Shown here: piece after piece, positions 1 to 64,000 of the stretch
How positions within the stretch are numbered: position 1 is the stretch's first letter
Layout of the letters: every line of letters starts with the position of its first letter
Origin: an uncultured bacterium
GTDB taxonomy: Bacteria > Hydrogenedentota > Hydrogenedentia > Hydrogenedentales > JAEUWI01
Assembly: GCA_963977445.1 (NCBI GenBank)
Contig: CAXBPH010000003.1
Coordinates: 6,529 to 70,528 of the forward strand
Direction: 5' to 3'
Length of the DNA: 64,000 nt
Made by a program: the position numbers and the translations under genes
Notes under the pieces: generated by a model
Seen by the model: the letters and a program-made list of their open reading frames with translations, nothing else
What the model was told of the DNA's origin: nothing
Database searches by the model: none

Positions 1-882
1 CGAACGATTCAGTGCTGAAGTCGATTCCGGAATCGTGGGCATGATCGGAATCCCCCGGGGGGTAGGATGCATAAACACCGAGGTCCATCCGGCGTATCCA
101 ATATCCTTGAGCCCTTGAAGAATGGGTACGAAGTCGAGGGGACCAAAGCCGGGTAACTGCTGCATTTCCCGCGCACGGGGCATGGGCTTGTGGCTACCAA
201 AGCCGTGTTCCCAGGCATAAAAGTGACACAGCTTGGGGCCGATGTCACGAATCAGCTGGGCCTGTAACGGAGCGTCCTGGGGCAGATGGTAGGGCGCATA
301 GGCGATACCCAAAGCCGGGCTCGTCGCTAATTCCGCAAAGTAGCGGAGGGAATCGGGACTATTGATCAGGGCATTGCCATGATTTTCAATCCCGAGGACA
401 ACCCCCGCAGCTTCCGCCGCATCGGCCATAGGTTTAAGCTGCTCTACAAATTGCTGAACCGCCGCCTTCAGGCCGGACGCGTCCCCGTTGAATCCCGTAC
501 TGCCCGCAATAACAATCCGCGCACCGAGGCGTCCTGCAATCTTGAGCTCGTCCTGGAGCTTGAAGGGCCCGAGGTCATAGCGGGTCGTCATGCCCAATTG
601 GACATTATTTTCCGCAAGTAACTTCTGGAAAGCTTCCTCGCCCATAGCGTCAAGCTCTTCGCGCTGACTACCGTGACTCTTCGGCCAGATATCGATGTGC
701 GTCGCGCCGACCTTCGCCACCTCCGGGAGGATATCCTTCAGCGGGAGCTGACCATAGAGGCTTGAAGCCAGAATATAGTCCAGCTTGAAGCCCCCTTCAG
801 CCTGTGCGGCCCCAAGGGGCAGGGCGGCCGAAGCGGCGGCTACGGTCGTATACTTCAAAAATTCACGGCGTGTGGAAGCCAT
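1..882 (-). CDS. Sugar phosphate isomerase/epimerase (xylose-isomerase-like TIM barrel) with twin-arginine signal; 3-prime end runs off the window
   Basis: My translation of the minus strand from the ATG at 882 gives MASTRREFLKYTTVAAASAALPLGAAQA (RR TAT motif) followed by TIM-barrel isomerase-like sequence. AGGAGG RBS lies 6 nt upstream. No stop codon before position 1, so the ORF track does not list it. Confidence 0.6.
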   Translation of the reverse strand, partial: MASTRREFLKYTTVAAASAALPLGAAQAEGGFKLDYILASSLYGQLPLKDILPEVAKVGATHIDIWPKSHGSQREELDAMGEEAFQKLLAENNVQLGMTTRYDLGPFKLQDELKIAGRLGARIVIAGSTGFNGDASGLKAAVQQFVEQLKPMADAAEAAGVVLGIENHGNALINSPDSLRYFAELATSPALGIAYAPYHLPQDAPLQAQLIRDIGPKLCHFYAWEHGFGSHKPMPRAREMQQLPGFGPLDFVPILQGLKDIGYAGWTSVFMHPTPRGIPIMPTIPESTSALNRS

Positions 883-897
883 GGTATGCCTCCTGTC

Positions 898-1800
898 TTA
901 CGCTTTGATTTTCATCTGTCCATTTTTCACCATCTGGGTGAAAAGTTCACGTTGCTCGATCAAGGCTTTCACGCCATCTTCGACTTTCGTGCGGCACTCG
1001 AGCAAAATCCAGCCGTCATAATCCATGGCAACAAACATGTCCATGAGTTTCTGATAGGGATAATCACCCACATTCAATTCACGGATGTGGGTCGTGGGAC
1101 CGAAACGATCCTTCACGAGGTTGAAGTTGTGTTCAAGACCGTCACCAATCAAATCCTGGTCATTGGAATTCCAGCATATAAACACATTGGGATCATCGGC
1201 GATATCAAAGATAGCTTTCATGGTGGGCAGTTCGCAGCAGGAGCCGTGGACTTCCACCCGAATCTGCTGACCATGCTCGCCGGCAAACTTACCCACTTCG
1301 TTGAGGGACTTGCCAATCTGCTCGATGGTCTTTTCACGGTCGACGCCCTCGTGGAAACTGTTGGGCTTCACTTTTACACCCGTCGCGCCAATATCGTGGC
1401 TCAACAGAATAAAATCTTTCGTACCCTGAATATTTTCTTTGAGCTTTGCAGGGTCCGGTTCGTCGTAATGTTGGTTGGTGCCCGGTCCCAGGCACGTCAC
1501 CGGGCTATCCGCGAATTTCTTCTTAACTTCTTCGCGCTCGGCCTTGGAAATCGTCGGCTGTACACCATGGGCATGTTCGGTGCGCAGCTCCACGGCCAAT
1601 ACGTCACTCGCCGTACAATTCTTGATGATGGTATCGAGATCCCAGTGTTCGCCCCAAAGATAGGTCACCAGGCCCAGGTGCATCTTGCTGCCGGGCATAG
1701 CCTTGGCAAAGGCCGGTGAAGGAAGTAGCGAAGCACCAAGAAATGCCGCCGCTGCCGCACCGGAGGATTGGACGAAATTACGTCGTGACATTGATTTCAT
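898..1800 (-). CDS. Sugar phosphate isomerase/epimerase (xylose-isomerase-like TIM barrel), TAT signal; paralog of the downstream gene
   Basis: ORF 898..1914. Internal Met gives MKSMSRRNFVQSSGAAAAAFLGASLLPSPAFA (TAT signal), so I place the start at 1800. The fold call is from overall resemblance to that family. Confidence 0.6.
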   Translation of the reverse strand: MKSMSRRNFVQSSGAAAAAFLGASLLPSPAFAKAMPGSKMHLGLVTYLWGEHWDLDTIIKNCTASDVLAVELRTEHAHGVQPTISKAEREEVKKKFADSPVTCLGPGTNQHYDEPDPAKLKENIQGTKDFILLSHDIGATGVKVKPNSFHEGVDREKTIEQIGKSLNEVGKFAGEHGQQIRVEVHGSCCELPTMKAIFDIADDPNVFICWNSNDQDLIGDGLEHNFNLVKDRFGPTTHIRELNVGDYPYQKLMDMFVAMDYDGWILLECRTKVEDGVKALIEQRELFTQMVKNGQMKIKA

Positions 1801-1955
1801 GTGTGAAGCACTCCCAACCTGTTCATATTTCAGTAGATTGCCGTCGCGGCGACCACTATGGTGCGGACAAGCGTATATCGGCTGAGGATAGGCAATTCCT
1901 CGTGAAATTTCCAATTTTTTCTGGGATCGGCCATCACTACCTGGCGCGAGAAGCG

Positions 1956-3059
1956 CTATGGCTGACCAAAAAGCCGCCGGGACTGGGTCATTTCCACGTT
2001 TGGCATGGTTTCGAAGAGCGCGGGCGGATAGACGATATTTATGGGCCCCTCCCGCTCACCCCGATGCCAAGCGGCCAGCAATTCCAAGCCCTCCGCCGCC
2101 GCTTCGCGAACAGGTAGCCACAGGTGAGCACAGGCCTCCGTCAACACCGCCGCATCGTTTCCATAGGTCCAGACGACGGCCTCAAAGTCTTTTCCACACA
2201 CCCGACCGGCACGTCGGGAACCTTCGCGAATACTCGCCGCATCTTCGGTGGCACTGCAATCCACCATGGCCGTGACGTTGCCATCCACCAGAAGGCGATG
2301 CACAATATTGGCGTTATCATTCGTTTTGAAGTTGACCGACTGCATGAGTCGCTCATCGGGCGCGATGCCCGCTTCTGCCAACGCACGCAGGTAGCCCCGT
2401 TGCCGATCAAGACCCGGTTGAAAATTGGCGAAGGCACGGAGCAAGGCTATGGAGCGGTGGCCCCTGTCAATGAGGTACTTGGTGCTCATGTAGGCCCCCA
2501 ACTCATAATCGGCCGTGGCGCTGCTGCACTCGGGGAAGGAGTCGAGTCGACCGAGACTCAGGTAGGGAACGCCATAGCGGTGAATTCGCTCGATGACCGT
2601 ATCGCCGATCTCCAAGGGGTTGAGCAGAAGACAGGCGGAAAAGAGATTTTCCCAGATACTTCGACCATAGTCGCCCTGGGGATCATCGGCGCAGGGGCAC
2701 ATGTCGAAACAGATGCGTCCCCCCTGGGCACCGAAGACACGATGCATTTCACTGAAGAGCCACTGTATGAAGGGGTGGCTCAGGGGCAACTCTTCGGACG
2801 TCGACGAACGCACAACCCCGATACAGCTCGGACGACCACCACGAAGCGCACGGGCCCCCACATTGGGAAAATAGCCCAGCTCATCGATGATCTGTCGTAC
2901 GGCCTCACGGGTGGCCTGGCCAACCCCGCTTTTCTCATTGATCACCCGGCTGACGGTATTGGCCGAAACCCCGGCACGGGTCGCCACATCATAAATGGTC
3001 GGTCTCTTAGTACCCACGAAAATCAACTCCTGCTTCGGTCCGCCCCCGCCTATCGTCAC
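1956..3059 (-). CDS. LacI-family transcriptional regulator
   Basis: N-terminal HTH TIYDVATRAGVSANTVSRVINEKSGV is typical of LacI, and a periplasmic-binding-fold effector domain follows. An alternative GTG start at 3017 would give MGTKRPTIYDV. Confidence 0.8.
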   Translation of the reverse strand: MTIGGGGPKQELIFVGTKRPTIYDVATRAGVSANTVSRVINEKSGVGQATREAVRQIIDELGYFPNVGARALRGGRPSCIGVVRSSTSEELPLSHPFIQWLFSEMHRVFGAQGGRICFDMCPCADDPQGDYGRSIWENLFSACLLLNPLEIGDTVIERIHRYGVPYLSLGRLDSFPECSSATADYELGAYMSTKYLIDRGHRSIALLRAFANFQPGLDRQRGYLRALAEAGIAPDERLMQSVNFKTNDNANIVHRLLVDGNVTAMVDCSATEDAASIREGSRRAGRVCGKDFEAVVWTYGNDAAVLTEACAHLWLPVREAAAEGLELLAAWHRGEREGPINIVYPPALFETMPNVEMTQSRRLFGQP

Positions 3060-3073
3060 CGCCTATCGTAACA

Positions 3074-3083
3074 TTATCGATAA
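3074..3083. promoter_or_regulatory. Perfect 10-bp palindrome TTATCGATAA inside a TAACATTATC motif that recurs at ~3259; candidate LacI operator in an AT-rich divergent promoter
   Basis: Seen directly in the sequence. It lies ~0-40 nt upstream of the candidate LacI starts (ATG 3059, alternative GTG 3017). A second TAACATTATCAGTTACTC copy sits at 3258-3275. Confidence 0.3.
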
Positions 3084-3401
3084 CTCTTAGTCTACTCCCT
3101 ACTTTCCTCCCATAGAAGTTCGGCGCATTTCCAAAACACCAATTTTAATTAACTTGTTTATTTACAATATATTACAGCAACCAACAACAGAACAACCACC
3201 CAACATTAATCTATTCGTATATAATCAATTGACGTAACACCCCTTTCCTGCTACCATTTAACATTATCAGTTACTCACGAATTGATTCATTATTATTTGG
3301 TTGGCGGGGCCTGGAGACCCCCGCGCACGCACAGGGCAGTACCGGCAGTATCCCTTTTCTTTCGAACCGTACACCTATTCTGCTAAACCGTGGAGAGACC
3401 T

Positions 3402-4424
3402 ATGAAAAAAAGAGGCTTTACCTTAATCGAATTGCTCGTTGTTATCGCGATTATCGGGATACTGGCGGCCATATTACTACCAGCCCTGGCCCGCGCTCGG
3501 GAAGCGGCCCGTCGGGCGAGTTGCCAGAACAATCTGAAACAACTGGGGCTCGTGGCAAAAATGTATGCCGACGAGAGCAAAGGCAACCTCTATCCCAACC
3601 CACAGGGCAATGAATTCGGGGGACTGGATTGCGAAACGGGCGGCACAAACGCCAGCTTCACCTACAACAGCCCCTATTCAGCTGCGGCCTTCTTCATGCG
3701 GATGAAAGAGATCTACCCCGAATATCTGACGGACCAGAATGTTATCTATTGTCCGTCTGATCAGGAGCCCAATGTCTTAAAGAACCCCAATACCGGTGAG
3801 GCCTGGGCCCACCTCCCCTGTTCCGACAATGACTTTGGCATTGGCAAAGCCGACATCAGCTACGCCTACACCGCCTGGGTCTATGACGATATCGAAGAAG
3901 AAACCATGTCGGTCACGTTCATGAACCCGGACATTCCGGCCGATTGGCTCGCGGCGCCTCAGGTTGTCGGCTACCTTGCGGTCTTACTGGTAGCTGCACC
4001 GACACGCAATGTCATCGAAGGCGGTGGCGACCCGGAAACGGCCGTCGGCATCCAGTTTAAGCATACCCAAGAGGACATCAAGTTTTCGGACTATATTCCC
4101 TACGACAGTTCCGGCGGCATCAACATGGCCATCACGGCCAATGGCGGGCCCATAGGTAATGGCGGCAGTGATACCATGTTGCGTTTGCGGGATGGTATTG
4201 AACGCTTCCTCATTACCGACATAAACAATGCCGCCGGCTCAGCCCAGGCCCAGAGCAATATCCCGATCATCTATGATCAGGTAAGCGGCACCACCATCGC
4301 CTACTACAACCACATCCCCGGCGGCAGCAACGTGCTGTTTATGGATGGTCACGTGGAGTTCCAGAAGTATGGCTCGGGCGGTGTCACTTCGAAAGGCTTC
4401 GCGGCGGCCTCTTCAATTCCGTAA
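3402..4424 (+). CDS. Prepilin-type N-terminal cleavage/methylation domain protein (planctomycete DUF1559-type pseudopilin-like)
   Basis: [29 protein letters not shown] is the class III signal/N-methylation motif. The C-terminal [11 protein letters not shown] is the H-X9-DG-like end found in DUF1559. GGAGAG lies upstream of the ATG at 3402. Confidence 0.75.
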
Positions 4425-4453
4425 GCGCAAATCAGGCCCATTAAGGTCGTTTC

Positions 4454-4487
4454 GACGCCCCGGAGCAAATTTCGGCTCCGGGGCGTC
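4454..4487 (+). terminator. Perfect 13-bp stem hairpin GACGCCCCGGAGC-N8-GCTCCGGGGCGTC downstream of the pseudopilin-like gene
   Basis: Inverted repeat seen directly. The following T-tract is weak (CTCCGTTTAC). Confidence 0.45.
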
Positions 4488-4628
4488 CTCCGTTTACAGG
4501 GCCCACGGCGCACACGTGGAACGCTGAAAAAGAATGTCCGCGCCCCCAGTGCGCAATTGAAAAAAAACCGTGGGAGGGGTATCCTTAAGGTTGGACTGTA
4601 CTTAGCACCCGTCAGGTAATTTAAATCG

Positions 4629-7535
4629 ATGAAACTTGCCATACATAAGATAGCCGGCCTTTCCTTGGGGATTTTTTCGTCCCTGGCCGTTGGTCAACCC
4701 GCACCCGATCCCGATTTTTTCACAACGGCCGTCAAACCTGTCCTGGAAGCCAACTGCTTCAAGTGCCATGGCGGACGGCCCGCGATTAAAGGAGAATTTC
4801 GCATCACAAGCCAGGAAGGCCTTGCCCGGGGCACGACCCGGGGCCCTGCGATTGACGTGGAGAACCCGGCAGAGAGCGCCCTGCTCCAGATGATCAGCTA
4901 CAGCGATGAGCAACATCAGATGCCGCCATCGGGCAAGCTGTCGCAGGAAGACATTGACACCCTCACAAAATGGGTGACGATGGGTGCCCCATGGGCCCCT
5001 GAAGGCGAAGACTTCGGGGTACCGCCTGAGGAACATCATGGACCGACAGACAAGGGCAAGGACCACTGGGCGTATCAGCCCGTGACCCGTCCCGACGTGC
5101 CCCAGGTAGCCGACCCGAACTGGCAGGCCAATCCTATTGATGCCTTCGTCCGGGCCCGACTCGATGGGGCGGGCTTTACCCCGGCCGAACCGGCCTCCCG
5201 ACAGGTCATGATTCGCCGCCTCTACTATGATCTTACCGGCCTCCCCCCCGCCCCCGAAGCGGTGGAAGCCTTTATTCACGACGAACGGCCAGACGCCTAT
5301 GAACAGCTGGTGGATGCCCTGCTTGCCAGCCCCCACTATGGCGAGCGATGGGCCCGGCACTGGCTCGATGTGGTGGGCTATGCGGAAACCCATGGCTTTG
5401 AGCGAGATTCCGACAAGCCCTTCATGTGGCGCTACCGTGACTATGTCATCGATGCCCTCAATAAAGACAAGCCCTACGACCAATTTGTCCGTGAACAGAT
5501 TGCGGGCGATGAGATGCCCGAAGCCGGCCCCGAACAGTATATCGCGACGGGACTTTATCGCCTTGGCATCTGGGACGATGAGCCCGCCGACAAGGCCCTC
5601 GGTCGCTACGATGAGTTGGATGGCATGGTACAAACGGTAACCGCTACCTTTCTGGGCTCGACCCTCGGTTGCGCCCGGTGCCACGATCATAAAATCGACC
5701 CCTTCCCCACGGTCGACTACTACAGCATGATCGCCTTCTTCCAGGGCATCAAGTCAACCCAGCGTCAGTCAGAATTAACGCCCGTCATGACGAAAGAAGA
5801 ACAGGCCGCCTACGACGCCGGGGTGGCCCAGAAGAATGCCGATGTCGCCCATATCAATGACCAGATCTATCAGGAGGAGCAGCAATTTCTCACCGCCCTG
5901 AATGCCAAGGCGGGCACCGATGCCCCCCCCATTCGGCGGAGCGATCTCGTCGACCTGAACTTCCGCTTTTACCGTGATACGTGGGAAACACTCCCCGCCT
6001 TTGACACCCTCCGGGCCGAAACCGAGGGCAAGCTGGCCCACAATTTTGTAACCCTGTCGGCCGCGAGTCGTAAGGATGCCATGGGGCTGGTCTTCCAGGG
6101 CAAGTTGCGGGTCACAGAAGAAGGCGAACACCAATTCAAGATAAAGGCCAAGGATGGCATCCGCCTCACTATCGGCGAGAAGGTCGTCTATGAAGCCGTG
6201 GGTACCGGCACCCATGAAGAGACGGTTTCACTCCCCCTCTGGCCGGGCCAACACGCGTTCCGCGTTGACTATTTCAACACCTATGACGGGCCACTCCTCG
6301 ACCTCCAGTGGTCCGGGCCCTCCTTCGAGCTTCGCCCCCTGTCGCTGGACGCACCAACGGCGGAAACGCCCGATGTGCCCAAGCTCATCGCGGCACGTGG
6401 TGCTGAAGTCCTCAGTGAAGAAGCCCGCACCCACTATGACCAACTCAAAAAAGACCTCAAGGCGACCCAGGACCGACACGTACCGGGTCAGTGGGGCACG
6501 ACCGTAATTTCCACGGGCCCCCAGGTTGCCGATACCCATGTCCTCCTTCGCGGCAACCCCCATGTGGAAGGTGAGCTGGTCCAACCGAATTTCCCGGGCA
6601 TCTTGAGCCAGGGTGCCGCAGTCGTTCCTCCGGCAAATTCAGACGCAAAATCGCCGGGCCGTCGTCTCGTCCTCGCCAACTGGCTGGCCAGCACAGAAAA
6701 TCCCATGACCGCACGGGTGATGATGAATCGAATCTGGCAATACCATTTTGGACGTGGCATCGTGCGGACCTCCAATGATTTTGGCACCATGGGCGAGCCG
6801 CCGACCCACCCCGAATTGCTCGACTGGCTCGCCAGTGAGTTCGTCGCCCGGGATTGGTCCATAAAATCCATGCACCGCCTGATCTTACTGTCGAACACCT
6901 ATCGCATGTCGTCCAAGGGCGACGAAACCGCCCTGGCAAAAGATCCCCGAAACAATCTGCTGTGGCGCTTCGACGTGCGACGTCTGGAAGCCGAAGAAAT
7001 TCGGGACTCCATGCTCGCTGTAAATGGCAGCCTCAATTCCAAAATGGGGGGCCCACAGGTCTTCCCGCCCATGCCGGCCGCCGTGCTGGCCACGTCGTCT
7101 ACGCCGGATCACGTCTGGGGCAATTCCCCCGTAGAGGAGCACACCCGTCGCAGCATCTACACCCATGTGAAGCGTTCACTGAAGGACCCTCTGCTGGCCG
7201 ATTTTGATATGGCCGACACGGAATCGAATTGTGCCGTGCGCTTTACGACGACCCAGCCTACCCAGGCACTCAACATGCTGAACAGCGACTTCGTAAACAC
7301 CCAGGCCGAACGACTGGCCACGGAGATCACCGAAGAAAATGCCGCCAACCTGCAAACGAAGGTGTGGCTGGTCCTGAATAAAGTCACCCAGCGCACGCCG
7401 GACAACAGCGAAGTGGATATGGGCCTCGCCTTTATCGCCGAGGTCCAGGAGCGCTATGGCTATGATGAGGCCCAGGCCTTTGAGCGATTCTGCCTCCTGG
7501 CATTGAATCTGAATGAATTCTTATACGTTGACTAA
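4629..7535 (+). CDS. Planctomycete cytochrome-c domain (PSCyt) / DUF1549 / DUF1553 protein
   Basis: Signal peptide, then an N-terminal CFKCHGG heme-binding motif, then the large DUF1549 and DUF1553 regions. It is immediately followed by a DUF1501 gene, the canonical pairing. Confidence 0.8.
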   Translation: MKLAIHKIAGLSLGIFSSLAVGQPAPDPDFFTTAVKPVLEANCFKCHGGRPAIKGEFRITSQEGLARGTTRGPAIDVENPAESALLQMISYSDEQHQMPPSGKLSQEDIDTLTKWVTMGAPWAPEGEDFGVPPEEHHGPTDKGKDHWAYQPVTRPDVPQVADPNWQANPIDAFVRARLDGAGFTPAEPASRQVMIRRLYYDLTGLPPAPEAVEAFIHDERPDAYEQLVDALLASPHYGERWARHWLDVVGYAETHGFERDSDKPFMWRYRDYVIDALNKDKPYDQFVREQIAGDEMPEAGPEQYIATGLYRLGIWDDEPADKALGRYDELDGMVQTVTATFLGSTLGCARCHDHKIDPFPTVDYYSMIAFFQGIKSTQRQSELTPVMTKEEQAAYDAGVAQKNADVAHINDQIYQEEQQFLTALNAKAGTDAPPIRRSDLVDLNFRFYRDTWETLPAFDTLRAETEGKLAHNFVTLSAASRKDAMGLVFQGKLRVTEEGEHQFKIKAKDGIRLTIGEKVVYEAVGTGTHEETVSLPLWPGQHAFRVDYFNTYDGPLLDLQWSGPSFELRPLSLDAPTAETPDVPKLIAARGAEVLSEEARTHYDQLKKDLKATQDRHVPGQWGTTVISTGPQVADTHVLLRGNPHVEGELVQPNFPGILSQGAAVVPPANSDAKSPGRRLVLANWLASTENPMTARVMMNRIWQYHFGRGIVRTSNDFGTMGEPPTHPELLDWLASEFVARDWSIKSMHRLILLSNTYRMSSKGDETALAKDPRNNLLWRFDVRRLEAEEIRDSMLAVNGSLNSKMGGPQVFPPMPAAVLATSSTPDHVWGNSPVEEHTRRSIYTHVKRSLKDPLLADFDMADTESNCAVRFTTTQPTQALNMLNSDFVNTQAERLATEITEENAANLQTKVWLVLNKVTQRTPDNSEVDMGLAFIAEVQERYGYDEAQAFERFCLLALNLNEFLYVD

Positions 7536-7600
7536 ACGCCCCACGGCCCCCCGTATCGGTGGCTGGCCAACGAGGGCGCGTAAGACAGGAGTAAAAAGCG

Positions 7601-9073
7601 ATGGCTGACAATAAACCACGCGGTTCATTTTGCGGGCGTACCCGCCGGGAATTTCTCACCACCATGGGCGGCGGATTTACCTCCCTGGCCCTGACCGGAC
7701 TGCTCGCGAAGGATGGCTTCCTGAACAATCAGGCTTTCGCGGCCGATGGGGTATCTTCCTTTGAAAGTCCCCTCGCCTCAAAGATTGCCATGGCCGCCCC
7801 CAAAGCCAAGAGTGTCATCTTCCTCTTCATGTATGGTGGCCCCAGCCATGTGGATACCTTCGACTACAAGCCCGAGCTGTTCAAGCTGGACGGAAAGACC
7901 ATTCAGGTTAAAACAGCCGGACGAGGCGGCAAGAAAAACGAAGGTCGCGTCGTCGGCCCCAAATGGCGATTCAAGCAATATGGCCAATCGGGTGCCTGGG
8001 TGTCGGAACTCTTCCCCCATGTCTCCACCTGCGTGGATGACATCACCTTCCTGAAATCCATGACGGCCGACTCCCCCATTCACGGCTCGGCCATGCTCAT
8101 GATGAATTCGGGACGCATCCTCAGTGGCAACCCGTCCATGGGTTCGTGGGTCAACTATGGCCTGGGCTCCATGAACGAAAACCTCCCCGGCTATGTGGTC
8201 ATGCTCGACAAGACCGGCGGCCCTATCAGCGGTGCCCAGAACTGGAGCAGCGGCTTCATGCCCGCCAACTACGAGGCCACCGTATTCCGTCCCCAGGGCG
8301 ACCCCATCCTCAACCTCTCCAATGATCGTGGCATGTCGCGGGAAGAGCAACGAACGCTCCTGAACCACCTCAACCACTTCAATGACCAGCATCTGGCCGA
8401 CCGGGTCGACAACAGCGATCTCGCCGCCCGCATCGCAAGCTATGAGCTGGCCTATAACATGCAAGTCACCGCCCCGGAAGCCGTTGACCTGGCCCAGGAA
8501 CCGGAGCACGTTAAACGGCTCTACGGCATGGATCACGACCGGACGGAAGACTTTGGACGAAAGTGCCTCATGGCCCGGCGCATGGTCGAGCGGGGTGTGC
8601 GCTTTGTTCAGCTCTACTCCGGTGGCGCCCACAACGACGCCAACTGGGATGCCCACGCCGATCTGCAGGACAACCACAATTACCACGCAGGCAATACGGA
8701 CAAACCCATTGCCGGCCTCTTGAAAGATCTTAAACAGCGGGGACTGCTGGACGAGACCCTGGTCATCTGGGGCGGCGAATTTGGCCGTCAGCCCACGGCG
8801 GAATATGAAAAGGGCACGGGCCGCGACCACAATTCCATGGGCTTCACCATGTGGATGGCCGGTGGCGGCATCAAAGGCGGCATGTCTTACGGCGAGACCG
8901 ACGAGCTCGGCAGCACCGCCGTAACCAACCGCCTCCACGTGAAACGTCTCCACGCCACCGTACTCCATCAGATGGGCCTGGACCCCAACCACCTGAGCTA
9001 TTTCTACAACGGCCTCGATCAGAAGCTCGTCGGTGTAGAAGGTGCCGAGCCGATCTGGGATATTATCGCGTAG
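7601..9073 (+). CDS. DUF1501 protein (sulfatase/alkaline-phosphatase superfamily-like), TAT signal
   Basis: RREFLTTMGGGFTSLALTGLL twin-arginine N-terminus. ~490 aa and paired with the PSCyt/DUF1553 gene. Confidence 0.8.
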   Translation: MADNKPRGSFCGRTRREFLTTMGGGFTSLALTGLLAKDGFLNNQAFAADGVSSFESPLASKIAMAAPKAKSVIFLFMYGGPSHVDTFDYKPELFKLDGKTIQVKTAGRGGKKNEGRVVGPKWRFKQYGQSGAWVSELFPHVSTCVDDITFLKSMTADSPIHGSAMLMMNSGRILSGNPSMGSWVNYGLGSMNENLPGYVVMLDKTGGPISGAQNWSSGFMPANYEATVFRPQGDPILNLSNDRGMSREEQRTLLNHLNHFNDQHLADRVDNSDLAARIASYELAYNMQVTAPEAVDLAQEPEHVKRLYGMDHDRTEDFGRKCLMARRMVERGVRFVQLYSGGAHNDANWDAHADLQDNHNYHAGNTDKPIAGLLKDLKQRGLLDETLVIWGGEFGRQPTAEYEKGTGRDHNSMGFTMWMAGGGIKGGMSYGETDELGSTAVTNRLHVKRLHATVLHQMGLDPNHLSYFYNGLDQKLVGVEGAEPIWDIIA

Positions 9074-9331
9074 GATCGACCTCGTATAGCCCGGCCCCTT
9101 CTCGATACGTTGTTTTTTTAACCACAAAGAACGCAAAGAACACAGAGAAGAGGTAGCCGCAGGGGCGCACAAAACGTCCCTGTGTCTGTTAATTCTTTTA
9201 AGTCGTTCCGCGCGATCGGGTTTTGGACGCGACGCAGGCGCTCCAAAACGCGTTCGTGCGTGGGGACTCGAAATCTGCCGACACCCTGTCACTACTTTCC
9301 CCCACCGACGACACCTTCCCTGCAACAACGA

Positions 9332-9385
9332 CAAACGCCGCTCCCAGCGGCACGAAAAACCGGGAGCGACGTTTGTTTTGCTTTC
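9332..9385 (+). terminator. Imperfect hairpin (AAACGCCGCTCCC...GGGAGCGACGTTT) followed by TTTTGCTTT, in the convergent gap between DUF1501 and nirBD
   Basis: Inverted repeat plus T-rich tail seen directly. Confidence 0.3.
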
Positions 9386-9422
9386 CCAGTGATTCACCTT
9401 CTCTGGGAATATGGGTTCGAAG

Positions 9423-12356
9423 TCAGCAGGCGGCGGCGCAGTCCTTTTTCACCTGTCCGATGGCACCGGCCAATTCTTCGGCAGGGGGCAGGTGCAGATA
9501 GACAAAGCCGTCGTTAACTTTTACGTCAAAGGTCGCCACCCGAAGGTTGTCGCCTGAGACGCAAGAGCCGTCTTCGAGAGAGAACTGTTTCTTATGCATG
9601 GGGCAGGCCACCTTCGGCACGCCCTCGTCGTCACCGAGTAATCCACGGGCAAGAACCATGTCTTGCTTGTGGGGACACATATTCTGGGTGGCATACCATT
9701 TATCTTCTTCGCCATAACGAAATACGGCTAACTGCACCCCGCCGTAGCTGACCGCCATGCCCCCCTCTTCCGGGAAGGTACCCACACGTCCGGCTTTCCA
9801 CCAGGACTGGGTCGACCATTCAAAGCCATCGGACGATTTCGCCACAACAGGCCAGTCCACGGGACGTTTCTGGTCGCGCTCTTCCACGTAGCCGATGGTG
9901 GGGTCAGCCTCATCAACGTTGGCAAAGTGCCGGAACAAGGCCCGTTTTTCTGGGTTATTCACCACTTCAGCCCATTCGCACTGGTAGGTATCCACCAGTC
10001 GGGCCATGTCGGCCTCCAGCACTTCGCACAATCCGAGCACATCGCCAATAACGACGTCTTTCAGATGGGCGACGCCACCTTCCAACTTTTCCAACCAGAC
10101 AGAAGTTCGCTGAAGGGGGTCGGCCGTCTGAATGTAATACATGAGAAAGCGGTCGATGTATTTAATGGCCGTTTCCGTGTCGATTTCCGAGGCAAACAAG
10201 TCGGCATGACGGGGTTTGGTACCGCCATTACCGCAGAGGTAAAGATTCCAGCCTTTGTCGGTGGCAATCAGGCCCACATCCTTGCACTGGGCCTCGGCAC
10301 ACTCTCGGACGCAGCCGGACACGGCAAACTTGAGCTTGTGGGGCGAGCGAATGCCGCGATAGCGCTCTTCGATCTCGACAGCGAAGGCGGTGGAGTCCTG
10401 GACGCCATACCGGCACCAGGTCTGGCCTACGCAACTCTTTACGGTACGCACCGACTTACCATAGGCATGACCACTTTCGAAGCCCGCCTCGATGAGCTCT
10501 TCCCAAATGTCAGGAAGCTGCTCCACCCGGGCTCCGAGGAGGTCTACACGCTGGCCGCCGGTAATCTTACAGTAGAGATCATATTTCTTTGCCACCTTAC
10601 CGATGACGATGAGTTTATCGGGGGTTATTTCCCCACCGGGAACGCGGGGTACGACCGAGTAGGTACCCCCTCGTTGGATATTGGCAAGATAACGATCATT
10701 GGTATCCTGAATGGTGGCGTGCTTCACAATGTGGTCATTCCAAAGACTCGCCAGGATGGAGGCCACCACGGGCTTGCAGACTTCGCAGCCCTCGCCGCCG
10801 GTGCCACACCCGGCGAGAATCATCCGAAAGTTTGTGAGCTTCTTCACCTTGACGCTATGGAACAATTCCTGACGACTCATGGGAAAATGGGAGCAGACTA
10901 CCTTCTTCACCACCACACCGGCCCGCTTGAACTCCTCGGCCATAATATCTTTCACCAGGGGAATGCAGCCACCGCAGCCCGTACCAGCGCAGGTAGCACT
11001 CTGCACATCGCCCAAATCACTGAGTTTGTGTTTCCGGATGGCGGTGCAAATTGCCCCTTTACTCACATTATTACAGGAGCAAACCTGGGCGTCATCGGGC
11101 AGAGATGCGGCGCCAGCAGCGCCGTCTCCCCCACTCCCCAGGAGCAGGGTCTTGGGTTCTCCCACAATGCCGTCGAGGCTTCGATAGGTGTGCAGCAATT
11201 TGGCGTAGTCGGAAGTATCCCCCACCAGAATGCCCCCAAGAATCTGGCGGCGGTCCTCGGAGAGAATTATTTTCTTATACACGCCACTGACCGTATCCTT
11301 CACCACCACCGTGTCACTCTTCGGGCCCTCCGTATCAATCGATCCCAGGCTCGCCACTTCCACACCCATCAACTTCAACTTGGTGGACATGTCCGCGCCG
11401 GTAAAGTGGGCCTCATGTCCCATGAGGTTTTCCGCCAGGGTGTCGGCCATCTGGTAACCCGGGCCCACCAAGCCGTAGATCATGCCACCGTGCAGGGCCA
11501 ACTCGCCGATAGCAAAAACGTTGGGATCATTGGTCTGCATCGTATCGTCCACGATGACACCACCCCGTTCGCCTACGGCCAATCCAGACTCCCGGGCCAG
11601 TTCATCCCGTGGTCGGATACCAGCAGAAATGATGAGCATGTCCGTGTCGAGTAAGACATCGTCCATAAAGGTGAGGCCCGTAATCGCGCCGTTCCCTTCG
11701 ATTCGTTTCGTTTGATGCTGAAGCAACACCTTCACGCCGAGGGCTTCAATTTCCCGAACCAACAACTTGGAACCTTCGTCGTCGAGCTGACGGGGCATGA
11801 GTCGCGGGGCGAACTCCACCACGTGTACATCCAACCCCAGGTCGACTACCGCCTTGGCCGCTTCCAGTCCCAAAAGTCCGCCACCAATTACGGTGGCCGT
11901 CTTCGAGTTTTTCGCATAGGCTCTTATGGCATCAAGGTCTTCAATGGTTCGATAGACGAATACGCCTTTTTTATCGACCCCGGCAATGGGCGGCACAAAA
12001 GGTGCCGAGCCCGTAGCAAGTACAAGATAGTCGTAGTGCTCGATGTCACCATCATCGGTAACGATGGTATGGGATTCCCGATCAATCGAAGCCACCCGCT
12101 GACTCGTGTGGAGGGTAACGTCGTTGGCTTCATACCACCCGAGACCATCCAACGTAAGATCTTCGATGGTGTTCGTTCCGAAGTAACTGGTGAGCTGGAC
12201 ACGGTCATAGGCCGGCCGAGGCTCTTCGCCATAAACGACAATATCGTAGTGACTCTTGCCATCGAGTTCTCGGAGTTTTTTGCAGAAACGATGCCCAACC
12301 ATTCCGTTCCCCACCACCACAACTTTCTTTCGAATTATTTCTACGGTTGCTGACAT
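9423..12356 (-). CDS. nirB: Assimilatory NAD(P)H-nitrite reductase, large subunit fused to a C-terminal NirD Rieske domain (NirBD fusion)
   Basis: N-terminal VVVVGNGMVGHRF FAD/NAD fold, BFD-like and nitrite/sulfite reductase siroheme-[4Fe-4S] regions, and a C-terminal CPHKQ...CPMH Rieske-type NirD domain. ORF track starts at 12434; I prefer the ATG at 12356 (MSATVEII). Confidence 0.85.
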   Translation of the reverse strand: MSATVEIIRKKVVVVGNGMVGHRFCKKLRELDGKSHYDIVVYGEEPRPAYDRVQLTSYFGTNTIEDLTLDGLGWYEANDVTLHTSQRVASIDRESHTIVTDDGDIEHYDYLVLATGSAPFVPPIAGVDKKGVFVYRTIEDLDAIRAYAKNSKTATVIGGGLLGLEAAKAVVDLGLDVHVVEFAPRLMPRQLDDEGSKLLVREIEALGVKVLLQHQTKRIEGNGAITGLTFMDDVLLDTDMLIISAGIRPRDELARESGLAVGERGGVIVDDTMQTNDPNVFAIGELALHGGMIYGLVGPGYQMADTLAENLMGHEAHFTGADMSTKLKLMGVEVASLGSIDTEGPKSDTVVVKDTVSGVYKKIILSEDRRQILGGILVGDTSDYAKLLHTYRSLDGIVGEPKTLLLGSGGDGAAGAASLPDDAQVCSCNNVSKGAICTAIRKHKLSDLGDVQSATCAGTGCGGCIPLVKDIMAEEFKRAGVVVKKVVCSHFPMSRQELFHSVKVKKLTNFRMILAGCGTGGEGCEVCKPVVASILASLWNDHIVKHATIQDTNDRYLANIQRGGTYSVVPRVPGGEITPDKLIVIGKVAKKYDLYCKITGGQRVDLLGARVEQLPDIWEELIEAGFESGHAYGKSVRTVKSCVGQTWCRYGVQDSTAFAVEIEERYRGIRSPHKLKFAVSGCVRECAEAQCKDVGLIATDKGWNLYLCGNGGTKPRHADLFASEIDTETAIKYIDRFLMYYIQTADPLQRTSVWLEKLEGGVAHLKDVVIGDVLGLCEVLEADMARLVDTYQCEWAEVVNNPEKRALFRHFANVDEADPTIGYVEERDQKRPVDWPVVAKSSDGFEWSTQSWWKAGRVGTFPEEGGMAVSYGGVQLAVFRYGEEDKWYATQNMCPHKQDMVLARGLLGDDEGVPKVACPMHKKQFSLEDGSCVSGDNLRVATFDVKVNDGFVYLHLPPAEELAGAIGQVKKDCAAAC

Positions 12357-12828
12357 GGTTTGAAGTTTTCCCGCCCAAGCGACTATGGAAAACACCGCAT
12401 TTCGCCTAAGAAAGCGTTTCGGTGATTTACCCATTCAGGAGATCTTCCGACATTTCCGTCATATCGGGATTTGATCGAGAAATGCAATTCTCGTGCCAAT
12501 GAGGCCACACGATTCCGGTTTGAGCTGTTTTCCTGGCTCTCGGAATGGGGCAGTTTGAAAACAATCCACATAAACTAAGGCGTTTACGCACAAAATATGC
12601 CAGTTCGCGCCCACCGGGCTTCCTGTCGAAGTCACTTCCTCTTGTATTTTGCAATGCTGCGGCCACCGCTAGCCGCCCAGTATCGTCGACAAAAAAACTA
12701 CATTTCCGTAGGCATAACTCAAAACCATAACCAATAGGTACTTTTAAAATCCCCCCACCTCAACGACAAGCAGCATGTGCCAGGAATACAAACTACGTGG
12801 TCCATTGTACGCAATCAAGTAACTTTTT

Positions 12829-12844
12829 ACGTATCTAGATACGT
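12829..12844. promoter_or_regulatory. Perfect 16-bp palindrome ACGTATCTAGATACGT in the divergent nirBD/narK promoter region
   Basis: Seen directly. It sits in the AT-rich 630-bp intergenic region between the nitrite reductase and the nitrate transporter. Confidence 0.3.
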
Positions 12845-13062
12845 GCTTCTACCCATATCAATAAAGAATATCACCCAATAAAACAAGCAATTTTCATGCA
12901 GATTATGCGCCCACCTTTCCGGTAGAAACCGTCGACCGATGACGACAATCGCTATCCGTTACCGGGGCGTCAAGGGGCATCCGGGGACCTATTACGCCTT
13001 TGGCACAGATTTCGCGTTCATAGAGAAAATTTCCTGGCCTCCCTTACTGAAAGGAATCCTCT

Positions 13063-14409
13063 GTGGATATCAAGCACAAAGCTACCCGGATCGAACTATT
13101 TAACTTTAGAACGGTCCAGATGCGAGCCTTCCATATGTCGTGGTTTGCTTTCTTTCTTTGCTTTTTTGCCTGGTTCGGCATTGCTCCCATGATGGTTATC
13201 GTGCGAGACGAATTGTCCCTCACGAAGGCACAGATCGGAAACACGATCATCGCGTCGGTCGCCATCACCATCATTGCGCGCCTGTTTATCGGGTGGCTCT
13301 GTGATCGCATCGGCCCCCGTTTAACCTACACGTGGTTACTCGTTTTCGCGTCGATTCCAGTTATGGGTATCGGGCTGGCCCAGAGTTACGAAACCTTTCT
13401 TCTCTTTCGTCTGGGAATTGGTGCCATCGGTGCCTCATTCGTTATTACCCAATACCACACATCCGTCATGTTTGCACCCAACTGTGTGGGAACGGCCAAT
13501 GCCACCACGGCCGGCTGGGGCAATCTTGGCGGTGGTGTTACGCAGATGGTCATGCCCCTGCTTTTCAGCACCCTGCTGGTCATCGGCCTGAGTGAATTCT
13601 GGGCGTGGCGAACGGCCATGGTTATCGCTGGCGTAGTTTGCATGCTTACGGGTGTCGCCTATTATTTTGTTACGCAGGATACGCCGGACGGCAACTTCAA
13701 GGACCTCCGTGAACGGGGCCTGATGAGCTCGGCGAAGGACAACAAAGGTGCCTTTCTGGAGGCGGCGAAAGACTATCGCGTCTGGGCTTTGTTTTTTGTC
13801 TATGGCGCGTGTTTCGGCGTAGAACTCACCATCAACAACGTCATCGCCCTCTACTACACGGATTACTTCGGCATGGGTATGAAGGCCGCCGGTGCGTTGG
13901 CTGCCTGCTTCGGTCTCATGAACTTATTTGCCCGCACCCTGGGTGGCTTCTTTGGCGACAAACTTGGCATCAAGTATGGCCTGAAAGGACGGGTCCACTG
14001 GCTCACCGTCGCCCTCTTCATCGAAGGTCTTGCCCTCATGCTCTTCTCGCAGATGACCTTCCTCCCCCTGGCCCTGGGCACCATGATCATTTTCAGCCTC
14101 TTCGTGCAGATGTCGGAAGGCGCAACCTTCTCAGTCGTTCCCTTCATCAACAAACGGGCCCTTGGCGCGGTAGCCGGCATTGTCGGTGCCGGTGGAAACT
14201 TTGGTGCCGTATGCGCGGGCTTCCTCTTCAAGTCCGGTGCCATCACCTGGCCCCAGGCGCTACTTATTCTGGGCGTCATGGTAACCCTCTGTTCTGGGCT
14301 TACCGTGTTCGTCCGTTTCAGCGAAGCCGACGAACGGGCTGCCGAAGCCGCAAATGAACTCGCTCGGGACATGGAAGACGGGGCTGTTGCGGAACCCGCA
14401 TCCGCCTAG
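13063..14409 (+). CDS. narK: Nitrate/nitrite transporter (MFS, NNP family NarK/NrtP)
   Basis: GWGNLGGG NNP signature and 12-TM hydrophobicity. The N-terminus RAFHMSWFAFFLCFFAWF resembles NrtP. GTG start with AAAGGA RBS. Confidence 0.85.
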   Translation: MDIKHKATRIELFNFRTVQMRAFHMSWFAFFLCFFAWFGIAPMMVIVRDELSLTKAQIGNTIIASVAITIIARLFIGWLCDRIGPRLTYTWLLVFASIPVMGIGLAQSYETFLLFRLGIGAIGASFVITQYHTSVMFAPNCVGTANATTAGWGNLGGGVTQMVMPLLFSTLLVIGLSEFWAWRTAMVIAGVVCMLTGVAYYFVTQDTPDGNFKDLRERGLMSSAKDNKGAFLEAAKDYRVWALFFVYGACFGVELTINNVIALYYTDYFGMGMKAAGALAACFGLMNLFARTLGGFFGDKLGIKYGLKGRVHWLTVALFIEGLALMLFSQMTFLPLALGTMIIFSLFVQMSEGATFSVVPFINKRALGAVAGIVGAGGNFGAVCAGFLFKSGAITWPQALLILGVMVTLCSGLTVFVRFSEADERAAEAANELARDMEDGAVAEPASA

Positions 14410-14540
14410 ACATTGTGTTTTCCTGAAATGGGTTAACACCAGTAAAAGACCTCTTAATGTCGGGACGGATGGCAGCCAACGTGGCTACCATCCGTTGCGA
14501 CGTTAAACTCAAGCGCGACGAATGCGAAAAGAGTTACATT

Positions 14541-17500
14541 ATGGCACCCTCTGCAAAAGAAGCTATTAAGACCACATGTTCCTACTGTGGTGTGGGTTGC
14601 GGCATGGAGGTTACGCAGGATCACCTCGGACGGCTGAATCTCGAAGGCGATCCGTCCCACCCCGTCAGTCGCGGCATGCTCTGCACCAAAGGGCGCACCC
14701 TGCACCATGTTGTGCAGAATCAGCAGGACCGGTTGCTCCATCCCATGATGCGGCGTAGTCGCGCCCATCCGCTGGAACAGGTCAGCTGGGATGCTGCCCT
14801 GGAACGGGCCGCTGGTGTCTTTCGCTCTATCCTCAATCGTTTCGGGCCGGAATCGGTAGGGTTTTATGTGTCCGGACAGTGCCTTACGGAAGAATATTAT
14901 ATCGCCAACAAGCTGATGAAAGGGTTTATCGGCAGCAACAACATCGACACCAATTCACGACTCTGTATGAGTTCTGCCGTGGTCGGCTACAAGCTCTCAC
15001 TGGGCGACGATGCCTGTCCCATCAGTTATGAAGACATCGAGCTGGGCTCCTGCTTCCTCATCGCCGGTGCCAATCCGGCCTGGTGCCATCCCATTCTTTT
15101 TCGGCGCCTTGAACAACACAAGGAAGCCAATCCCGACACCAAAATCATTGTGGTGGACCCCCGGCGTACCCAGACCTGCGCCCAGGCGGATTTACATCTT
15201 CAAATTAAGCCCGGCACCGACGTGGTCGTATTCAATGCCATCGCCCGAGAACTCCACGAGCACGGCCATTGGGATGACGCCTTCATTCGGGATCACTGCA
15301 ATGGTGTCGAATCGCTGATCGATGCCGCCTACGCCATGACCGTTGCCGAGGCCGCCGAAGTCTGTGCCGTCCCAGCCGACGACATCCGGGCGGCAGCGCG
15401 ACTCATTGGGGAGAGCAACGCCTTTCAATCCTGGTGGGCCATGGGACTCAACCAATGCAGCAACGGCGTGGACAAAAATATCGCCCTCCTCAACCTGTCT
15501 CTGGTAACGGGCCAAATCGGAAAACCCGGTGCAGGTCCCTTCTCCCTCACGGGACAACCCAATGCCATGGGCGGCCGGGAAGTGGGTGGGCTATCCAACC
15601 TACTGGCAGCCCACCGGGATCTGGCCGATCCGAAAGAGCGCGCCTTTGTGCAAAACCATTGGGATTCGGGCCCCATCGCCGCAAAGCCGGGCCTGACGGC
15701 GACGGAAATGTTTGCCGCGCTCGAGTCGGGCACCATGAAGGCCATTTGGGTCATCTGCACCAATCCGGCCGTTTCCATGCCCAACTTGAGTCAAATCGAG
15801 CGGGCCCTGAAGAAGGCGCGCTTCGTCGTGGTCCAGGATATTTCCTCCCTGTCGGACACCGTTGAATACGCGGATCTGGTGTTGCCTGCTGCGGGCTGGC
15901 TCGAAAAACAGGGGACCATGACCAATTCGGAGCGTCGGGTGACCCACCTGCCCAAGTTACTGACACCGCCGGGTGAGGCCTTGCCGGATGTCGATATCTT
16001 GTGTCGATTCGCAAAGAAAATGGGCTGGTCGAAGCAGTTCACCTATGGCAGCGAAAGCGACATCTTTGATGAGCACTGCGCCCTGACCCGGGGCACCAAT
16101 ATCGACATGAGCGGTATGTCCTATGACCGCCTTAAAGCCGCTGGCAGCCTGCAATGGCCTTGTCCGACTGCAGACCACCCTGGCACCCCACGCCTCTTCA
16201 GCGACAAACGTTTTTTCACACCGGACCAACGGGCCGCGCTCCACGGTATTCTCCACGAGCCACGGTCGGAGGCCTTGAGTGAGGCCTACCCGATTGTGCT
16301 GACTACCGGTCGTATTCGTGATCAGTGGCATACCATGACGCGCACGGGCAAGGTGGCCAAGCTGCGGCAGCACCTGGACACGCCTTTCGTAGAAATTCAT
16401 CCCGACGATGCGCAGGCCCAATCCATCGCGGAAGGGGACACGGTCACGATTTATAATGACCGCGGTGCCGTGCGTGCACGCGCCCATATTTCCGACGCCA
16501 TCAAACAGGGCGTTGTCTTCCTGCCCATGCATTGGGGCAAGTCTCTCCAACGGGGCGCGGCCCGCGCCAATCTCGTGACGAGCACCCACGTGGATCCCAA
16601 ATCGAAAGAGCCCGACTTCAAGTTTGCTGCGGTGGCTCTGAGCAAGGCACCGGCGACCCGACTGCAAATCCTGATTGTGGGTGGTGGCACGGCGGCCCTG
16701 GCCTTTGTGCAGGAATACCGAAAACTGAACAACGACGATGAGCTCATTGTCTTTGGGAAAGAGGGCCACGGATTTTATAATCGCATACTTCTGCCCGACC
16801 TTATTGGCGGCGAGTGTACGTGGGATTCCATGCAGACCGCATCGGCGGAACGCCTCGCCCTGGATCGTATTCATTTTCACCCCGGCGTGCGAATCGATTC
16901 CATCAACCGGGACAAGCGGCTTATTATCGACAACACCGGTGCGTCTCATCCCTACGACCGTCTGGTCCTGGCAACGGGCAGCAGCCCCAGTCTACCCCCA
17001 GAAGCCCCCCGCAAATTGGATGGGGTCTTCACGCTACGCACGAAGAGTGATGCCGATAAGGTAATGGACCACGTCAAACCGGAACACCGGTGTATCGTTG
17101 TAGGGGGTGGGCTGCTCGGCCTCGAGCTGGTTGCAGCCCTTCGTCAGCGAGGTGCCTCCTGCCACCTCATCCACCGTTCCTCCCAGTTGATGGGCCGCCA
17201 ATTGGATGGCATGGCCGCGCAACTCCTCGCCGAAGAGCTCGCGGAACGTGGTATTACGTTGCACCTGAACGAATCGATTGCCTCCGTACACGGTCAACGT
17301 CACGTAGAGGGATTGCGCACGCGCAACGGCCACTATCTGCCCTGCGACGCCTTATTTTTCGCCACGGGCACGACACCCAATATAACCCTCGCCCGGCAGG
17401 CCAGTCTCCCCTGCGGCCACGGGGTGCATGTAGACGACACGATGGGCACGGTAGACCCCCATATATTTGCCATCGGAGAAATCGCGGAACACCGGCATCG

Positions 17501-18062
17501 CTGTTACGGCACCACCCCTGCCGCACAAGAACAGGCCCGGGTCGCGGCTGCCCAGATTTCCGGCGATCCGTGGACGCATTACGAAGGCAATATCCCTTTC
17601 AATGTATTGAAATTGAGCGGCCTGGCCCTGTGCAGTATGGGCCAGATCGAAGTAAAACGCGAGGATGGAAACTTTGAGGAGATTACCCTCCTCGACCGGG
17701 CAGAGCGGTATTACCAGAAGTGTATTGTCTATAAGAACCGTTTGGTGGGTGCCCTGCTATTTGGTGATATGAGTCAGATGGCCACCCTGAAAGATCTCAT
17801 TGCAACGGGCATCGAGCTAGATGACCGACGGCGGGAATTGCTCCGCGCGGGAAGCGCGACGACCCAGGTGCCTTTACAGGGGGCCTTGGTGTGCAGTTGC
17901 AACCAGGTGGGCAGGGGCAATTTGGAAGGTGCCCTCGCATCGGGATGCAGCAGCGTCGAGGAACTCTGTAATGCCACCGGAGCCGGACTTGGGTGTGGCA
18001 GCTGCAAACCGGAGGTGAGTGCCCTGTTTGAAGAACACAGCGCCGTAGTCACGGCAGGATAG
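14541..18062 (+). CDS. nasA: Assimilatory nitrate reductase: molybdopterin catalytic module (NasA-like) fused to a C-terminal FAD/NAD(P)H oxidoreductase plus BFD-like [2Fe-2S] module
   Basis: N-terminal CSYCGVGCG...C [4Fe-4S] motif of molybdopterin oxidoreductases. After ~aa 700 there is LQILIVGGGTAALAFV (Rossmann), then C-terminal CSCNQVG...CGSCKPEV BFD-like cysteines. ORF track starts at 14457; an ATG at 14541 gives MAPSAKEAIKTTCSYC. Confidence 0.85.
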   Translation: MAPSAKEAIKTTCSYCGVGCGMEVTQDHLGRLNLEGDPSHPVSRGMLCTKGRTLHHVVQNQQDRLLHPMMRRSRAHPLEQVSWDAALERAAGVFRSILNRFGPESVGFYVSGQCLTEEYYIANKLMKGFIGSNNIDTNSRLCMSSAVVGYKLSLGDDACPISYEDIELGSCFLIAGANPAWCHPILFRRLEQHKEANPDTKIIVVDPRRTQTCAQADLHLQIKPGTDVVVFNAIARELHEHGHWDDAFIRDHCNGVESLIDAAYAMTVAEAAEVCAVPADDIRAAARLIGESNAFQSWWAMGLNQCSNGVDKNIALLNLSLVTGQIGKPGAGPFSLTGQPNAMGGREVGGLSNLLAAHRDLADPKERAFVQNHWDSGPIAAKPGLTATEMFAALESGTMKAIWVICTNPAVSMPNLSQIERALKKARFVVVQDISSLSDTVEYADLVLPAAGWLEKQGTMTNSERRVTHLPKLLTPPGEALPDVDILCRFAKKMGWSKQFTYGSESDIFDEHCALTRGTNIDMSGMSYDRLKAAGSLQWPCPTADHPGTPRLFSDKRFFTPDQRAALHGILHEPRSEALSEAYPIVLTTGRIRDQWHTMTRTGKVAKLRQHLDTPFVEIHPDDAQAQSIAEGDTVTIYNDRGAVRARAHISDAIKQGVVFLPMHWGKSLQRGAARANLVTSTHVDPKSKEPDFKFAAVALSKAPATRLQILIVGGGTAALAFVQEYRKLNNDDELIVFGKEGHGFYNRILLPDLIGGECTWDSMQTASAERLALDRIHFHPGVRIDSINRDKRLIIDNTGASHPYDRLVLATGSSPSLPPEAPRKLDGVFTLRTKSDADKVMDHVKPEHRCIVVGGGLLGLELVAALRQRGASCHLIHRSSQLMGRQLDGMAAQLLAEELAERGITLHLNESIASVHGQRHVEGLRTRNGHYLPCDALFFATGTTPNITLARQASLPCGHGVHVDDTMGTVDPHIFAIGEIAEHRHRCYGTTPAAQEQARVAAAQISGDPWTHYEGNIPFNVLKLSGLALCSMGQIEVKREDGNFEEITLLDRAERYYQKCIVYKNRLVGALLFGDMSQMATLKDLIATGIELDDRRRELLRAGSATTQVPLQGALVCSCNQVGRGNLEGALASGCSSVEELCNATGAGLGCGSCKPEVSALFEEHSAVVTAG

Positions 18063-19513
18063 TGAAAATGGCCAAGCGAAATGCAAGCATGATTTATCAA
18101 TCCCAAGGCGGTCGGATAAGTTTTGGGCTCCTTCGGGAACTGGCCGAGTGCGCCTTGGTTCATGGTGCAGGAACCGTAGCGCTCGGAGGGCGACAGGAGA
18201 TCATATTAAATGGGATAGTTCCCGATGCCCATCGACATGTGCGCCACATTATTGGTTCCCGTCTCGCCGAACACCAACCCCGACGGCCCAATATTGTTAC
18301 CACCCGCGCCGTCTGCGCCCGCGCCCACCGCACGGGTTGGTTGAGTGAAGGAAGCTACGACACCGTTCTCGAAAAATTTCGTAGTGCCCCATTACTGGCC
18401 ATTGATATTGTAGACCCCCAGCAAGACTATGTCCCGTTGTTTTGTGGTGATGTACATTTTCTGGCCACCCCGGAGCCCGACTTCTGGATGGTCTACCTGA
18501 ACGAGGGTAACCAGCCCAATCGGGTTTCCATTTCCCGCCCCATTCACAGTGCGGATATTGCTGATGTTGTATCGCTCATTCAGGAAATACACGTCGAACA
18601 CAATGATTTTAACTTGCCCCTCTTGCAAACCCGACTCGAGGAGCGTTTTGGCGACCGGCTCAAAGCCCATGACGTGGCCACGCCCCCCTTTCCCACGCAG
18701 ACGCGACCGCTGGTTGGATTTGTGCTTGACCCGAAGAACGATACCTACTCGCTCGGTATCTCCGTGCAACTGCGTTCCCTCTCGAGCGCCTTCCTCGTCG
18801 ACCTAAGCCTGCTCGCCGATCGATTTGGACTTGCGACTGCCCACATCAGCACCTGGAAAAGCCTCTTGCTCCACGGCATTCCGCGGACGGAGCGTATCGC
18901 CTTTGAAAAGTTGCTCCTTCGCCATCGAATCGATCTCTTCCCCGGTGCGTGGAGCCAGGTGTGTGTCAACCAATGGGCCCATAGCGCCCTGGCACCCTAT
19001 GCCCGCAAGCTCATCGGTACGTTGAATGAAACAATACCCCACGTCGGCTCCCTGGGCATCTCTCTGGTAACGGCGGATAAACGTGCCTTTCCCGACACCC
19101 CCATAATCGTCCACGCCGAGCCCGCCCGAGGTGCCTTGTCATTTTTACGGCCACGCTATCGCTTTTCCCTCTTTGGGCGGGAGGACTTCGGACGGCACAG
19201 CCCGACACTCCTGTCCTATGGTCGCAACATCACGGCATCAGCCCTTGCCGAACAGGTCATCGCGTTGATCGACCGGTACAGCGAGTCAGAAGGTGCCTAC
19301 AGGAGTACAGCGGGTAACAGGAAGCGTCCAACGCGCACCCTCCATGCCCACCGTTGCGTATCCTGTGGCACCGAGTACAGCGAGCTTTATGGTGACCCCA
19401 TAAGCAACGTGAGCGCGGGTACGCCCTTTATCGAATTACCCGACGCCTGGTGTTGCCCCACCTGTGAAGCCCCCCGGAGCGCCTTCGCCGCAAGCGTCCG
19501 GGAGGTCGCCTGA
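18062..19513 (+). CDS. Nitrite/sulfite-reductase ferredoxin-like half-domain repeat protein lacking the siroheme cysteine cluster, with a C-terminal rubredoxin-type Cys4 domain
   Basis: GRQEIILNGI and STWKSLLLHGIP resemble the R-x-T-x-RQ-x-L-x-L-G NIR_SIR_ferr signature. The C-terminus CVSCG...CCPTCE is a rubredoxin-like knuckle pair. Its start overlaps the nasA stop. Confidence 0.5.
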   Translation: MKMAKRNASMIYQSQGGRISFGLLRELAECALVHGAGTVALGGRQEIILNGIVPDAHRHVRHIIGSRLAEHQPRRPNIVTTRAVCARAHRTGWLSEGSYDTVLEKFRSAPLLAIDIVDPQQDYVPLFCGDVHFLATPEPDFWMVYLNEGNQPNRVSISRPIHSADIADVVSLIQEIHVEHNDFNLPLLQTRLEERFGDRLKAHDVATPPFPTQTRPLVGFVLDPKNDTYSLGISVQLRSLSSAFLVDLSLLADRFGLATAHISTWKSLLLHGIPRTERIAFEKLLLRHRIDLFPGAWSQVCVNQWAHSALAPYARKLIGTLNETIPHVGSLGISLVTADKRAFPDTPIIVHAEPARGALSFLRPRYRFSLFGREDFGRHSPTLLSYGRNITASALAEQVIALIDRYSESEGAYRSTAGNRKRPTRTLHAHRCVSCGTEYSELYGDPISNVSAGTPFIELPDAWCCPTCEAPRSAFAASVREVA

Positions 19514-19622
19514 AAGGCCACGGAAACGGCACTCACGTTCACCAACAGAGGCCCATTGGGCTCGCAGGATACACGTGACATATCCTTGTGCCTTTATCTT
19601 ATTCCTGGATTCTGATCGCCCC

Positions 19623-20060
19623 TCAGCGCATTCCCGGCTCAATGCTTGCTGCCGAGAAATCCTCCCCCGCAATAGGGAATCCACTTAATCGACTCAGCAT
19701 GGCGAGTTGTCCAACATGGGCAAGCATATCCGCTATTGGCCCCTGCAGGATGCGCCGGGCCCCATTTTCCGCAATATTCCGGTGGACCAATACATCGTCC
19801 AGCGCGGTTAACGTTTCCAAAAACCGTTCCACTTCCTGTGAAAATTCACACACCGTAGCGGTGTAGCCCTCGAAACGCTCTTCTTCGATATAGACTTGAG
19901 TGGCATGGGAGACTTCATACATATGGCGAACAATCTCACGGGGCGTTCTCGTACCCGAACCCGCAGAGAAATCTCCAAAATCTACGCCGGAGTTCTGCAG
20001 CACATTCTGAAATCGATACACTATTGTGGCAACACTATGCCGCAGAAATTCATTGTTCAC
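19623..20060 (-). CDS. DinB/YfiT-like (DUF664/DinB_2) four-helix-bundle protein
   Basis: 145 aa. C-terminal ADMLAHVGQLAML resembles the H-x-x-HRGQ end of DinB-family proteins. Confidence 0.45.
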   Translation of the reverse strand: MNNEFLRHSVATIVYRFQNVLQNSGVDFGDFSAGSGTRTPREIVRHMYEVSHATQVYIEEERFEGYTATVCEFSQEVERFLETLTALDDVLVHRNIAENGARRILQGPIADMLAHVGQLAMLSRLSGFPIAGEDFSAASIEPGMR

Positions 20061-20105
20061 TACTTCTCCTTACAACCTACACGCTGCCTATGCGAAAAGC
20101 CCGCC

Positions 20106-21560
20106 CTACTTCTTACTCGCCTCGAGCAAGGCACCCAGGGCATCGACTTTTTCTGGCATAGCAGACCAGAGATTTGTCGTCTCGCCAATATCGTCAGTCA
20201 GATTATAGAGTTGAACGCGGGGCGCGTCGGGACCCGGCGCGCTTTTTCCATTACTACTCCAACCACCACTGCCGGCGCTATCAATAAATTTCCAGGGCCC
20301 TTGACGCACCGCAAAAACACCGTCAATCGAGTGGTGAATCGTGTAGTCCCGCAACGCATCCGCCCCAGCCTTACCCTCCAACGCGGAGAGCATACTCACA
20401 CTGTCCGGGCCCGCTCCGTCAGGCAGGGGCGCACCCACGATGTCGGCTACGGTGGCGAGTAAATCGGTGAGGGTGGTCACTTCCGTTGATGCGCTGCCCG
20501 CCTTAACATGATCGGGCCACCGCACGAAGAAGGGCACGTGGTGTCCCCCTTCCCACACATCGGATTTTCGCCCACGAAAGATATAGTTGGGCCGATGATT
20601 AAATTGTTTGACCATAGCACCCGTCGGCATGGTAGAGCCGTTGTCGCTCGTAACAATCACGAGGGTGTTTTCGGCCAGCCCGGCTTCGTCGAGGGCATCC
20701 AGCACCGCGCCTACCGTATAGTCCACTTGCGCCGTAAAGTCACCGTACTCGCCCGCCTCACTCCAACCCTTGACGAAGGGAGCGGGTACTACCGGTGTGT
20801 GGGGCGCCGTCAGGGGAAAATAGAGGAAGAAGGGCTCTCCCGGGCTCATTTCTTTTCGTCCCGCAATGTAGGAGACCGCCTTTTCGGTGAGGGTAGGCAA
20901 CACATCGACTGTTTCGAAGCCCTCGGCCGTGAGGCCCGACCGGAAGGTGGTGTCCTTCACCTCCGTAGGCACCGCCGTGGCGCGATCATTCTCGATATAG
21001 ACGTAGGGCGGCATGTCTAAGGATGCGGAGATTCCGTAGAAATAATCGAAGCCCAGATTACGGGGTCCATGGGTCAGGGGCTGATCGAAGGCCACCTTTT
21101 CTCCCGTAAGTTTCATCTCATCGCTCAGGGACGAGCCATCTTTGGTCTGCCACCCCAATCCCAGGTGCCATTTACCAATACAGGCCGTGGCATAGCCCTG
21201 CCCCTTCAAAAAACCGGCCACTGTAAGCTCACCCTGGTCGATAAGGGGCGGCGAATAGCCCCAGAGCACCCCCGACTTCAGCCGGGTCCGCCAGGCGTAA
21301 CGCCCCGTCAACACACCATAGCGGGTAGGCGTGCAAACCGCCGACGGTGAATGGGCATCGGTGAAGGTCATCCCCGCTGCGGCCAGGCGATCCATATGGG
21401 GCGTGGGGATCTTGGACTCCGGATTCAGGCAACGGACATCGCCATAGCCGAGGTCATCCGCCAGGATATAAACGATGTTGGGCCGTTCTGCCGCACCTGC
21501 GATGCATGTCAGGGCCAACGTGAGACTGAGTACTGTTGTTCGTATCGTGTTCATCATCAA
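20106..21560 (-). CDS. Arylsulfatase (formylglycine-dependent sulfatase family), signal peptide
   Basis: PNIVYILADDLGYGD followed by the C-T-P-T-R FGly motif CTPTRYGVLTGRY. Confidence 0.85.
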   Translation of the reverse strand: MMMNTIRTTVLSLTLALTCIAGAAERPNIVYILADDLGYGDVRCLNPESKIPTPHMDRLAAAGMTFTDAHSPSAVCTPTRYGVLTGRYAWRTRLKSGVLWGYSPPLIDQGELTVAGFLKGQGYATACIGKWHLGLGWQTKDGSSLSDEMKLTGEKVAFDQPLTHGPRNLGFDYFYGISASLDMPPYVYIENDRATAVPTEVKDTTFRSGLTAEGFETVDVLPTLTEKAVSYIAGRKEMSPGEPFFLYFPLTAPHTPVVPAPFVKGWSEAGEYGDFTAQVDYTVGAVLDALDEAGLAENTLVIVTSDNGSTMPTGAMVKQFNHRPNYIFRGRKSDVWEGGHHVPFFVRWPDHVKAGSASTEVTTLTDLLATVADIVGAPLPDGAGPDSVSMLSALEGKAGADALRDYTIHHSIDGVFAVRQGPWKFIDSAGSGGWSSNGKSAPGPDAPRVQLYNLTDDIGETTNLWSAMPEKVDALGALLEASKK

Positions 21561-21641
21561 ACTTTCCCAGGGTACAATGTTCCGCCATTAATCTGCGGTT
21601 CTTACCGACGACGGTGACCACGAGGCTCACGCATCGGCAGG

Positions 21642-23105
21642 TCACGCACCATCCTTTCCGAGCAGTCGCTTTTCCCAATAGGCCACATGTTCGGCGGGCG
21701 TCGACTCCAGGGTCAACCCTCGGGATTCCAAGGCTTTTTTGTGACGCCCCCGGGCCTCCTCCATCCAATAGTCGGTTATTTCCTTCGATTCGGGGATGGC
21801 CCCCATGTCGCCCGTGCTTTCGCTCCAACCCTGGAGGGTTTCGCGGAGGTTTTTCAGTATTTCGCTGTGCGCGGCATCCCCTGCGATATTGTTCACCTCC
21901 CAGGGGTCGGCGCTCAGGTCATAGAGCTCTTCTTCGGGACGTGTCGTCGCCATGAAGGGCTTTTGGGCTTCCGTGAGCTTGCCTTCGGCCTGCCATTGCT
22001 CCAGGACCGATACGGCGGGGTACTGCTTCTTCTTGTAGGCATTAAATTGAAGGTAGGGACGGTCGGGAAAATAGTTTTTGATGTATTTGTACCGGTGGGT
22101 CCGCACACAGCGAATACGGTCCACGGTTTCATCACAGCGGTCCCGGGCACACACCACATACTCCCTGGGTGTGCCAGAGTCAATGGGCTGCCCCTGCAGA
22201 TGCGATGGTGGCGAGATGCCCGCCCACGTCATCATGGTGGGTGCCAAATCGATGAGCGAAACCAGCGACTCCGAAACCGTACCCCCATCTTCCCCCTGGG
22301 GTTTCCGAACAATCAGTGGTACGCGGATGCCCCCTTCATAAAGCCACTGTTTGCCGCGAACCTGGGGACGGCCATGGTCGCCGTGATAGACCACGATGGT
22401 ATTTTCCGCCAGCCCATCCTCTTCCAATCGCTTGAGAAGCACACCAATTTGTCCATCCAGCACTTGCAGCGATTCGAGATAATCAGCCCAATCCCGGCGC
22501 AACAATGGCGTGTCTGGATAATAGGGCGGCAGGGTTACCGCATCGGAATCAATGGGTTGAGCAGGGTCCCGTTTGAAATCCCGGTGGGTCAGGGAAAAAT
22601 TAAATTGGGCAAAGAAGGGCTGGCCCTCCTTGCGTTGCCGCCAGTCCGTTCCGTCGAAAGGTTGCTCTCTGGGTGAAAAGTTCCAGTCCGTTTTTCCTGG
22701 CTTTTCCGGATTTGTCCCATTGCCATTGCTCACAAAATAGCCCGCATCGCGAAAGTAGGACGTAATGACCGCTACGGGCTCGGGCAGGTGGTAATTGTCA
22801 TCCCGGTGGCTGCGATGGTTCTGAACGCCAATGCTCGTCTGATACATGCCCGTCATCATGGCCGATCGGGCCGGTGAGCAAACGGGACAGGTGGCAAAGG
22901 CGTTGTCATAGCGAACGCCCTCCGCCGCAAGTGCATCAAGATGGGGCGTTTTTACGAGGGGATCGCCATAACATGCGATATCGGGCGAGGTATCTTCAGA
23001 GATTATCCAAAGAATATTGGGACGTGTCGCCGAGGCCGCGTGATGGCAATAGGCGTAGCCCAGTGCGGCCGTTCCTGCGGCGGCGAGGAAGGTTCTTCGT
23101 TTCAT
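21642..23105 (-). CDS. Sulfatase, TAT signal
   Basis: MKRRTFLAAAGTAALG TAT signal and the CSPARSAMMTGMY FGly motif. ORF track starts at TTG 23117; ATG at 23105 has GGAG 7 nt upstream. Confidence 0.85.
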   Translation of the reverse strand: MKRRTFLAAAGTAALGYAYCHHAASATRPNILWIISEDTSPDIACYGDPLVKTPHLDALAAEGVRYDNAFATCPVCSPARSAMMTGMYQTSIGVQNHRSHRDDNYHLPEPVAVITSYFRDAGYFVSNGNGTNPEKPGKTDWNFSPREQPFDGTDWRQRKEGQPFFAQFNFSLTHRDFKRDPAQPIDSDAVTLPPYYPDTPLLRRDWADYLESLQVLDGQIGVLLKRLEEDGLAENTIVVYHGDHGRPQVRGKQWLYEGGIRVPLIVRKPQGEDGGTVSESLVSLIDLAPTMMTWAGISPPSHLQGQPIDSGTPREYVVCARDRCDETVDRIRCVRTHRYKYIKNYFPDRPYLQFNAYKKKQYPAVSVLEQWQAEGKLTEAQKPFMATTRPEEELYDLSADPWEVNNIAGDAAHSEILKNLRETLQGWSESTGDMGAIPESKEITDYWMEEARGRHKKALESRGLTLESTPAEHVAYWEKRLLGKDGA

Positions 23106-23304
23106 GGATCGCTCCAAAATAAGCGTTGGTGGAAGGCTGTACTATAGCGATATACGGAAAGATCTACAAGATCTCGGGGTATGTCCAGCGGTCCCCTCGG
23201 CAACCGTCTGCGTCGACGGCGGGTCGACCTGGACCTTGAAGACCACCGCCGTCCTCGTCAATACTCTATCCAGTTTCAATCACCACCAACACAAAGGACG
23301 CCAC

Positions 23305-24735
23305 ATGAACTGTCCAGCATTCCTTCGGGGCGCACTGGTCCTCTGCACGCTATTCGCCATGGCTGCCAATGCCGCAGACCAGCCCAATATCCTATTCCTC
23401 TTCGCTGATGACCAGACCTACGCGTCGATTCACGCGATGGGCAATGAGGAAATCCAGACGCCCAACCTGGATCGCCTGGTGAAGGAAGGCACGACCTTTA
23501 CCCATGCCTACAATCAGGGGGGATGGCACGGTGCCGTATGTGTGGCCAGCCGGACTATGTTGAATACGGGCCGATTTCTCTGGCACGCACGGGACCGGGA
23601 GGACCATCTCGCAGAAGAACAGGCCCAGCGCAATTTCTGGCCCCAACTCCTCCACGACGGGGGCTACGACACCTATATGTCGGGGAAGTGGCATGTAAAG
23701 GGCATCGATCCCGTCAACGTCTTCGACCATGTCCGCCATGTCCGCGCGGGGATGCCTCGTGACAACTATGGCACGACGAAACTCGGTTACAATCGTCCTC
23801 TGGAGCAGGAGGAAGACCTGTGGAAACCCTGGGACACCTCCCAGGGCGGTTATTGGGCCGGTGGCAAACATTGGAGTGAAGTTCTCGGCGACGATGGCGT
23901 AGACTTTCTCAATCAGGCGTCAAAAGAGGAAAAGCCCTTCTTCATGTATCTGGCCTTTAACGCCCCCCACGATCCGAGGCAGTCGCCAAAGGAATATGTG
24001 GACCGGTATCCGCTGGAGGGTATCGCCGTTCCTGAGAATTTTATTCCCCGCCATCCCAACGATGTGGCCATGGGCTGTGGTCCCGGCTTGCGCGACGAAG
24101 ACCTGGCACCCTTTCCACGCACCCCGCAGGCGGTCAAAGTCCATCGTCAGGAATACTACGCCATTATCACCCACATGGACGCCCAGATTGGCCGCATTCT
24201 TGACGCGTTGACGCAGAGTGGAAAGGCGGACAACACCTACATCGTTTTTACCGCCGATCACGGACTGGCGGCCGGGAACCACGGCCTGCTGGGCAAGCAG
24301 AACATGTATGACCACAGTGTACGCGTACCCCTCACCCTGGTGGGTCCAGGCATCGCCGCCGACCAACGCATCAACACGCCCATCTACCTGCAGGACGTCA
24401 TGCCCACAAGTCTCCAGTGGGCGGGTCTGAATATTCCCGAACAAGTGGAATTCAAGCCCCTCACTCCGCTCCTCAACGAGGGCCAGCAAAGCCATTATGA
24501 CGCCATCTACGGGGCTTATATGGAACGTCAACGAATGGTGACGCAAGATGGATTCAAATTGATTTACTACCCGAAGAGCGACACAACCCTGCTCTTCGAC
24601 CTCGTAAAGGACCCCCAGGAGATGAATAATCTGTCGGAAAACAGCGCCTATCAAGGGAAAAAGGAAACACTCTGGGCAGCCCTTGCAAAGGAACAGACAC
24701 GGGTAGGTGATTCATTGAAGCTCGCGGCGAAGTAA
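23305..24735 (+). CDS. Sulfatase with a variant C-V-A-S-R motif (Ala at the usual Pro position)
   Basis: Signal peptide MNCPAFLRGALVLCTLFAMAANA, then QPNILFLFADDQ and AVCVASRTMLNTGRF. ORF track starts at 23104; the real start is the ATG at 23305 with AAAGGA RBS. Confidence 0.8.
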   Translation: MNCPAFLRGALVLCTLFAMAANAADQPNILFLFADDQTYASIHAMGNEEIQTPNLDRLVKEGTTFTHAYNQGGWHGAVCVASRTMLNTGRFLWHARDREDHLAEEQAQRNFWPQLLHDGGYDTYMSGKWHVKGIDPVNVFDHVRHVRAGMPRDNYGTTKLGYNRPLEQEEDLWKPWDTSQGGYWAGGKHWSEVLGDDGVDFLNQASKEEKPFFMYLAFNAPHDPRQSPKEYVDRYPLEGIAVPENFIPRHPNDVAMGCGPGLRDEDLAPFPRTPQAVKVHRQEYYAIITHMDAQIGRILDALTQSGKADNTYIVFTADHGLAAGNHGLLGKQNMYDHSVRVPLTLVGPGIAADQRINTPIYLQDVMPTSLQWAGLNIPEQVEFKPLTPLLNEGQQSHYDAIYGAYMERQRMVTQDGFKLIYYPKSDTTLLFDLVKDPQEMNNLSENSAYQGKKETLWAALAKEQTRVGDSLKLAAK

Positions 24736-24815
24736 GGTTTCAGCCCCGATCAATAGTCTGCACAGAGTTAAAAGCCAGAAATGCATCGGCGAAGTAATCG
24801 ATGAGTTCAAAGGCC

Positions 24816-24944
24816 AACGTCTGGGTGGCACGGACAAGTCCGCAAGACTTGCCCGTGGGATAGCACCCACATCGGTGTCTCCCTCGGACAACGTCGGGGT
24901 GGCACGGACAAGTCTGCAAGACTTGCCCGTGGGGTAGCACCCAT
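24816..24944. repeat. Two copies (period 73 bp) of a ~57-bp hairpin-forming element CAACGTC-GGGTGGCACGGACAAGTC-YGCAA-GACTTGCCCGTGGG-RTAGCACCC in a convergent intergenic gap
   Basis: Direct repeat seen at 24816-24870 and 24889-24944. Each copy has internal dyad symmetry (CACGGACAAGTC / GACTTGCCCGTG). Confidence 0.5.
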
Positions 24945-25022
24945 GTCGAGGCCTCCATCTAGAAACAAAAAATCGAGAGCGAACCAAGTCCGCTCCCGAA
25001 TTTATTTCGCAGGCTTTAGTAC

Positions 25023-25691
25023 CTACTTAAGCTCTTTAATCTTGATGTTCTTCCACATGACCGAATAGGGGCCCGTGCCACCTTTGATCCCATGGACCTG
25101 AAGGCCGATAAAACCGGTAGGATGGCTCTTGGCCTTCTCTTCGTCGACCAGGTCTTCTATGGCTTCGCCGTTGATCCAGGTCTGGATGCGTGCACCCTTG
25201 GCCACAATCTTGTAGTGATTCCACTCGCCATCTTTGAAGGCTTTGCTGCGCTTGGCTTCCGCATCGGGGGACATCCATCCACCACAGGCCTCGCCGTAGA
25301 TATAGCCGGACTGGGCACCTTCGGCACCGGCCGCTTCGATCTCAACCTGCGGACCGTTAACGCGACCATACTTCGCGTCGCCTTCGGGAGCCGCGGTGGT
25401 CGAGCGAATCTGGATGCCGGAGTTGAGCTCATTGTCCATCAACATCACGTCGACTTCCAGCTCAAAATCGCCGTAGTCTTTGTCGCTGCACAAGAAGGAG
25501 TTCGGGCTACCTTCTGCCGTCGTGCCCACAATGGCACCGTCTTTTACTTCATAGGAAGCGGTGCCATTTTTCTGGGTCCACCCGCTGAGGGTCTTTCCGT
25601 CAAAAATGGATACCGCGTCATCGGCCGCCATGACAGACAGGGGCAGAGCGAGCAGGCCAAGTGCGGCCACGGCGATAGTTTTCTTCATCAT
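25023..25691 (-). CDS. DUF1080 (3-keto-disaccharide hydrolase-like, LamG/GH16-like jelly roll) secreted protein
   Basis: Signal peptide MMKKTIAVAALGLLALPLSVMA. C-terminal GFIGLQVHG...VMWKNIKIKEL is typical of DUF1080. AGGAGAAAAGT RBS before the ATG at 25691. Confidence 0.75.
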   Translation of the reverse strand: MMKKTIAVAALGLLALPLSVMAADDAVSIFDGKTLSGWTQKNGTASYEVKDGAIVGTTAEGSPNSFLCSDKDYGDFELEVDVMLMDNELNSGIQIRSTTAAPEGDAKYGRVNGPQVEIEAAGAEGAQSGYIYGEACGGWMSPDAEAKRSKAFKDGEWNHYKIVAKGARIQTWINGEAIEDLVDEEKAKSHPTGFIGLQVHGIKGGTGPYSVMWKNIKIKELK

Positions 25692-25820
25692 ACTTTTCTC
25701 CTGAGTTCGAGGGGGAGTTGCCGCACACCCGCGAAAGAAAACCCAGGGCGGGGAAGGCAGCAACGGTGAATCCGTGCAATTTAATCAGATAAATGCTTTT
25801 CGATCAAGAACGAAGTCAAT

Positions 25821-28235
25821 TTAGTCAACGGACCAATCGGCCGCCTGGACCAGTTTCCAGTCCGTACCGCCCGATGAACTCGTCATCAGGGCACGACGGG
25901 TCTCCCGTCGATCCGTCCGATAGAACCAATAAGTAGGCCAATAATCGTAGGAGAGAAAGAGACTACCCTTACGATCAATAGTTAGACGATGGTAGAAGAC
26001 ACTATATTCAGAAAAAGCAGAAACCACGAGGGGGCGGGGCGCAGACCAGGGCTCTCCGGGCTTCTTTTCCATATAGGAAAGGCTCGCATACAGGCTCGCA
26101 GGAAAGTACGTCGTGTCTGAATTCCAGAGCCGAAACACCACGTGGAGGGTGTCGTCGGGACCACAAACGAACCCCACGTAGGTCTGGCGCAAGTCGGCCC
26201 CGAGGGGCTCGGGCTCCGTCCAGCCGCTGCCGGCATCGTTGGGCGCAAGGGAGCGGGCATAGAGAAAAGTGCTGCCGTGGGTGCCCACCAGAACGTGGAG
26301 GTAGCCCTGGCTGTCCATCGTGATGCTGGGCGTATTGTGGACGTCGTTGGCGGGCGGCCCATAGCCGACCAGGGCGGGCTCGGACAAGATACCGCTATCC
26401 CGGTCATAGGTCGCCACGTAGGTCGGCACCCCCGGCACCGTAACCGCCGGCTCGGTGGCCTCCCCCCAGGTTACGTGCACCTTGGAACCCCGCGACGCAA
26501 TCGTGGAGGGAATGCCCGAGTGGCTGGAGATCCCGATACACGATTCGGAGAGGCGTATGGGCTCACCAAGACTAAGCGTACCATCGGCATTTTTCGTGGG
26601 CACAAACAGGTCGAGATCATGGACACGACGCCATTTCAATTTGGGATCCACTTGGGTCCGCGTATACCGGACAATCGGCGGTGGACCATCCGGACGGTTA
26701 TGTCCCGAAAATTGCTCCAACTCAATGGCACCCTTACCGGGAACGGCGGTGGACGAAAAAGTCTTCCCGCCATCTTGGGAATGCTCTAAGGCGACGTTGC
26801 CGTCCGATGTGGCCAGCATGTAGATGTCGTTCTCACCGTCAAAGGCAATCTTGCTGTTCACGACCTTCCCGACAGACGTCTCGTTCCACTCACCATCACG
26901 TTGGGTAAATATGCCGTTTTCAGACAAAATGAACGGACGATTATCGTTGTCAAAGTAGACTTCTTCGGTGACGGGATAGTCGGGCGCATAACCGAACTGT
27001 GCGTTCTCATGGCGATAGGGCTGGAGCACCAGGGGCAAATCCAAGGGGGCGTTCACCGCATCCAGCCCCGGTATCACGCGCAACGTCGACCACGTGGTAA
27101 AACCCGACGGCGTGGTGGCGCGAAGATGTACCTGGCCTTCAACGTCCGCCCCGACAAAGCGCACCCTCACCGAAGCGGACCTACCCGGCCCCATCGTCAC
27201 CGTATCCGCCGACAGGGAACAGTCCAACGATTGTCCGTCCGGGAATACCAGATCCAACGCGACTTCCTTGGATGCCGGCCCGTTGTTGTGTAACTCGAAT
27301 TGGACTTCACCGGATTCGCCCGCCGCCACATTTCTTCGCTGGGTGTAGGGCGTGAGGAGCCAGCGATTCTCATAGAAAGGAAACCAGGTCGACGCCCGTG
27401 GGGACCAGAGAGAAAGATCACGAAATTCTCCATCCCATCGGGTCACCCCGTCGATGTTTATTGTACCCTGCGCCTTGGAGAAGCTAAGTTGCCAGGGCAC
27501 ATTCTCCCGTTGCTCCGATGGGGCGACGGTGTACTGTCCTTTTCCATCCGTCCCCACCGGTATCACCGCAATAACACCCCCGACAGCGTCGAGCAGTTGG
27601 AGTTCCGCCCCCGTAAAACCCGCCACATCCAGGGTCAACGCTTCGTTGCGTGGCACAAAACATACCGCCCCAGGCTGGTCTCCCCCGTGCAACACCAGCG
27701 GCTCCTGGTGGCGCTCATCTTTGTGTCCCCGCGACGTCTCCACGAGATAGCGGGGGCTATTGGTGCGGATGCCCCAGACCATATCCTGACCATAGCGATC
27801 TTCTGACGCCGTGATATTAACGCCATAGACGCCCTTGAGGGGGACGTCGACTGAAAAGCGATGGCGCTGAACGGATGCCGCGCCACTTCCCTTTTCCTGT
27901 CCCTGAAAGGGGAGATAGGTTTCGGCAAGAACAGCACGATCGGGCCCGAAAAATATCGCGCGCACGTGGGTCTTACGGCCAATACGGTTCAGGTCCTGCT
28001 TCTCTACCTCAATCCAGAGTTCCCCCGGCTCCGCAAGCACATAAACACCGCCGCAACCTTCGATACGGAAATCGCTGCTCCAATCAAGGTCCTCGCCATG
28101 GGCCGCTGGGGATAACAATCCGCCTATCACGGTCAACAGGAGCACCAGACTCGGAAAAAAACCCGCGCCAATCCCCTTGCAAAAAAAGGCCTCGTGCAAA
28201 CAACGATTTCTCTGGGTACTTCTGGACATCTTCAT
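25821..28235 (-). CDS. Secreted BNR/Asp-box repeat beta-propeller protein (sialidase/glycosidase-like)
   Basis: Signal peptide, then SxDxGxT(W/F) Asp-box motifs (SQDGGKTF, SSGGTDWK). 804 aa. Confidence 0.55.
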   Translation of the reverse strand: MKMSRSTQRNRCLHEAFFCKGIGAGFFPSLVLLLTVIGGLLSPAAHGEDLDWSSDFRIEGCGGVYVLAEPGELWIEVEKQDLNRIGRKTHVRAIFFGPDRAVLAETYLPFQGQEKGSGAASVQRHRFSVDVPLKGVYGVNITASEDRYGQDMVWGIRTNSPRYLVETSRGHKDERHQEPLVLHGGDQPGAVCFVPRNEALTLDVAGFTGAELQLLDAVGGVIAVIPVGTDGKGQYTVAPSEQRENVPWQLSFSKAQGTINIDGVTRWDGEFRDLSLWSPRASTWFPFYENRWLLTPYTQRRNVAAGESGEVQFELHNNGPASKEVALDLVFPDGQSLDCSLSADTVTMGPGRSASVRVRFVGADVEGQVHLRATTPSGFTTWSTLRVIPGLDAVNAPLDLPLVLQPYRHENAQFGYAPDYPVTEEVYFDNDNRPFILSENGIFTQRDGEWNETSVGKVVNSKIAFDGENDIYMLATSDGNVALEHSQDGGKTFSSTAVPGKGAIELEQFSGHNRPDGPPPIVRYTRTQVDPKLKWRRVHDLDLFVPTKNADGTLSLGEPIRLSESCIGISSHSGIPSTIASRGSKVHVTWGEATEPAVTVPGVPTYVATYDRDSGILSEPALVGYGPPANDVHNTPSITMDSQGYLHVLVGTHGSTFLYARSLAPNDAGSGWTEPEPLGADLRQTYVGFVCGPDDTLHVVFRLWNSDTTYFPASLYASLSYMEKKPGEPWSAPRPLVVSAFSEYSVFYHRLTIDRKGSLFLSYDYWPTYWFYRTDRRETRRALMTSSSGGTDWKLVQAADWSVD

Positions 28236-28280
28236 TCGCTTCCATTCGTTTTCAGGTGAGTCAGTTGATGTAATGTTATT

Positions 28281-29054
28281 TCATCGCGTATATCGCCCAT
28301 TGAAGGCGTGATGAATCGATTTGTCGTGATAGGGATCCGAAGGGTCAGCCAGGTCATCAGGCGTATAACCGGATAAGATACACCCTATCGTAACGTGACG
28401 CTCATCGGGGGCCGTGGTGAACGTGGCACGCCAGGTGCGATACGCGATTTCCCACGTCCCTTCCCCAAGGTCGCGCAAGCGCTTGCGCTTTCCATTGAGC
28501 GGCTCATCGCCCAGTTGCTGGTGCAAGAAACCAGCCACGCCTTCGACACCGTGTGCGCCGAGCCATTCCAGTTGCTCCGTAGCGAACGTCGACAGGGTAA
28601 CCTTCCATGCTTCACCCTGCAGCGCATCGGTCCAACCACCATTCGCCTCGGGAAAACAATCCGCATAGGGGATATAGGGTTTGATATCGAGAATCGGTGT
28701 GCCATCGAGGAGATCGTGTCCCGCGACTTCGATACGTCGGCCCGACACACGGACAAGTTGGACACAGGACATGCCGATGGCGTTGGGGCGATAGGGTGCC
28801 CGCGAGGCAAATACCCCCACTTTCTTGTCACCCCGGGGCGGCTGAACGCGGGGCTTCCAGTGGCTATTCTTGTGAAATTGGAAGATCAGCCAGATGTGAG
28901 AAAAACCGTCCAGGTCTTGTAGCGCCTGCTCGAAATTGTGTCCCCCATCGAGCTCAACGACCCCGGTGCTTTCTTCCGCGAGCACCCCTTGACGGGGCGC
29001 GTCGTAGGTATATTTTTCATTGCAGCGAAACAGGCCGATGGGAATAATTTCCAC
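28281..29054 (-). CDS. trmO: tRNA (adenine37-N6)-methyltransferase TrmO (TsaA/YaeB family)
   Basis: YRPNAIGMSCVQLVRV...LDGTPILDIKPYIPY is the TsaA/YaeB signature. Confidence 0.8.
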   Translation of the reverse strand: MEIIPIGLFRCNEKYTYDAPRQGVLAEESTGVVELDGGHNFEQALQDLDGFSHIWLIFQFHKNSHWKPRVQPPRGDKKVGVFASRAPYRPNAIGMSCVQLVRVSGRRIEVAGHDLLDGTPILDIKPYIPYADCFPEANGGWTDALQGEAWKVTLSTFATEQLEWLGAHGVEGVAGFLHQQLGDEPLNGKRKRLRDLGEGTWEIAYRTWRATFTTAPDERHVTIGCILSGYTPDDLADPSDPYHDKSIHHAFNGRYTR

Positions 29055-29417
29055 GAGAATTCTCTATCGTGTGTCTGGTGTAGCGGGGTTCAATACGGGT
29101 ATCCACCCGACCAACCCGTTACGGATTCGAAAGGACAGGGTAAGCGAGAATCCGTACTATACCATACGCCCCCGTGCGGTCCCATCAGTGTCCCGCGAAC
29201 GGAATGGTTCGGACTTTCAGCCCCAATCGTATCTTGAAAACCTTGTTCCTGGTGCACCACGGGTGCCACCCTCAAACGGAGGAGTGAAGCGGAGGAAGTT
29301 TGAGGGTGAGGAGGTGTCAGCCAAGGAGAGTCCTACCAACGCCAAAACAAACTGAACCTATCAACCGTTCCGCACGTCCATGGCTTGTCGTTGCCCGTGA
29401 TGGGGAGAATGACGCAT

Positions 29418-30836
29418 TTACGGCATGGCACACCCGGTTACAACCGTTCCACTGCCGCCACCACCACCTGTTCCGCCTCCGCCCCCACCACCTTCACCCT
29501 CTCCTTCGCCTTCTCCCTCCCCTTCACCTTCACCACCGGTGGCCGAGCCGGGATTCAGGTTAACAAAGGGGGCCAGGGCCATACCCGCCGGAATTTTGAA
29601 GATAGGATCATTGAAATCTGCGCCGAAGACCGCCGAGGCGTCTTCGCCAAACCAGTCCGCAATTACATTGGAATAAATGGCCCGAAAGTCGACTTTGTGG
29701 TTCAGGTTTCCCCGAATCAAATTATCCGGGTTGAGATTGGGCTGTCCACCGTAGACACCTCCATTGACCCCGCCACCGAAAGCCATGAGACAGTTGGCAC
29801 CACCATGGTCGGTACCGGCACTGCCATTTTCCTCGACGCGACGTCCAAACTCGCTGAAGGTAAGTACGAGCACCTTGTCCAGGTTGCCCGTGGCATCCAT
29901 ATCACCGAGAAATGCGTTCATGGAACCGTTGAATTCGCTCATCAGGTTACCATGGTCCCGACTCTGCCCGGCGTGGGTGTCATAGCCACCCTGACTGCAA
30001 TAATAAACTTTCGTTTCCCGACCGGAGCGAATTAACTTGGAAATATTGCGCAATCCCTGCCCGAAACGACCGTTGGGGTACGAGCGCAAATCCTGGGTGT
30101 TGCTGGCTTCGTCAAACTCGGCCACCGTCGCCTCCGCCACATTCTCCACCCGCTGGATGTAGTCCAGGTCATTGTTGGGCACATTGAGGCGGTTCAGGGC
30201 CGTCAGATACTTTGCCCGCAAGTCCGTTCCCGCACGCAGGCTGAAATCATCCAGGTTGCTCACGCGGGCCGGGAGGTAGTTTTCACTTCCACTCAGTGCA
30301 TCGGGCAGCTGACTGGTGTTAAGGGCCAATATAGAGAGGGCGGGAATATCTTCCGGGGCAACACCCGCGCAAGCGTTGTCGAAGAATCGCATAATCCAGC
30401 CCTTATCACCAGGCTGAACGGCGCTGCCCGGTGACGCACCGAATTCAAAGTAGTCGGTAGAAAGGAAGTGAGACAGGTTGGGGTTGGGGTAACCCACATT
30501 CTGCAGCAGGGCCATATAGCCTTCGTCATACCAGCGCTTCAAATCGCCCAACTGGGGGTGGAGGGCGTTGAGGTTATCCCCAAGTTCGTGGTAACCGGAG
30601 CGCTGGGCCAGCACCGGGCGGGCATTATAATACCGGTCATCCGCATAGGGAATGACTGTATTCAGGCCGTCATTCCCGCCGCCCATTTGAACAATGACCA
30701 GAATGCGATCATCGAATTGCGTTGCCGAAAGGCCATGGGCCGATTTGGCGACCCAGGCAGGAACCGCCGCCGAAGCACTCAAATAGGCAAAACCACCCAA
30801 ACCCGCTTTTATAAAATCACGTCGCGTAAGTTTCAT
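29418..30836 (-). CDS. DUF1501 protein, TAT signal, with an unusual C-terminal Gly/Glu low-complexity tail
   Basis: MKLTRRDFIKAGLGG TAT signal. The C-terminus ends ...GEGEGEGEGEGEGGGGGGGTGGGGGSGTVVTGCAMP. Confidence 0.8.
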   Translation of the reverse strand: MKLTRRDFIKAGLGGFAYLSASAAVPAWVAKSAHGLSATQFDDRILVIVQMGGGNDGLNTVIPYADDRYYNARPVLAQRSGYHELGDNLNALHPQLGDLKRWYDEGYMALLQNVGYPNPNLSHFLSTDYFEFGASPGSAVQPGDKGWIMRFFDNACAGVAPEDIPALSILALNTSQLPDALSGSENYLPARVSNLDDFSLRAGTDLRAKYLTALNRLNVPNNDLDYIQRVENVAEATVAEFDEASNTQDLRSYPNGRFGQGLRNISKLIRSGRETKVYYCSQGGYDTHAGQSRDHGNLMSEFNGSMNAFLGDMDATGNLDKVLVLTFSEFGRRVEENGSAGTDHGGANCLMAFGGGVNGGVYGGQPNLNPDNLIRGNLNHKVDFRAIYSNVIADWFGEDASAVFGADFNDPIFKIPAGMALAPFVNLNPGSATGGEGEGEGEGEGEGEGGGGGGGTGGGGGSGTVVTGCAMP

Positions 30837-30891
30837 AGTTCGTTCCTCCGTCCAATCCCATCGGCAGTCGTCCAGGCCATCATTGCCATCT

Positions 30892-32589
30892 TCACTTCAT
30901 TTGCCACATGGGCAAGGACATCAGCAGGAAGATGAGGCCGCGCACCTGACGTCTGAATCGCCGATCTTTATTGTTTTCATCCGCAGCCACTTCATTCATA
31001 TATTTGTCCAATTGACTGAGAGAACCGGGGGCCCAGACTTCGATGTCATCTTGAATAATGACCGTCACGAAATAATCAACAATGCCACGGTGAACGCTCG
31101 GATCGATAAACCCACCATTCAGGATCTTGAGATCGTCGATGTCCTGATCGCTCAGACCCCAGCCATCCTGGTTGCGCACAATCCGTTCCAGGAAGTAATA
31201 GCGGGTCAGCAGGTATTCGGCATTGATCCACGGCCGTCCCTGGCGCCAGCCCGAGACATCCGGCGGATTGAACAACTGCATGCCCATGCCACGCATAAGG
31301 TTTATGGGCGCGTCGCCATAGATTCCGCGATTGTAATCAAAATCTTCCGGCGCGATGCCGATGGCCGCCTGGCTGAGCCGCAGGGCAGATACGCAAAAGT
31401 CGGCAGGACTTTTCGTGATGGAGAAATAATTGTCCACATCATAAAAACACTGGGACGTAAAAACCTTACGCAGGCAGGCCCGAAGGTCGTAAGGATAGCG
31501 ACGTAGGGGGTATTCGGCGTCATCGCTGCCACGCATGTAGTCGGCCAGTTCCAGGACCGCTTGGTCGGGTGGGTCAAGGCTGATGTTCTGATTCAGAAAC
31601 CACCGCAACAGTTTCCACGACATGTAAACCGCTGCTGCAGGCAAGTCATTGTAGGGTGCCGCGAGACCACTCACATCGGGCTGTACGCTTCGCTTGCTAA
31701 GTATGAGATCGATTATTTGAATCAGCTCGCCACCGTCGTCAGCTTCCGTAACAACCTGACCAAACACGGTCTTATTTCCCGTTACGTGATTGCCACTGCG
31801 GAAACGGTGGTCGAAGGCATCGTTTGAGCCGTCATCGCGAAAACCATCGAGGGTCTCTCCCGTAATGCTCTTGGCAATTTCCCGAACGTCCTCTTCGCTG
31901 TAGTTATTGACGCCCATGGAAAACAGTTCCATGACTTCCCGCGCATAGTTTTCCTGGGCACGCCCATCCCCGGCACCATTAATCCAGTTGTCGAGATAGA
32001 GCAACATGGCCGCATTGCGAGAGACTTCCCGAAGTGTGTCGCTGAAGCGTTCCAGGCCTATTTCCCGAAACAGACGATTTTGCACCAGCAATTGTTCGCA
32101 GGTCGCCGCGCGACGATCAATGCTCCGTTGGTAATCACCGATAATCTGCTCTACCTTGGGAAACTCCGAGACAAAGTGGTCCTGAAAGAATAGACCGATT
32201 TGCTCTTGGAAAGGCTGGCTGGAATAGAAGAGCCGATAGAAGAGGTGCGCCTCCAGGCGGCGATCAGAGCGGGGACGTTTGGTCTGGCCCTCATTCGTGT
32301 CGTTGTCGTTAATTTCATCGATGAGGTCGTCGGGAAGACCGGCAATGGGTCCACCCCACGGACCGGGGCCCGACGGCCCATCCAGGTTGGGGTCTTCTGG
32401 CAACACATCAACCAGCCCATCGACGGCATCGAGCATCGCCTGGACGCTTCCATCGCCCACGGCGGTTTCGAGTTCTGCGGGCGTACCGCCAAAGGCAGCG
32501 CGGCGCCAGAGGTGGGCCGCCTCCATCGTTGACCACGTTCCGTTATATTCATCGAGTAACGCCATGGCAAAACTCCCCTCCTGGTCCAT
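30892..32589 (-). CDS. DUF1800 protein (partner of the adjacent DUF1501)
   Basis: LLYLDNWINGAG...ENYAREVMELFSMG is the DUF1800 core. The DUF1800-DUF1501 gene order is conserved. Confidence 0.75.
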   Translation of the reverse strand: MDQEGSFAMALLDEYNGTWSTMEAAHLWRRAAFGGTPAELETAVGDGSVQAMLDAVDGLVDVLPEDPNLDGPSGPGPWGGPIAGLPDDLIDEINDNDTNEGQTKRPRSDRRLEAHLFYRLFYSSQPFQEQIGLFFQDHFVSEFPKVEQIIGDYQRSIDRRAATCEQLLVQNRLFREIGLERFSDTLREVSRNAAMLLYLDNWINGAGDGRAQENYAREVMELFSMGVNNYSEEDVREIAKSITGETLDGFRDDGSNDAFDHRFRSGNHVTGNKTVFGQVVTEADDGGELIQIIDLILSKRSVQPDVSGLAAPYNDLPAAAVYMSWKLLRWFLNQNISLDPPDQAVLELADYMRGSDDAEYPLRRYPYDLRACLRKVFTSQCFYDVDNYFSITKSPADFCVSALRLSQAAIGIAPEDFDYNRGIYGDAPINLMRGMGMQLFNPPDVSGWRQGRPWINAEYLLTRYYFLERIVRNQDGWGLSDQDIDDLKILNGGFIDPSVHRGIVDYFVTVIIQDDIEVWAPGSLSQLDKYMNEVAADENNKDRRFRRQVRGLIFLLMSLPMWQMK

Positions 32590-32870
32590 CTTGAATAAAA
32601 AGTACTTCCGGAACCCTGCGTTCAGTCCAGGGAACCTTCACGGAAATGCGGGATAATCAGTTGACATCCATAAGTAATCATAAGGGTAAACGGGAAAAAG
32701 TCAATCCATGAATACTGCGCTATTCGATTTAAACGGTGCGGCACGTGACCCGCGCGGGTGACGGAATACTGTCGATGGAAGTATAAGTCGTTGAACGGGT
32801 TGCGGTTGTCCCGCTGTCAAATTTCTGCCAGCTTGCACCATGGCGTCGTAAAAAACAGGGGGAAATTCGA

Positions 32871-34508
32871 CTATAACCGGGAAATTCGCACGTCGTGAAA
32901 ATAGTGCTGTAAAATGGCGTCGTAACCTTGGTTGGCCTGGGCCATCCCACAGGCACCCTGTTGGCAAAGTCCCACCCCATGCCCCCGACCGGCACCGCGC
33001 ACCCGAATCACACTATTTTTACGATCGACGTCAATGGTGCACAGGGCACTGGGGAGATTGTCGAAGGCGCGGCGAATATTCAGTTCTTTCCGCACGACCT
33101 CGCTTTTCCGCGAGCCGACCAGTCGAATTTCTTTCAATCGCCCACTCACGCCGCGCTCCATCATCTCGACCCGTTGAAGCGTTCCAATGCCATACTGGTT
33201 GTTCAGTTGCTTGGATACGGAGGCAAGTGACAGGGACCGGTTCCACCGAAAGTATTCCTTGTCGTGGGAACAGTAGGACGCGGGATTGTCTCGAATCCAG
33301 GACTCGACCGATCCGTTGCCCTGAAGTCGCTCGCCCCCAACCTGGTCGCTGTGACCCCGCAACGCGGCCGCCGGCGCACCATCCCAGACATTCTCATTGT
33401 GCTCGGTCCAGCCGCCGCAGTTGGCAGAGAACACGGTCGGTACAATGGCATTCTCGCGGTCCACAAGCACTTGATCGGTGGTCTCATGGACAGCCTCATC
33501 GGTGCGCGCATGATGCCCTTCTTCTCCCGAAAAAGCCCGACAGTGTTGTTCGATACAAAAATCAAAACCCTCAAAAAAATGCTTTCCACCAGCGTGGGCA
33601 ATGATTTCGCTTCGCGCGGCCACCGCCTGGGCCTTGAGGGCTTCGAGGGGCCAGTCCGGATACATTTCTGCAGGTAGAATTCCCTGGAGATAGCTTTCCA
33701 GCGGGAGCGACCCACAGACCGACAGATTGCCCTTGGTATTCAGTTCAAACTCAATTGGAGCCGTTGTGCGCAAGGGCGGCTTACCGGATCGGGCCCCTTC
33801 CAGGGAAACAGGACCTGCCGACCGAATCCGCGCCGGCGAGGGCGAGACCAACTGGGTCGTGCCACTGGCATCGATGAAGGACAGTTTTCCTTCGGCAGGC
33901 GAGCGGACTTCGGGACGGATCCAGGCCCAAATTTTTTCGTTTTGTAGCGTACCCTTTAAGGCAAGGGCATCCCGCTCTGTAGGACAGCGGTCTATACCGA
34001 GCCAGTACTTCCGGCCATCGTAGACGGTGCCATCGGATGCGGTAATCGCCCGCCCCATGGTCGTCACAAAAGTCGCATAGCCTTCCCCACGCCACTGTTC
34101 CCGCTCCTCGGCAAGGAGTTTGGTTTCATGGTGTTCGAAGGCCTTTACATATACGGAATAGGCAATCGTTGCCGGGCGGCTTTGCTGGAAGCTGACCTTC
34201 CAGTCTCCCTCGGGCAATCGTTTCAGCCCCGCATCGGGCGTGGTCACGACCAAACTCTCCGAAGCGTGGAAGCGTTGTGGCGTAATGGTTTCCAGGTATT
34301 GCAATCGCACCAGAAAGGGCTCGTTCGGAGACGTGCGTTCAATGCGTGTAGCCTCTATCGGCTGCGATTCATCCACGGGCATCGGCGCAGACGTGGGTGT
34401 ACCCACGGGTGCCACTCCTGTCGATGTTGTGTGGGTACATCCGGGTACCAGCAACAGCAGTAGCCCAACAAAGACCGGGCACCAGACCCGCGTAGATAGA
34501 CCAATCAT
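32871..34508 (-). CDS. SpoIID/LytB domain lipoprotein (putative amidase enhancer)
   Basis: Lipoprotein-like N-terminus (LLLLVPGC). C-terminal GAGRGHGVGLCQQGACGMAQ...YDAILQHYFHDV is the SpoIID/LytB motif. Confidence 0.75.
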   Translation of the reverse strand: MIGLSTRVWCPVFVGLLLLLVPGCTHTTSTGVAPVGTPTSAPMPVDESQPIEATRIERTSPNEPFLVRLQYLETITPQRFHASESLVVTTPDAGLKRLPEGDWKVSFQQSRPATIAYSVYVKAFEHHETKLLAEEREQWRGEGYATFVTTMGRAITASDGTVYDGRKYWLGIDRCPTERDALALKGTLQNEKIWAWIRPEVRSPAEGKLSFIDASGTTQLVSPSPARIRSAGPVSLEGARSGKPPLRTTAPIEFELNTKGNLSVCGSLPLESYLQGILPAEMYPDWPLEALKAQAVAARSEIIAHAGGKHFFEGFDFCIEQHCRAFSGEEGHHARTDEAVHETTDQVLVDRENAIVPTVFSANCGGWTEHNENVWDGAPAAALRGHSDQVGGERLQGNGSVESWIRDNPASYCSHDKEYFRWNRSLSLASVSKQLNNQYGIGTLQRVEMMERGVSGRLKEIRLVGSRKSEVVRKELNIRRAFDNLPSALCTIDVDRKNSVIRVRGAGRGHGVGLCQQGACGMAQANQGYDAILQHYFHDVRISRL

Positions 34509-36325
34509 GGTGTAGCGCTTTCCTTAATCATTTCGTCTAACCGACCTTCGGATTTTTGATAGCGTTGACGAGCCACAGAGGCGTCCACGGCATGCCAGGC
34601 CATGATCAACGCAATGGGTATGTCATACTTCGCATCTTCCAGAAGCTTCGCACTGCGGGCTTCAGACACGTCGGCGAGGGCCGCGACCATGCGGACCGCC
34701 CGGGCACGAAGTTTTATATTGGAGGCCCTCATCTTGACCATGCAACCGGCATACACGTACCCCGATTGGGCCATCGCGCCCGTCGTGATAATATTCAGGG
34801 CGACCTTGGTGGCCGTACCCGCATTCAGCCGCGTCGAACCCGGTAGCACCTCCGGGCCGGTGGCCAAGGCAATTACATGGTCGACTGGGTGCCCGGCCAT
34901 CTGTGGGTTGCAACACAGCAATACCGTCGTGCAGCCAAGTTTCCGACCATGATCCAGCGCTGCGAGGACATAGGGTGTCGTCCCCGATGCGGCAATCCCG
35001 ATAAGGATATCCTGTGTTTCGGGGGACTGGGCCTGAAGGTCAGCCACGCCCTGAACCTCGTCGTCTTCGGCACCTTCTACGGCGTCCCGCAGGGCCCGCT
35101 CGCCGCCCGCAATAATGCCCACCACCTGGCTGGGGTCCGTGCCGAAGGTTGGCGGACACTCGGAGGCATCCAACACCCCCAAACGCCCACTGGTGCCTGC
35201 GCCCATATAAAGAATACGTCCACCCGCACGGAGAGCCGCACCGGCCTTGTCCACGACCTTCGTGAGCGCACCGTGTTGCTGCTGCAACGACCGCACGACG
35301 TGGCGCTGGTGGTCTACCATGGACGTCACAAAGGTGGCCGTATCGACCTGGTCTATGGGCGCCACATTTTCGCTTTGCCCTTCCGTAGAAGAAAGGGTGG
35401 GACTATCCACACCAATCTCATGGCACCAGGGGGCTGCCCCGTTCACGCCACGAAGGGATAGCACGGCCTCGTGGCCCCGCACGCGTAGTGCTTCATGGGT
35501 CAGGCGCGGTGTGCCGCTGAGATAATCGAAATAATAACGTCGAAACAATTCACTGTGTTCAATTACCCCCCCCTGGACAAACAGGGGAATGGTGCCGTCC
35601 CCGGCGATGGTGCCTGCCGCTGCTGCCGTCAATCGGGCATGGAGGCGCGCCTGGGTCTGAACGCATTCAAGGGCAACTCGGTCGCCCCCCTCGGCTGCCT
35701 CCGACACGACGGAGGCGAGGGCCGCCACAGACTGCTTGGTGGCCGCCAGGGACCACGGCACGAGGGCTGCCGCATCGGCCAATCCAAGCGCTTCGGGCAC
35801 GCCATGCTGCAGGGACGTGGGCGGTGCAATGCCATCTTCCCCATGGGCAATGGCCTGCAAGGCGGCGCAGCCCAGTTTGTAACCACTGCCGTCATCACCC
35901 ATAACCTGACCACGCCCACCAAAGCGACGAAAGCCGCCCTGTCCGTCATGAACCAGTATGGAGCTGCCCGTGCCCGCAATGGCGAGGATGCCGGGGCGGT
36001 CGGGAACATGGGCGTAGAGTAGTGGGTGCAAGTCGGTCGTGATCGATGCATGACGTAATCCCGGCAGGGTCGTGAGTTGCCCAACCATATCCCGCGCAAG
36101 TTCCTCCGACATCATGCCGGCAATACCGGCGAGGAGCGTGTAGGCTTCCACCCCGGGCGTGACCAGGCGAGTGGCCAATTCACTGATGACGCCGGCCGCA
36201 GCCGCGGTTCCATAGGCCAACGGATTGGAAGGTCCCGCCGTCGCTTCGGCAAGAAGCGTCGTGTCGTCATAGAAGCCACCCACGGTGCGGGTTCCGCCAC
36301 CTTCTATCGCAAGGTAAAAGGCCAT
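34505..36325 (-). CDS. murQ: Fusion of a BadF/BadG/BcrA/BcrD-type sugar kinase (GlcNAc/MurNAc kinase-like) with N-acetylmuramic acid 6-phosphate etherase MurQ (SIS domain)
   Basis: N-terminal MAFYLAIEGGGTRT ATPase motif. C-terminal half has ILYMGAGTSGRLGVLDASECPPTFG (SIS/MurQ). ORF track starts at 36535; the ATG at 36325 overlaps the GH1 stop (TGATG). Confidence 0.75.
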   Translation of the reverse strand: MAFYLAIEGGGTRTVGGFYDDTTLLAEATAGPSNPLAYGTAAAAGVISELATRLVTPGVEAYTLLAGIAGMMSEELARDMVGQLTTLPGLRHASITTDLHPLLYAHVPDRPGILAIAGTGSSILVHDGQGGFRRFGGRGQVMGDDGSGYKLGCAALQAIAHGEDGIAPPTSLQHGVPEALGLADAAALVPWSLAATKQSVAALASVVSEAAEGGDRVALECVQTQARLHARLTAAAAGTIAGDGTIPLFVQGGVIEHSELFRRYYFDYLSGTPRLTHEALRVRGHEAVLSLRGVNGAAPWCHEIGVDSPTLSSTEGQSENVAPIDQVDTATFVTSMVDHQRHVVRSLQQQHGALTKVVDKAGAALRAGGRILYMGAGTSGRLGVLDASECPPTFGTDPSQVVGIIAGGERALRDAVEGAEDDEVQGVADLQAQSPETQDILIGIAASGTTPYVLAALDHGRKLGCTTVLLCCNPQMAGHPVDHVIALATGPEVLPGSTRLNAGTATKVALNIITTGAMAQSGYVYAGCMVKMRASNIKLRARAVRMVAALADVSEARSAKLLEDAKYDIPIALIMAWHAVDASVARQRYQKSEGRLDEMIKESATP

Positions 36326-37629
36326 CAGATAACTTCCCGAGCGGTAGTTTGCCAACCCGCCGCAAAACGGGACACGGCGCCTGGATGTATCACACCCGTC
36401 CGAATAATATCCTGATAGAGAAAAGCACTCGGATTGGGTGTGCGCGTGAGGCTCTTCCAATCCACGTGGACCAGGCCATAGCGTTGCTGGTAACCCTGTT
36501 CCCAGGCAAAGCCATCCAGAAGGGCGTTGTAGCAAAATCCAAGCACCTTCACCCCCGTATCACGGAGATGGAGGGTTCGTTCGACATGGTCGAGCAAATG
36601 GTGACATCGCAGCCCGTCGTCTTCTGTGGCCACACCGATGCCGGTCATCAACAATGGTACCTTCCACGGGGCCAGGTGCGATGCCATTTCCTCCAGCGTA
36701 TCGCTATCGGGTTCCGCCTGATCGGGAGCACAGGCCACACCCTGAGCGTTCGCATATTGGACAAACCCGTTGCGCGGCCGCAGAAGCGCCCCATGGACCT
36801 GAAGTTGGCCGGGGCTGGAAAGAGCGATAAAGGAAAATGGGGGTGCATCCCGGTCCGTACCACACAAGGTGTCGGGGTACGTTTCAAGAAACCACTTGGA
36901 TTGCTTTTGCTCAAGGCGCTTGTCCCAGGGACTGTGAATATCCCGCGAGACAATGCGGGGTGCATAAATTGAGGCACCAATCTGGTTACGCTGATCTACT
37001 TCCCGCAAAAACGTCGCGACCTCACGATGGGCAGCGGCCATGCCTTTGATGGCCCGTGAGGCACGTCGGGCTTGCTCGGGTTTGGGCCAGCATCCTTCGC
37101 CGTAGGCCATGGCAATCCAGCGCATGGGCTCCAAATGGGGAATCCACCACTGGCACGTGGATCCCAGGGCGTCATAGAGTCGTTTCACATAGGCCAGGAA
37201 GTGGTCGGGACCATCGGGATGCTCCCAGCCGCCCCGTTTGCTGAACCAGGCAGGCAGCGTGCATTCCTGCAATACGCAGACAGGCGTCATGCCCTGCCGG
37301 GTCATCGCACGAAACACAGAAGCGTAGTGGGCCAAGGCGGCCGTATCAAACTCGCCGGGCTCGGGCTCAACACGGGCCCAGGAAACGCCGTATTGAAGGG
37401 CATTGAGCCCGATCTTCTTGGCAAGTTCCAAATCGGTCTTGTAGCGCTTCAGGTGGTCGGCGGCCACTTCCGACGTTCCACCGCCCCGGATATGGGCAGG
37501 TCGTTGCTCCCACCGCCACCAGTCGGCGTGAAAATCGGTGCCTTCCACCGCGTGGGCGCTCACCGTGGCACCCCACAGAAAGGTATTTTCGACGTCAACC
37601 ACAGTATCTCCGACCAGACATAGGAACAC
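36325..37629 (-). CDS. Glycoside hydrolase family 1 (beta-glucosidase / 6-phospho-beta-glycosidase-like)
   Basis: FLWGATVSAHAVEG and C-terminal ALLDGFAWEQGYQQRYGLVHVDW are GH1 signatures. Confidence 0.7.
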   Translation of the reverse strand: MFLCLVGDTVVDVENTFLWGATVSAHAVEGTDFHADWWRWEQRPAHIRGGGTSEVAADHLKRYKTDLELAKKIGLNALQYGVSWARVEPEPGEFDTAALAHYASVFRAMTRQGMTPVCVLQECTLPAWFSKRGGWEHPDGPDHFLAYVKRLYDALGSTCQWWIPHLEPMRWIAMAYGEGCWPKPEQARRASRAIKGMAAAHREVATFLREVDQRNQIGASIYAPRIVSRDIHSPWDKRLEQKQSKWFLETYPDTLCGTDRDAPPFSFIALSSPGQLQVHGALLRPRNGFVQYANAQGVACAPDQAEPDSDTLEEMASHLAPWKVPLLMTGIGVATEDDGLRCHHLLDHVERTLHLRDTGVKVLGFCYNALLDGFAWEQGYQQRYGLVHVDWKSLTRTPNPSAFLYQDIIRTGVIHPGAVSRFAAGWQTTAREVI

Positions 37630-37711
37630 TACACACCATATTGTATAGGCTCATTGTAACGTACAGAGATACGCCCCGTGCAAAAAACTGAATAACCCAA
37701 AAAAAATAAAC

Positions 37712-37739
37712 GGAGAAGTGCGCATTGACGCACTTCTCC
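37712..37739 (-). terminator. Rho-independent terminator of fdxA
   Basis: Perfect 11-bp stem GGAGAAGTGCG / CGCACTTCTCC with a 6-nt loop. On the minus strand it is followed by a T-run (TTTATTTTTTTTGGG). Confidence 0.6.
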
Positions 37740-37763
37740 GCAGGAGACGATGTCTAAAAGCTA

Positions 37764-38105
37764 TCAGGCGCTTTCGCCGGGCTCCGGGCTGAATTCGCCC
37801 TTCTTATCTTCAACGTCTTTAAAATCGTCGGCGGAATCAAGGGGCTCTTTGCCCTCTTCGATTACGGGCCATTCCGCCGCATACTTGGCGTTGAGCTCGA
37901 TGTAGCCCTGCCACTTCTCCGGCACTTCGTCCTGGGAGAAGATGGCCGTCACGGGGCATTCATCAACACACACGCCACAATCGATGCACTCTTCCGGATC
38001 GATGGTAAGCATGTTTTCGCCTTCGTGAAAACAGGCAACGGGACATACATCCACACAATCGGTGTATTTGCATTTGATGCAGGGTTCGGTGACTACGAAT
38101 GCCAT
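37764..38105 (-). CDS. fdxA: 7Fe ferredoxin (FdxA type)
   Basis: [23 protein letters not shown]...[12 protein letters not shown]. The cysteine spacing matches the Azotobacter-type [3Fe-4S][4Fe-4S] ferredoxin. Confidence 0.85.
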
Positions 38106-38310
38106 GGGTCTAGCTCCTTTTTACGGTACCTTCGCACCGATACTATGTAGTACATCACTGTCGCACACCCGGTCGGTGTTTGACTCGTTGGGGATTCTAG
38201 CAATGGAGCAGGCGATCCGTCAACGGACGACGTATACACTTGTATACGCCCTATAACAATATCATGCGCACCCCACGAAGTGTCCAGACCGCTAAGGGTA
38301 GGCAATTCCG

Positions 38311-39435
38311 CTAGTTATGACCTTTTTCCGCGTCGGCATGAAATTTTTCTTGATTGGGATAGGTCTTGCCCTCGGCAAGATCGTCAAACTCTTTCAGCAA
38401 ATCTTTCTGCTTTCGGCTGAGTTTTACCGGTGTCTCCACAATCACGCGAACGATTTGATCCCCCTGGCGATAGCCGCGCAGGTCGGGCATACCCATGCCA
38501 CGCAGGCGAAGCTGCGTGCCCGTCTGGGACCCGGCAGGGATTTTCAATTCCGCTTCCCCTTCCAGGGTGGGCACGCGAATGGACGCGCCCAGCGTGGCCT
38601 GGCTCAAGGTAATCGGAACTTCACAGACAATCGTGGTGCCATCCCGCTCAAAGAGGGCATGCTCTGCAATATCGATGAAGATATACAGGTCGCCACGACG
38701 TCCGCCGCGGTGTCCTGCTTCGCCTTCACCCGTAACCCGAAGGCGGGATCCGGAATCGACACCCGCAGGCACATCGACCGAAAGCTCCCGGGCATTCTTG
38801 GTCTGGCCTTTACCGGCGCAGGTCGTGCACGGCTTGGAAATGGTCTTGCCCGCACCCTGACACTGGGGACAGGTGCGTGTGACGCTGAAAAAGCCGTGGG
38901 CAACCCGAACCTGACCCTGGCCCTGGCATTGGGAGCAGACTTCCGCTTTTGAACCGGGGGACGCGCCGGAACCGCTGCAGTCGCCACAATTTTCGCGTCG
39001 GTTATAGCGGATTTTCTTCTTGGTACCAAAAGCGGCATCTTCAAGGGTGATGCTGAGGCGCAATTCGAGGTCATTCCCCGCTTTGGCACCGCCGCTGCCA
39101 CCCCGTTTGCCGCCCTGCCCAAAAAGCATGTCGAAAAAGTCTTCGAAGGGCGCTTCAAAGCCCTGGCCGCCAGCACCAAAACCACCACCGCCGCCAAAAC
39201 CGCCACCCTGGGCGTCGGTACTGCCAAAACGATCATACTGGGCACGCTTTTCGGCATTCTTGAGAATATCGTAAGCCCCATTGATCTGCTTCAGCTTATC
39301 TTCCGCTTCTTTATCCCCACCCGTCTTATCGGGGTGATACTTGTGTGCCAGTTTCAGATAGGCTTTGCGAATTTGGTCTTGCGGGGCATCCCGGGGGACG
39401 CCTAACAATTCATACAGATCGATCGACTGTGCCAT
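38311..39435 (-). CDS. dnaJ: Chaperone DnaJ
   Basis: J-domain with HPD (KYHPDKT), a G/F-rich linker and four CxxCxGxG zinc-finger repeats. Start at MAQSIDLYELLGV. Confidence 0.9.
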   Translation of the reverse strand: MAQSIDLYELLGVPRDAPQDQIRKAYLKLAHKYHPDKTGGDKEAEDKLKQINGAYDILKNAEKRAQYDRFGSTDAQGGGFGGGGGFGAGGQGFEAPFEDFFDMLFGQGGKRGGSGGAKAGNDLELRLSITLEDAAFGTKKKIRYNRRENCGDCSGSGASPGSKAEVCSQCQGQGQVRVAHGFFSVTRTCPQCQGAGKTISKPCTTCAGKGQTKNARELSVDVPAGVDSGSRLRVTGEGEAGHRGGRRGDLYIFIDIAEHALFERDGTTIVCEVPITLSQATLGASIRVPTLEGEAELKIPAGSQTGTQLRLRGMGMPDLRGYRQGDQIVRVIVETPVKLSRKQKDLLKEFDDLAEGKTYPNQEKFHADAEKGHN

Positions 39436-39471
39436 TTGGTTCCGGCTCCATAGGGCGGTATGAGATAGTAT

Positions 39472-39503
39472 CCCCATGCCCCGGTAAAACCGGGGTCATG
39501 GGG
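39472..39503 (-). other. Intergenic hairpin between dnaK and dnaJ (CCCCATGCCCCGG-TAAAA-CCGGGGTCATGGGG)
   Basis: Inverted repeat seen directly. Possible intra-operon attenuator or processing site. Confidence 0.35.
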
Positions 39504-39538
39504 AGTGAAACTTTATTGTACTATAGGGATAGAGACGC

Positions 39539-41461
39539 TTACTTGTCTTCTTCTTCGTCGTCGTCCACCACGGTGAAATCAGCATCAACGGCGTCGCCAT
39601 TGGATTCGTCGTCATCGGCAGGTGCTTCACCACCGGCGGCCGCTGCGGCTGCGGGATCGGCACCGGCATCCTTGTACATGGCTTCGGCAAGCTTATGGGA
39701 GGCCTTGGTCAGGTTTTCTACCGACTGTTCGATGGCGGCGATGTCGTCCCCTTCCAGGGCTTTTTTCAAATCAGCGATGGCCGCTTCGATGCTTTTCTTT
39801 TCGCCTTCGTCGATCTTTTCCGCGTTTTCAGTCAGCAGTTTCTCGGTCTGGTAGATCATGCTGTCTGCATTGTTGCGTACTTCGATTTTCTTCCGGCGAG
39901 ACTTATCTTCATCAGCATGGGTCTCGGCTTCGTTGACCATCTTCTCGATTTCGTCTTCGGAGAGGCCACTGGACGTTTCGACTTTGAGCTTCTGCTCTTT
40001 TCCGGTCGCCAGGTCTTTTGCCGATGCGTGGAAGATACCGTTGGCATCCAGATCAAAGGAAACCTGAATCTGAGGGACCCCACGGGGCGCTGGGGGAATA
40101 CCCATCAGGTCGAAATGCGCGAGAGTCCGGTTGTCGCCGGCCATTTCCCGCTCACCCTGCAGCACGTGAATCGTAACGGCAGTCTGATTATCGGCTGCCG
40201 TGGAGAAAATCTGCTGCTTCGTAACGGGGATCGTCGTATTGCGTTCAATCAGTTTCGTGCAGACGCCGCCTAAGGTCTCAATACCCAGAGAGAGGGGCGT
40301 GACGTCGAGAAGGAGTACATCCTTCACGTCGCCGGACAGCACACCGGCCTGAACCGCGGCACCAATGGCAACCACTTCGTCGGGATTCACGCCACGGTGG
40401 GGCGTCTTTCCGAAGATTTCTTCGACAACCGCGCCAACGGCGGGCATGCGGGTCATACCACCCACAAGAATGACTTCGTTGATTTCGGAAGCCGCAAGAC
40501 CGGCATCTTCCAGAGCGCGGTGGCAAGGATTCTTGCTGCGCTGAAGAAGGTGGTCTGCCAACTGCTCAAACTTGGAGCGGGTCAACGTGTAGTTCAGGTG
40601 CTTGGGACCGGAAGCATCGGCCGTGATGAATGGCAGATTGACGTCGGTCGACATGGCACTGGAAAGCTCGCACTTCGCCTTTTCACCGCCCTCTTTCAAG
40701 CGCTGAAGGGCCATGGGATCTTTACGCAGGTCGATGCCCTGTTCTTTTTGAAATTCTTCGGCCAGCCAATCGATGATTACCTGGTCAAAATCGTCACCAC
40801 CAAGGTGCGTGTCGCCACTGGTGCTGAGCACTTCAAAGCTGTCATCACCGATGGCCAGGATGGATACGTCGAAGGTACCGCCGCCGAGATCGTAGACCGC
40901 TACTTTTTCGTCCCGCTTCTTATCAAGACCATAGGCCAACGCGGCTGCGGTGGGCTCGTTGATAATGCGCAGCACTTCCAGACCAGCGATTTTACCGGCG
41001 TCTTTGGTCGCCTGGCGCTGAGAATCGTTGAAATACGCCGGCACCGTCACCACGGCCTGGGTCACTTCCGTGCCCAGATAGGACTCGGCCGTTTCCTTCA
41101 TCTTCTGCAGAATCATGGCAGAGATTTCAGGGGGACGGTAAGAGTTGCCCATGATTTCGACCTGGCAGTCTCCCGTGGAGGTCTCGCCGATCTTATAGGG
41201 GACGATTTTTTCTTCAGTGGAGACTTCGTCGTGACGACGTCCCATGAAGCGCTTGATTGAAAAGATGGTGTTGGTCGGGTTGGTCACGGCCTGACGCTTG
41301 GCGACAGCGCCGATAAGGCGTTCCCCGTCCTTGTTGAAGGCCACCACGGATGGAGTCGTGCGGTTACCTTCGGCATTGGCTATGACCACAGGTTCGCCGC
41401 CCTCCATGACAGCAACGCAGGAGTTGGTGGTGCCCAGGTCAATTCCAATTACTTTGCCCAT
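39539..41461 (-). CDS. dnaK: Chaperone DnaK (Hsp70)
   Basis: [18 protein letters not shown]..., [10 protein letters not shown] and the EEVD-like acidic C-terminus. Confidence 0.95.
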
Positions 41462-41572
41462 TGTATTTATTCCTCCTGATAGTACAACCCGACGGGGGCT
41501 GCCTGGCTCGTGGTATGAACGACGCTCCGCTCGGGAAGCGATGTGTAACGGTATAACTTCAGTTCGTCAGTT

Positions 41573-42268
41573 TTATTCGGCAGTATCGGAAGCCGGGGCC
41601 TCCGTTGATGTTGTTTCTTCGGCAACGTTGCCATCTTTCGTGGCGGCAGGTCCGCTGCTCACGACCACCTGGGCCGGTCGCAGGACGAAGTCACCCAGGC
41701 GATAGCCCCGCTGAAATTCTTCCATGACCGTGTCGGCTGGAAATTCATCCGACGGCTGGTGGGTCAGGGCTTCGTGTATGTTGGGGTCGAAGGGTTCACC
41801 CTTGGCGGGTATGGGCTCCAGCCCCTTGCCGCTCAATATGTCGGAAAATTGGCGTACCACCATCTCCACACCCAGCGCCAAACCGTCACTCTTGTCTTCC
41901 ACGTGGCTCAGGGCACGTTCCAGATTGTCGACAATGGGGAGCAGGTCACGCAACAGACCTTCGGCGGCCGTCTTGCGAATTCGCTCGCTCTCCCGCGCCA
42001 TACGTTTCCGATAGTTATCGAATTCCGCACGGGCACGAAGGGCCTGATCCTTGAGCTCATCGCGCTCGGCCCGCAGGGCAGCATTTTCGGCCTCCAACGG
42101 ATCGACATCAGCGTCGTCGTCGCTCAATTCCATATCGGGAAGGGCGTCACCATCTTCGGGCATTACGCCTTCCGCTGTGGACACATTATCTTCGTCCACC
42201 GCACTTCCTTCGATTATTTCGACCTCTTCGTTCACCTGAACCTCTTCTTTATGATTGTTTTTTTTCAT
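41573..42268 (-). CDS. grpE: Nucleotide exchange factor GrpE
   Basis: Coiled-coil N-terminus and the RAEFDNYRKR...LLPIVDNLERAL GrpE motifs. Confidence 0.85.
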   Translation of the reverse strand: MKKNNHKEEVQVNEEVEIIEGSAVDEDNVSTAEGVMPEDGDALPDMELSDDDADVDPLEAENAALRAERDELKDQALRARAEFDNYRKRMARESERIRKTAAEGLLRDLLPIVDNLERALSHVEDKSDGLALGVEMVVRQFSDILSGKGLEPIPAKGEPFDPNIHEALTHQPSDEFPADTVMEEFQRGYRLGDFVLRPAQVVVSSGPAATKDGNVAEETTSTEAPASDTAE

Positions 42269-42352
42269 AGTTAGTCGTACTTCTATAAGTCAGATTGAAT
42301 TGGCACTGCAAACGCCGTTTGGGGGCATAGGCTATGCGGCCCCGGTTGGGGT

Positions 42353-43405
42353 CTAGCGTGCCAGACGCGTCAGCATCCGGCTAACCATGCCTGCCGTATA
42401 GTCCACGATTGAGGTCAATCGCGAATAGGGCATACGCCGGGGACCGAGTATCCCAATCATGCCAATGGGCTCATCTTTGCAATAGTAAGGCGAGGCCACT
42501 ACGCTGATATCTTCCAGTCCTTTGGACCCATCGATTCGTCCGATGTGAATTGAACAGCTGATTCGTTTCTCATCGAGGAGTGCGTTCCTCAACATATCTG
42601 TCAGGACCGTTCGCTCTTCAAACAGGTCGAAGACCTCACGGGCACGATCCACACCCTGAAACTCAGGCTGGGCAAACAAGTGTCCTGCACCTTCCAGAAA
42701 CAATTGCGTCCGGCCGTGCTGTGGTGCCAGACCCAAGAGGCGTAAGGCCAGTTCAGCCGTCTTCCGACGCTCATCCAGGAAAGTCTTCAGCCGTTCTTCA
42801 ATGGCCTGGCTCAGACCGTCCAGTCGAACGCGATATAGATGGTCATTTAAGAACTGGCTGAGCGACTGCAACTGCTCCGGCCCGACCGTTTCATTCAGAT
42901 TCACGGTCTGCGTCCGCACCCGACCGTAGTTATCTACGATCAGCATAACCACCCGATGGGGCCCGACCGCCATTACCTCGATACGATTTACATAGGCATG
43001 TGAATCGCCCGGCGCTTCGGCCAAACCCGCCTGATTGGATATGAGCGCCAGCAATTGGCTGGTGTGCTGCAGCACCTCATCGGCATCATTCAATTTTTCG
43101 GTGAACTCATGCTCGATACGATTGCGCTCACGCAAGGTAAGCTCCTGCACGTGCATGAGGTAGTTCACATAATAGCGGTAGCCGGCATCCGTTGGAATAC
43201 GGCCAGAGCTGGTATGAATCTGCTGGAGAAAGCCCATCTCTTCGAGGTCGGCCATTACATTGCGCACGGTCGCGGGGCTTAACCCCAACTCGAAACGTTT
43301 AACGACAGAACGAGAACCCACCGGATCCGCCGTGGTAATGTAACTATTTACTACCGCTTGGAGGATTCGTTGTTCACGTTCGTTAAGATCACGGGCATCC
43401 GTCAT
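42353..43405 (-). CDS. hrcA: Heat-inducible transcription repressor HrcA
   Basis: LNEREQRILQAVVNSYITTADPVGSRSV winged-HTH N-terminus. First gene of the hrcA-grpE-dnaK-dnaJ order. ATG at 43405; ORF track uses an upstream GTG. Confidence 0.85.
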   Translation of the reverse strand: MTDARDLNEREQRILQAVVNSYITTADPVGSRSVVKRFELGLSPATVRNVMADLEEMGFLQQIHTSSGRIPTDAGYRYYVNYLMHVQELTLRERNRIEHEFTEKLNDADEVLQHTSQLLALISNQAGLAEAPGDSHAYVNRIEVMAVGPHRVVMLIVDNYGRVRTQTVNLNETVGPEQLQSLSQFLNDHLYRVRLDGLSQAIEERLKTFLDERRKTAELALRLLGLAPQHGRTQLFLEGAGHLFAQPEFQGVDRAREVFDLFEERTVLTDMLRNALLDEKRISCSIHIGRIDGSKGLEDISVVASPYYCKDEPIGMIGILGPRRMPYSRLTSIVDYTAGMVSRMLTRLAR

Positions 43406-43423
43406 GGGCTTGCATCCACACAC

Positions 43424-43450
43424 TTAGCACTCAGCCAGCGGGAGTGCTAA
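43424..43450. promoter_or_regulatory. CIRCE operator (HrcA binding site) TTAGCACTC-N9-GAGTGCTAA
   Basis: Perfect match to the CIRCE consensus. It lies 19 nt upstream of the hrcA start and just downstream of the putative -10. Confidence 0.85.
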
Positions 43451-43461
43451 CAGGTGCCCAA

Positions 43462-43490
43462 AGTCTAACACACCCATGGGGTCGTGTCAA
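43462..43490 (-). promoter_or_regulatory. Putative sigma-70-type promoter of the hrcA operon (-35 TTGACA, 16 nt, -10 TTAGACT)
   Basis: Read on the minus strand: TTGACA (43485-43490) and TAGACT (43462-43467), immediately upstream of CIRCE. Confidence 0.4.
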
Positions 43491-43620
43491 GTTGGCGACC
43501 GTTGCAAGTACCATGCCCCGAAGTATATAACGGGGCCGTACCCGTGGTGTCCTTGTTGTATCGCGCCGCTGGGTAAATTCGAATTTCAGGAAGGGTTGCG
43601 GAGTGAATGACGTAGGAGCC

Positions 43621-44754
43621 ATGCAGAAATCAATGGGGGTCACCGGTTCCCCCCGCGACACGATATTGACCCTTCTCGAGATCATCGATGTGCAGGAAAA
43701 TGGCGACCGACCCTGGGACATACAAATCAAGCAACCCACGGCATACCAACGTTTTATGAGCGAAGGACGCCTCGGTCTCGGCGAAGCCTATATGGATGGC
43801 GACTGGGATTGTGACGATCTCGCCGAATTCTTCCATCGCATCCTTTCTGCCAATTTCACCGACCGGGTGGACTGGTGGCGCATGATTATCCCGTATCTCC
43901 GGGCCCGACTCCTCAATCTCCAGAGTGTACACCGCTCGCGGGAAGTTGCGGAGCGCCATTATGATCTCGGCAATGGCTTGTATGAAAAAATGCTCGACAA
44001 GCGCATGGTATATTCCTGTGGTTACTGGAAAGATGCGACCGACCTGGAAACGGCCCAGGAACACAAGCTCGACCTGGTTTGTCGTAAACTTGGGCTAAAA
44101 CCCGGCATGAAAGTCCTCGATGTGGGCTGTGGCTGGGGCTCCTTTGCCCGGTTCGCCGCCGAGCGCTATGGCGTTGAGGTCGAGGGCATCACTATCTCGA
44201 AGGAGCAGTTGAGCCTGGCCAGGGAACATTGTGCCGGCCTCCCGGTCAACCTCCATCTCAAAGATTACCGCGATCTGACGGGCCAGTGGGACCGGGTGGT
44301 CTCCATCGGCATGCTGGAGCACGTCGGCCGAAAGAACTACGATGGATTCATGACCCAACTGCGCGATTGGCTCACCCCGGATGGCCTGGCCCTCGTCCAC
44401 ACCATCGTGGGGCGCTATCCCGTGCGGCGGAGCGACCCATGGATTACGAAATACATCTTCCCCGGTGGCATGTTGCCCACGCCCGGTCAATTGGGCGCAT
44501 CCTTCGAGGGCAAACTGGTCCTGGAAGACCTTCACAATATCGGCGCGGATTATGACAAGACGATCATGGCGTGGTGGGCCAATTTTGAGAAGGCCTGGCC
44601 CGAATTGGAGGCGGAATATGGGGAGCGTTTCTATCGGATGTGGCGCTACTACCACCACTACTGTGCCGGCTCCTTTCGCGCACGGTACAATCACGTGTTT
44701 CAAATGGTTTTGTCGCGACACGGCGTGCCCGGTGGTTATGAAGCCGTTCGATAG
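43621..44754 (+). CDS. cfa: Cyclopropane-fatty-acyl-phospholipid synthase
   Basis: HYDLGNGLYEKMLD, the VLDVGCGWG SAM-binding motif and C-terminal YYHHYCAGSF. The start is ambiguous (GTG 43603, ATG 43621 or ATG 43633). Confidence 0.85.
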   Translation: MQKSMGVTGSPRDTILTLLEIIDVQENGDRPWDIQIKQPTAYQRFMSEGRLGLGEAYMDGDWDCDDLAEFFHRILSANFTDRVDWWRMIIPYLRARLLNLQSVHRSREVAERHYDLGNGLYEKMLDKRMVYSCGYWKDATDLETAQEHKLDLVCRKLGLKPGMKVLDVGCGWGSFARFAAERYGVEVEGITISKEQLSLAREHCAGLPVNLHLKDYRDLTGQWDRVVSIGMLEHVGRKNYDGFMTQLRDWLTPDGLALVHTIVGRYPVRRSDPWITKYIFPGGMLPTPGQLGASFEGKLVLEDLHNIGADYDKTIMAWWANFEKAWPELEAEYGERFYRMWRYYHHYCAGSFRARYNHVFQMVLSRHGVPGGYEAVR

Positions 44755-44824
44755 CAGCCCGTGGCCCCCACGGATTGCCCACCACCAATCCAATTCCATC
44801 TAACCGAAGCAGGAGACGACCGGA

Positions 44825-45925
44825 GTGCGAGTCCTCTTCAATGCCATGCAGGCAGGCAACCAGAGCGGCACCGGGCGCTATGTGGAGGAACTCCTCCCTG
44901 CCCTCGCGGCCCTGGAGGATGCGCCCGAGTTCACGGTCGTCTGGCCGGAAGACGTGCCCCTGCCCGCAGGAAGCGACCGGCTGGAAATACGCCTCCAGCC
45001 CCGGGGACTGCGCCACCGTTTGGCCCTGGAGCGACGTCTTTACACGATGGCGGGGCAATTTGATGTCGTCCACTACCCCGCGACCATCGGCCCCCTGTGG
45101 CGCAAACCCAACCTGGTCATCACGGTACACGATTGTATTTTTCTCCACCACCCCGAGTGGTTCCGCAGAGAACGGGCTCTCTATTATCGATGGGCCGGAG
45201 CCTGGAGCATAGGGCGGGCCGCCCACCTTATTGCAGATTCAACGCATACCGCCCGGGATCTGGAGGCTTGGCTGTCCCCTCCCCCACCGAATATCACCAC
45301 CATTCCCCTGGGCGTAAGCGAGTCCTTTCGGCCGCAGGGCGCGGATGCTGTGGAGCGCGTCCGGAAACGCTATCAACTTCCTGAACGCTTCTTCCTCTAC
45401 GTCGGCACCCTCGAACCCCGCAAAAATCTTGCCCGTATCGTCCGCGCCTGGGATCAGGTTGCCGCCACCCTGCCCGAAGACCTGGTTATCGCGGGGCGGA
45501 TCGGTTGGAAAACCGGCGAACTGGAGGGAGCCATAGCCGCTGCGACGCACCAGGACCGCATCCACTGCCCCGGCTTCATTGAGTCCTCCGACCTGCCCGC
45601 GCTACTCTCCGCCGCCCACGCCTTCGTCTGGCCCAGCCTCTACGAAGGCTTCGGCCTGCCCGTGCTGGAGGCCATGGCCTGCGGCACCCCGGTCATCACC
45701 GCCAACACCACGAGCCTCCTGGAAATTGCAGACGGCGCGGCTCTCACTGTAGATCCTCGGGATGAAGGAGCCCTCGCCCGGGCGTTAACCCAAATCTCGA
45801 CGGATGGGGACCTTCACCGCACACTCGGAACGGCGGGACGTAAACGGGCTGATGAATTCACCTGGCAGCGTTGTGCCCAGGAAACCCGGGCGGTCTATGC
45901 CACGGTGGCCAACGCCCGCATCTGA
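44825..45925 (+). CDS. Glycosyltransferase family 4
   Basis: EGFGLPVLEAMACGTPVI GT4 motif. GTG start with AGGAG 9 nt upstream. Confidence 0.8.
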   Translation: MRVLFNAMQAGNQSGTGRYVEELLPALAALEDAPEFTVVWPEDVPLPAGSDRLEIRLQPRGLRHRLALERRLYTMAGQFDVVHYPATIGPLWRKPNLVITVHDCIFLHHPEWFRRERALYYRWAGAWSIGRAAHLIADSTHTARDLEAWLSPPPPNITTIPLGVSESFRPQGADAVERVRKRYQLPERFFLYVGTLEPRKNLARIVRAWDQVAATLPEDLVIAGRIGWKTGELEGAIAAATHQDRIHCPGFIESSDLPALLSAAHAFVWPSLYEGFGLPVLEAMACGTPVITANTTSLLEIADGAALTVDPRDEGALARALTQISTDGDLHRTLGTAGRKRADEFTWQRCAQETRAVYATVANARI

Positions 45926-46149
45926 GCCCCACACGGGCCATCCGGAGCCCTTGGGCGGACCCCAAGTCGTCCTGCATGCCGCCAACGTGGGATATCTACA
46001 GAAGAAACGAATCCCGGCCTATCACAGATTTTTTGCCGCAAGAGAACGCAAAGAGCGCAAAGGATTCACTTCTTTGCGATCGCTTGCGGCCAATACCATT
46101 GTCCCTGCGTTTATAATCGCCAAGGGTGTCGGCTTCAACGGTATTAGTC

Positions 46150-46199
46150 CATGAACCCCAAAAAAAAACGACGCGCTTCGGAGGGCCAAGGCTCTCACA
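46150..46199 (-). terminator. Rho-independent terminator of the repeat-protein gene
   Basis: 10-bp stem CGACGCGCTT / AAGCGCGTCG with a 20-nt loop. On the minus strand it is followed by T9 (the plus strand shows A9 at 46150-46158). Confidence 0.5.
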
Positions 46200-46233
46200 A
46201 AGCGCGTCGTAGAATTACGAACCGATATTGAAA

Positions 46234-47043
46234 TTAGACGGCGTCGGAAACGATTTTCTTTCCGGTAACCGGGCAAACTTTGGCTTCACCTTCGGAAGAA
46301 GCGGCTTTGGCCTTGTCACACTCAGACTTGGCTTTGTCGCAGGTCTTGGCTTCGCCTTCGGAAGAAGCAGCCTTGGCCTTGTCACACTCAGCTTTCGCTT
46401 TGTCACAAGTCTTGGCTTCACCTTCGGAAGAAGCAGCCTTGGCCTTGTCACAAGCGGACTTGGGGCATTCGCCTTCAGAGGAAGCAGCCTTCGCTTTGTC
46501 ACAGGTCTTGGCTTCACCTTCAGAAGAAGCGGCTTTGGCCTTGTCACACTCAGACGTGGCTTTGTCACAGGTCTTGGCTTCGCCTTCGGAAGAAGCAGCC
46601 TTGGCCTTGTCACAGGTCTTGGCTTCACCTTCGGAAGAAGCGGCCTTCGCTTTATCGCACTGCTTCGCTTCACCTTCGGAGGAAGCAGCCTTGGCTACCT
46701 TCGTCTTGCAGCAGCTGGACGCTTCACCTTCAGAGGAAGCCGCCAACGCCTTATCGAAGGTCGCCTGCCGGTCGGCGATCAGCTTGGCTTTCTTTTCGCA
46801 TGGCTGAAAGGCATCTTCATTCGCTGCGGAAACCGTCTGCATGCCGAAGAAGGAGGCAACACTGTTCTTAGCACTCGTGATGGCGCAGGAACCTGATGCT
46901 CCGTTGTTCGCAACAACGCCAGCAGTCGCCACGCCGGATACGACGACCATAGCAGCAACGAAGGATGCCCATTTGCCTTTGTTACGTTTCGGTGCTTGAG
47001 CCGTTTCTTCGGTCACAAGCTCTTCCTGATGTTCTTCGTTCAT
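46234..47043 (-). CDS. Single-pass membrane protein with ~10 tandem 15-aa Cys/Lys/Ala-rich repeats (CDKAKAASSEGEAKT), function unknown
   Basis: Short cytoplasmic N-terminus, TM helix WASFVAAMVVVSGVATAGVVA, then the repeat array with ~17 Cys including C-x6-C and C-x4-C pairs. C-terminus VCPVTGKKIVSDAV. ATG at 47043 has GGAG 9 nt upstream. Shadow ORFs exist in the other frames. Confidence 0.55.
   Translation of the reverse strand: MNEEHQEELVTEETAQAPKRNKGKWASFVAAMVVVSGVATAGVVANNGASGSCAITSAKNSVASFFGMQTVSAANEDAFQPCEKKAKLIADRQATFDKALAASSEGEASSCCKTKVAKAASSEGEAKQCDKAKAASSEGEAKTCDKAKAASSEGEAKTCDKATSECDKAKAASSEGEAKTCDKAKAASSEGECPKSACDKAKAASSEGEAKTCDKAKAECDKAKAASSEGEAKTCDKAKSECDKAKAASSEGEAKVCPVTGKKIVSDAV
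46270..46745. repeat. ~10 tandem copies of a 45-bp coding repeat (with 12-21-bp insert variants)
   Basis: Near-identical units GCTTCACCTTCGGAAGAAGCGGCTTTGGCCTTGTCACA... are visible directly. The repeat is continuous and in frame, so it is not spacer/repeat organised like a CRISPR array. Confidence 0.8.
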
Positions 47044-47562
47044 TGAATATTGCTCCACAAGTGTTTAAATAAGTTACCCATGCAATCTACACGATAAACA
47101 TAGATTCAAAATTGACCCGATTTCATGTCAAAACCTGGAATTATTCGTAGGGTTCAGCATAACAAAAACTCCGCCACTTCGCAATCCTGTCGAAGCGCGC
47201 ATTTCCACGAACCCGAAAGAAATGAAAACAACCTAACCATCTCAATTTAAAGGCGTTACATAAAGTGTGTCTTTAACCCACAATCGCTGGAACGGCTACG
47301 TCGTCAGCTCACCAAGTTTCAATGCAGTGCAATTTGTCCGAAAAATCGCTGAAAACAGGTTGGTTGGCCGAGAACATTCATGAAATAACTGCCCCATAGG
47401 CCATGCCCCCACGAAGCCCCGACTCAACCGGTATTTTGCCGACTTCCGACGATGTTGCCGATGTTTTTGAGGAAGTGGTGGCGGAGTCTTGTGCGGGTGT
47501 CTTGGTGGCTTGGGTCGTTGTCGGTCATCGTCGGCTGCCTTTTAAGATTGCCGAAAAGGGGC

Positions 47563-47766
47563 CTACTCTGCGGGATGCGCAGCCGTGATCGCGACGGGCT
47601 CCGAGGCCTCGCGGCTCTTGCGCATGAGTTCCTGGTCGATCATGCCAAGTTCGGCGGCCAAACCGGCTGCGGCTACGGACAGGCAGGTTTCTTCCACTTC
47701 CGCCGCGTGGCGCATCCATTCGGGAAAAGGAAACGCATCACTTGTGCTATTCATATCCATGGTCAT
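47563..47766 (-). CDS. Small hypothetical protein (67 aa); its start overlaps the stop of the upstream GNAT-like gene by 4 nt
   Basis: ORF only. No motif recognised. The overlap suggests translational coupling. Confidence 0.3.
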   Translation of the reverse strand: MTMDMNSTSDAFPFPEWMRHAAEVEETCLSVAAAGLAAELGMIDQELMRKSREASEPVAITAAHPAE

Positions 47767-48329
47767 AGGTGCCTTTCCAGAATTCTCTCTGCATTGTCGC
47801 GCGAAAGTTCAAAGTACGTCAAGTTTTCGAAATCCACGTCAGGGCCCAACGGTGTCATCCAACACGCCCCTCCGTAGAAGGGTACGGACTGCGGCAAGGC
47901 ATGTAGGCCCACTCGACCTCCAAAGCCTTCGTCCCAGCTTTGCCGGACGGCGCGCTCGAACAGGTGGGGACCAATCAGGCCGTATTTTCGCGTTTGCCCG
48001 ATACCTGGAATGGTCCAGTTCCAAGGGGCGACTTCCAGGAAGTCTATATATACCAGCGGCTTGCCATGATCTTCGCCGAGTTGGGAGAAATGTGTCCCAG
48101 ACTTGGTCAGCATGGCACCCTGCCATTCGTCGTCACAGACCACGGCGAATCCAGATGCAGGAACCAGGCGCAGGTGCTGCGCCTTGGCCCGCCAGTTCCA
48201 GTTGAGGCTCTGGGGTCGCTCGGAATAGGGAAGACCCGCGCGGGCTATTTCGAGAAGGATGCGGGAGCGTTCTGGAGTCCACACCGATTCCAGTGTCAGC
48301 AGGTCTTCAGGCGCGACGAGGAGGGCCAA
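47763..48329 (-). CDS. GNAT-fold acyltransferase-like protein (tentative)
   Basis: 188 aa. VYIDFLEVAPWNW and EGFGGRVGLHAL weakly resemble GNAT motif regions. It sits between the low-GC acpS and the small ORF. Confidence 0.4.
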   Translation of the reverse strand: MALLVAPEDLLTLESVWTPERSRILLEIARAGLPYSERPQSLNWNWRAKAQHLRLVPASGFAVVCDDEWQGAMLTKSGTHFSQLGEDHGKPLVYIDFLEVAPWNWTIPGIGQTRKYGLIGPHLFERAVRQSWDEGFGGRVGLHALPQSVPFYGGACWMTPLGPDVDFENLTYFELSRDNAERILERHL

Positions 48330-48348
48330 GCTGTTCTGCCTTCACGGC

Positions 48349-48732
48349 CTACTCACCCGTTGCGATGGCACTGGCGAAAGCGATTCCGCTCGAATAGCTA
48401 ATACTCACATGCCAATCTAAGATACCGAGCTCATCAGAAAACTTTGCCACGTCATGATTTAGCCTTACATATGGAGCCCCGTTCTTCCCCCGAAGAATTT
48501 CTATTCCATGCCACGTTATTTTTCCAGAAAACCCAGTACCAAGAGCCTTTGCGATGGCCTCCTTTGCGGCGTATCTACCTGCATAGTAACGATAGTGGGC
48601 TGGGGGAGGGTCGGCGGCTTCTCGCTCGTCTATTGAGCAAAAGCAATTGACCCAGCTATTCGTACCTGAGTCAATTTCATTTCTTATACGTTGAATTCTT
48701 TCAATATCGATTCCGTGACCAATGATTCGCAT
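48349..48732 (-). CDS. acpS: Holo-[acyl-carrier-protein] synthase (4-prime-phosphopantetheinyl transferase, AcpS type), low GC and probably island-borne
   Basis: MRIIGHGIDIERIQRI...YAAKEAIAKALGTG...WHVSISYSSGIAFASAIA aligns along its whole length with the AcpS family. The gene is ~40-50% GC in a ~60% GC genome. Confidence 0.85.
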   Translation of the reverse strand: MRIIGHGIDIERIQRIRNEIDSGTNSWVNCFCSIDEREAADPPPAHYRYYAGRYAAKEAIAKALGTGFSGKITWHGIEILRGKNGAPYVRLNHDVAKFSDELGILDWHVSISYSSGIAFASAIATGE

Positions 48733-48740
48733 GCATCCCC

Positions 48741-50624
48741 CTATTTTATTTCTCGAACTACGATATCTCTCTTGTCAAGATCCAGGTCAACAGTTCCGCC
48801 TCCACGAGATTTCAACTCTCTCCAAACTTTGAAGCCCTGCAGGATAGCGCGTTCCCATTCTCCCGTTGTGCATGCTGACACCTCAAGATGAAGGACGGTA
48901 TTCTTTATCATTCGTAACAATTCACTACTGACCGACAATTTACCCTCTAGGAAGTTGTAGTCACGAGCGTAGGCAAAAATCATTGCCGATAGTGCCTCTT
49001 CCGTGACAATCGCCCTTGCACCATCTTCCACTTCGTCAACTTTCGGATCACTCTTTCGCTTCGCTGTGAACATTTTCCTGACGAGTGGAGACCAACCTAG
49101 AACCGCAGCGAAAGACAAATGGATTACATCGTGGAGTCCGTAACCATCGTTCTCGTAAGCGTTGTCAGTCAAGTCATCACCAAACTGCTGACCCTTGTAC
49201 ATCACCCGTATTTTTGGGTTGTTGAATTCGTCATGGTATGTGCTGAAATCGAGTGAAAAACTACGTGGAAATTGTTCATTTTCGGGATATCCTGCATCGA
49301 ACGGAGTTCGCGAAGGTAACGTGCCCCACCGTTCATCACATTTCGCCAAGTTAAGCTCGGCGATCTCCTTCAGATCGAGATTAAACTTCGTGGCGACGTT
49401 TGCCACATACCACAGCAAGTCTCCGAGTTCCTCGCTTAAGCGGTCCTTAAACAATTTATGCGTGTCACCGTCCCGAAGATATTTCTTGTATTCACTCAAC
49501 AATTCACCGGATTCGCTTGCGAGGCCCAACAGAGGAATCGTTAGCGAAGACTCGTCCACACCGGGATTTTGATCTGTCCCGGCAACTTTCTCTTGGTATT
49601 TGCCCATATCCATGGCTCTTGTCTCCAGGTTCACCCCCGTACTCGATCGATTTTCTTCGTTTGAGCTGGTACGGCTGATTAATTCGTTTATGCCCCACTT
49701 GGGTGGGTACCAATAGTCGATTGGTTCTAAAATAGGCTTCAGCTTCTGCTTTATGCGACTTCGCCCTGATTTTCCGACGAATTCTGGATGTACAACTCGC
49801 GCGTACTTGTCTACTTCACAAAACAGGTTTTGGCAATCAATCAATTGAAGCGGCCTTCCCCATAAGTCGGAAAAATCTATGCCCAGTCGATTAAATTCCT
49901 CATCCTGCCTCTCGGTCACCCACCGGATTATTTGTGCAGTATCCTTCTTTCCCGGGTTTAGAAAGCACTTCTGGATTCCATCGAGTGCTCCGGGGCCTGC
50001 GACCACAAAGTCCATTTCAGAGAAGTTAATGATGGTGCTGTAGTTCAAATCGGTAACATACTGATAGGCTAGAAAGTTGCCTATCCCAGGTGATGACCGC
50101 ATTGATTCGAACGCCTCTTCCATGGACTCCGAATCAGCAATTCGTTTCGGTAGCTCCGAAGACATCATGTATTCAAGTAACTTAAGATGGTTCTGGTGTT
50201 TGAATGTTAGCGAAAATTTTCGGACGGAGGGCATTATATAGGCTGCGGAATAGATCCGCTGGCCTCGCGTCATCGCCTGACTTAAGACACGGTCATATGC
50301 CTTGTATGAGTAATCGGCGTATGTGAGATGGCCAAGCTCATTCTCAAGTAGTTTCCATGTATCGATGCGATTGAAAAGTTTGAATAGAATTATGCGAAAA
50401 AACACTTCAGCTGGATGAGTCGGGAGGTCTTCGTTGTATATTACGTTCCTAATGAGATATTGGCTCACTCTGTCAGAGGCTCTGTAGGCGTTCGTGAATT
50501 TGTGGTTTTGAAGCACAGCGTCATCCGTCCACGGAAGAGGGCGCTTACTTATTCGTCGAAAGAAGATTCTCTGTCGCTCGGCGGCGAATTTCCAATACGT
50601 ATCGTATACAGGAGTAGTTTTCAT
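48741..50624 (-). CDS. 627-aa multidomain protein: N-terminal uncharacterised domain (possibly aGPT-pyrophosphorylase-like) plus a central MazG-like NTP pyrophosphohydrolase domain
   Basis: Central ESGELLSEYKK...EELGDLLWYVANVATKFNLDLKEIAELNLAKCDERW matches the MazG EExxE / ELGDxL motifs. The N-terminal 300 aa (MKTTPVYDTYWKFAAERQRIFFRR...PWTDDAVLQNHKFTNAYRASDRVSQYL) reminds me of nucleotide-base hypermodification-associated families, but I cannot verify that here. Confidence 0.6.
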   Translation of the reverse strand: MKTTPVYDTYWKFAAERQRIFFRRISKRPLPWTDDAVLQNHKFTNAYRASDRVSQYLIRNVIYNEDLPTHPAEVFFRIILFKLFNRIDTWKLLENELGHLTYADYSYKAYDRVLSQAMTRGQRIYSAAYIMPSVRKFSLTFKHQNHLKLLEYMMSSELPKRIADSESMEEAFESMRSSPGIGNFLAYQYVTDLNYSTIINFSEMDFVVAGPGALDGIQKCFLNPGKKDTAQIIRWVTERQDEEFNRLGIDFSDLWGRPLQLIDCQNLFCEVDKYARVVHPEFVGKSGRSRIKQKLKPILEPIDYWYPPKWGINELISRTSSNEENRSSTGVNLETRAMDMGKYQEKVAGTDQNPGVDESSLTIPLLGLASESGELLSEYKKYLRDGDTHKLFKDRLSEELGDLLWYVANVATKFNLDLKEIAELNLAKCDERWGTLPSRTPFDAGYPENEQFPRSFSLDFSTYHDEFNNPKIRVMYKGQQFGDDLTDNAYENDGYGLHDVIHLSFAAVLGWSPLVRKMFTAKRKSDPKVDEVEDGARAIVTEEALSAMIFAYARDYNFLEGKLSVSSELLRMIKNTVLHLEVSACTTGEWERAILQGFKVWRELKSRGGGTVDLDLDKRDIVVREIK

Positions 50625-50672
50625 ATTAACCGGCCGAAAGTATACGAGTACAGTGGAGTCATTTTTGTCTTT

Positions 50673-51497
50673 CTAAAAATCGTCATGAATAGGCTCGGAA
50701 ACTGTGCTCGTCACAGATTTGCAAAGTATTTTGTTAGAGCGCGTGATCAAGTCACGTGCATTGCGTACCCCCCAAGGAAATTGTTTTGAATCCTTAATTC
50801 TGGCTGGGCCTTTATCAATTTCGGCATGTGTGGAGACACAGGTGAGCGAACCGACGGTTAGGCCAGCTCGCTCTGCCACAAACGCCTGAAGTTGCCCCAA
50901 ACCGATTAGATTGCCAAGGCACCGAGATATGTACGTGTGGTTACGGTACATTGCTGTAAGCATCAAGCCCTTGTTTGGATGACATTTAAAGCTCAAAAAA
51001 CTGAGGCATTGTCCCCCCCATCGACTACGCCCATCCTCCAAGGGATCGTAAACCGCTAGCTCATATGCCGACTTGAACTTCTGACCACCATTCTCGCGTT
51101 CTTGTAGCTTACCGATCAGCTGTTCTAGTGGATTGTATGTCTTGCCGAGCCTAGTCTGATGCCTGGTCATTCGCTCAAAGTACCTACCCCAGCGCCGGGT
51201 CTTCGTCAGTCTATCGAACGCTTCATGGTATTTCTCGTAGAACACCGGAGCCCCGTGCTGATTGTAGAGTGATTGGGGAAAAATCGTGTTACAGACCGTG
51301 GATATGGGGTAGCAATCGTACTTTCGTAGAAAATCGTCTACCTCTGAAATGATTTCATTGTCAGTTGAATCGAACGATACGGGATTTTCTACATCAACAA
51401 TAACGTTGTATCCCTCATCATTGTGCTTCATGATCTCCATTGCAGCCGCTACCCACGCTCGCGCACAACTCTTCTGTGTCGGGATGGCGATGTACAT
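50673..51497 (-). CDS. Thymidylate-synthase-fold enzyme (ThyA / dCMP-dUMP hydroxymethylase superfamily, divergent)
   Basis: GGQCLSFLSFKCHPNKGLMLTAMYRNHTYISRCLGNLIGLGQLQAFVAERAGLTVGSLTCVSTHAEID aligns with the ThyA core PCHAFFQFYV...[21 protein letters not shown]...VGDFVWTGGDTHLY. QCL sits at the position of the catalytic PCH. Confidence 0.55.
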   Translation of the reverse strand: MYIAIPTQKSCARAWVAAAMEIMKHNDEGYNVIVDVENPVSFDSTDNEIISEVDDFLRKYDCYPISTVCNTIFPQSLYNQHGAPVFYEKYHEAFDRLTKTRRWGRYFERMTRHQTRLGKTYNPLEQLIGKLQERENGGQKFKSAYELAVYDPLEDGRSRWGGQCLSFLSFKCHPNKGLMLTAMYRNHTYISRCLGNLIGLGQLQAFVAERAGLTVGSLTCVSTHAEIDKGPARIKDSKQFPWGVRNARDLITRSNKILCKSVTSTVSEPIHDDF

Positions 51498-51509
51498 AGA
51501 AAGGTCTCC

Positions 51510-52157
51510 CTAATGCGTAATAAATGCGGAAAAGATTCGCGACCCGAGATAACGTTTGCTCAACCAGGCGTAGCCATGAAGGCCCCAGGATTCACCCCAA
51601 CTGTTTCTGATAGCGATATACTTTTCGCTGTTTTTCGTAGCTGTTGCGACGGCAACAACAGCGTGTCGTCGAACCGGGTCGATAGGCTCAGTTGAATCAA
51701 CGATTCCAACGTTGTCCGGGGTATAGAACGCATCTGAGAACGACATCGCGAGGACGACGGGCTTGTCGGTTTGGATGCAGTCCCAAACGGCGTCAAATGT
51801 GGCGGTTAAGGCGCTAGTATGGCATTGGAAAAGTTGCCCTACGTTGTTGGGAGGCTTCCAGTGCGAAATTGGGCTTGGCAATGCCTTGAGGTAGGGCCAG
51901 GCGAGTTCGTTCGGTTGCCCGTCCCCAGTTAATGCAGAGCATACCCCCGGAATGGAAACACCCAAATCTGGAGAGCTTCTCTCCCACTTTATCGCGTAGT
52001 AGTATAGGTACTCACACGACAAGGGTTGCCAATTCCTCTCCAGTGCGGCGGAATGTGCGTCGCTCGTGGCGAACGCCAGGCATGTCGGGCGCGCTCCTTG
52101 ATCGCGAGCGCTGCCAAAATATGGTCGTAGGTCGTGACGGATAATCATCGAACTCAT
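51510..52157 (-). CDS. Papain-like cysteine peptidase (C1A-like, compact, no pro-region)
   Basis: QGARPTCLAFA matches the QG-x-C-G-S-C-W-A-F spacing of the catalytic Cys. HAVVAVA matches the His region. NSWGESWGLHGYAWL matches papain NSWG..WG..GY. Confidence 0.7.
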   Translation of the reverse strand: MSSMIIRHDLRPYFGSARDQGARPTCLAFATSDAHSAALERNWQPLSCEYLYYYAIKWERSSPDLGVSIPGVCSALTGDGQPNELAWPYLKALPSPISHWKPPNNVGQLFQCHTSALTATFDAVWDCIQTDKPVVLAMSFSDAFYTPDNVGIVDSTEPIDPVRRHAVVAVATATKNSEKYIAIRNSWGESWGLHGYAWLSKRYLGSRIFSAFITH

Positions 52158-53167
52158 GGGCGACTCAACATTGCTTGGCGTTGAGCTGGCAGGAGGCCGG
52201 TTTGTAGTGGTCCTGTCAAGTTTACATCAAATTCGAGCGACTGTAGAGATTCATCATCTGAGAGCCATGGTCGCTGTTCACGAAGATTCACGTGACCGAG
52301 TGCCGACTGCTCCGGTTCAGCCACGATCTTACGTTCGACAATACTACCGATTGCATTTTCAGTCGAGCGGGCCTCTCGGATGTCCTCAACTATTTTGAGG
52401 CCGACTTTGGAGAGACTGTCAAACGACCACATGTACCCTGATGAAGCGTGTTCGATCAGCTCGAGAATCACGATGTCGTGCGCGCTTCCTTCAATTAGGA
52501 GCCTTTGATCGCCCATGCCAAGCACCCATATATCCGCATACCATGATTCTGGGGTGTGCTGTTTGGTGAGCTGCTGCTTGATAGATTTTGGTTGGGTTTT
52601 GAGCAGGGAGTCTCGTACTGATTTCGAAATCGCATTGTGCTTGAGGAGCGCATGACAAGTCGCCGCATAGCTTGACCCCATCCGTAAGGCCAATTGGTAG
52701 ACTATTTTCGGAGACGTTAGGTCTGAGCTCGCCCACCCTTGTTGACCCATGTGGTGCGTGATTAGCCATTTCGGTGTAAGCAGTTCGGAGGCAAACGCAT
52801 TTGCCTGCAGTTCTATGAGATCAAGAGCTGCCCCGCTCTCAAACGGAGTTCGGTTTAGCCTGGATTCGTCATCTAGACTAGACGAGTGCCCCATGACCGC
52901 GTGACCCAATTCGTGTGCTGCCGTGAAGCGCTGTACGGAAAGGGGGCGTTGTGTGGTCAACAGAACTCCAGATCCATTTTCTTCCAAATAGCATCCGAGC
53001 AGCCCCTTCATCGGTTGGAACATGACAGGTATGTCGAGAGCTGCGAGAAGTCCAAACACATCGATGCGTCCCACCCCACTCTTTACCTTTTTTTTGACAC
53101 CATGGCTAGCATGTAATCGGTTAGCAGCAAGAGCCGCCTCGAGTATAGCCTTACGAACGTCTGGCAT
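52154..53167 (-). CDS. ImmA/IrrE-family zinc metallopeptidase (COG2856) with a ~190-aa C-terminal domain of unknown function
   Basis: HEXXH in AAHELGHAVMGH, preceded by the typical ImmA helix. Its start overlaps the C1 peptidase gene by 4 nt. Confidence 0.75.
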   Translation of the reverse strand: MPDVRKAILEAALAANRLHASHGVKKKVKSGVGRIDVFGLLAALDIPVMFQPMKGLLGCYLEENGSGVLLTTQRPLSVQRFTAAHELGHAVMGHSSSLDDESRLNRTPFESGAALDLIELQANAFASELLTPKWLITHHMGQQGWASSDLTSPKIVYQLALRMGSSYAATCHALLKHNAISKSVRDSLLKTQPKSIKQQLTKQHTPESWYADIWVLGMGDQRLLIEGSAHDIVILELIEHASSGYMWSFDSLSKVGLKIVEDIREARSTENAIGSIVERKIVAEPEQSALGHVNLREQRPWLSDDESLQSLEFDVNLTGPLQTGLLPAQRQAMLSRP

Positions 53168-53170
53168 AGG

Positions 53171-53551
53171 TCAGCCCCCTTTTTGCGCTTTCCTCGATTT
53201 CAAGAATTCTGCGAATCTGGCGAGTTCGCTGCGATCTTCCGGGGCCAATTCAGATACCTGCCGTGCCAGATGAGCGACTTCCTTGTCAACTGGATGCGTG
53301 TCAGCGGTTTCACCGGTAAAAAAGTTCAGAGACCTCCCGTAGAGTTCGGCTAATTTCTTGAGTTCAAACACTTCAACTTTCCTCAGCCCTGCTTCCATCA
53401 AAGATAGCGCGGAACGAGAAGTACCTACTTTCGTGGCTATTTCGTTCTGGGAGAATCCAACATACTCTCGGGCTTCACGTAGCCGGTCACCAAGTACCTT
53501 TCTATCGCTATCACCTTCAACTTTTTTATTGTTGGGAGCTCTACTACTCAT
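53171..53551 (-). CDS. XRE-family (Cro/C1-type) helix-turn-helix transcriptional regulator
   Basis: LGDRLREAREYVGFSQNEIATKVGTSRSALSLMEAG is the HTH_3 motif. The ATG at 53551 overlaps the stop of the upstream ACP-like gene in an ATGA arrangement. Confidence 0.8.
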   Translation of the reverse strand: MSSRAPNNKKVEGDSDRKVLGDRLREAREYVGFSQNEIATKVGTSRSALSLMEAGLRKVEVFELKKLAELYGRSLNFFTGETADTHPVDKEVAHLARQVSELAPEDRSELARFAEFLKSRKAQKGG

Positions 53552-53868
53552 TTGCTTCCCTTTCTTTTTTCCTCTTCTTGGCACAATTTATCTATACGCA
53601 GCATCATATCGTCAATTGCTTCATCAACACTTTGATAGCCGCCTTTTCGTATAGTCTTGTCTGGAGGTAGTCGAAAACCAACGATTGGCTCGATGGCTAA
53701 CAAAGTGCTTACGACGGCAAAGGAGTCCAAAAGTGGCTCCCAAACCTTGCGCAACAGAGCCCCCTCATCCACAATCTCGTCAAGCTTGTCAGTCAAAACT
53801 GCCCGAATTTCGCAAGAAGTCAAATGAACATCTTCGTCGATTTGAAACGCTGTGGATGTGTTTGCCAT
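53548..53868 (-). CDS. Acyl-carrier-protein-like (phosphopantetheine-binding) small protein
   Basis: LLDSFAVVSTLLAIEPIVGFRLPPDKTI...SVDEAIDDMMLRI parallels ACP helix II/III (DSLDTVELVMALEE...FGIEIPDE...TVGDLVDYI), with Ser in DSF at the 4-prime-PP attachment position. Confidence 0.55.
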   Translation of the reverse strand: MANTSTAFQIDEDVHLTSCEIRAVLTDKLDEIVDEGALLRKVWEPLLDSFAVVSTLLAIEPIVGFRLPPDKTIRKGGYQSVDEAIDDMMLRIDKLCQEEEKRKGSK

Positions 53869-53935
53869 ACCGAATCTCCTGTGCTACTTGGTTAGGATAC
53901 CAAAATTCAGTTGGAAAATCAAACACAAAATATCA

Positions 53936-53958
53936 ATATGTTAGATTTTCTAACATAT
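53936..53958. promoter_or_regulatory. Perfect palindrome ATATGTTAGA-TTT-TCTAACATAT upstream of the island operon; candidate XRE-repressor operator
   Basis: 10-bp arms seen directly, ~70 nt upstream of the ACP-like gene start. A second long dyad (TATAGCCCAGGG...CCCTGGGCTATA) lies at 53961-54024. Confidence 0.45.
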
Positions 53959-54059
53959 GGTATAGCCCAGGGTTTTGCTTGTTCGCGCTTGGGGCGTGAA
54001 CTTGCTGCGCCCTGGGCTATAGTGTGTCACCCCGTTGGGGCTATTCAGATCGCCCTGTA

Positions 54060-54294
54060 CGGATTCGCCGAAGAATGACACTTCGCCCGAAGTGGGCGCC
54101 AGCAACCCCATGAGCACCTTGATGGTCGTGCTCTTACCCGCGCCATTGGGCCCGAGAAGGCCGAAGGCGGCCCCACGCTTTATTTGGAGATTGAGGCCGT
54201 GGACACCATCTCCGTGTTCGTAGGTTTTTACGAGTTCTGAGATTTCGACCACCGACTCGGTCTTCACCGGGGCCTGTTTATCCATAACCTGCAC
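54060..54294 (-). pseudogene. N-terminal fragment of an ABC transporter ATP-binding protein (Walker A GPNGAGKST) with nonsense readthrough after ~78 aa
   Basis: ORF 53950..54294. Homology is recognisable only to ...SGEVSFFGESV; the remaining 35 aa are unrelated junk before the stop. The break coincides with the island boundary. Confidence 0.5.
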
Positions 54295-54436
54295 GAAAAC
54301 AACTCCCCTTGTTCTTCGCTGCAGAACCTGCGTGCAGCGGGAAAACTGCCAACGAAATAGCCCGATACGCTATAGTACAAGACATTAATCTATCTGACAA
54401 TCCCCAAAGATTAACCGGAAAGCCCAATCAAAATTC

Positions 54437-55765
54437 ATGGCCGAAGATCTATTTGAAAATGCCGCCGCTGAGCGGATGCGGAAGGAAGCCCCGCTGGCCC
54501 GCCGTATCGCCCCCCGCACCCTCGATGACTTTGTGGGGCAGGAGCATATCCTCGGGCATGGCAAACTCTTGCGTCGCGCCATCGAAGCCGATCGCATCAC
54601 CTCCCTCCTCCTTTATGGTCCCCCGGGCACGGGCAAGACCGCGCTGGCGCGTATTATCGCCATGCGGACCAAATCGGCCTTTGAACCCTTAAATGCGGTG
54701 ACGTCGGGCGTGAAAGAGCTGCGGGAACTCCTGGCCCAGGCCAAGCAACGGCGCATCCACCAACAGAAGCGCACCATCGTTTTCGTGGACGAAATTCACC
54801 GATTCAATAAGGCCCAGCAGGACGCCCTCCTCCCCGATGTGGAGAATGGCAACATCACCATGATCGGTGCCACCACGGAGAACCCCTTCTTCTCCGTCGT
54901 CGCGCCTCTCCTCTCCCGTTCCCAGATTTTTGAATTCAAACGTCACACGGAAGAAGCCCTCGTCGGCTTACTGCGCCGCGCCCTCACACATCCCGAGCTG
55001 GGGATGGACCCCGAGACCATCACGGTAGACGACGACGCCTTCGCTCATATCGCGCGCTATGCCGAAGGGGATGTGCGCCGTTCCCTCAATGCCTTGGAAG
55101 TGGCCCTGCTTACCACGCCGGTGGTCGATGAGAAGATTCACATCACCGTGGAAGAAGCCCGGGAATCCATCCAGCGCAAACTCCTCCACTACGATGGCAC
55201 GGGCGATGGCCACTATGACGCGGCCTCGGCTTTTATCAAATCCATGCGGGGGAGCAATCCCGATTCGGCCCTCTATTGGATGGCCCGCATGCTGGAAGCC
55301 GGTGAAACGCCGCGCTTTGTGGCGCGACGCATCTGCATCGCCGCGTCGGAAGATGTGGGCAATGCCGACCCCATGGCGCTGGTGCTGGCGAACGCCGCCT
55401 TCCAGACCTGTGAGTTCATCGGCATGCCCGAAGCGCGCATCATGCTCGCCCAGGCCGTGACCTACATCGCCGCCGCCCCCAAGAGCAATGCGTCCTACGC
55501 GGCCATCGACGCCGCCATCGCGGCCGTGCGGGAAGAAAAAACCACCGAAATTCCCAAACACCTCCAGGATGCCCACTACAAGGGGGCCAAACGACTGGGT
55601 CACGGGGCCAACTATCAGTATGCCCACGATTTTGAAGACAACTACGTCACCCAGGACTACGGCATCCCCCGGGGCACCTTCTATCAGCCCACGAAAAATG
55701 GCAAGGAAGCCGAAATAAAGGCCTGGATGGATGAACTCGACGCCCGGGACCGGGGAGAGAACTAG
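54437..55765 (+). CDS. rarA: Replication-associated recombination protein A (AAA+ ATPase RarA/MgsA)
   Basis: [19 protein letters not shown] Walker [13 protein letters not shown] Walker B/sensor, and a C-terminal MgsA helical domain. Confidence 0.9.
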
Positions 55766-55865
55766 TCCACACCGATACGCACTGGACAGCACGACGTCTT
55801 CGGGGGTATCGTAGTCGTAGCATCCTACTGCACTGACCCCATTGACCGATTGGAGGGCCTTTACC

Positions 55866-56303
55866 ATGCTGACCTATTTTATATTGACGGGCATCATTGT
55901 CTTTGGATTTGCCTTTGCCATGTGGCTGGGCACCTTTCTGCTTAACCGCAGCATAAACACGACCCTGGAAACCGAAGATGAGGCGCGGCACAATGTCGCC
56001 GGTCAACTCGGCTATGGCACCCTGCTGCTGGGCGCTACCATCATTCTCACGGTCGTATTCTTCCAAATGGATCGGGCACCCATCATCCCCCCCATGCCCC
56101 CGGGGCTGCAGCCCGAGGGGATACGCCGGGAGGCTGAAGCGGAAAAAAAGGACACCAAGGCCATCGTCCCGGAGTCCAAGAAAGAAGCAGCGCCCCCTGC
56201 ACCGGTCAATGGAGCACCCGAGGTCACCCCGCCGACCGATATTAAACCGGCGGAGCCGAAAGAAGCCATACAGCCGGAGGCATCATCCGCGCTATCGGTG
56301 TAG
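55866..56303 (+). CDS. Small two-TM membrane protein with a Pro/Glu/Lys-rich C-terminal tail
   Basis: Two hydrophobic helices (LTYFILTGIIVFGFAFAMWLGTFLL; LGYGTLLLGATIILTVVFF), then PPMPPGLQPEG...PEVTPPTD. Confidence 0.4.
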   Translation: MLTYFILTGIIVFGFAFAMWLGTFLLNRSINTTLETEDEARHNVAGQLGYGTLLLGATIILTVVFFQMDRAPIIPPMPPGLQPEGIRREAEAEKKDTKAIVPESKKEAAPPAPVNGAPEVTPPTDIKPAEPKEAIQPEASSALSV

Positions 56304-56336
56304 ACGCTGAAGCGCTCAACGACCTTGGAACCTTCC

Positions 56337-57941
56337 ATGCACAAGTCTACGCGTTTCGCCTTGCTACTCTGCACCCTGCTGTCCTTCGCGGCAGTCGGGA
56401 GCCCTACCTTCACGATGGTGCCCATGGACGACGGCACCAAACTCGCAACCGATGTCCATCTGCCCGGTGGTGAAGCACCCTGGCCCGCCATTGTCCTCCG
56501 CAGTACCTACGGGCGCATGGGTTCCGTGGCCCGCGAGTGGCTCGAACTGAATTATGCCGTCGTCATTCAGGATGTCCGCGGCATGGGCGACAGCGAAGGT
56601 GAAGCCCATGTCTTCTATGCCGATGGATGGCGCGAGGACCAGCACGATGGGGCCGACACGGTCGCGTGGGTCAAGGCCCAGCCCTGGTGTGACGGCAAGA
56701 TCGGCACCTGGGGCGGCTCCGCACTGGCCATCACCGAAATGCTCATGGCACCCACCACGCCGGATATAGCCGTGCAGCACATGGTCGCCACGCCCGCTAA
56801 CCTCTATTTCGACACGGCCTACCATGGCGGCGTGTTGCGCAAAATGCTTATCGAAGGCTGGCTGACTTCGATTAGACAACCCCATATGATCGACGTCTAC
56901 AAAAGTCACCCCCGTTACGACGACTATTGGGCCCACTTTGACACCGTGGCAAAGGCGGCTGACATCAACGCACCGGCCCTCTTTGAAAACGGGTGGTATG
57001 ACATCTTTCAGCAGGGCACCATCGACGGATTTCTCGCCCGGGAAGGACAGGGCGCAGCCCCGGCAAAAGGCAACAACTTTCTCATCATGAAATGGTCGAG
57101 TCATGGCCCCGACGTGGAAGACGATTACAAACTCAACGAAAACCGTTTCGACCTCAAAATCAGCAAACTACGCGACCAGATATTTCGACACTACCTCCGG
57201 GGCAACGACGACATCAGCGAGATCCCCAAGGTCCATTATTACGTCATGGGGGCGGACACCCCCAACGCGCCCGGCAACGAATGGCGCACAGCCAATCAGT
57301 GGCCGCCCTACGAAACAACGGCGACGACCTACTACTTACATCAGGACAGCACGCTCAGCACGAACACACCGAATGCAGATGGCGTGCGCAGCTATGTCTT
57401 CGATCCCGCCAATCCCGTCCCCACCCATGGCGGCAACAACCTCCTCATGCCGTCCGGCGCCTTCAACCAGAAAAAGCACACCGAAGGCCGGGCGGATATC
57501 CTCCATTTCATGACCGAGCCGCTGGACGCACCAATTGAGATTACCGGCCGTGTCACCGTGCGACTGAACATCAGTACCGATGCCCCCGACACCGATTTCA
57601 CGGCCATGCTCCTCGACATCTATCCCGATGGAGACGGCCGGGAGCTGAACATCCTGGACAACATTCGCCGCGTGAAGACGCGCAATGGCTTTGCCGAAGC
57701 CGCCCCGCTGTTGACGGGCACCGAGGAAATTGTCACCTTGGAAATTGACCTCTGGAGCACGGCATGGGTCTTCGACACGGGCCACCGCATCGGCCTGAAC
57801 ATCTCCAGCAGTAACCACCCCCGCTTTGAAGTGAACCCCAACACCGGCGAAGACTTCCCCGGCGAGGAACTGCGCAAAGCGACGAACATCATACACCTGA
57901 GCGCCGAACACCCGAGTGCATTGATACTGCCCCTGCGGTAG
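56337..57941 (+). CDS. CocE/NonD-family hydrolase (S15 X-Pro dipeptidyl-peptidase-like), secreted
   Basis: Signal peptide MHKSTRFALLLCTLLSFAAVG. DVRGMGDSEGE and GTWGGSALA (nucleophile elbow) are typical of the CocE/NonD family. Confidence 0.75.
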   Translation: MHKSTRFALLLCTLLSFAAVGSPTFTMVPMDDGTKLATDVHLPGGEAPWPAIVLRSTYGRMGSVAREWLELNYAVVIQDVRGMGDSEGEAHVFYADGWREDQHDGADTVAWVKAQPWCDGKIGTWGGSALAITEMLMAPTTPDIAVQHMVATPANLYFDTAYHGGVLRKMLIEGWLTSIRQPHMIDVYKSHPRYDDYWAHFDTVAKAADINAPALFENGWYDIFQQGTIDGFLAREGQGAAPAKGNNFLIMKWSSHGPDVEDDYKLNENRFDLKISKLRDQIFRHYLRGNDDISEIPKVHYYVMGADTPNAPGNEWRTANQWPPYETTATTYYLHQDSTLSTNTPNADGVRSYVFDPANPVPTHGGNNLLMPSGAFNQKKHTEGRADILHFMTEPLDAPIEITGRVTVRLNISTDAPDTDFTAMLLDIYPDGDGRELNILDNIRRVKTRNGFAEAAPLLTGTEEIVTLEIDLWSTAWVFDTGHRIGLNISSSNHPRFEVNPNTGEDFPGEELRKATNIIHLSAEHPSALILPLR

Positions 57942-58056
57942 CCGATTCTTCTGCGGGCGGAGCCATCCGACACACACCGTGCAACCCTCGGACGCTCCAC
58001 ATTGCTTCGCCGTCTTTGCCCGGTTATATTGAATGCCAACGCGAAAGGGCACGACC

Positions 58057-59310
58057 ATGAGTACCAATTACGGCGACTACCAATTGGGCGTCTATTTCCA
58101 GGGCATGATGGGCCACCTACCCGACTTTCCGTTTGACATCGACGAAGTGGAAGAACAGGCAAAGGCCTGCCTCGACCCCAGGGCCTATTGGTATGTGGCT
58201 GGCGGGGCCGGGGCCAGCGAAACGGTACGCCGCAACCGCGTCGCCTTTTCAGGCTGGCAAATCATCCCCCGTATGCTGGCCGACGTGTCGCAACGCGACC
58301 ACCGCATCGAACTCTTCGGCCAGACCTACAACGCGCCCCTTTTCCTGGGACCAGTGGGTGTCCAGGAGATCATCCACCCCGAAGGGGAACTGGCCGTGGC
58401 CCGGGCCGCCAAGTCTCTGGCCATCCCCATGGTCTTGTCCACCCTGTCATCCCACCCGCTGGAAGACGTGGCGGAGACCTTGGGCGATTCGCCGAAGTGG
58501 TTTCAGCTCTATTGGCCCGGTGACCCCGAATTGGCCACAAGCCTCATCGAGCGGGCCGAAGCAGCAGGCTACACGGCCATTGTCGTGACCCTGGACACCA
58601 AACTCATGGGCTGGCGTGAAAAGGACCTGCAGACGGCCTACCTTCCCTTTCTGGAAGGCAAGGGCATCGCCAACTACGTCACCGACCCGGTCTTTTGCGA
58701 CGCCCTCGAAAAGCCCCCCATGGATGATATGCAGGCCGCCATCGGACACTGGACCCAGGTTTACGCCGACGCCAGCCAGACGTGGAAAAATATTGCCGAC
58801 CTGCGTAAGGTCACTACGCTACCCATCATCTTGAAGGGCATCCTCCATCCCGACGATGCACGCCTGGCCTTCGACCACGGTGTCGATGGCATCATCGTCT
58901 CCAACCATGGCGGACGTCAGGTAGATGGGGCCATCGCCGCACTCGATGCCTTGCCTGCCATCGTGGACCGGGTACCGGAATTGCCTGTCTTATTCGACAG
59001 CGGCATCCGCCATGGGGCCGACATGGTCAAGGCCCTGGCCCTCGGTGCGAAGGCCGTCTTACTCGGTCGGCCCTATGTCTACGGCCTGGCGGTGGATGGC
59101 GAAAATGGCGTGAAGAATGTGGTGCAGCGCCTCCTCGCAGAATTTGACGTGACCATGGCCCTCGCCGGTGTCGCGAAGGCGAGTACCTTGACGCGGGAAC
59201 ACATCGTGCGGGGCGAAATCTTGCACCCCACCGTCGTCGAGAGCCCTGCCCAGCCGCCGCCCACCGATACGAGGTACGCCTACATTCCCGCCATGCCAAC
59301 CGGCGAATAA
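58057..59310 (+). CDS. FMN-dependent alpha-hydroxy-acid dehydrogenase/oxidase (LldD / lactate monooxygenase family)
   Basis: SNHGGRQVDGAIAALDALP and GADMVKALALGAKAVLLGRPYVYGLA are the family signatures. Confidence 0.8.
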   Translation: MSTNYGDYQLGVYFQGMMGHLPDFPFDIDEVEEQAKACLDPRAYWYVAGGAGASETVRRNRVAFSGWQIIPRMLADVSQRDHRIELFGQTYNAPLFLGPVGVQEIIHPEGELAVARAAKSLAIPMVLSTLSSHPLEDVAETLGDSPKWFQLYWPGDPELATSLIERAEAAGYTAIVVTLDTKLMGWREKDLQTAYLPFLEGKGIANYVTDPVFCDALEKPPMDDMQAAIGHWTQVYADASQTWKNIADLRKVTTLPIILKGILHPDDARLAFDHGVDGIIVSNHGGRQVDGAIAALDALPAIVDRVPELPVLFDSGIRHGADMVKALALGAKAVLLGRPYVYGLAVDGENGVKNVVQRLLAEFDVTMALAGVAKASTLTREHIVRGEILHPTVVESPAQPPPTDTRYAYIPAMPTGE

Positions 59311-59521
59311 GCCCGCGAGATGCGCCGTGTTACGTACTGGTTCCATGGCGTAAATTCGTATCCGGCGATTGGCGTTGACGTTGTCTCAGGCAGGAATGCC
59401 CAAGCCCCGTTTGGCGAATCGTCTTTAAGGGGCTTAGGCATTCCTGCCTGAGACAAAGCACATCAAGGGACATGCATGGGCCATCAACGTCATGAAATAG
59501 CGAAGGGGAACCTACCCCCCT

Positions 59522-60601
59522 TTACTTCGTCACCAACCGCCCCACGGGATAGCCCGCCGAATAGTCAAATGCCCAACACCCATTGGGCGTGGTGTAGCAA
59601 ATCGTTTCCTTGCGCTCAAAATCGGTCTTGCCCTGCCGCACCGCCGCATCAGGGCTGTCTGGCAACAACTGGGGATCGGCCACGACTTCCAGCATTTTGG
59701 TCGGGTCACCCATCCCATGTCCAGTGCCCGTGAAAATGACGCCATCCAAATCTTTTTCTTCCGGATACCGTGCCACCACGGGCAGTCCCGCCGCCTTCAT
59801 ATTGGCAACCACCACCCGCTTGTCCTCGACCGGACAGACCTCGTCCGTCGCGCCGTGGACCACAAAAATCTGCGTTTCCTGCCCATAGTCTTTCATTTGC
59901 TTGAGGTGGGTGGTCTCCCCGAGATCCCGAAGGACCTGGGCATCGGCCGTAAGATAGGCGGGACTCTCGGGGTCCTGCGAATACCCCGCGTTCAGGGGCG
60001 AACCCCCTTCGAGATTAAAGGCGATGTCATCGCTCAACACGGCCATCCCACAGAAATCGATAATGGCGGCAAAGGTGCGTGGGGCCAGTTTGTTCGCCAT
60101 CTGGGTCACATTGCCTCCGCCCGAATACCCGGTGCAGTAAATTCGACCGGTATGAAAAGCGATGCGCTCCCGTTCCAGCCCGCTATACATCCAATGAAGA
60201 GAACGCAGGGCATCTAAGGCCTGGAGGTAGCCATAGTCATAGGGCGGCATGGTCGTGCCATCATAGGGACCGCTCTGAAGATAGTCCACGCAAATAGCCA
60301 CCACATTATAGCGGTCCGCCAGGGTCTGGGGATCGGGCACGCCGTCCGCATGGGTACCGGTCCAATAATGGAGGGTCAGAAAGAGGCCCGTCTTTTCATT
60401 AATATTCGCCTGCTTCATTCCCGGGTAATACACATAAGCCCGAATCGTCCGGGGACCTTCCTGAAACGCCCATTCCTGTGCCGGGAGCTCCGCCGTGCCA
60501 TTTTCGGCAGGCAAGGGCGGCCAGGGGCGATCGTCGGCGAAGGCACCACAGGCCAGACTCAACACAACAAGGACGATAGGGAATAATGACTTCATGGACA
60601 A
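59522..60601 (-). CDS. Secreted alpha/beta-hydrolase (esterase/lipase-like), paralog 1
   Basis: Signal peptide and the GYSGGGN nucleophile elbow. ~70% identical to the gene at 61944..63017. Confidence 0.7.
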   Translation of the reverse strand: MSMKSLFPIVLVVLSLACGAFADDRPWPPLPAENGTAELPAQEWAFQEGPRTIRAYVYYPGMKQANINEKTGLFLTLHYWTGTHADGVPDPQTLADRYNVVAICVDYLQSGPYDGTTMPPYDYGYLQALDALRSLHWMYSGLERERIAFHTGRIYCTGYSGGGNVTQMANKLAPRTFAAIIDFCGMAVLSDDIAFNLEGGSPLNAGYSQDPESPAYLTADAQVLRDLGETTHLKQMKDYGQETQIFVVHGATDEVCPVEDKRVVVANMKAAGLPVVARYPEEKDLDGVIFTGTGHGMGDPTKMLEVVADPQLLPDSPDAAVRQGKTDFERKETICYTTPNGCWAFDYSAGYPVGRLVTK

Positions 60602-60706
60602 ACTCCAAATTGTTTCGACTTAAGACTTCCCGCCTCAGGAGCTTAAGAAACTGGCCCCTGACGCAGCAAGATCACCGTGACTTATTCTTGTCGGTTTTCT
60701 AAATTG

Positions 60707-61897
60707 CTACCGAAGGCGAAACTCACCAATCAATCCAGGCCGTCGCGCAAGCAAACTCTCTAAGTGACTATCTGCCCACATTTCGATGCGAAGTGCCGAA
60801 TCTGATTGGTTGTGGTTCTCGATTATTTGAATAGCATCTGTGCTGAATCTGCCGGACGTCGCAATAATGTGAACATCAACTCGCGGCGGCTCCCAGAGTT
60901 TCATTTGCTCTCTCAAAGTCGCAATTTCCTTAGCACCGACGCTTTTCGACAGCCAATGCTTGCATTGAATAATCACTCGCAGGCGAAACGTTCCGCCTAG
61001 TTTGTCGAGAAACACTCTTTGGCACGAAAGATCCCGTCCTCTGTCTGACGCGTTCGTCTTAGTAAGCCACTCCGCATTTTCGTAACCTTCGGTTTGCGAT
61101 ATCAGATTGAAAACCAATCTCTCGAAATCATCCTCATCGATGGCTTCCCAGTTTAGCTTGGTTGCGATTTCTCCGACGGGCCTAGCCTTAACTAACTCAC
61201 CCAAATCGTCGACGGCCACCGGTAATGGGTCGGAACTACCGTATAAAATCTCCGTCATCCCCGCGTCGACAGCTGGCCAATCGTGCTTTATTATGTCTCG
61301 AAGATCGCCAATCATACCGTAATGAAGGTGCCTTTTCAGATCACCCCATCTCGGAGGACGCTTGGCACTACTTCCCAAGATAGTATCGATTCTGGAAACA
61401 CTGGAGACCAATACTTCCCAGTCGTCACCGTCGACAGAACCGTTAGCCTCGAGTTTGCTCGGATAGTCTGTGCGAAGACGCGCCAGCGCTAAATTGGCGA
61501 TACGTATCTCTTCAAGTAATGCGTGACGAAATACCGTTCTCCGTGACCTATTCAACCGATAACGGTACTCTTTGAGGTCTTTCTCTGGCGAGAATATGTG
61601 CTCATCTATTATTACGGCACTCTCAAAGTCGCCAATCTCCATGGCGTCAAATCTGAATTGTCCGATTTCATTTAGCTCTAAGAGTGAATCTGGCATTGTC
61701 CATCCATCAATCTTAGGAAGAGCTTCACGTACTTGACGATAATCTCGGCAGCAATCATCGTACACTCCGTCGGTCATGTCCCCGAACGAAACACTTTCAG
61801 GAATCATCGATTTGATCTTTTCCCACAAAGCTTCTAACTTCACAAGATTGGCTTCGGTTGCTTCAAATTGCTTCAATGCATCGTTCAATGAGCTCAT
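60707..61897 (-). CDS. Restriction-endonuclease-like (Mrr-cat type PD-(D/E)xK) domain protein with an uncharacterised N-terminal domain; low GC (~48%)
   Basis: The C-terminal region RGRDLSCQRVFLDKLGGTFRLRVIIQCKHW fits the D-x-G-x-D...Q-x-K pattern of the Mrr catalytic domain. Base composition is far below that of its neighbours. Confidence 0.55.
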   Translation of the reverse strand: MSSLNDALKQFEATEANLVKLEALWEKIKSMIPESVSFGDMTDGVYDDCCRDYRQVREALPKIDGWTMPDSLLELNEIGQFRFDAMEIGDFESAVIIDEHIFSPEKDLKEYRYRLNRSRRTVFRHALLEEIRIANLALARLRTDYPSKLEANGSVDGDDWEVLVSSVSRIDTILGSSAKRPPRWGDLKRHLHYGMIGDLRDIIKHDWPAVDAGMTEILYGSSDPLPVAVDDLGELVKARPVGEIATKLNWEAIDEDDFERLVFNLISQTEGYENAEWLTKTNASDRGRDLSCQRVFLDKLGGTFRLRVIIQCKHWLSKSVGAKEIATLREQMKLWEPPRVDVHIIATSGRFSTDAIQIIENHNQSDSALRIEMWADSHLESLLARRPGLIGEFRLR

Positions 61898-61943
61898 CTA
61901 GATTTGCTCCACCCTACAGCTGGCCGCGGTCACCCAACCCACC

Positions 61944-63017
61944 TTATTTCGTCACCATCCGCCCCACGGGATAGCCCGCCGAATAGTCGATTTCCCAACA
62001 CCCATTGGGCGTGGTGTAGCAAATCGTTTCCTTGCGCTCAAAGTCGGCCGTACCCTGCCGCACCGCCGCATCGGGGCTGTCCGCAAGCAACTGGGGGTCG
62101 GCCATATGCTGCACAATCTTCGTGCGGTCACCGAGACTGTGACCCGTACCCTTGAACACCACGTCGTCCAAGTGCGCATCGGTCAGGAACAACGCCGTCA
62201 CCGGCATACCCGCCGCCACCATGTTCCGCACCACCTCTTCCTTGTCCGCCACGGGACAAACGTCGTCGGTTGTTCCATGGACCACAAAAATCTTCGTTTC
62301 CTGCCCGTAGTCCACCATCTGCTTCAGGTGGGTGGGATTGCTGAGATCACGCAGGGCCTGGGCGTCGGGGGAGAGGTATTCGGGAGTTGCCGGGTCCTTA
62401 CTGTAGCCCGCGTTAAGCCGTGAGCCCCCTTCGATACCAAAGGCGATATCGTCGCTCAGTTTGGCCATGCCGCACATATCGACAATCGCGGCGAAGGTCC
62501 GGGGCGCAAGCTTATTGACCATCTGGGTCACGTTACCGCCGCCCGAGCCGCCGGTAGAGTAGATACGCCCCGCGTTAAAGGCCGTACCCCCTTCCTGGAG
62601 TCCATTGTAGACCCAATACAGGGCACGAAGCGCATCAAGCCCTTGCAGATAGCCATAGTCATAGGGCGGCATGTCGTCTTCGTATTTGCCGCTCTGAAGA
62701 TAGTCCAGGCAGATGGCAACCGTGTTGTAGCGGTCCGCCAATAGCTGGGGGTCGGCCGTGCCTGACGCATTGGTGCCACCCCAATTGTGGAGGCTGAGGA
62801 AAAGACCCGTGTGTTCGTTCACATTGGCGAGGGCCTTGCCGGGGTAATACACATAGGCCACAAACGTCCGTGGACCGTCCTGAAAGGCCCATTCCTGCGC
62901 GGGGAGTTCCGCCGATGCGTTTTCAGCGGGCAACGCGGGCCAGGGCCGCTCATCGGCGGCATAGGCTGAAATAGAAGCAAGACAGGCCAACAAGGCAAGG
63001 GCGATTCGAAAACGCAT
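61944..63017 (-). CDS. Secreted alpha/beta-hydrolase (esterase/lipase-like), paralog 2
   Basis: Signal peptide MRFRIALALLACLASISAYA and GGSGGGN. The 3-prime ~150 bp is ~90% identical at DNA level to the paralog 1 gene. Confidence 0.7.
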   Translation of the reverse strand: MRFRIALALLACLASISAYAADERPWPALPAENASAELPAQEWAFQDGPRTFVAYVYYPGKALANVNEHTGLFLSLHNWGGTNASGTADPQLLADRYNTVAICLDYLQSGKYEDDMPPYDYGYLQGLDALRALYWVYNGLQEGGTAFNAGRIYSTGGSGGGNVTQMVNKLAPRTFAAIVDMCGMAKLSDDIAFGIEGGSRLNAGYSKDPATPEYLSPDAQALRDLSNPTHLKQMVDYGQETKIFVVHGTTDDVCPVADKEEVVRNMVAAGMPVTALFLTDAHLDDVVFKGTGHSLGDRTKIVQHMADPQLLADSPDAAVRQGTADFERKETICYTTPNGCWEIDYSAGYPVGRMVTK

Positions 63018-63156
63018 TAAATTCTCCTGGTAGAACGACTCCGTGGCGAGTCATTTTTACAGTTCTGGAAATATGGGAATGGGCCAGCGTAATCAGCGGA
63101 CAGCAGGGGGCACCCAGGCCCGGTGGTCCTGGGAACGTTATCCGTTGGACACCCAA

Positions 63157-63606
63157 TTAGGCGGTTTTCTTGCTCCCACAGCCGCCCGAGCCACAGCCGC
63201 CGCTTCCGCAACCACCGCCGCCGCCACCACTGGCCGCTGCCGCAACGAGTTGTTCTTCGGTGGGCCGTGCGTTGCGATACCAGACGACTACAAGGCAGGC
63301 CATCCAGAGTGCCGCAATGAGTACCCCGCCGCCTTCGCGGGTCAATTCGCTCTTGAGATAGGGCGCTTCAAAGCTGGGGATGAGATAGGCAAAGCCACCG
63401 AGATAGCCCAGCACCCCGGGGATGGCCCAGGGGGAATAGAGTCCAAAGATGGCCGGAACGGTCATGAGGATGCTGTAGCCATAGATAAACATCCAGACCA
63501 CACCGTCGGGGTCGTTGTATTGGACCGCCACCGACGCACCGAGGGGCAGGAGCATGAACACGCAGACCGCGCGAAACAGGGGAAAGGTACTTTTTTTCGT
63601 AGCCAT
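63157..63606 (-). CDS. Four-TM membrane protein with a C-terminal (GGCGS)x3 Cys/Gly repeat tail
   Basis: Hydrophobic helices, then ...AAAASGGGGGGCGSGGCGSGGCGSKKTA at the C-terminus. Confidence 0.5.
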   Translation of the reverse strand: MATKKSTFPLFRAVCVFMLLPLGASVAVQYNDPDGVVWMFIYGYSILMTVPAIFGLYSPWAIPGVLGYLGGFAYLIPSFEAPYLKSELTREGGGVLIAALWMACLVVVWYRNARPTEEQLVAAAASGGGGGGCGSGGCGSGGCGSKKTA

Positions 63607-63696
63607 GGGAGATACCTCGTTGGGTTGTATACCCTGAGTTTACCGCGCATGACCGGCGAATCCAAAATATGCCATCGACCGGGATCGGGCGAATAA

Positions 63697-64000
63697 CTAC
63701 TCCACGTCGGTCAGCGGTAATTCTGTGGGCAGGGTTATCTCAAAGAGCCCCATAAACTGGGTCAAAATGCGATAGGTCAGGCCCCAAATCGTGTAGGGGC
63801 CGTGGTTAAAGCAGGAAAAGGCACGCTGTTCCGGGTCCGGCGGGTAATAATACGCCTCGATGTTGTTCACATCGCCCAGATAGCGGAGCGGCACCCACAC
63901 GGTGGCCGCCACTTCGTAGTTGTGGGTCAAGGGACCCGGCGCGGGACAATAATAGACTATCGGACACACGGCCAACTCAAAGGTGCGCAACCGACCACCG
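63697..64000 (-). CDS. NUDIX hydrolase (CoA pyrophosphatase-like), C-terminal portion; 5-prime end beyond the window
   Basis: YTIWGLTYRIL resembles the conserved C-terminal motif of NudL-type CoA pyrophosphatases. The reading frame is open to the window edge. Confidence 0.45.
   Translation of the reverse strand, partial: GGRLRTFELAVCPIVYYCPAPGPLTHNYEVAATVWVPLRYLGDVNNIEAYYYPPDPEQRAFSCFNHGPYTIWGLTYRILTQFMGLFEITLPTELPLTDVE

Follow-up and report, generated by a model that had tools for sequence, protein, structure and literature searches.

A low-GC gene for a 396-aa Mrr-type nuclease lies between two tandem esterase genes in the 64,000-nucleotide stretch of bacterial DNA analysed here (the window), and is absent from the same site in related genomes. 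Our overall account, in which we place moderate confidence, is that the gene entered as a foreign single-gene insertion at a variable site, that its product acts as a stand-alone sensor-effector defence protein, and that the near-identical 3′ ends of the flanking esterase genes arose separately, by gene conversion.

The nuclease gene and its neighbours

The genome is that of a marine member of Candidatus Hydrogenedentota. The nuclease gene (60707..61897, minus strand) encodes an all-alpha N-terminal domain of amino acids 1-250 followed by an Mrr_cat domain at amino acids 252-380, and sits in a low-GC single-gene cassette on the same strand whose approximate edges, 60650..61930, were placed from the GC profile and from the loss and return of similarity. 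Upstream lies estB (61944..63017, minus strand), coding for a 357-aa secreted alpha/beta-hydrolase (DUF2920 / Peptidase_S9-like) with a GGSGG serine motif, and downstream lies estA (59522..60595, minus strand), its 357-aa paralog with a GYSGG motif; the correct start codon for estA is the ATG at 60595 rather than the TTG at 60601. Both flanking proteins match DUF2920 and Peptidase_S9 and, weakly, PHB-depolymerase esterase models. The nuclease gene begins 46 nt after the estB stop with its own GGAG ribosome-binding site 9 nt upstream, and no terminator-like site was found in the interval, for which reasons it is probably co-transcribed with estB.

Base composition sets the gene apart. Its GC content is 0.478 and its GC3 0.494, compared with 0.578 and 0.675 for estA, 0.597 and 0.715 for estB, and a mean GC of 0.562 for the whole window. 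A prior reading of the letters without database searches (the sequence-only reading) had put the gene at about 48% GC, which the measured 47.8% bears out, and 12-15 points below its neighbours; it is indeed lower, but by 10-12 points, or 18-22 points at third positions. Equally low GC is seen in only 3.7% of 1191-bp windows, most of them part of another low-GC island that spans 47-54 kb.

Domain structure of the protein

The nuclease can be placed in the Mrr_cat PD-(D/E)xK superfamily on profile and motif evidence, in agreement with the sequence-only reading. Pfam Mrr_cat (PF04471) matches amino acids 252-380 (E 2.3e-12; 47.5 bits against a gathering cut-off of 21), and E259, D285, D289, Q311 and K313 are invariant in 39 homologues of 53-61% identity; 76 alignment columns are invariant across the nuclease and these homologues. 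We judge the catalytic site to be intact from these residues. Two PADLOC v2 profiles, PDC-M58A (E 4.5e-11) and PDC-S73 (E 4.7e-4), match the nuclease domain only (aa 249-387), and neither PADLOC v2 nor NCBIfam holds a full-length model for the 396-aa protein. In the AlphaFold model of the full-length protein the nuclease domain is poorly modelled (pLDDT about 58). Searched by sequence against PDB chains, the nuclease drew only an endolysin at E 0.58, which is a chance match.

The N-terminal domain had been described as about 270 aa of unknown kind; no known family was found for it, and its length is about 250 aa. Amino acids 1-250 have no Pfam match even at E<=10. The AF2 model of this domain is all-alpha with long helices (pLDDT 89) and has no significant Foldseek match in the PDB (best E = 0.055, TM ~0.2), and Foldseek of the full-length model against the PDB and BFVD likewise gave no significant match for it. 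Its invariant polar residues are E15, N17, Q80, R82, Y111, R112, R119, D186, R189, H190, D198 and D206. A search of 1.84 billion representatives with the N-domain yielded 409 clusters, mostly Mrr_cat fusions; further fusions include those to SduA_C (P0144), TIR (P0146, P0263), Pkinase (P0267) and GAF (P0154).

Distribution and gene neighbourhoods

More than 1,580 homologues of 395-397 aa, with 53-61% identity, are present in Gamma-, Beta- and Alphaproteobacteria. Public records name the family only as ‘restriction endonuclease’. Neighbouring genes vary in every context examined and there is no conserved partner gene. Among eight distinct contexts, a small sample, five have mobile-element genes, an additional nuclease or a known defence gene close by (L039, L043/44, L037, L047 and L049); the remaining contexts have hypothetical or housekeeping neighbours (housekeeping in L041 and L048). 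One homologue is found with Hachiman HamA/HamB and a serine recombinase, another with DarT-NADAR, a second Mrr_cat protein, an integrase and a relaxase, and further ones with an integrase and PLD or with an HNH nuclease; one is carried by a conjugative Agrobacterium plasmid, where an integrase and a further restriction endonuclease lie alongside. The phage collection searched yielded no homologue, and no named system with this combination of N-domain and Mrr_cat was found in the literature.

Function of the nuclease

The 396-aa product is most likely, judging by its domains and their distribution, a stand-alone sensor-effector defence protein. The all-alpha N-domain would be a modular unit that either responds to a cue of infection or of foreign DNA or regulates oligomerisation, and its signal would license DNA cleavage by the C-terminal Mrr-type nuclease at its D...QxK active site, without help from a methyltransferase or any other partner. 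It is from domain swapping only that we infer the sensor role.

We regard it as somewhat unlikely that the protein is instead a Type IV modification-dependent enzyme like Mrr, with an N-domain that reads modified DNA and directs cutting by Mrr_cat. The Mrr_cat match with a D...QxK motif typical of Mrr would suit such an enzyme, as would the lack of a nearby methyltransferase, the solitary architecture resembling Mrr and MspJI, and the weak Foldseek alignment of the C-domain to MspJI, EcoT38I and AF1548. However, the all-alpha N-domain with its long helices is neither a winged helix nor an SRA-like reader and matches nothing in Pfam or the PDB, and it also occurs joined to TIR, protein kinase and GAF domains, none of which acts on DNA, so that a signal-sensing or oligomerisation module fits better than a modified-base reader.

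That the nuclease is a selfish or toxin-type protein, or serves in housekeeping DNA repair, with no function in defence, appears improbable. Defence is so far a sequence-based prediction for this family, some homologues are in housekeeping neighbourhoods, and carriage by mobile elements is also compatible with an addiction or competition module; yet the distribution is sporadic, with absence from close relatives and a foreign composition, known defence genes repeatedly adjoin homologues, effector swapping with TIR and the Shedu nuclease is typical of immune proteins, and no conserved ORF of antitoxin size is adjacent.

Returning to the sensor-effector reading, a broader version of it can be offered tentatively: the N-domain may define a new and widespread class of single-protein immune sensors with an interchangeable effector (Mrr nuclease, Shedu nuclease, TIR, protein kinase or GAF), of which the window gene would be a working example that an uncultured phylum has newly gained at a site where cargo recurs. 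This is possible, although we would not yet call it probable.

The insertion site in related genomes

The relatives compared are Candidatus Hydrogenedentota MAGs, in which +/-10 kb of each locus was examined. No tblastn match to the nuclease was found in 35 such loci, and the comparison with related genomes that the sequence-only reading had proposed thus found the gene absent from the orthologous site; neither a copy of host-like composition in relatives nor a loss of conserved PD-(D/E)xK residues, the findings that would have told against that reading, was observed. In L001 the gene order is orf-TMEM220-estB-(207 bp)-estA-FMNdh, without the nuclease, and in L003 the two paralogs are likewise adjacent with no nuclease. 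L019 and L020 have a single esterase in the order estB-FMNdh. L002 holds a gene for an AAA_22 / PDC-S59-like ATPase, of 41-50% GC, with an ATGA overlap at the estB stop; members of this ATPase family occur sporadically, in Vibrio and Marinobacter among others, and one lies at the end of a filamentous prophage.

Because L002 holds a different foreign gene, the site is variable, and relatives show four site states: the nuclease in the window, the ATPase in L002, adjacent paralogs without a nuclease in L001 and L003, and loss of estA as well in L019/L020. The site behaves in this respect as a variable integration hotspot, and from these states the nuclease is interpreted as a lineage-specific insertion. 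The comparison shows a cassette of about 1.28 kb, carrying one foreign gene, inserted into a spacer of about 200 bp between old tandem paralogs, and occupying the place of the hairpin-element spacer present in L001. At its left edge, resemblance to the estA tail extends no more than 16 nt past the estB stop; at its right edge, weak similarity to the region upstream of L001 estA returns ~55 nt before the estA ATG.

Low GC and absence from the orthologous site in relatives support the proposal that the gene is a foreign, solitary Mrr-type nuclease. The accompanying mention of defence islands fits only in part: homologues lie in defence islands and mobile elements, and L002 has its foreign gene, but the window gene stands alone among housekeeping-type genes, outside any multi-gene defence island.

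The edges of the cassette show neither a target-site duplication nor a conserved flank, no tRNA was found, and a tblastn search for an integrase-like gene in the window, a weak test, gave no match at a meaningful E-value. An integron cassette was considered and rejected: the hairpin 3′ of the nuclease is imperfect and by inspection misfits the attC core (R''/R' RYYYAAC...GTTRRRY), and there is no integrase match. A further hairpin (59381..59456), with perfect-like 28-nt arms of 96% complementarity, lies between the convergent FMN-dehydrogenase and estA genes and is probably a bidirectional terminator; its sequence is unrelated to the L001 element.

Conversion of the esterase 3′ ends

The sequence-only reading had put the flanking paralogs at ~70% identity overall, with ~90% over the last ~150 bp, and both figures hold. 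EstA and EstB share 247/357 amino acids (69%), with body nucleotide identity of about 70%, and the tails (59525-59680 and 61948-62102) are 91% identical over 155 nt. Repeat copy B (61932..62102, minus strand) comprises the final ~155 nt of estB and ~12 nt past its stop, with 91% identity to 59525-59680; copy A (59510..59680, minus strand) is the conversion recipient, and its phylogenetically clear tract spans at least about 59525-59640. Similarity stops about 12-16 nt past the stop codons. Degenerate codons for identical residues differ at 6/45 positions in the tail compared with 98/192 in the body (Fisher p = 2e-6), so the tail identity exceeds protein constraint.

The two parts of the gene also have different histories. 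In the body, window estA is closest to its ortholog, L001 estA (distance 0.17, compared with 0.30 to window estB), whereas in the tail it is 0.10 from window estB, 0.17 from the estB clade and 0.24 from its own ortholog. Informative sites favour orthologous over concerted grouping by 102:10 in the body and 1:11 in the tail; matches of window estA to the estB clade stand at 17:5 in the tail compared with 47:145 in the body (p = 1.7e-6), and the derived residues FERKET and YSAG are common to both window paralogs. The conflict between the tail phylogeny and that of the body strongly supports interlocus gene conversion as the source of the tail identity, as had been suggested from the sequence alone; the phylogeny shows estB as the donor and estA as the recipient, with the final ~130-155 nt of estA overwritten after the split from the L001 lineage.

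The sequence-only reading had also suggested, as an alternative, that homologous recombination between the near-identical tails brought the nuclease in or maintains it, which we find very improbable. Direct repeats of 155 nt at 91% identity are present, repeat copy B ends <=16 nt from the left edge of the insert, and the locus clearly undergoes homologous exchange. Yet the repeats, with a period of 2,422 bp, bracket the nuclease and the estA body, not the cassette alone, and the cassette's right edge carries no repeat; crossing-over between the tails would therefore delete the nuclease, and the L002 cargo junction differs, being exactly at the stop codon. The arrangement shows that nuclease and estA should be deletable as one 2,422-bp unit, and L019/L020 look as though estA had been lost in just this way. 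L001, with no nuclease, has a near-identical element of about 130 bp after both paralogs, and because of this and the apparent deletion in L019/L020, the comparison shows that 3′-end homogenisation recurs at the locus independently of the nuclease.

There is next to no likelihood that the tails are alike through selective constraint, from an overlapping antisense gene or an RNA element, with no conversion: mirrored antisense ORFs do exist at 59476-59733 and 61904-62155, and protein conservation across the esterase family is highest at the C-terminus, but the window tails are 10% apart and yet 17-29% (nucleotide) from the L001/L003 tails, 11 sites are shared-derived in both window copies and 1 orthologous, constraint would preserve tails across genomes and not within one, and an Rfam search gave no match, so that phylogeny and the lack of an Rfam family lead us to reject this reading.

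Discussion

The processes seen in the window are ordinary, namely horizontal gain of a small foreign gene together with conversion and deletion among tandem paralogs; the comparative evidence for them is unusually clean and comes from an uncultured phylum. Repeats made by conversion can make a newly gained gene easily lost. The more useful product is the protein family, which is large, strongly conserved and partner-less, with an uncharacterised N-domain swapped among classic immune effectors. If the N-domain is a sensor, the family would offer, in a compact 396 aa, a means of studying the control of a PD-(D/E)xK nuclease by a new sensing module, and could join defence-finder libraries.

Among known systems, the Type IV enzymes of the Mrr family (PF04471) share the C-terminal PD-(D/E)xK domain with E...D...QxK and the solitary arrangement without a methyltransferase. 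E. coli Mrr, however, has a winged-helix DNA-binding N-domain, which the window protein lacks; its N-domain is 250 aa, all-alpha, and has no Pfam or PDB relative. Shedu (SduA; Gu et al., bioRxiv 10.1101/2023.08.10.552793) similarly joins a variable N-terminal sensor or regulatory domain and a PD-(D/E)xK-type nuclease in one polypeptide, and a relative of the window N-domain (P0144) itself carries SduA_C, but the window protein has Mrr_cat rather than SduA_C/DUF4263 and no SduA match in Pfam or PADLOC. The PADLOC candidates PDC-M58A and PDC-S73 have profiles that match the window nuclease domain, although with lengths of 154 and 752 they represent other architectures and leave the window N-domain uncovered.

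The locus resembles hotspots flanked by core genes (E. coli defence islands, PMC10121019; P2/P4, PMC9122126) in having one site with different cargo or none, and differs from them in its single-gene cargo, in lacking a recognisable integrase, tRNA or satellite backbone, and in its tandem-paralog flanks, with only two cargo types observed. It has in common with ectopic gene conversion and unequal recombination in other tandem paralogs a short tract identical within a genome, reduced synonymous divergence, a conflicting tree and a deletion variant in relatives, and the conversion of the esterase tail, which is limited to the 3′ ~155 nt, is a classic example with nothing unusual about it.

A low-GC nuclease gene between paralogous hydrolase genes

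The minus strand of the window carries estB (63017-61944), a nuclease gene (61897-60707) and estA (60595-59522, with its true start at the ATG at 60595), separated by gaps of 46 nt and 111 nt; an FMN-dependent dehydrogenase gene on the plus strand (58033-59310) is convergent with estA. The estA and estB products are 357 aa each, carry signal-peptide-like N-termini, and have matches to DUF2920 and Peptidase_S9 – and weak ones to PHB-depolymerase esterase models – so that the label 'esterase' is reasonable but unproven. The sequence-only reading of a low-GC Mrr-type nuclease gene between esterase paralogs is borne out: the ORF has a GC content of 0.478 (GC3 0.494), relative to 0.578 (GC3 0.675) for estA and 0.597 (GC3 0.715) for estB, and Pfam Mrr_cat matches at aa 252-380 (E 2.3e-12). 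Only 3.7% of segments of the length of this ORF are equally AT-rich, the majority of them in a second low-GC island.

That island (47000-54000, minus strand, 45-53% GC) is larger than the nuclease insert, lies ~7 kb from it, and has the look of a conflict/defence or mobile-element remnant. It encodes a 627-aa HMUDK_hel, MazG and MazG_C protein (48741-50624), a 274-aa ORF lacking any Pfam match, a Peptidase_C1 protein of papain-like type, a Peptidase_M78 (IrrE-like) protein with Inhibitor_I42 (52154-53167), and a 137-aa ORF (53171-53584) in which a putative XRE-type HTH was called by eye only; all are on the minus strand. The 1-kb bins 3001-4000 and 12001-13000 also have low GC contents (~0.50 and 0.49) relative to the window mean of 0.56.

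A hairpin with 28-nt, 96%-complementary arms (59381-59456) is located between the convergent dehydrogenase gene and estA; it occurs once in the window, and its sole Rfam match is a chance miRNA (E 0.68). Two mirrored plus-strand ORFs, 59476-59733 and 61904-62155 (85 and 83 aa), overlie the esterase 3′ ends in antisense and resemble each other solely because those ends are themselves alike; nothing suggests that they are genes. One of them starts at 59476, the position at which the sequence-only reading began this region.

Insertion of foreign genes after estB

Syntenic loci were recovered in Candidatus Hydrogenedentota MAGs by scanning one genome per species, with two more from a metagenome scan. 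None of the 35 related loci gives a tblastn match to the nuclease, which is therefore a lineage-specific insertion. One relative, L001, has the order orf-TMEM220-estB-(207 bp)-estA-dehydrogenase with no nuclease, and two metagenome relatives, L019 (4781-5990) and L020 (55-1265), have a lone estB-type gene with the dehydrogenase gene directly next to it. The more distant MAG L003 has two adjacent paralogs, also with no nuclease; there TMEM220 is adjoined by the estA-like paralog followed by the estB-like one (3316-5610), so that the order seen in the window and L001 is reversed, and no FMN dehydrogenase follows, which suggests rearrangement or further conversion at the locus.

In the sister MAG L002 a different gene (7189-8073; 295 codons readable before the contig end) overlaps the estB stop codon at its start (ATGA), and is 41-50% GC within a ~58-60% GC contig. 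Its product is an AAA_22 ATPase resembling the PADLOC candidate PDC-S59, of a ~414-aa family scattered in Vibrio, Marinobacter, Photobacterium and others and sporadic in Gammaproteobacteria; the Vibrio cholerae copy (L046) is cargo of a filamentous prophage and is located at its end. The spacer after estB has thus acquired single foreign genes on at least two occasions, and the nuclease gene is a true foreign insert at a site whose content varies. The edges of its cassette are approximate, the left being ≤16 nt from the estB stop and the right ~55 nt upstream of the estA ATG, from which point the sequence is again weakly similar to the leader of L001 estA. Searches for an integrase-like match, a tRNA, an Rfam family, an attC consensus and a direct-repeat duplication at the edges found none.

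Gene conversion of the paralog 3′ ends

The estA and estB products are 69% identical and the bodies of the genes ~70% identical in DNA, compared with 91% for the tails (59525-59680 versus 61948-62102), the similarity ending ~12-16 nt past the stop codons. Protein constraint cannot explain the tail identity, because among identical degenerate residues the codons differ at 6 of 45 in the tail versus 98 of 192 elsewhere (p = 2e-6).

If L001 is taken as outgroup, the window estA body is at a distance of 0.17 from its L001 ortholog versus 0.30 from window estB, whereas its tail is at 0.10 from window estB, 0.17 from the estB clade, and 0.24 from its own ortholog. Four-taxon informative sites in the body are 102 orthologous, 10 concerted and 11 other, versus 1, 11 and 2 in the tail, with the switch ~40-50 codons ahead of the stop, in agreement with the gene conversion proposed from sequence alone. 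The window estA tail sides with the estB clade at 17:5 sites, compared with 47:145 in the body (p = 1.7e-6), identifying estB as donor. The derived residues FERKET and YSAG are common to both window copies and present in no relative; the ~10% divergence of the tract means that the conversion is not a very recent one.

The further proposal, that the insertion rode in on or is maintained by recombination between the repeats, is not supported. In nuclease-free L001 a ~130-bp hairpin-rich element with many AAAGGAC/GTCCTTT inverted motifs follows both paralogs in nearly identical copies (6868-7000 and 8149-8280), and 3′-end homogenisation therefore needs no nuclease. This may be a REP/MITE-like terminator element; it is not in the window, where the hairpin present is unrelated to it. 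L019 and L020 have one copy, in the order estB body and tail, element, then the L001 post-estA flank, with the switch at the element end; such an arrangement is what recombination between the two 3′ repeats would be expected to leave, with estA deleted. Loss of estA is likelier than independent gain because the paralogs (30% divergent) predate the split of these genomes (17-20%). The window tails form direct repeats at a spacing of 2,422 bp, with the nuclease gene and the estA body between them, so exchange would delete the nuclease and not preserve it. The conversion is real, ordinary, and unconnected with the insertion.

A nuclease family with a new N-terminal domain

The window protein has more than 1,580 homologues, nearly all of them 395-397 aa long with 53-61% identity to it, in Vibrio, Marinomonas, Halomonas, Aeromonas, Denitratisoma, Burkholderiales and Lysobacterales, and named in their sources only as 'restriction endonuclease'. 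The PD-(D/E)xK residues are conserved as anticipated: 76 columns are invariant across 39 sequences, including E259, D285, D289, Q311 and K313 (the Mrr-type D...QxK site), and the window copy is therefore intact.

The region ahead of Mrr_cat was correctly recognized as an unknown domain, with aa 1-250 having no Pfam match even at E≤10. Searched against 1.84 billion representatives, it is found in 409 clusters, chiefly of the same ~395-aa architecture, and the complete domain also occurs in fusions with SduA_C (P0144), TIR (P0146, P0263), protein kinase (P0267) and GAF (P0154). AlphaFold2 predicts a confident long-helix bundle (pLDDT 89, pTM 0.76), for which the PDB hits of Foldseek are all generic helical bundles (best E 0.055, TM ~0.2), with no convincing match among viral models. 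The nuclease domain is poorly defined in the full-length model (pLDDT ~58, despite 39 aligned homologues); confidence is thus the inverse of that expected for an unknown domain (~90) and the well-known Mrr_cat. Invariant polar residues (E15, N17, Q80, R82, Y111, R112, R119, D186, R189, H190, D198 and D206) hint at a putative binding pocket in the N-terminal domain.

No neighbouring gene is conserved across the homologue contexts examined. These include Hachiman HamA/HamB with a serine recombinase (L039); DarT-NADAR with a small Mrr_cat protein, integrase and relaxase (L043/L044); an integrase, PLD protein and ISL3 transposase (L037); an island made up of hypothetical genes (L036); an HNH nuclease (L047); a helicase (L048); on a conjugative Agrobacterium plasmid, repABC with another restriction endonuclease and an integrase (L049); and plain housekeeping genes (L041). 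Nine plasmids carry relatives, and none was found in phage records.

A probable role in immunity

The best supported interpretation is a stand-alone sensor-effector immune protein, because the N-terminal domain swaps effectors with TIR and the Shedu nuclease, the distribution is sporadic and mobile, and there is no partner gene or methyltransferase. The N-terminal domain would perceive a cue or drive assembly, and then release the Mrr-type nuclease. The main alternative, a Type IV modification-dependent restriction enzyme, is less likely, since the same N-terminal domain is fused to effectors that do not act on DNA. The family, so far uncharacterised, is probably a defensive sensor-nuclease, and its N-terminal domain is new.
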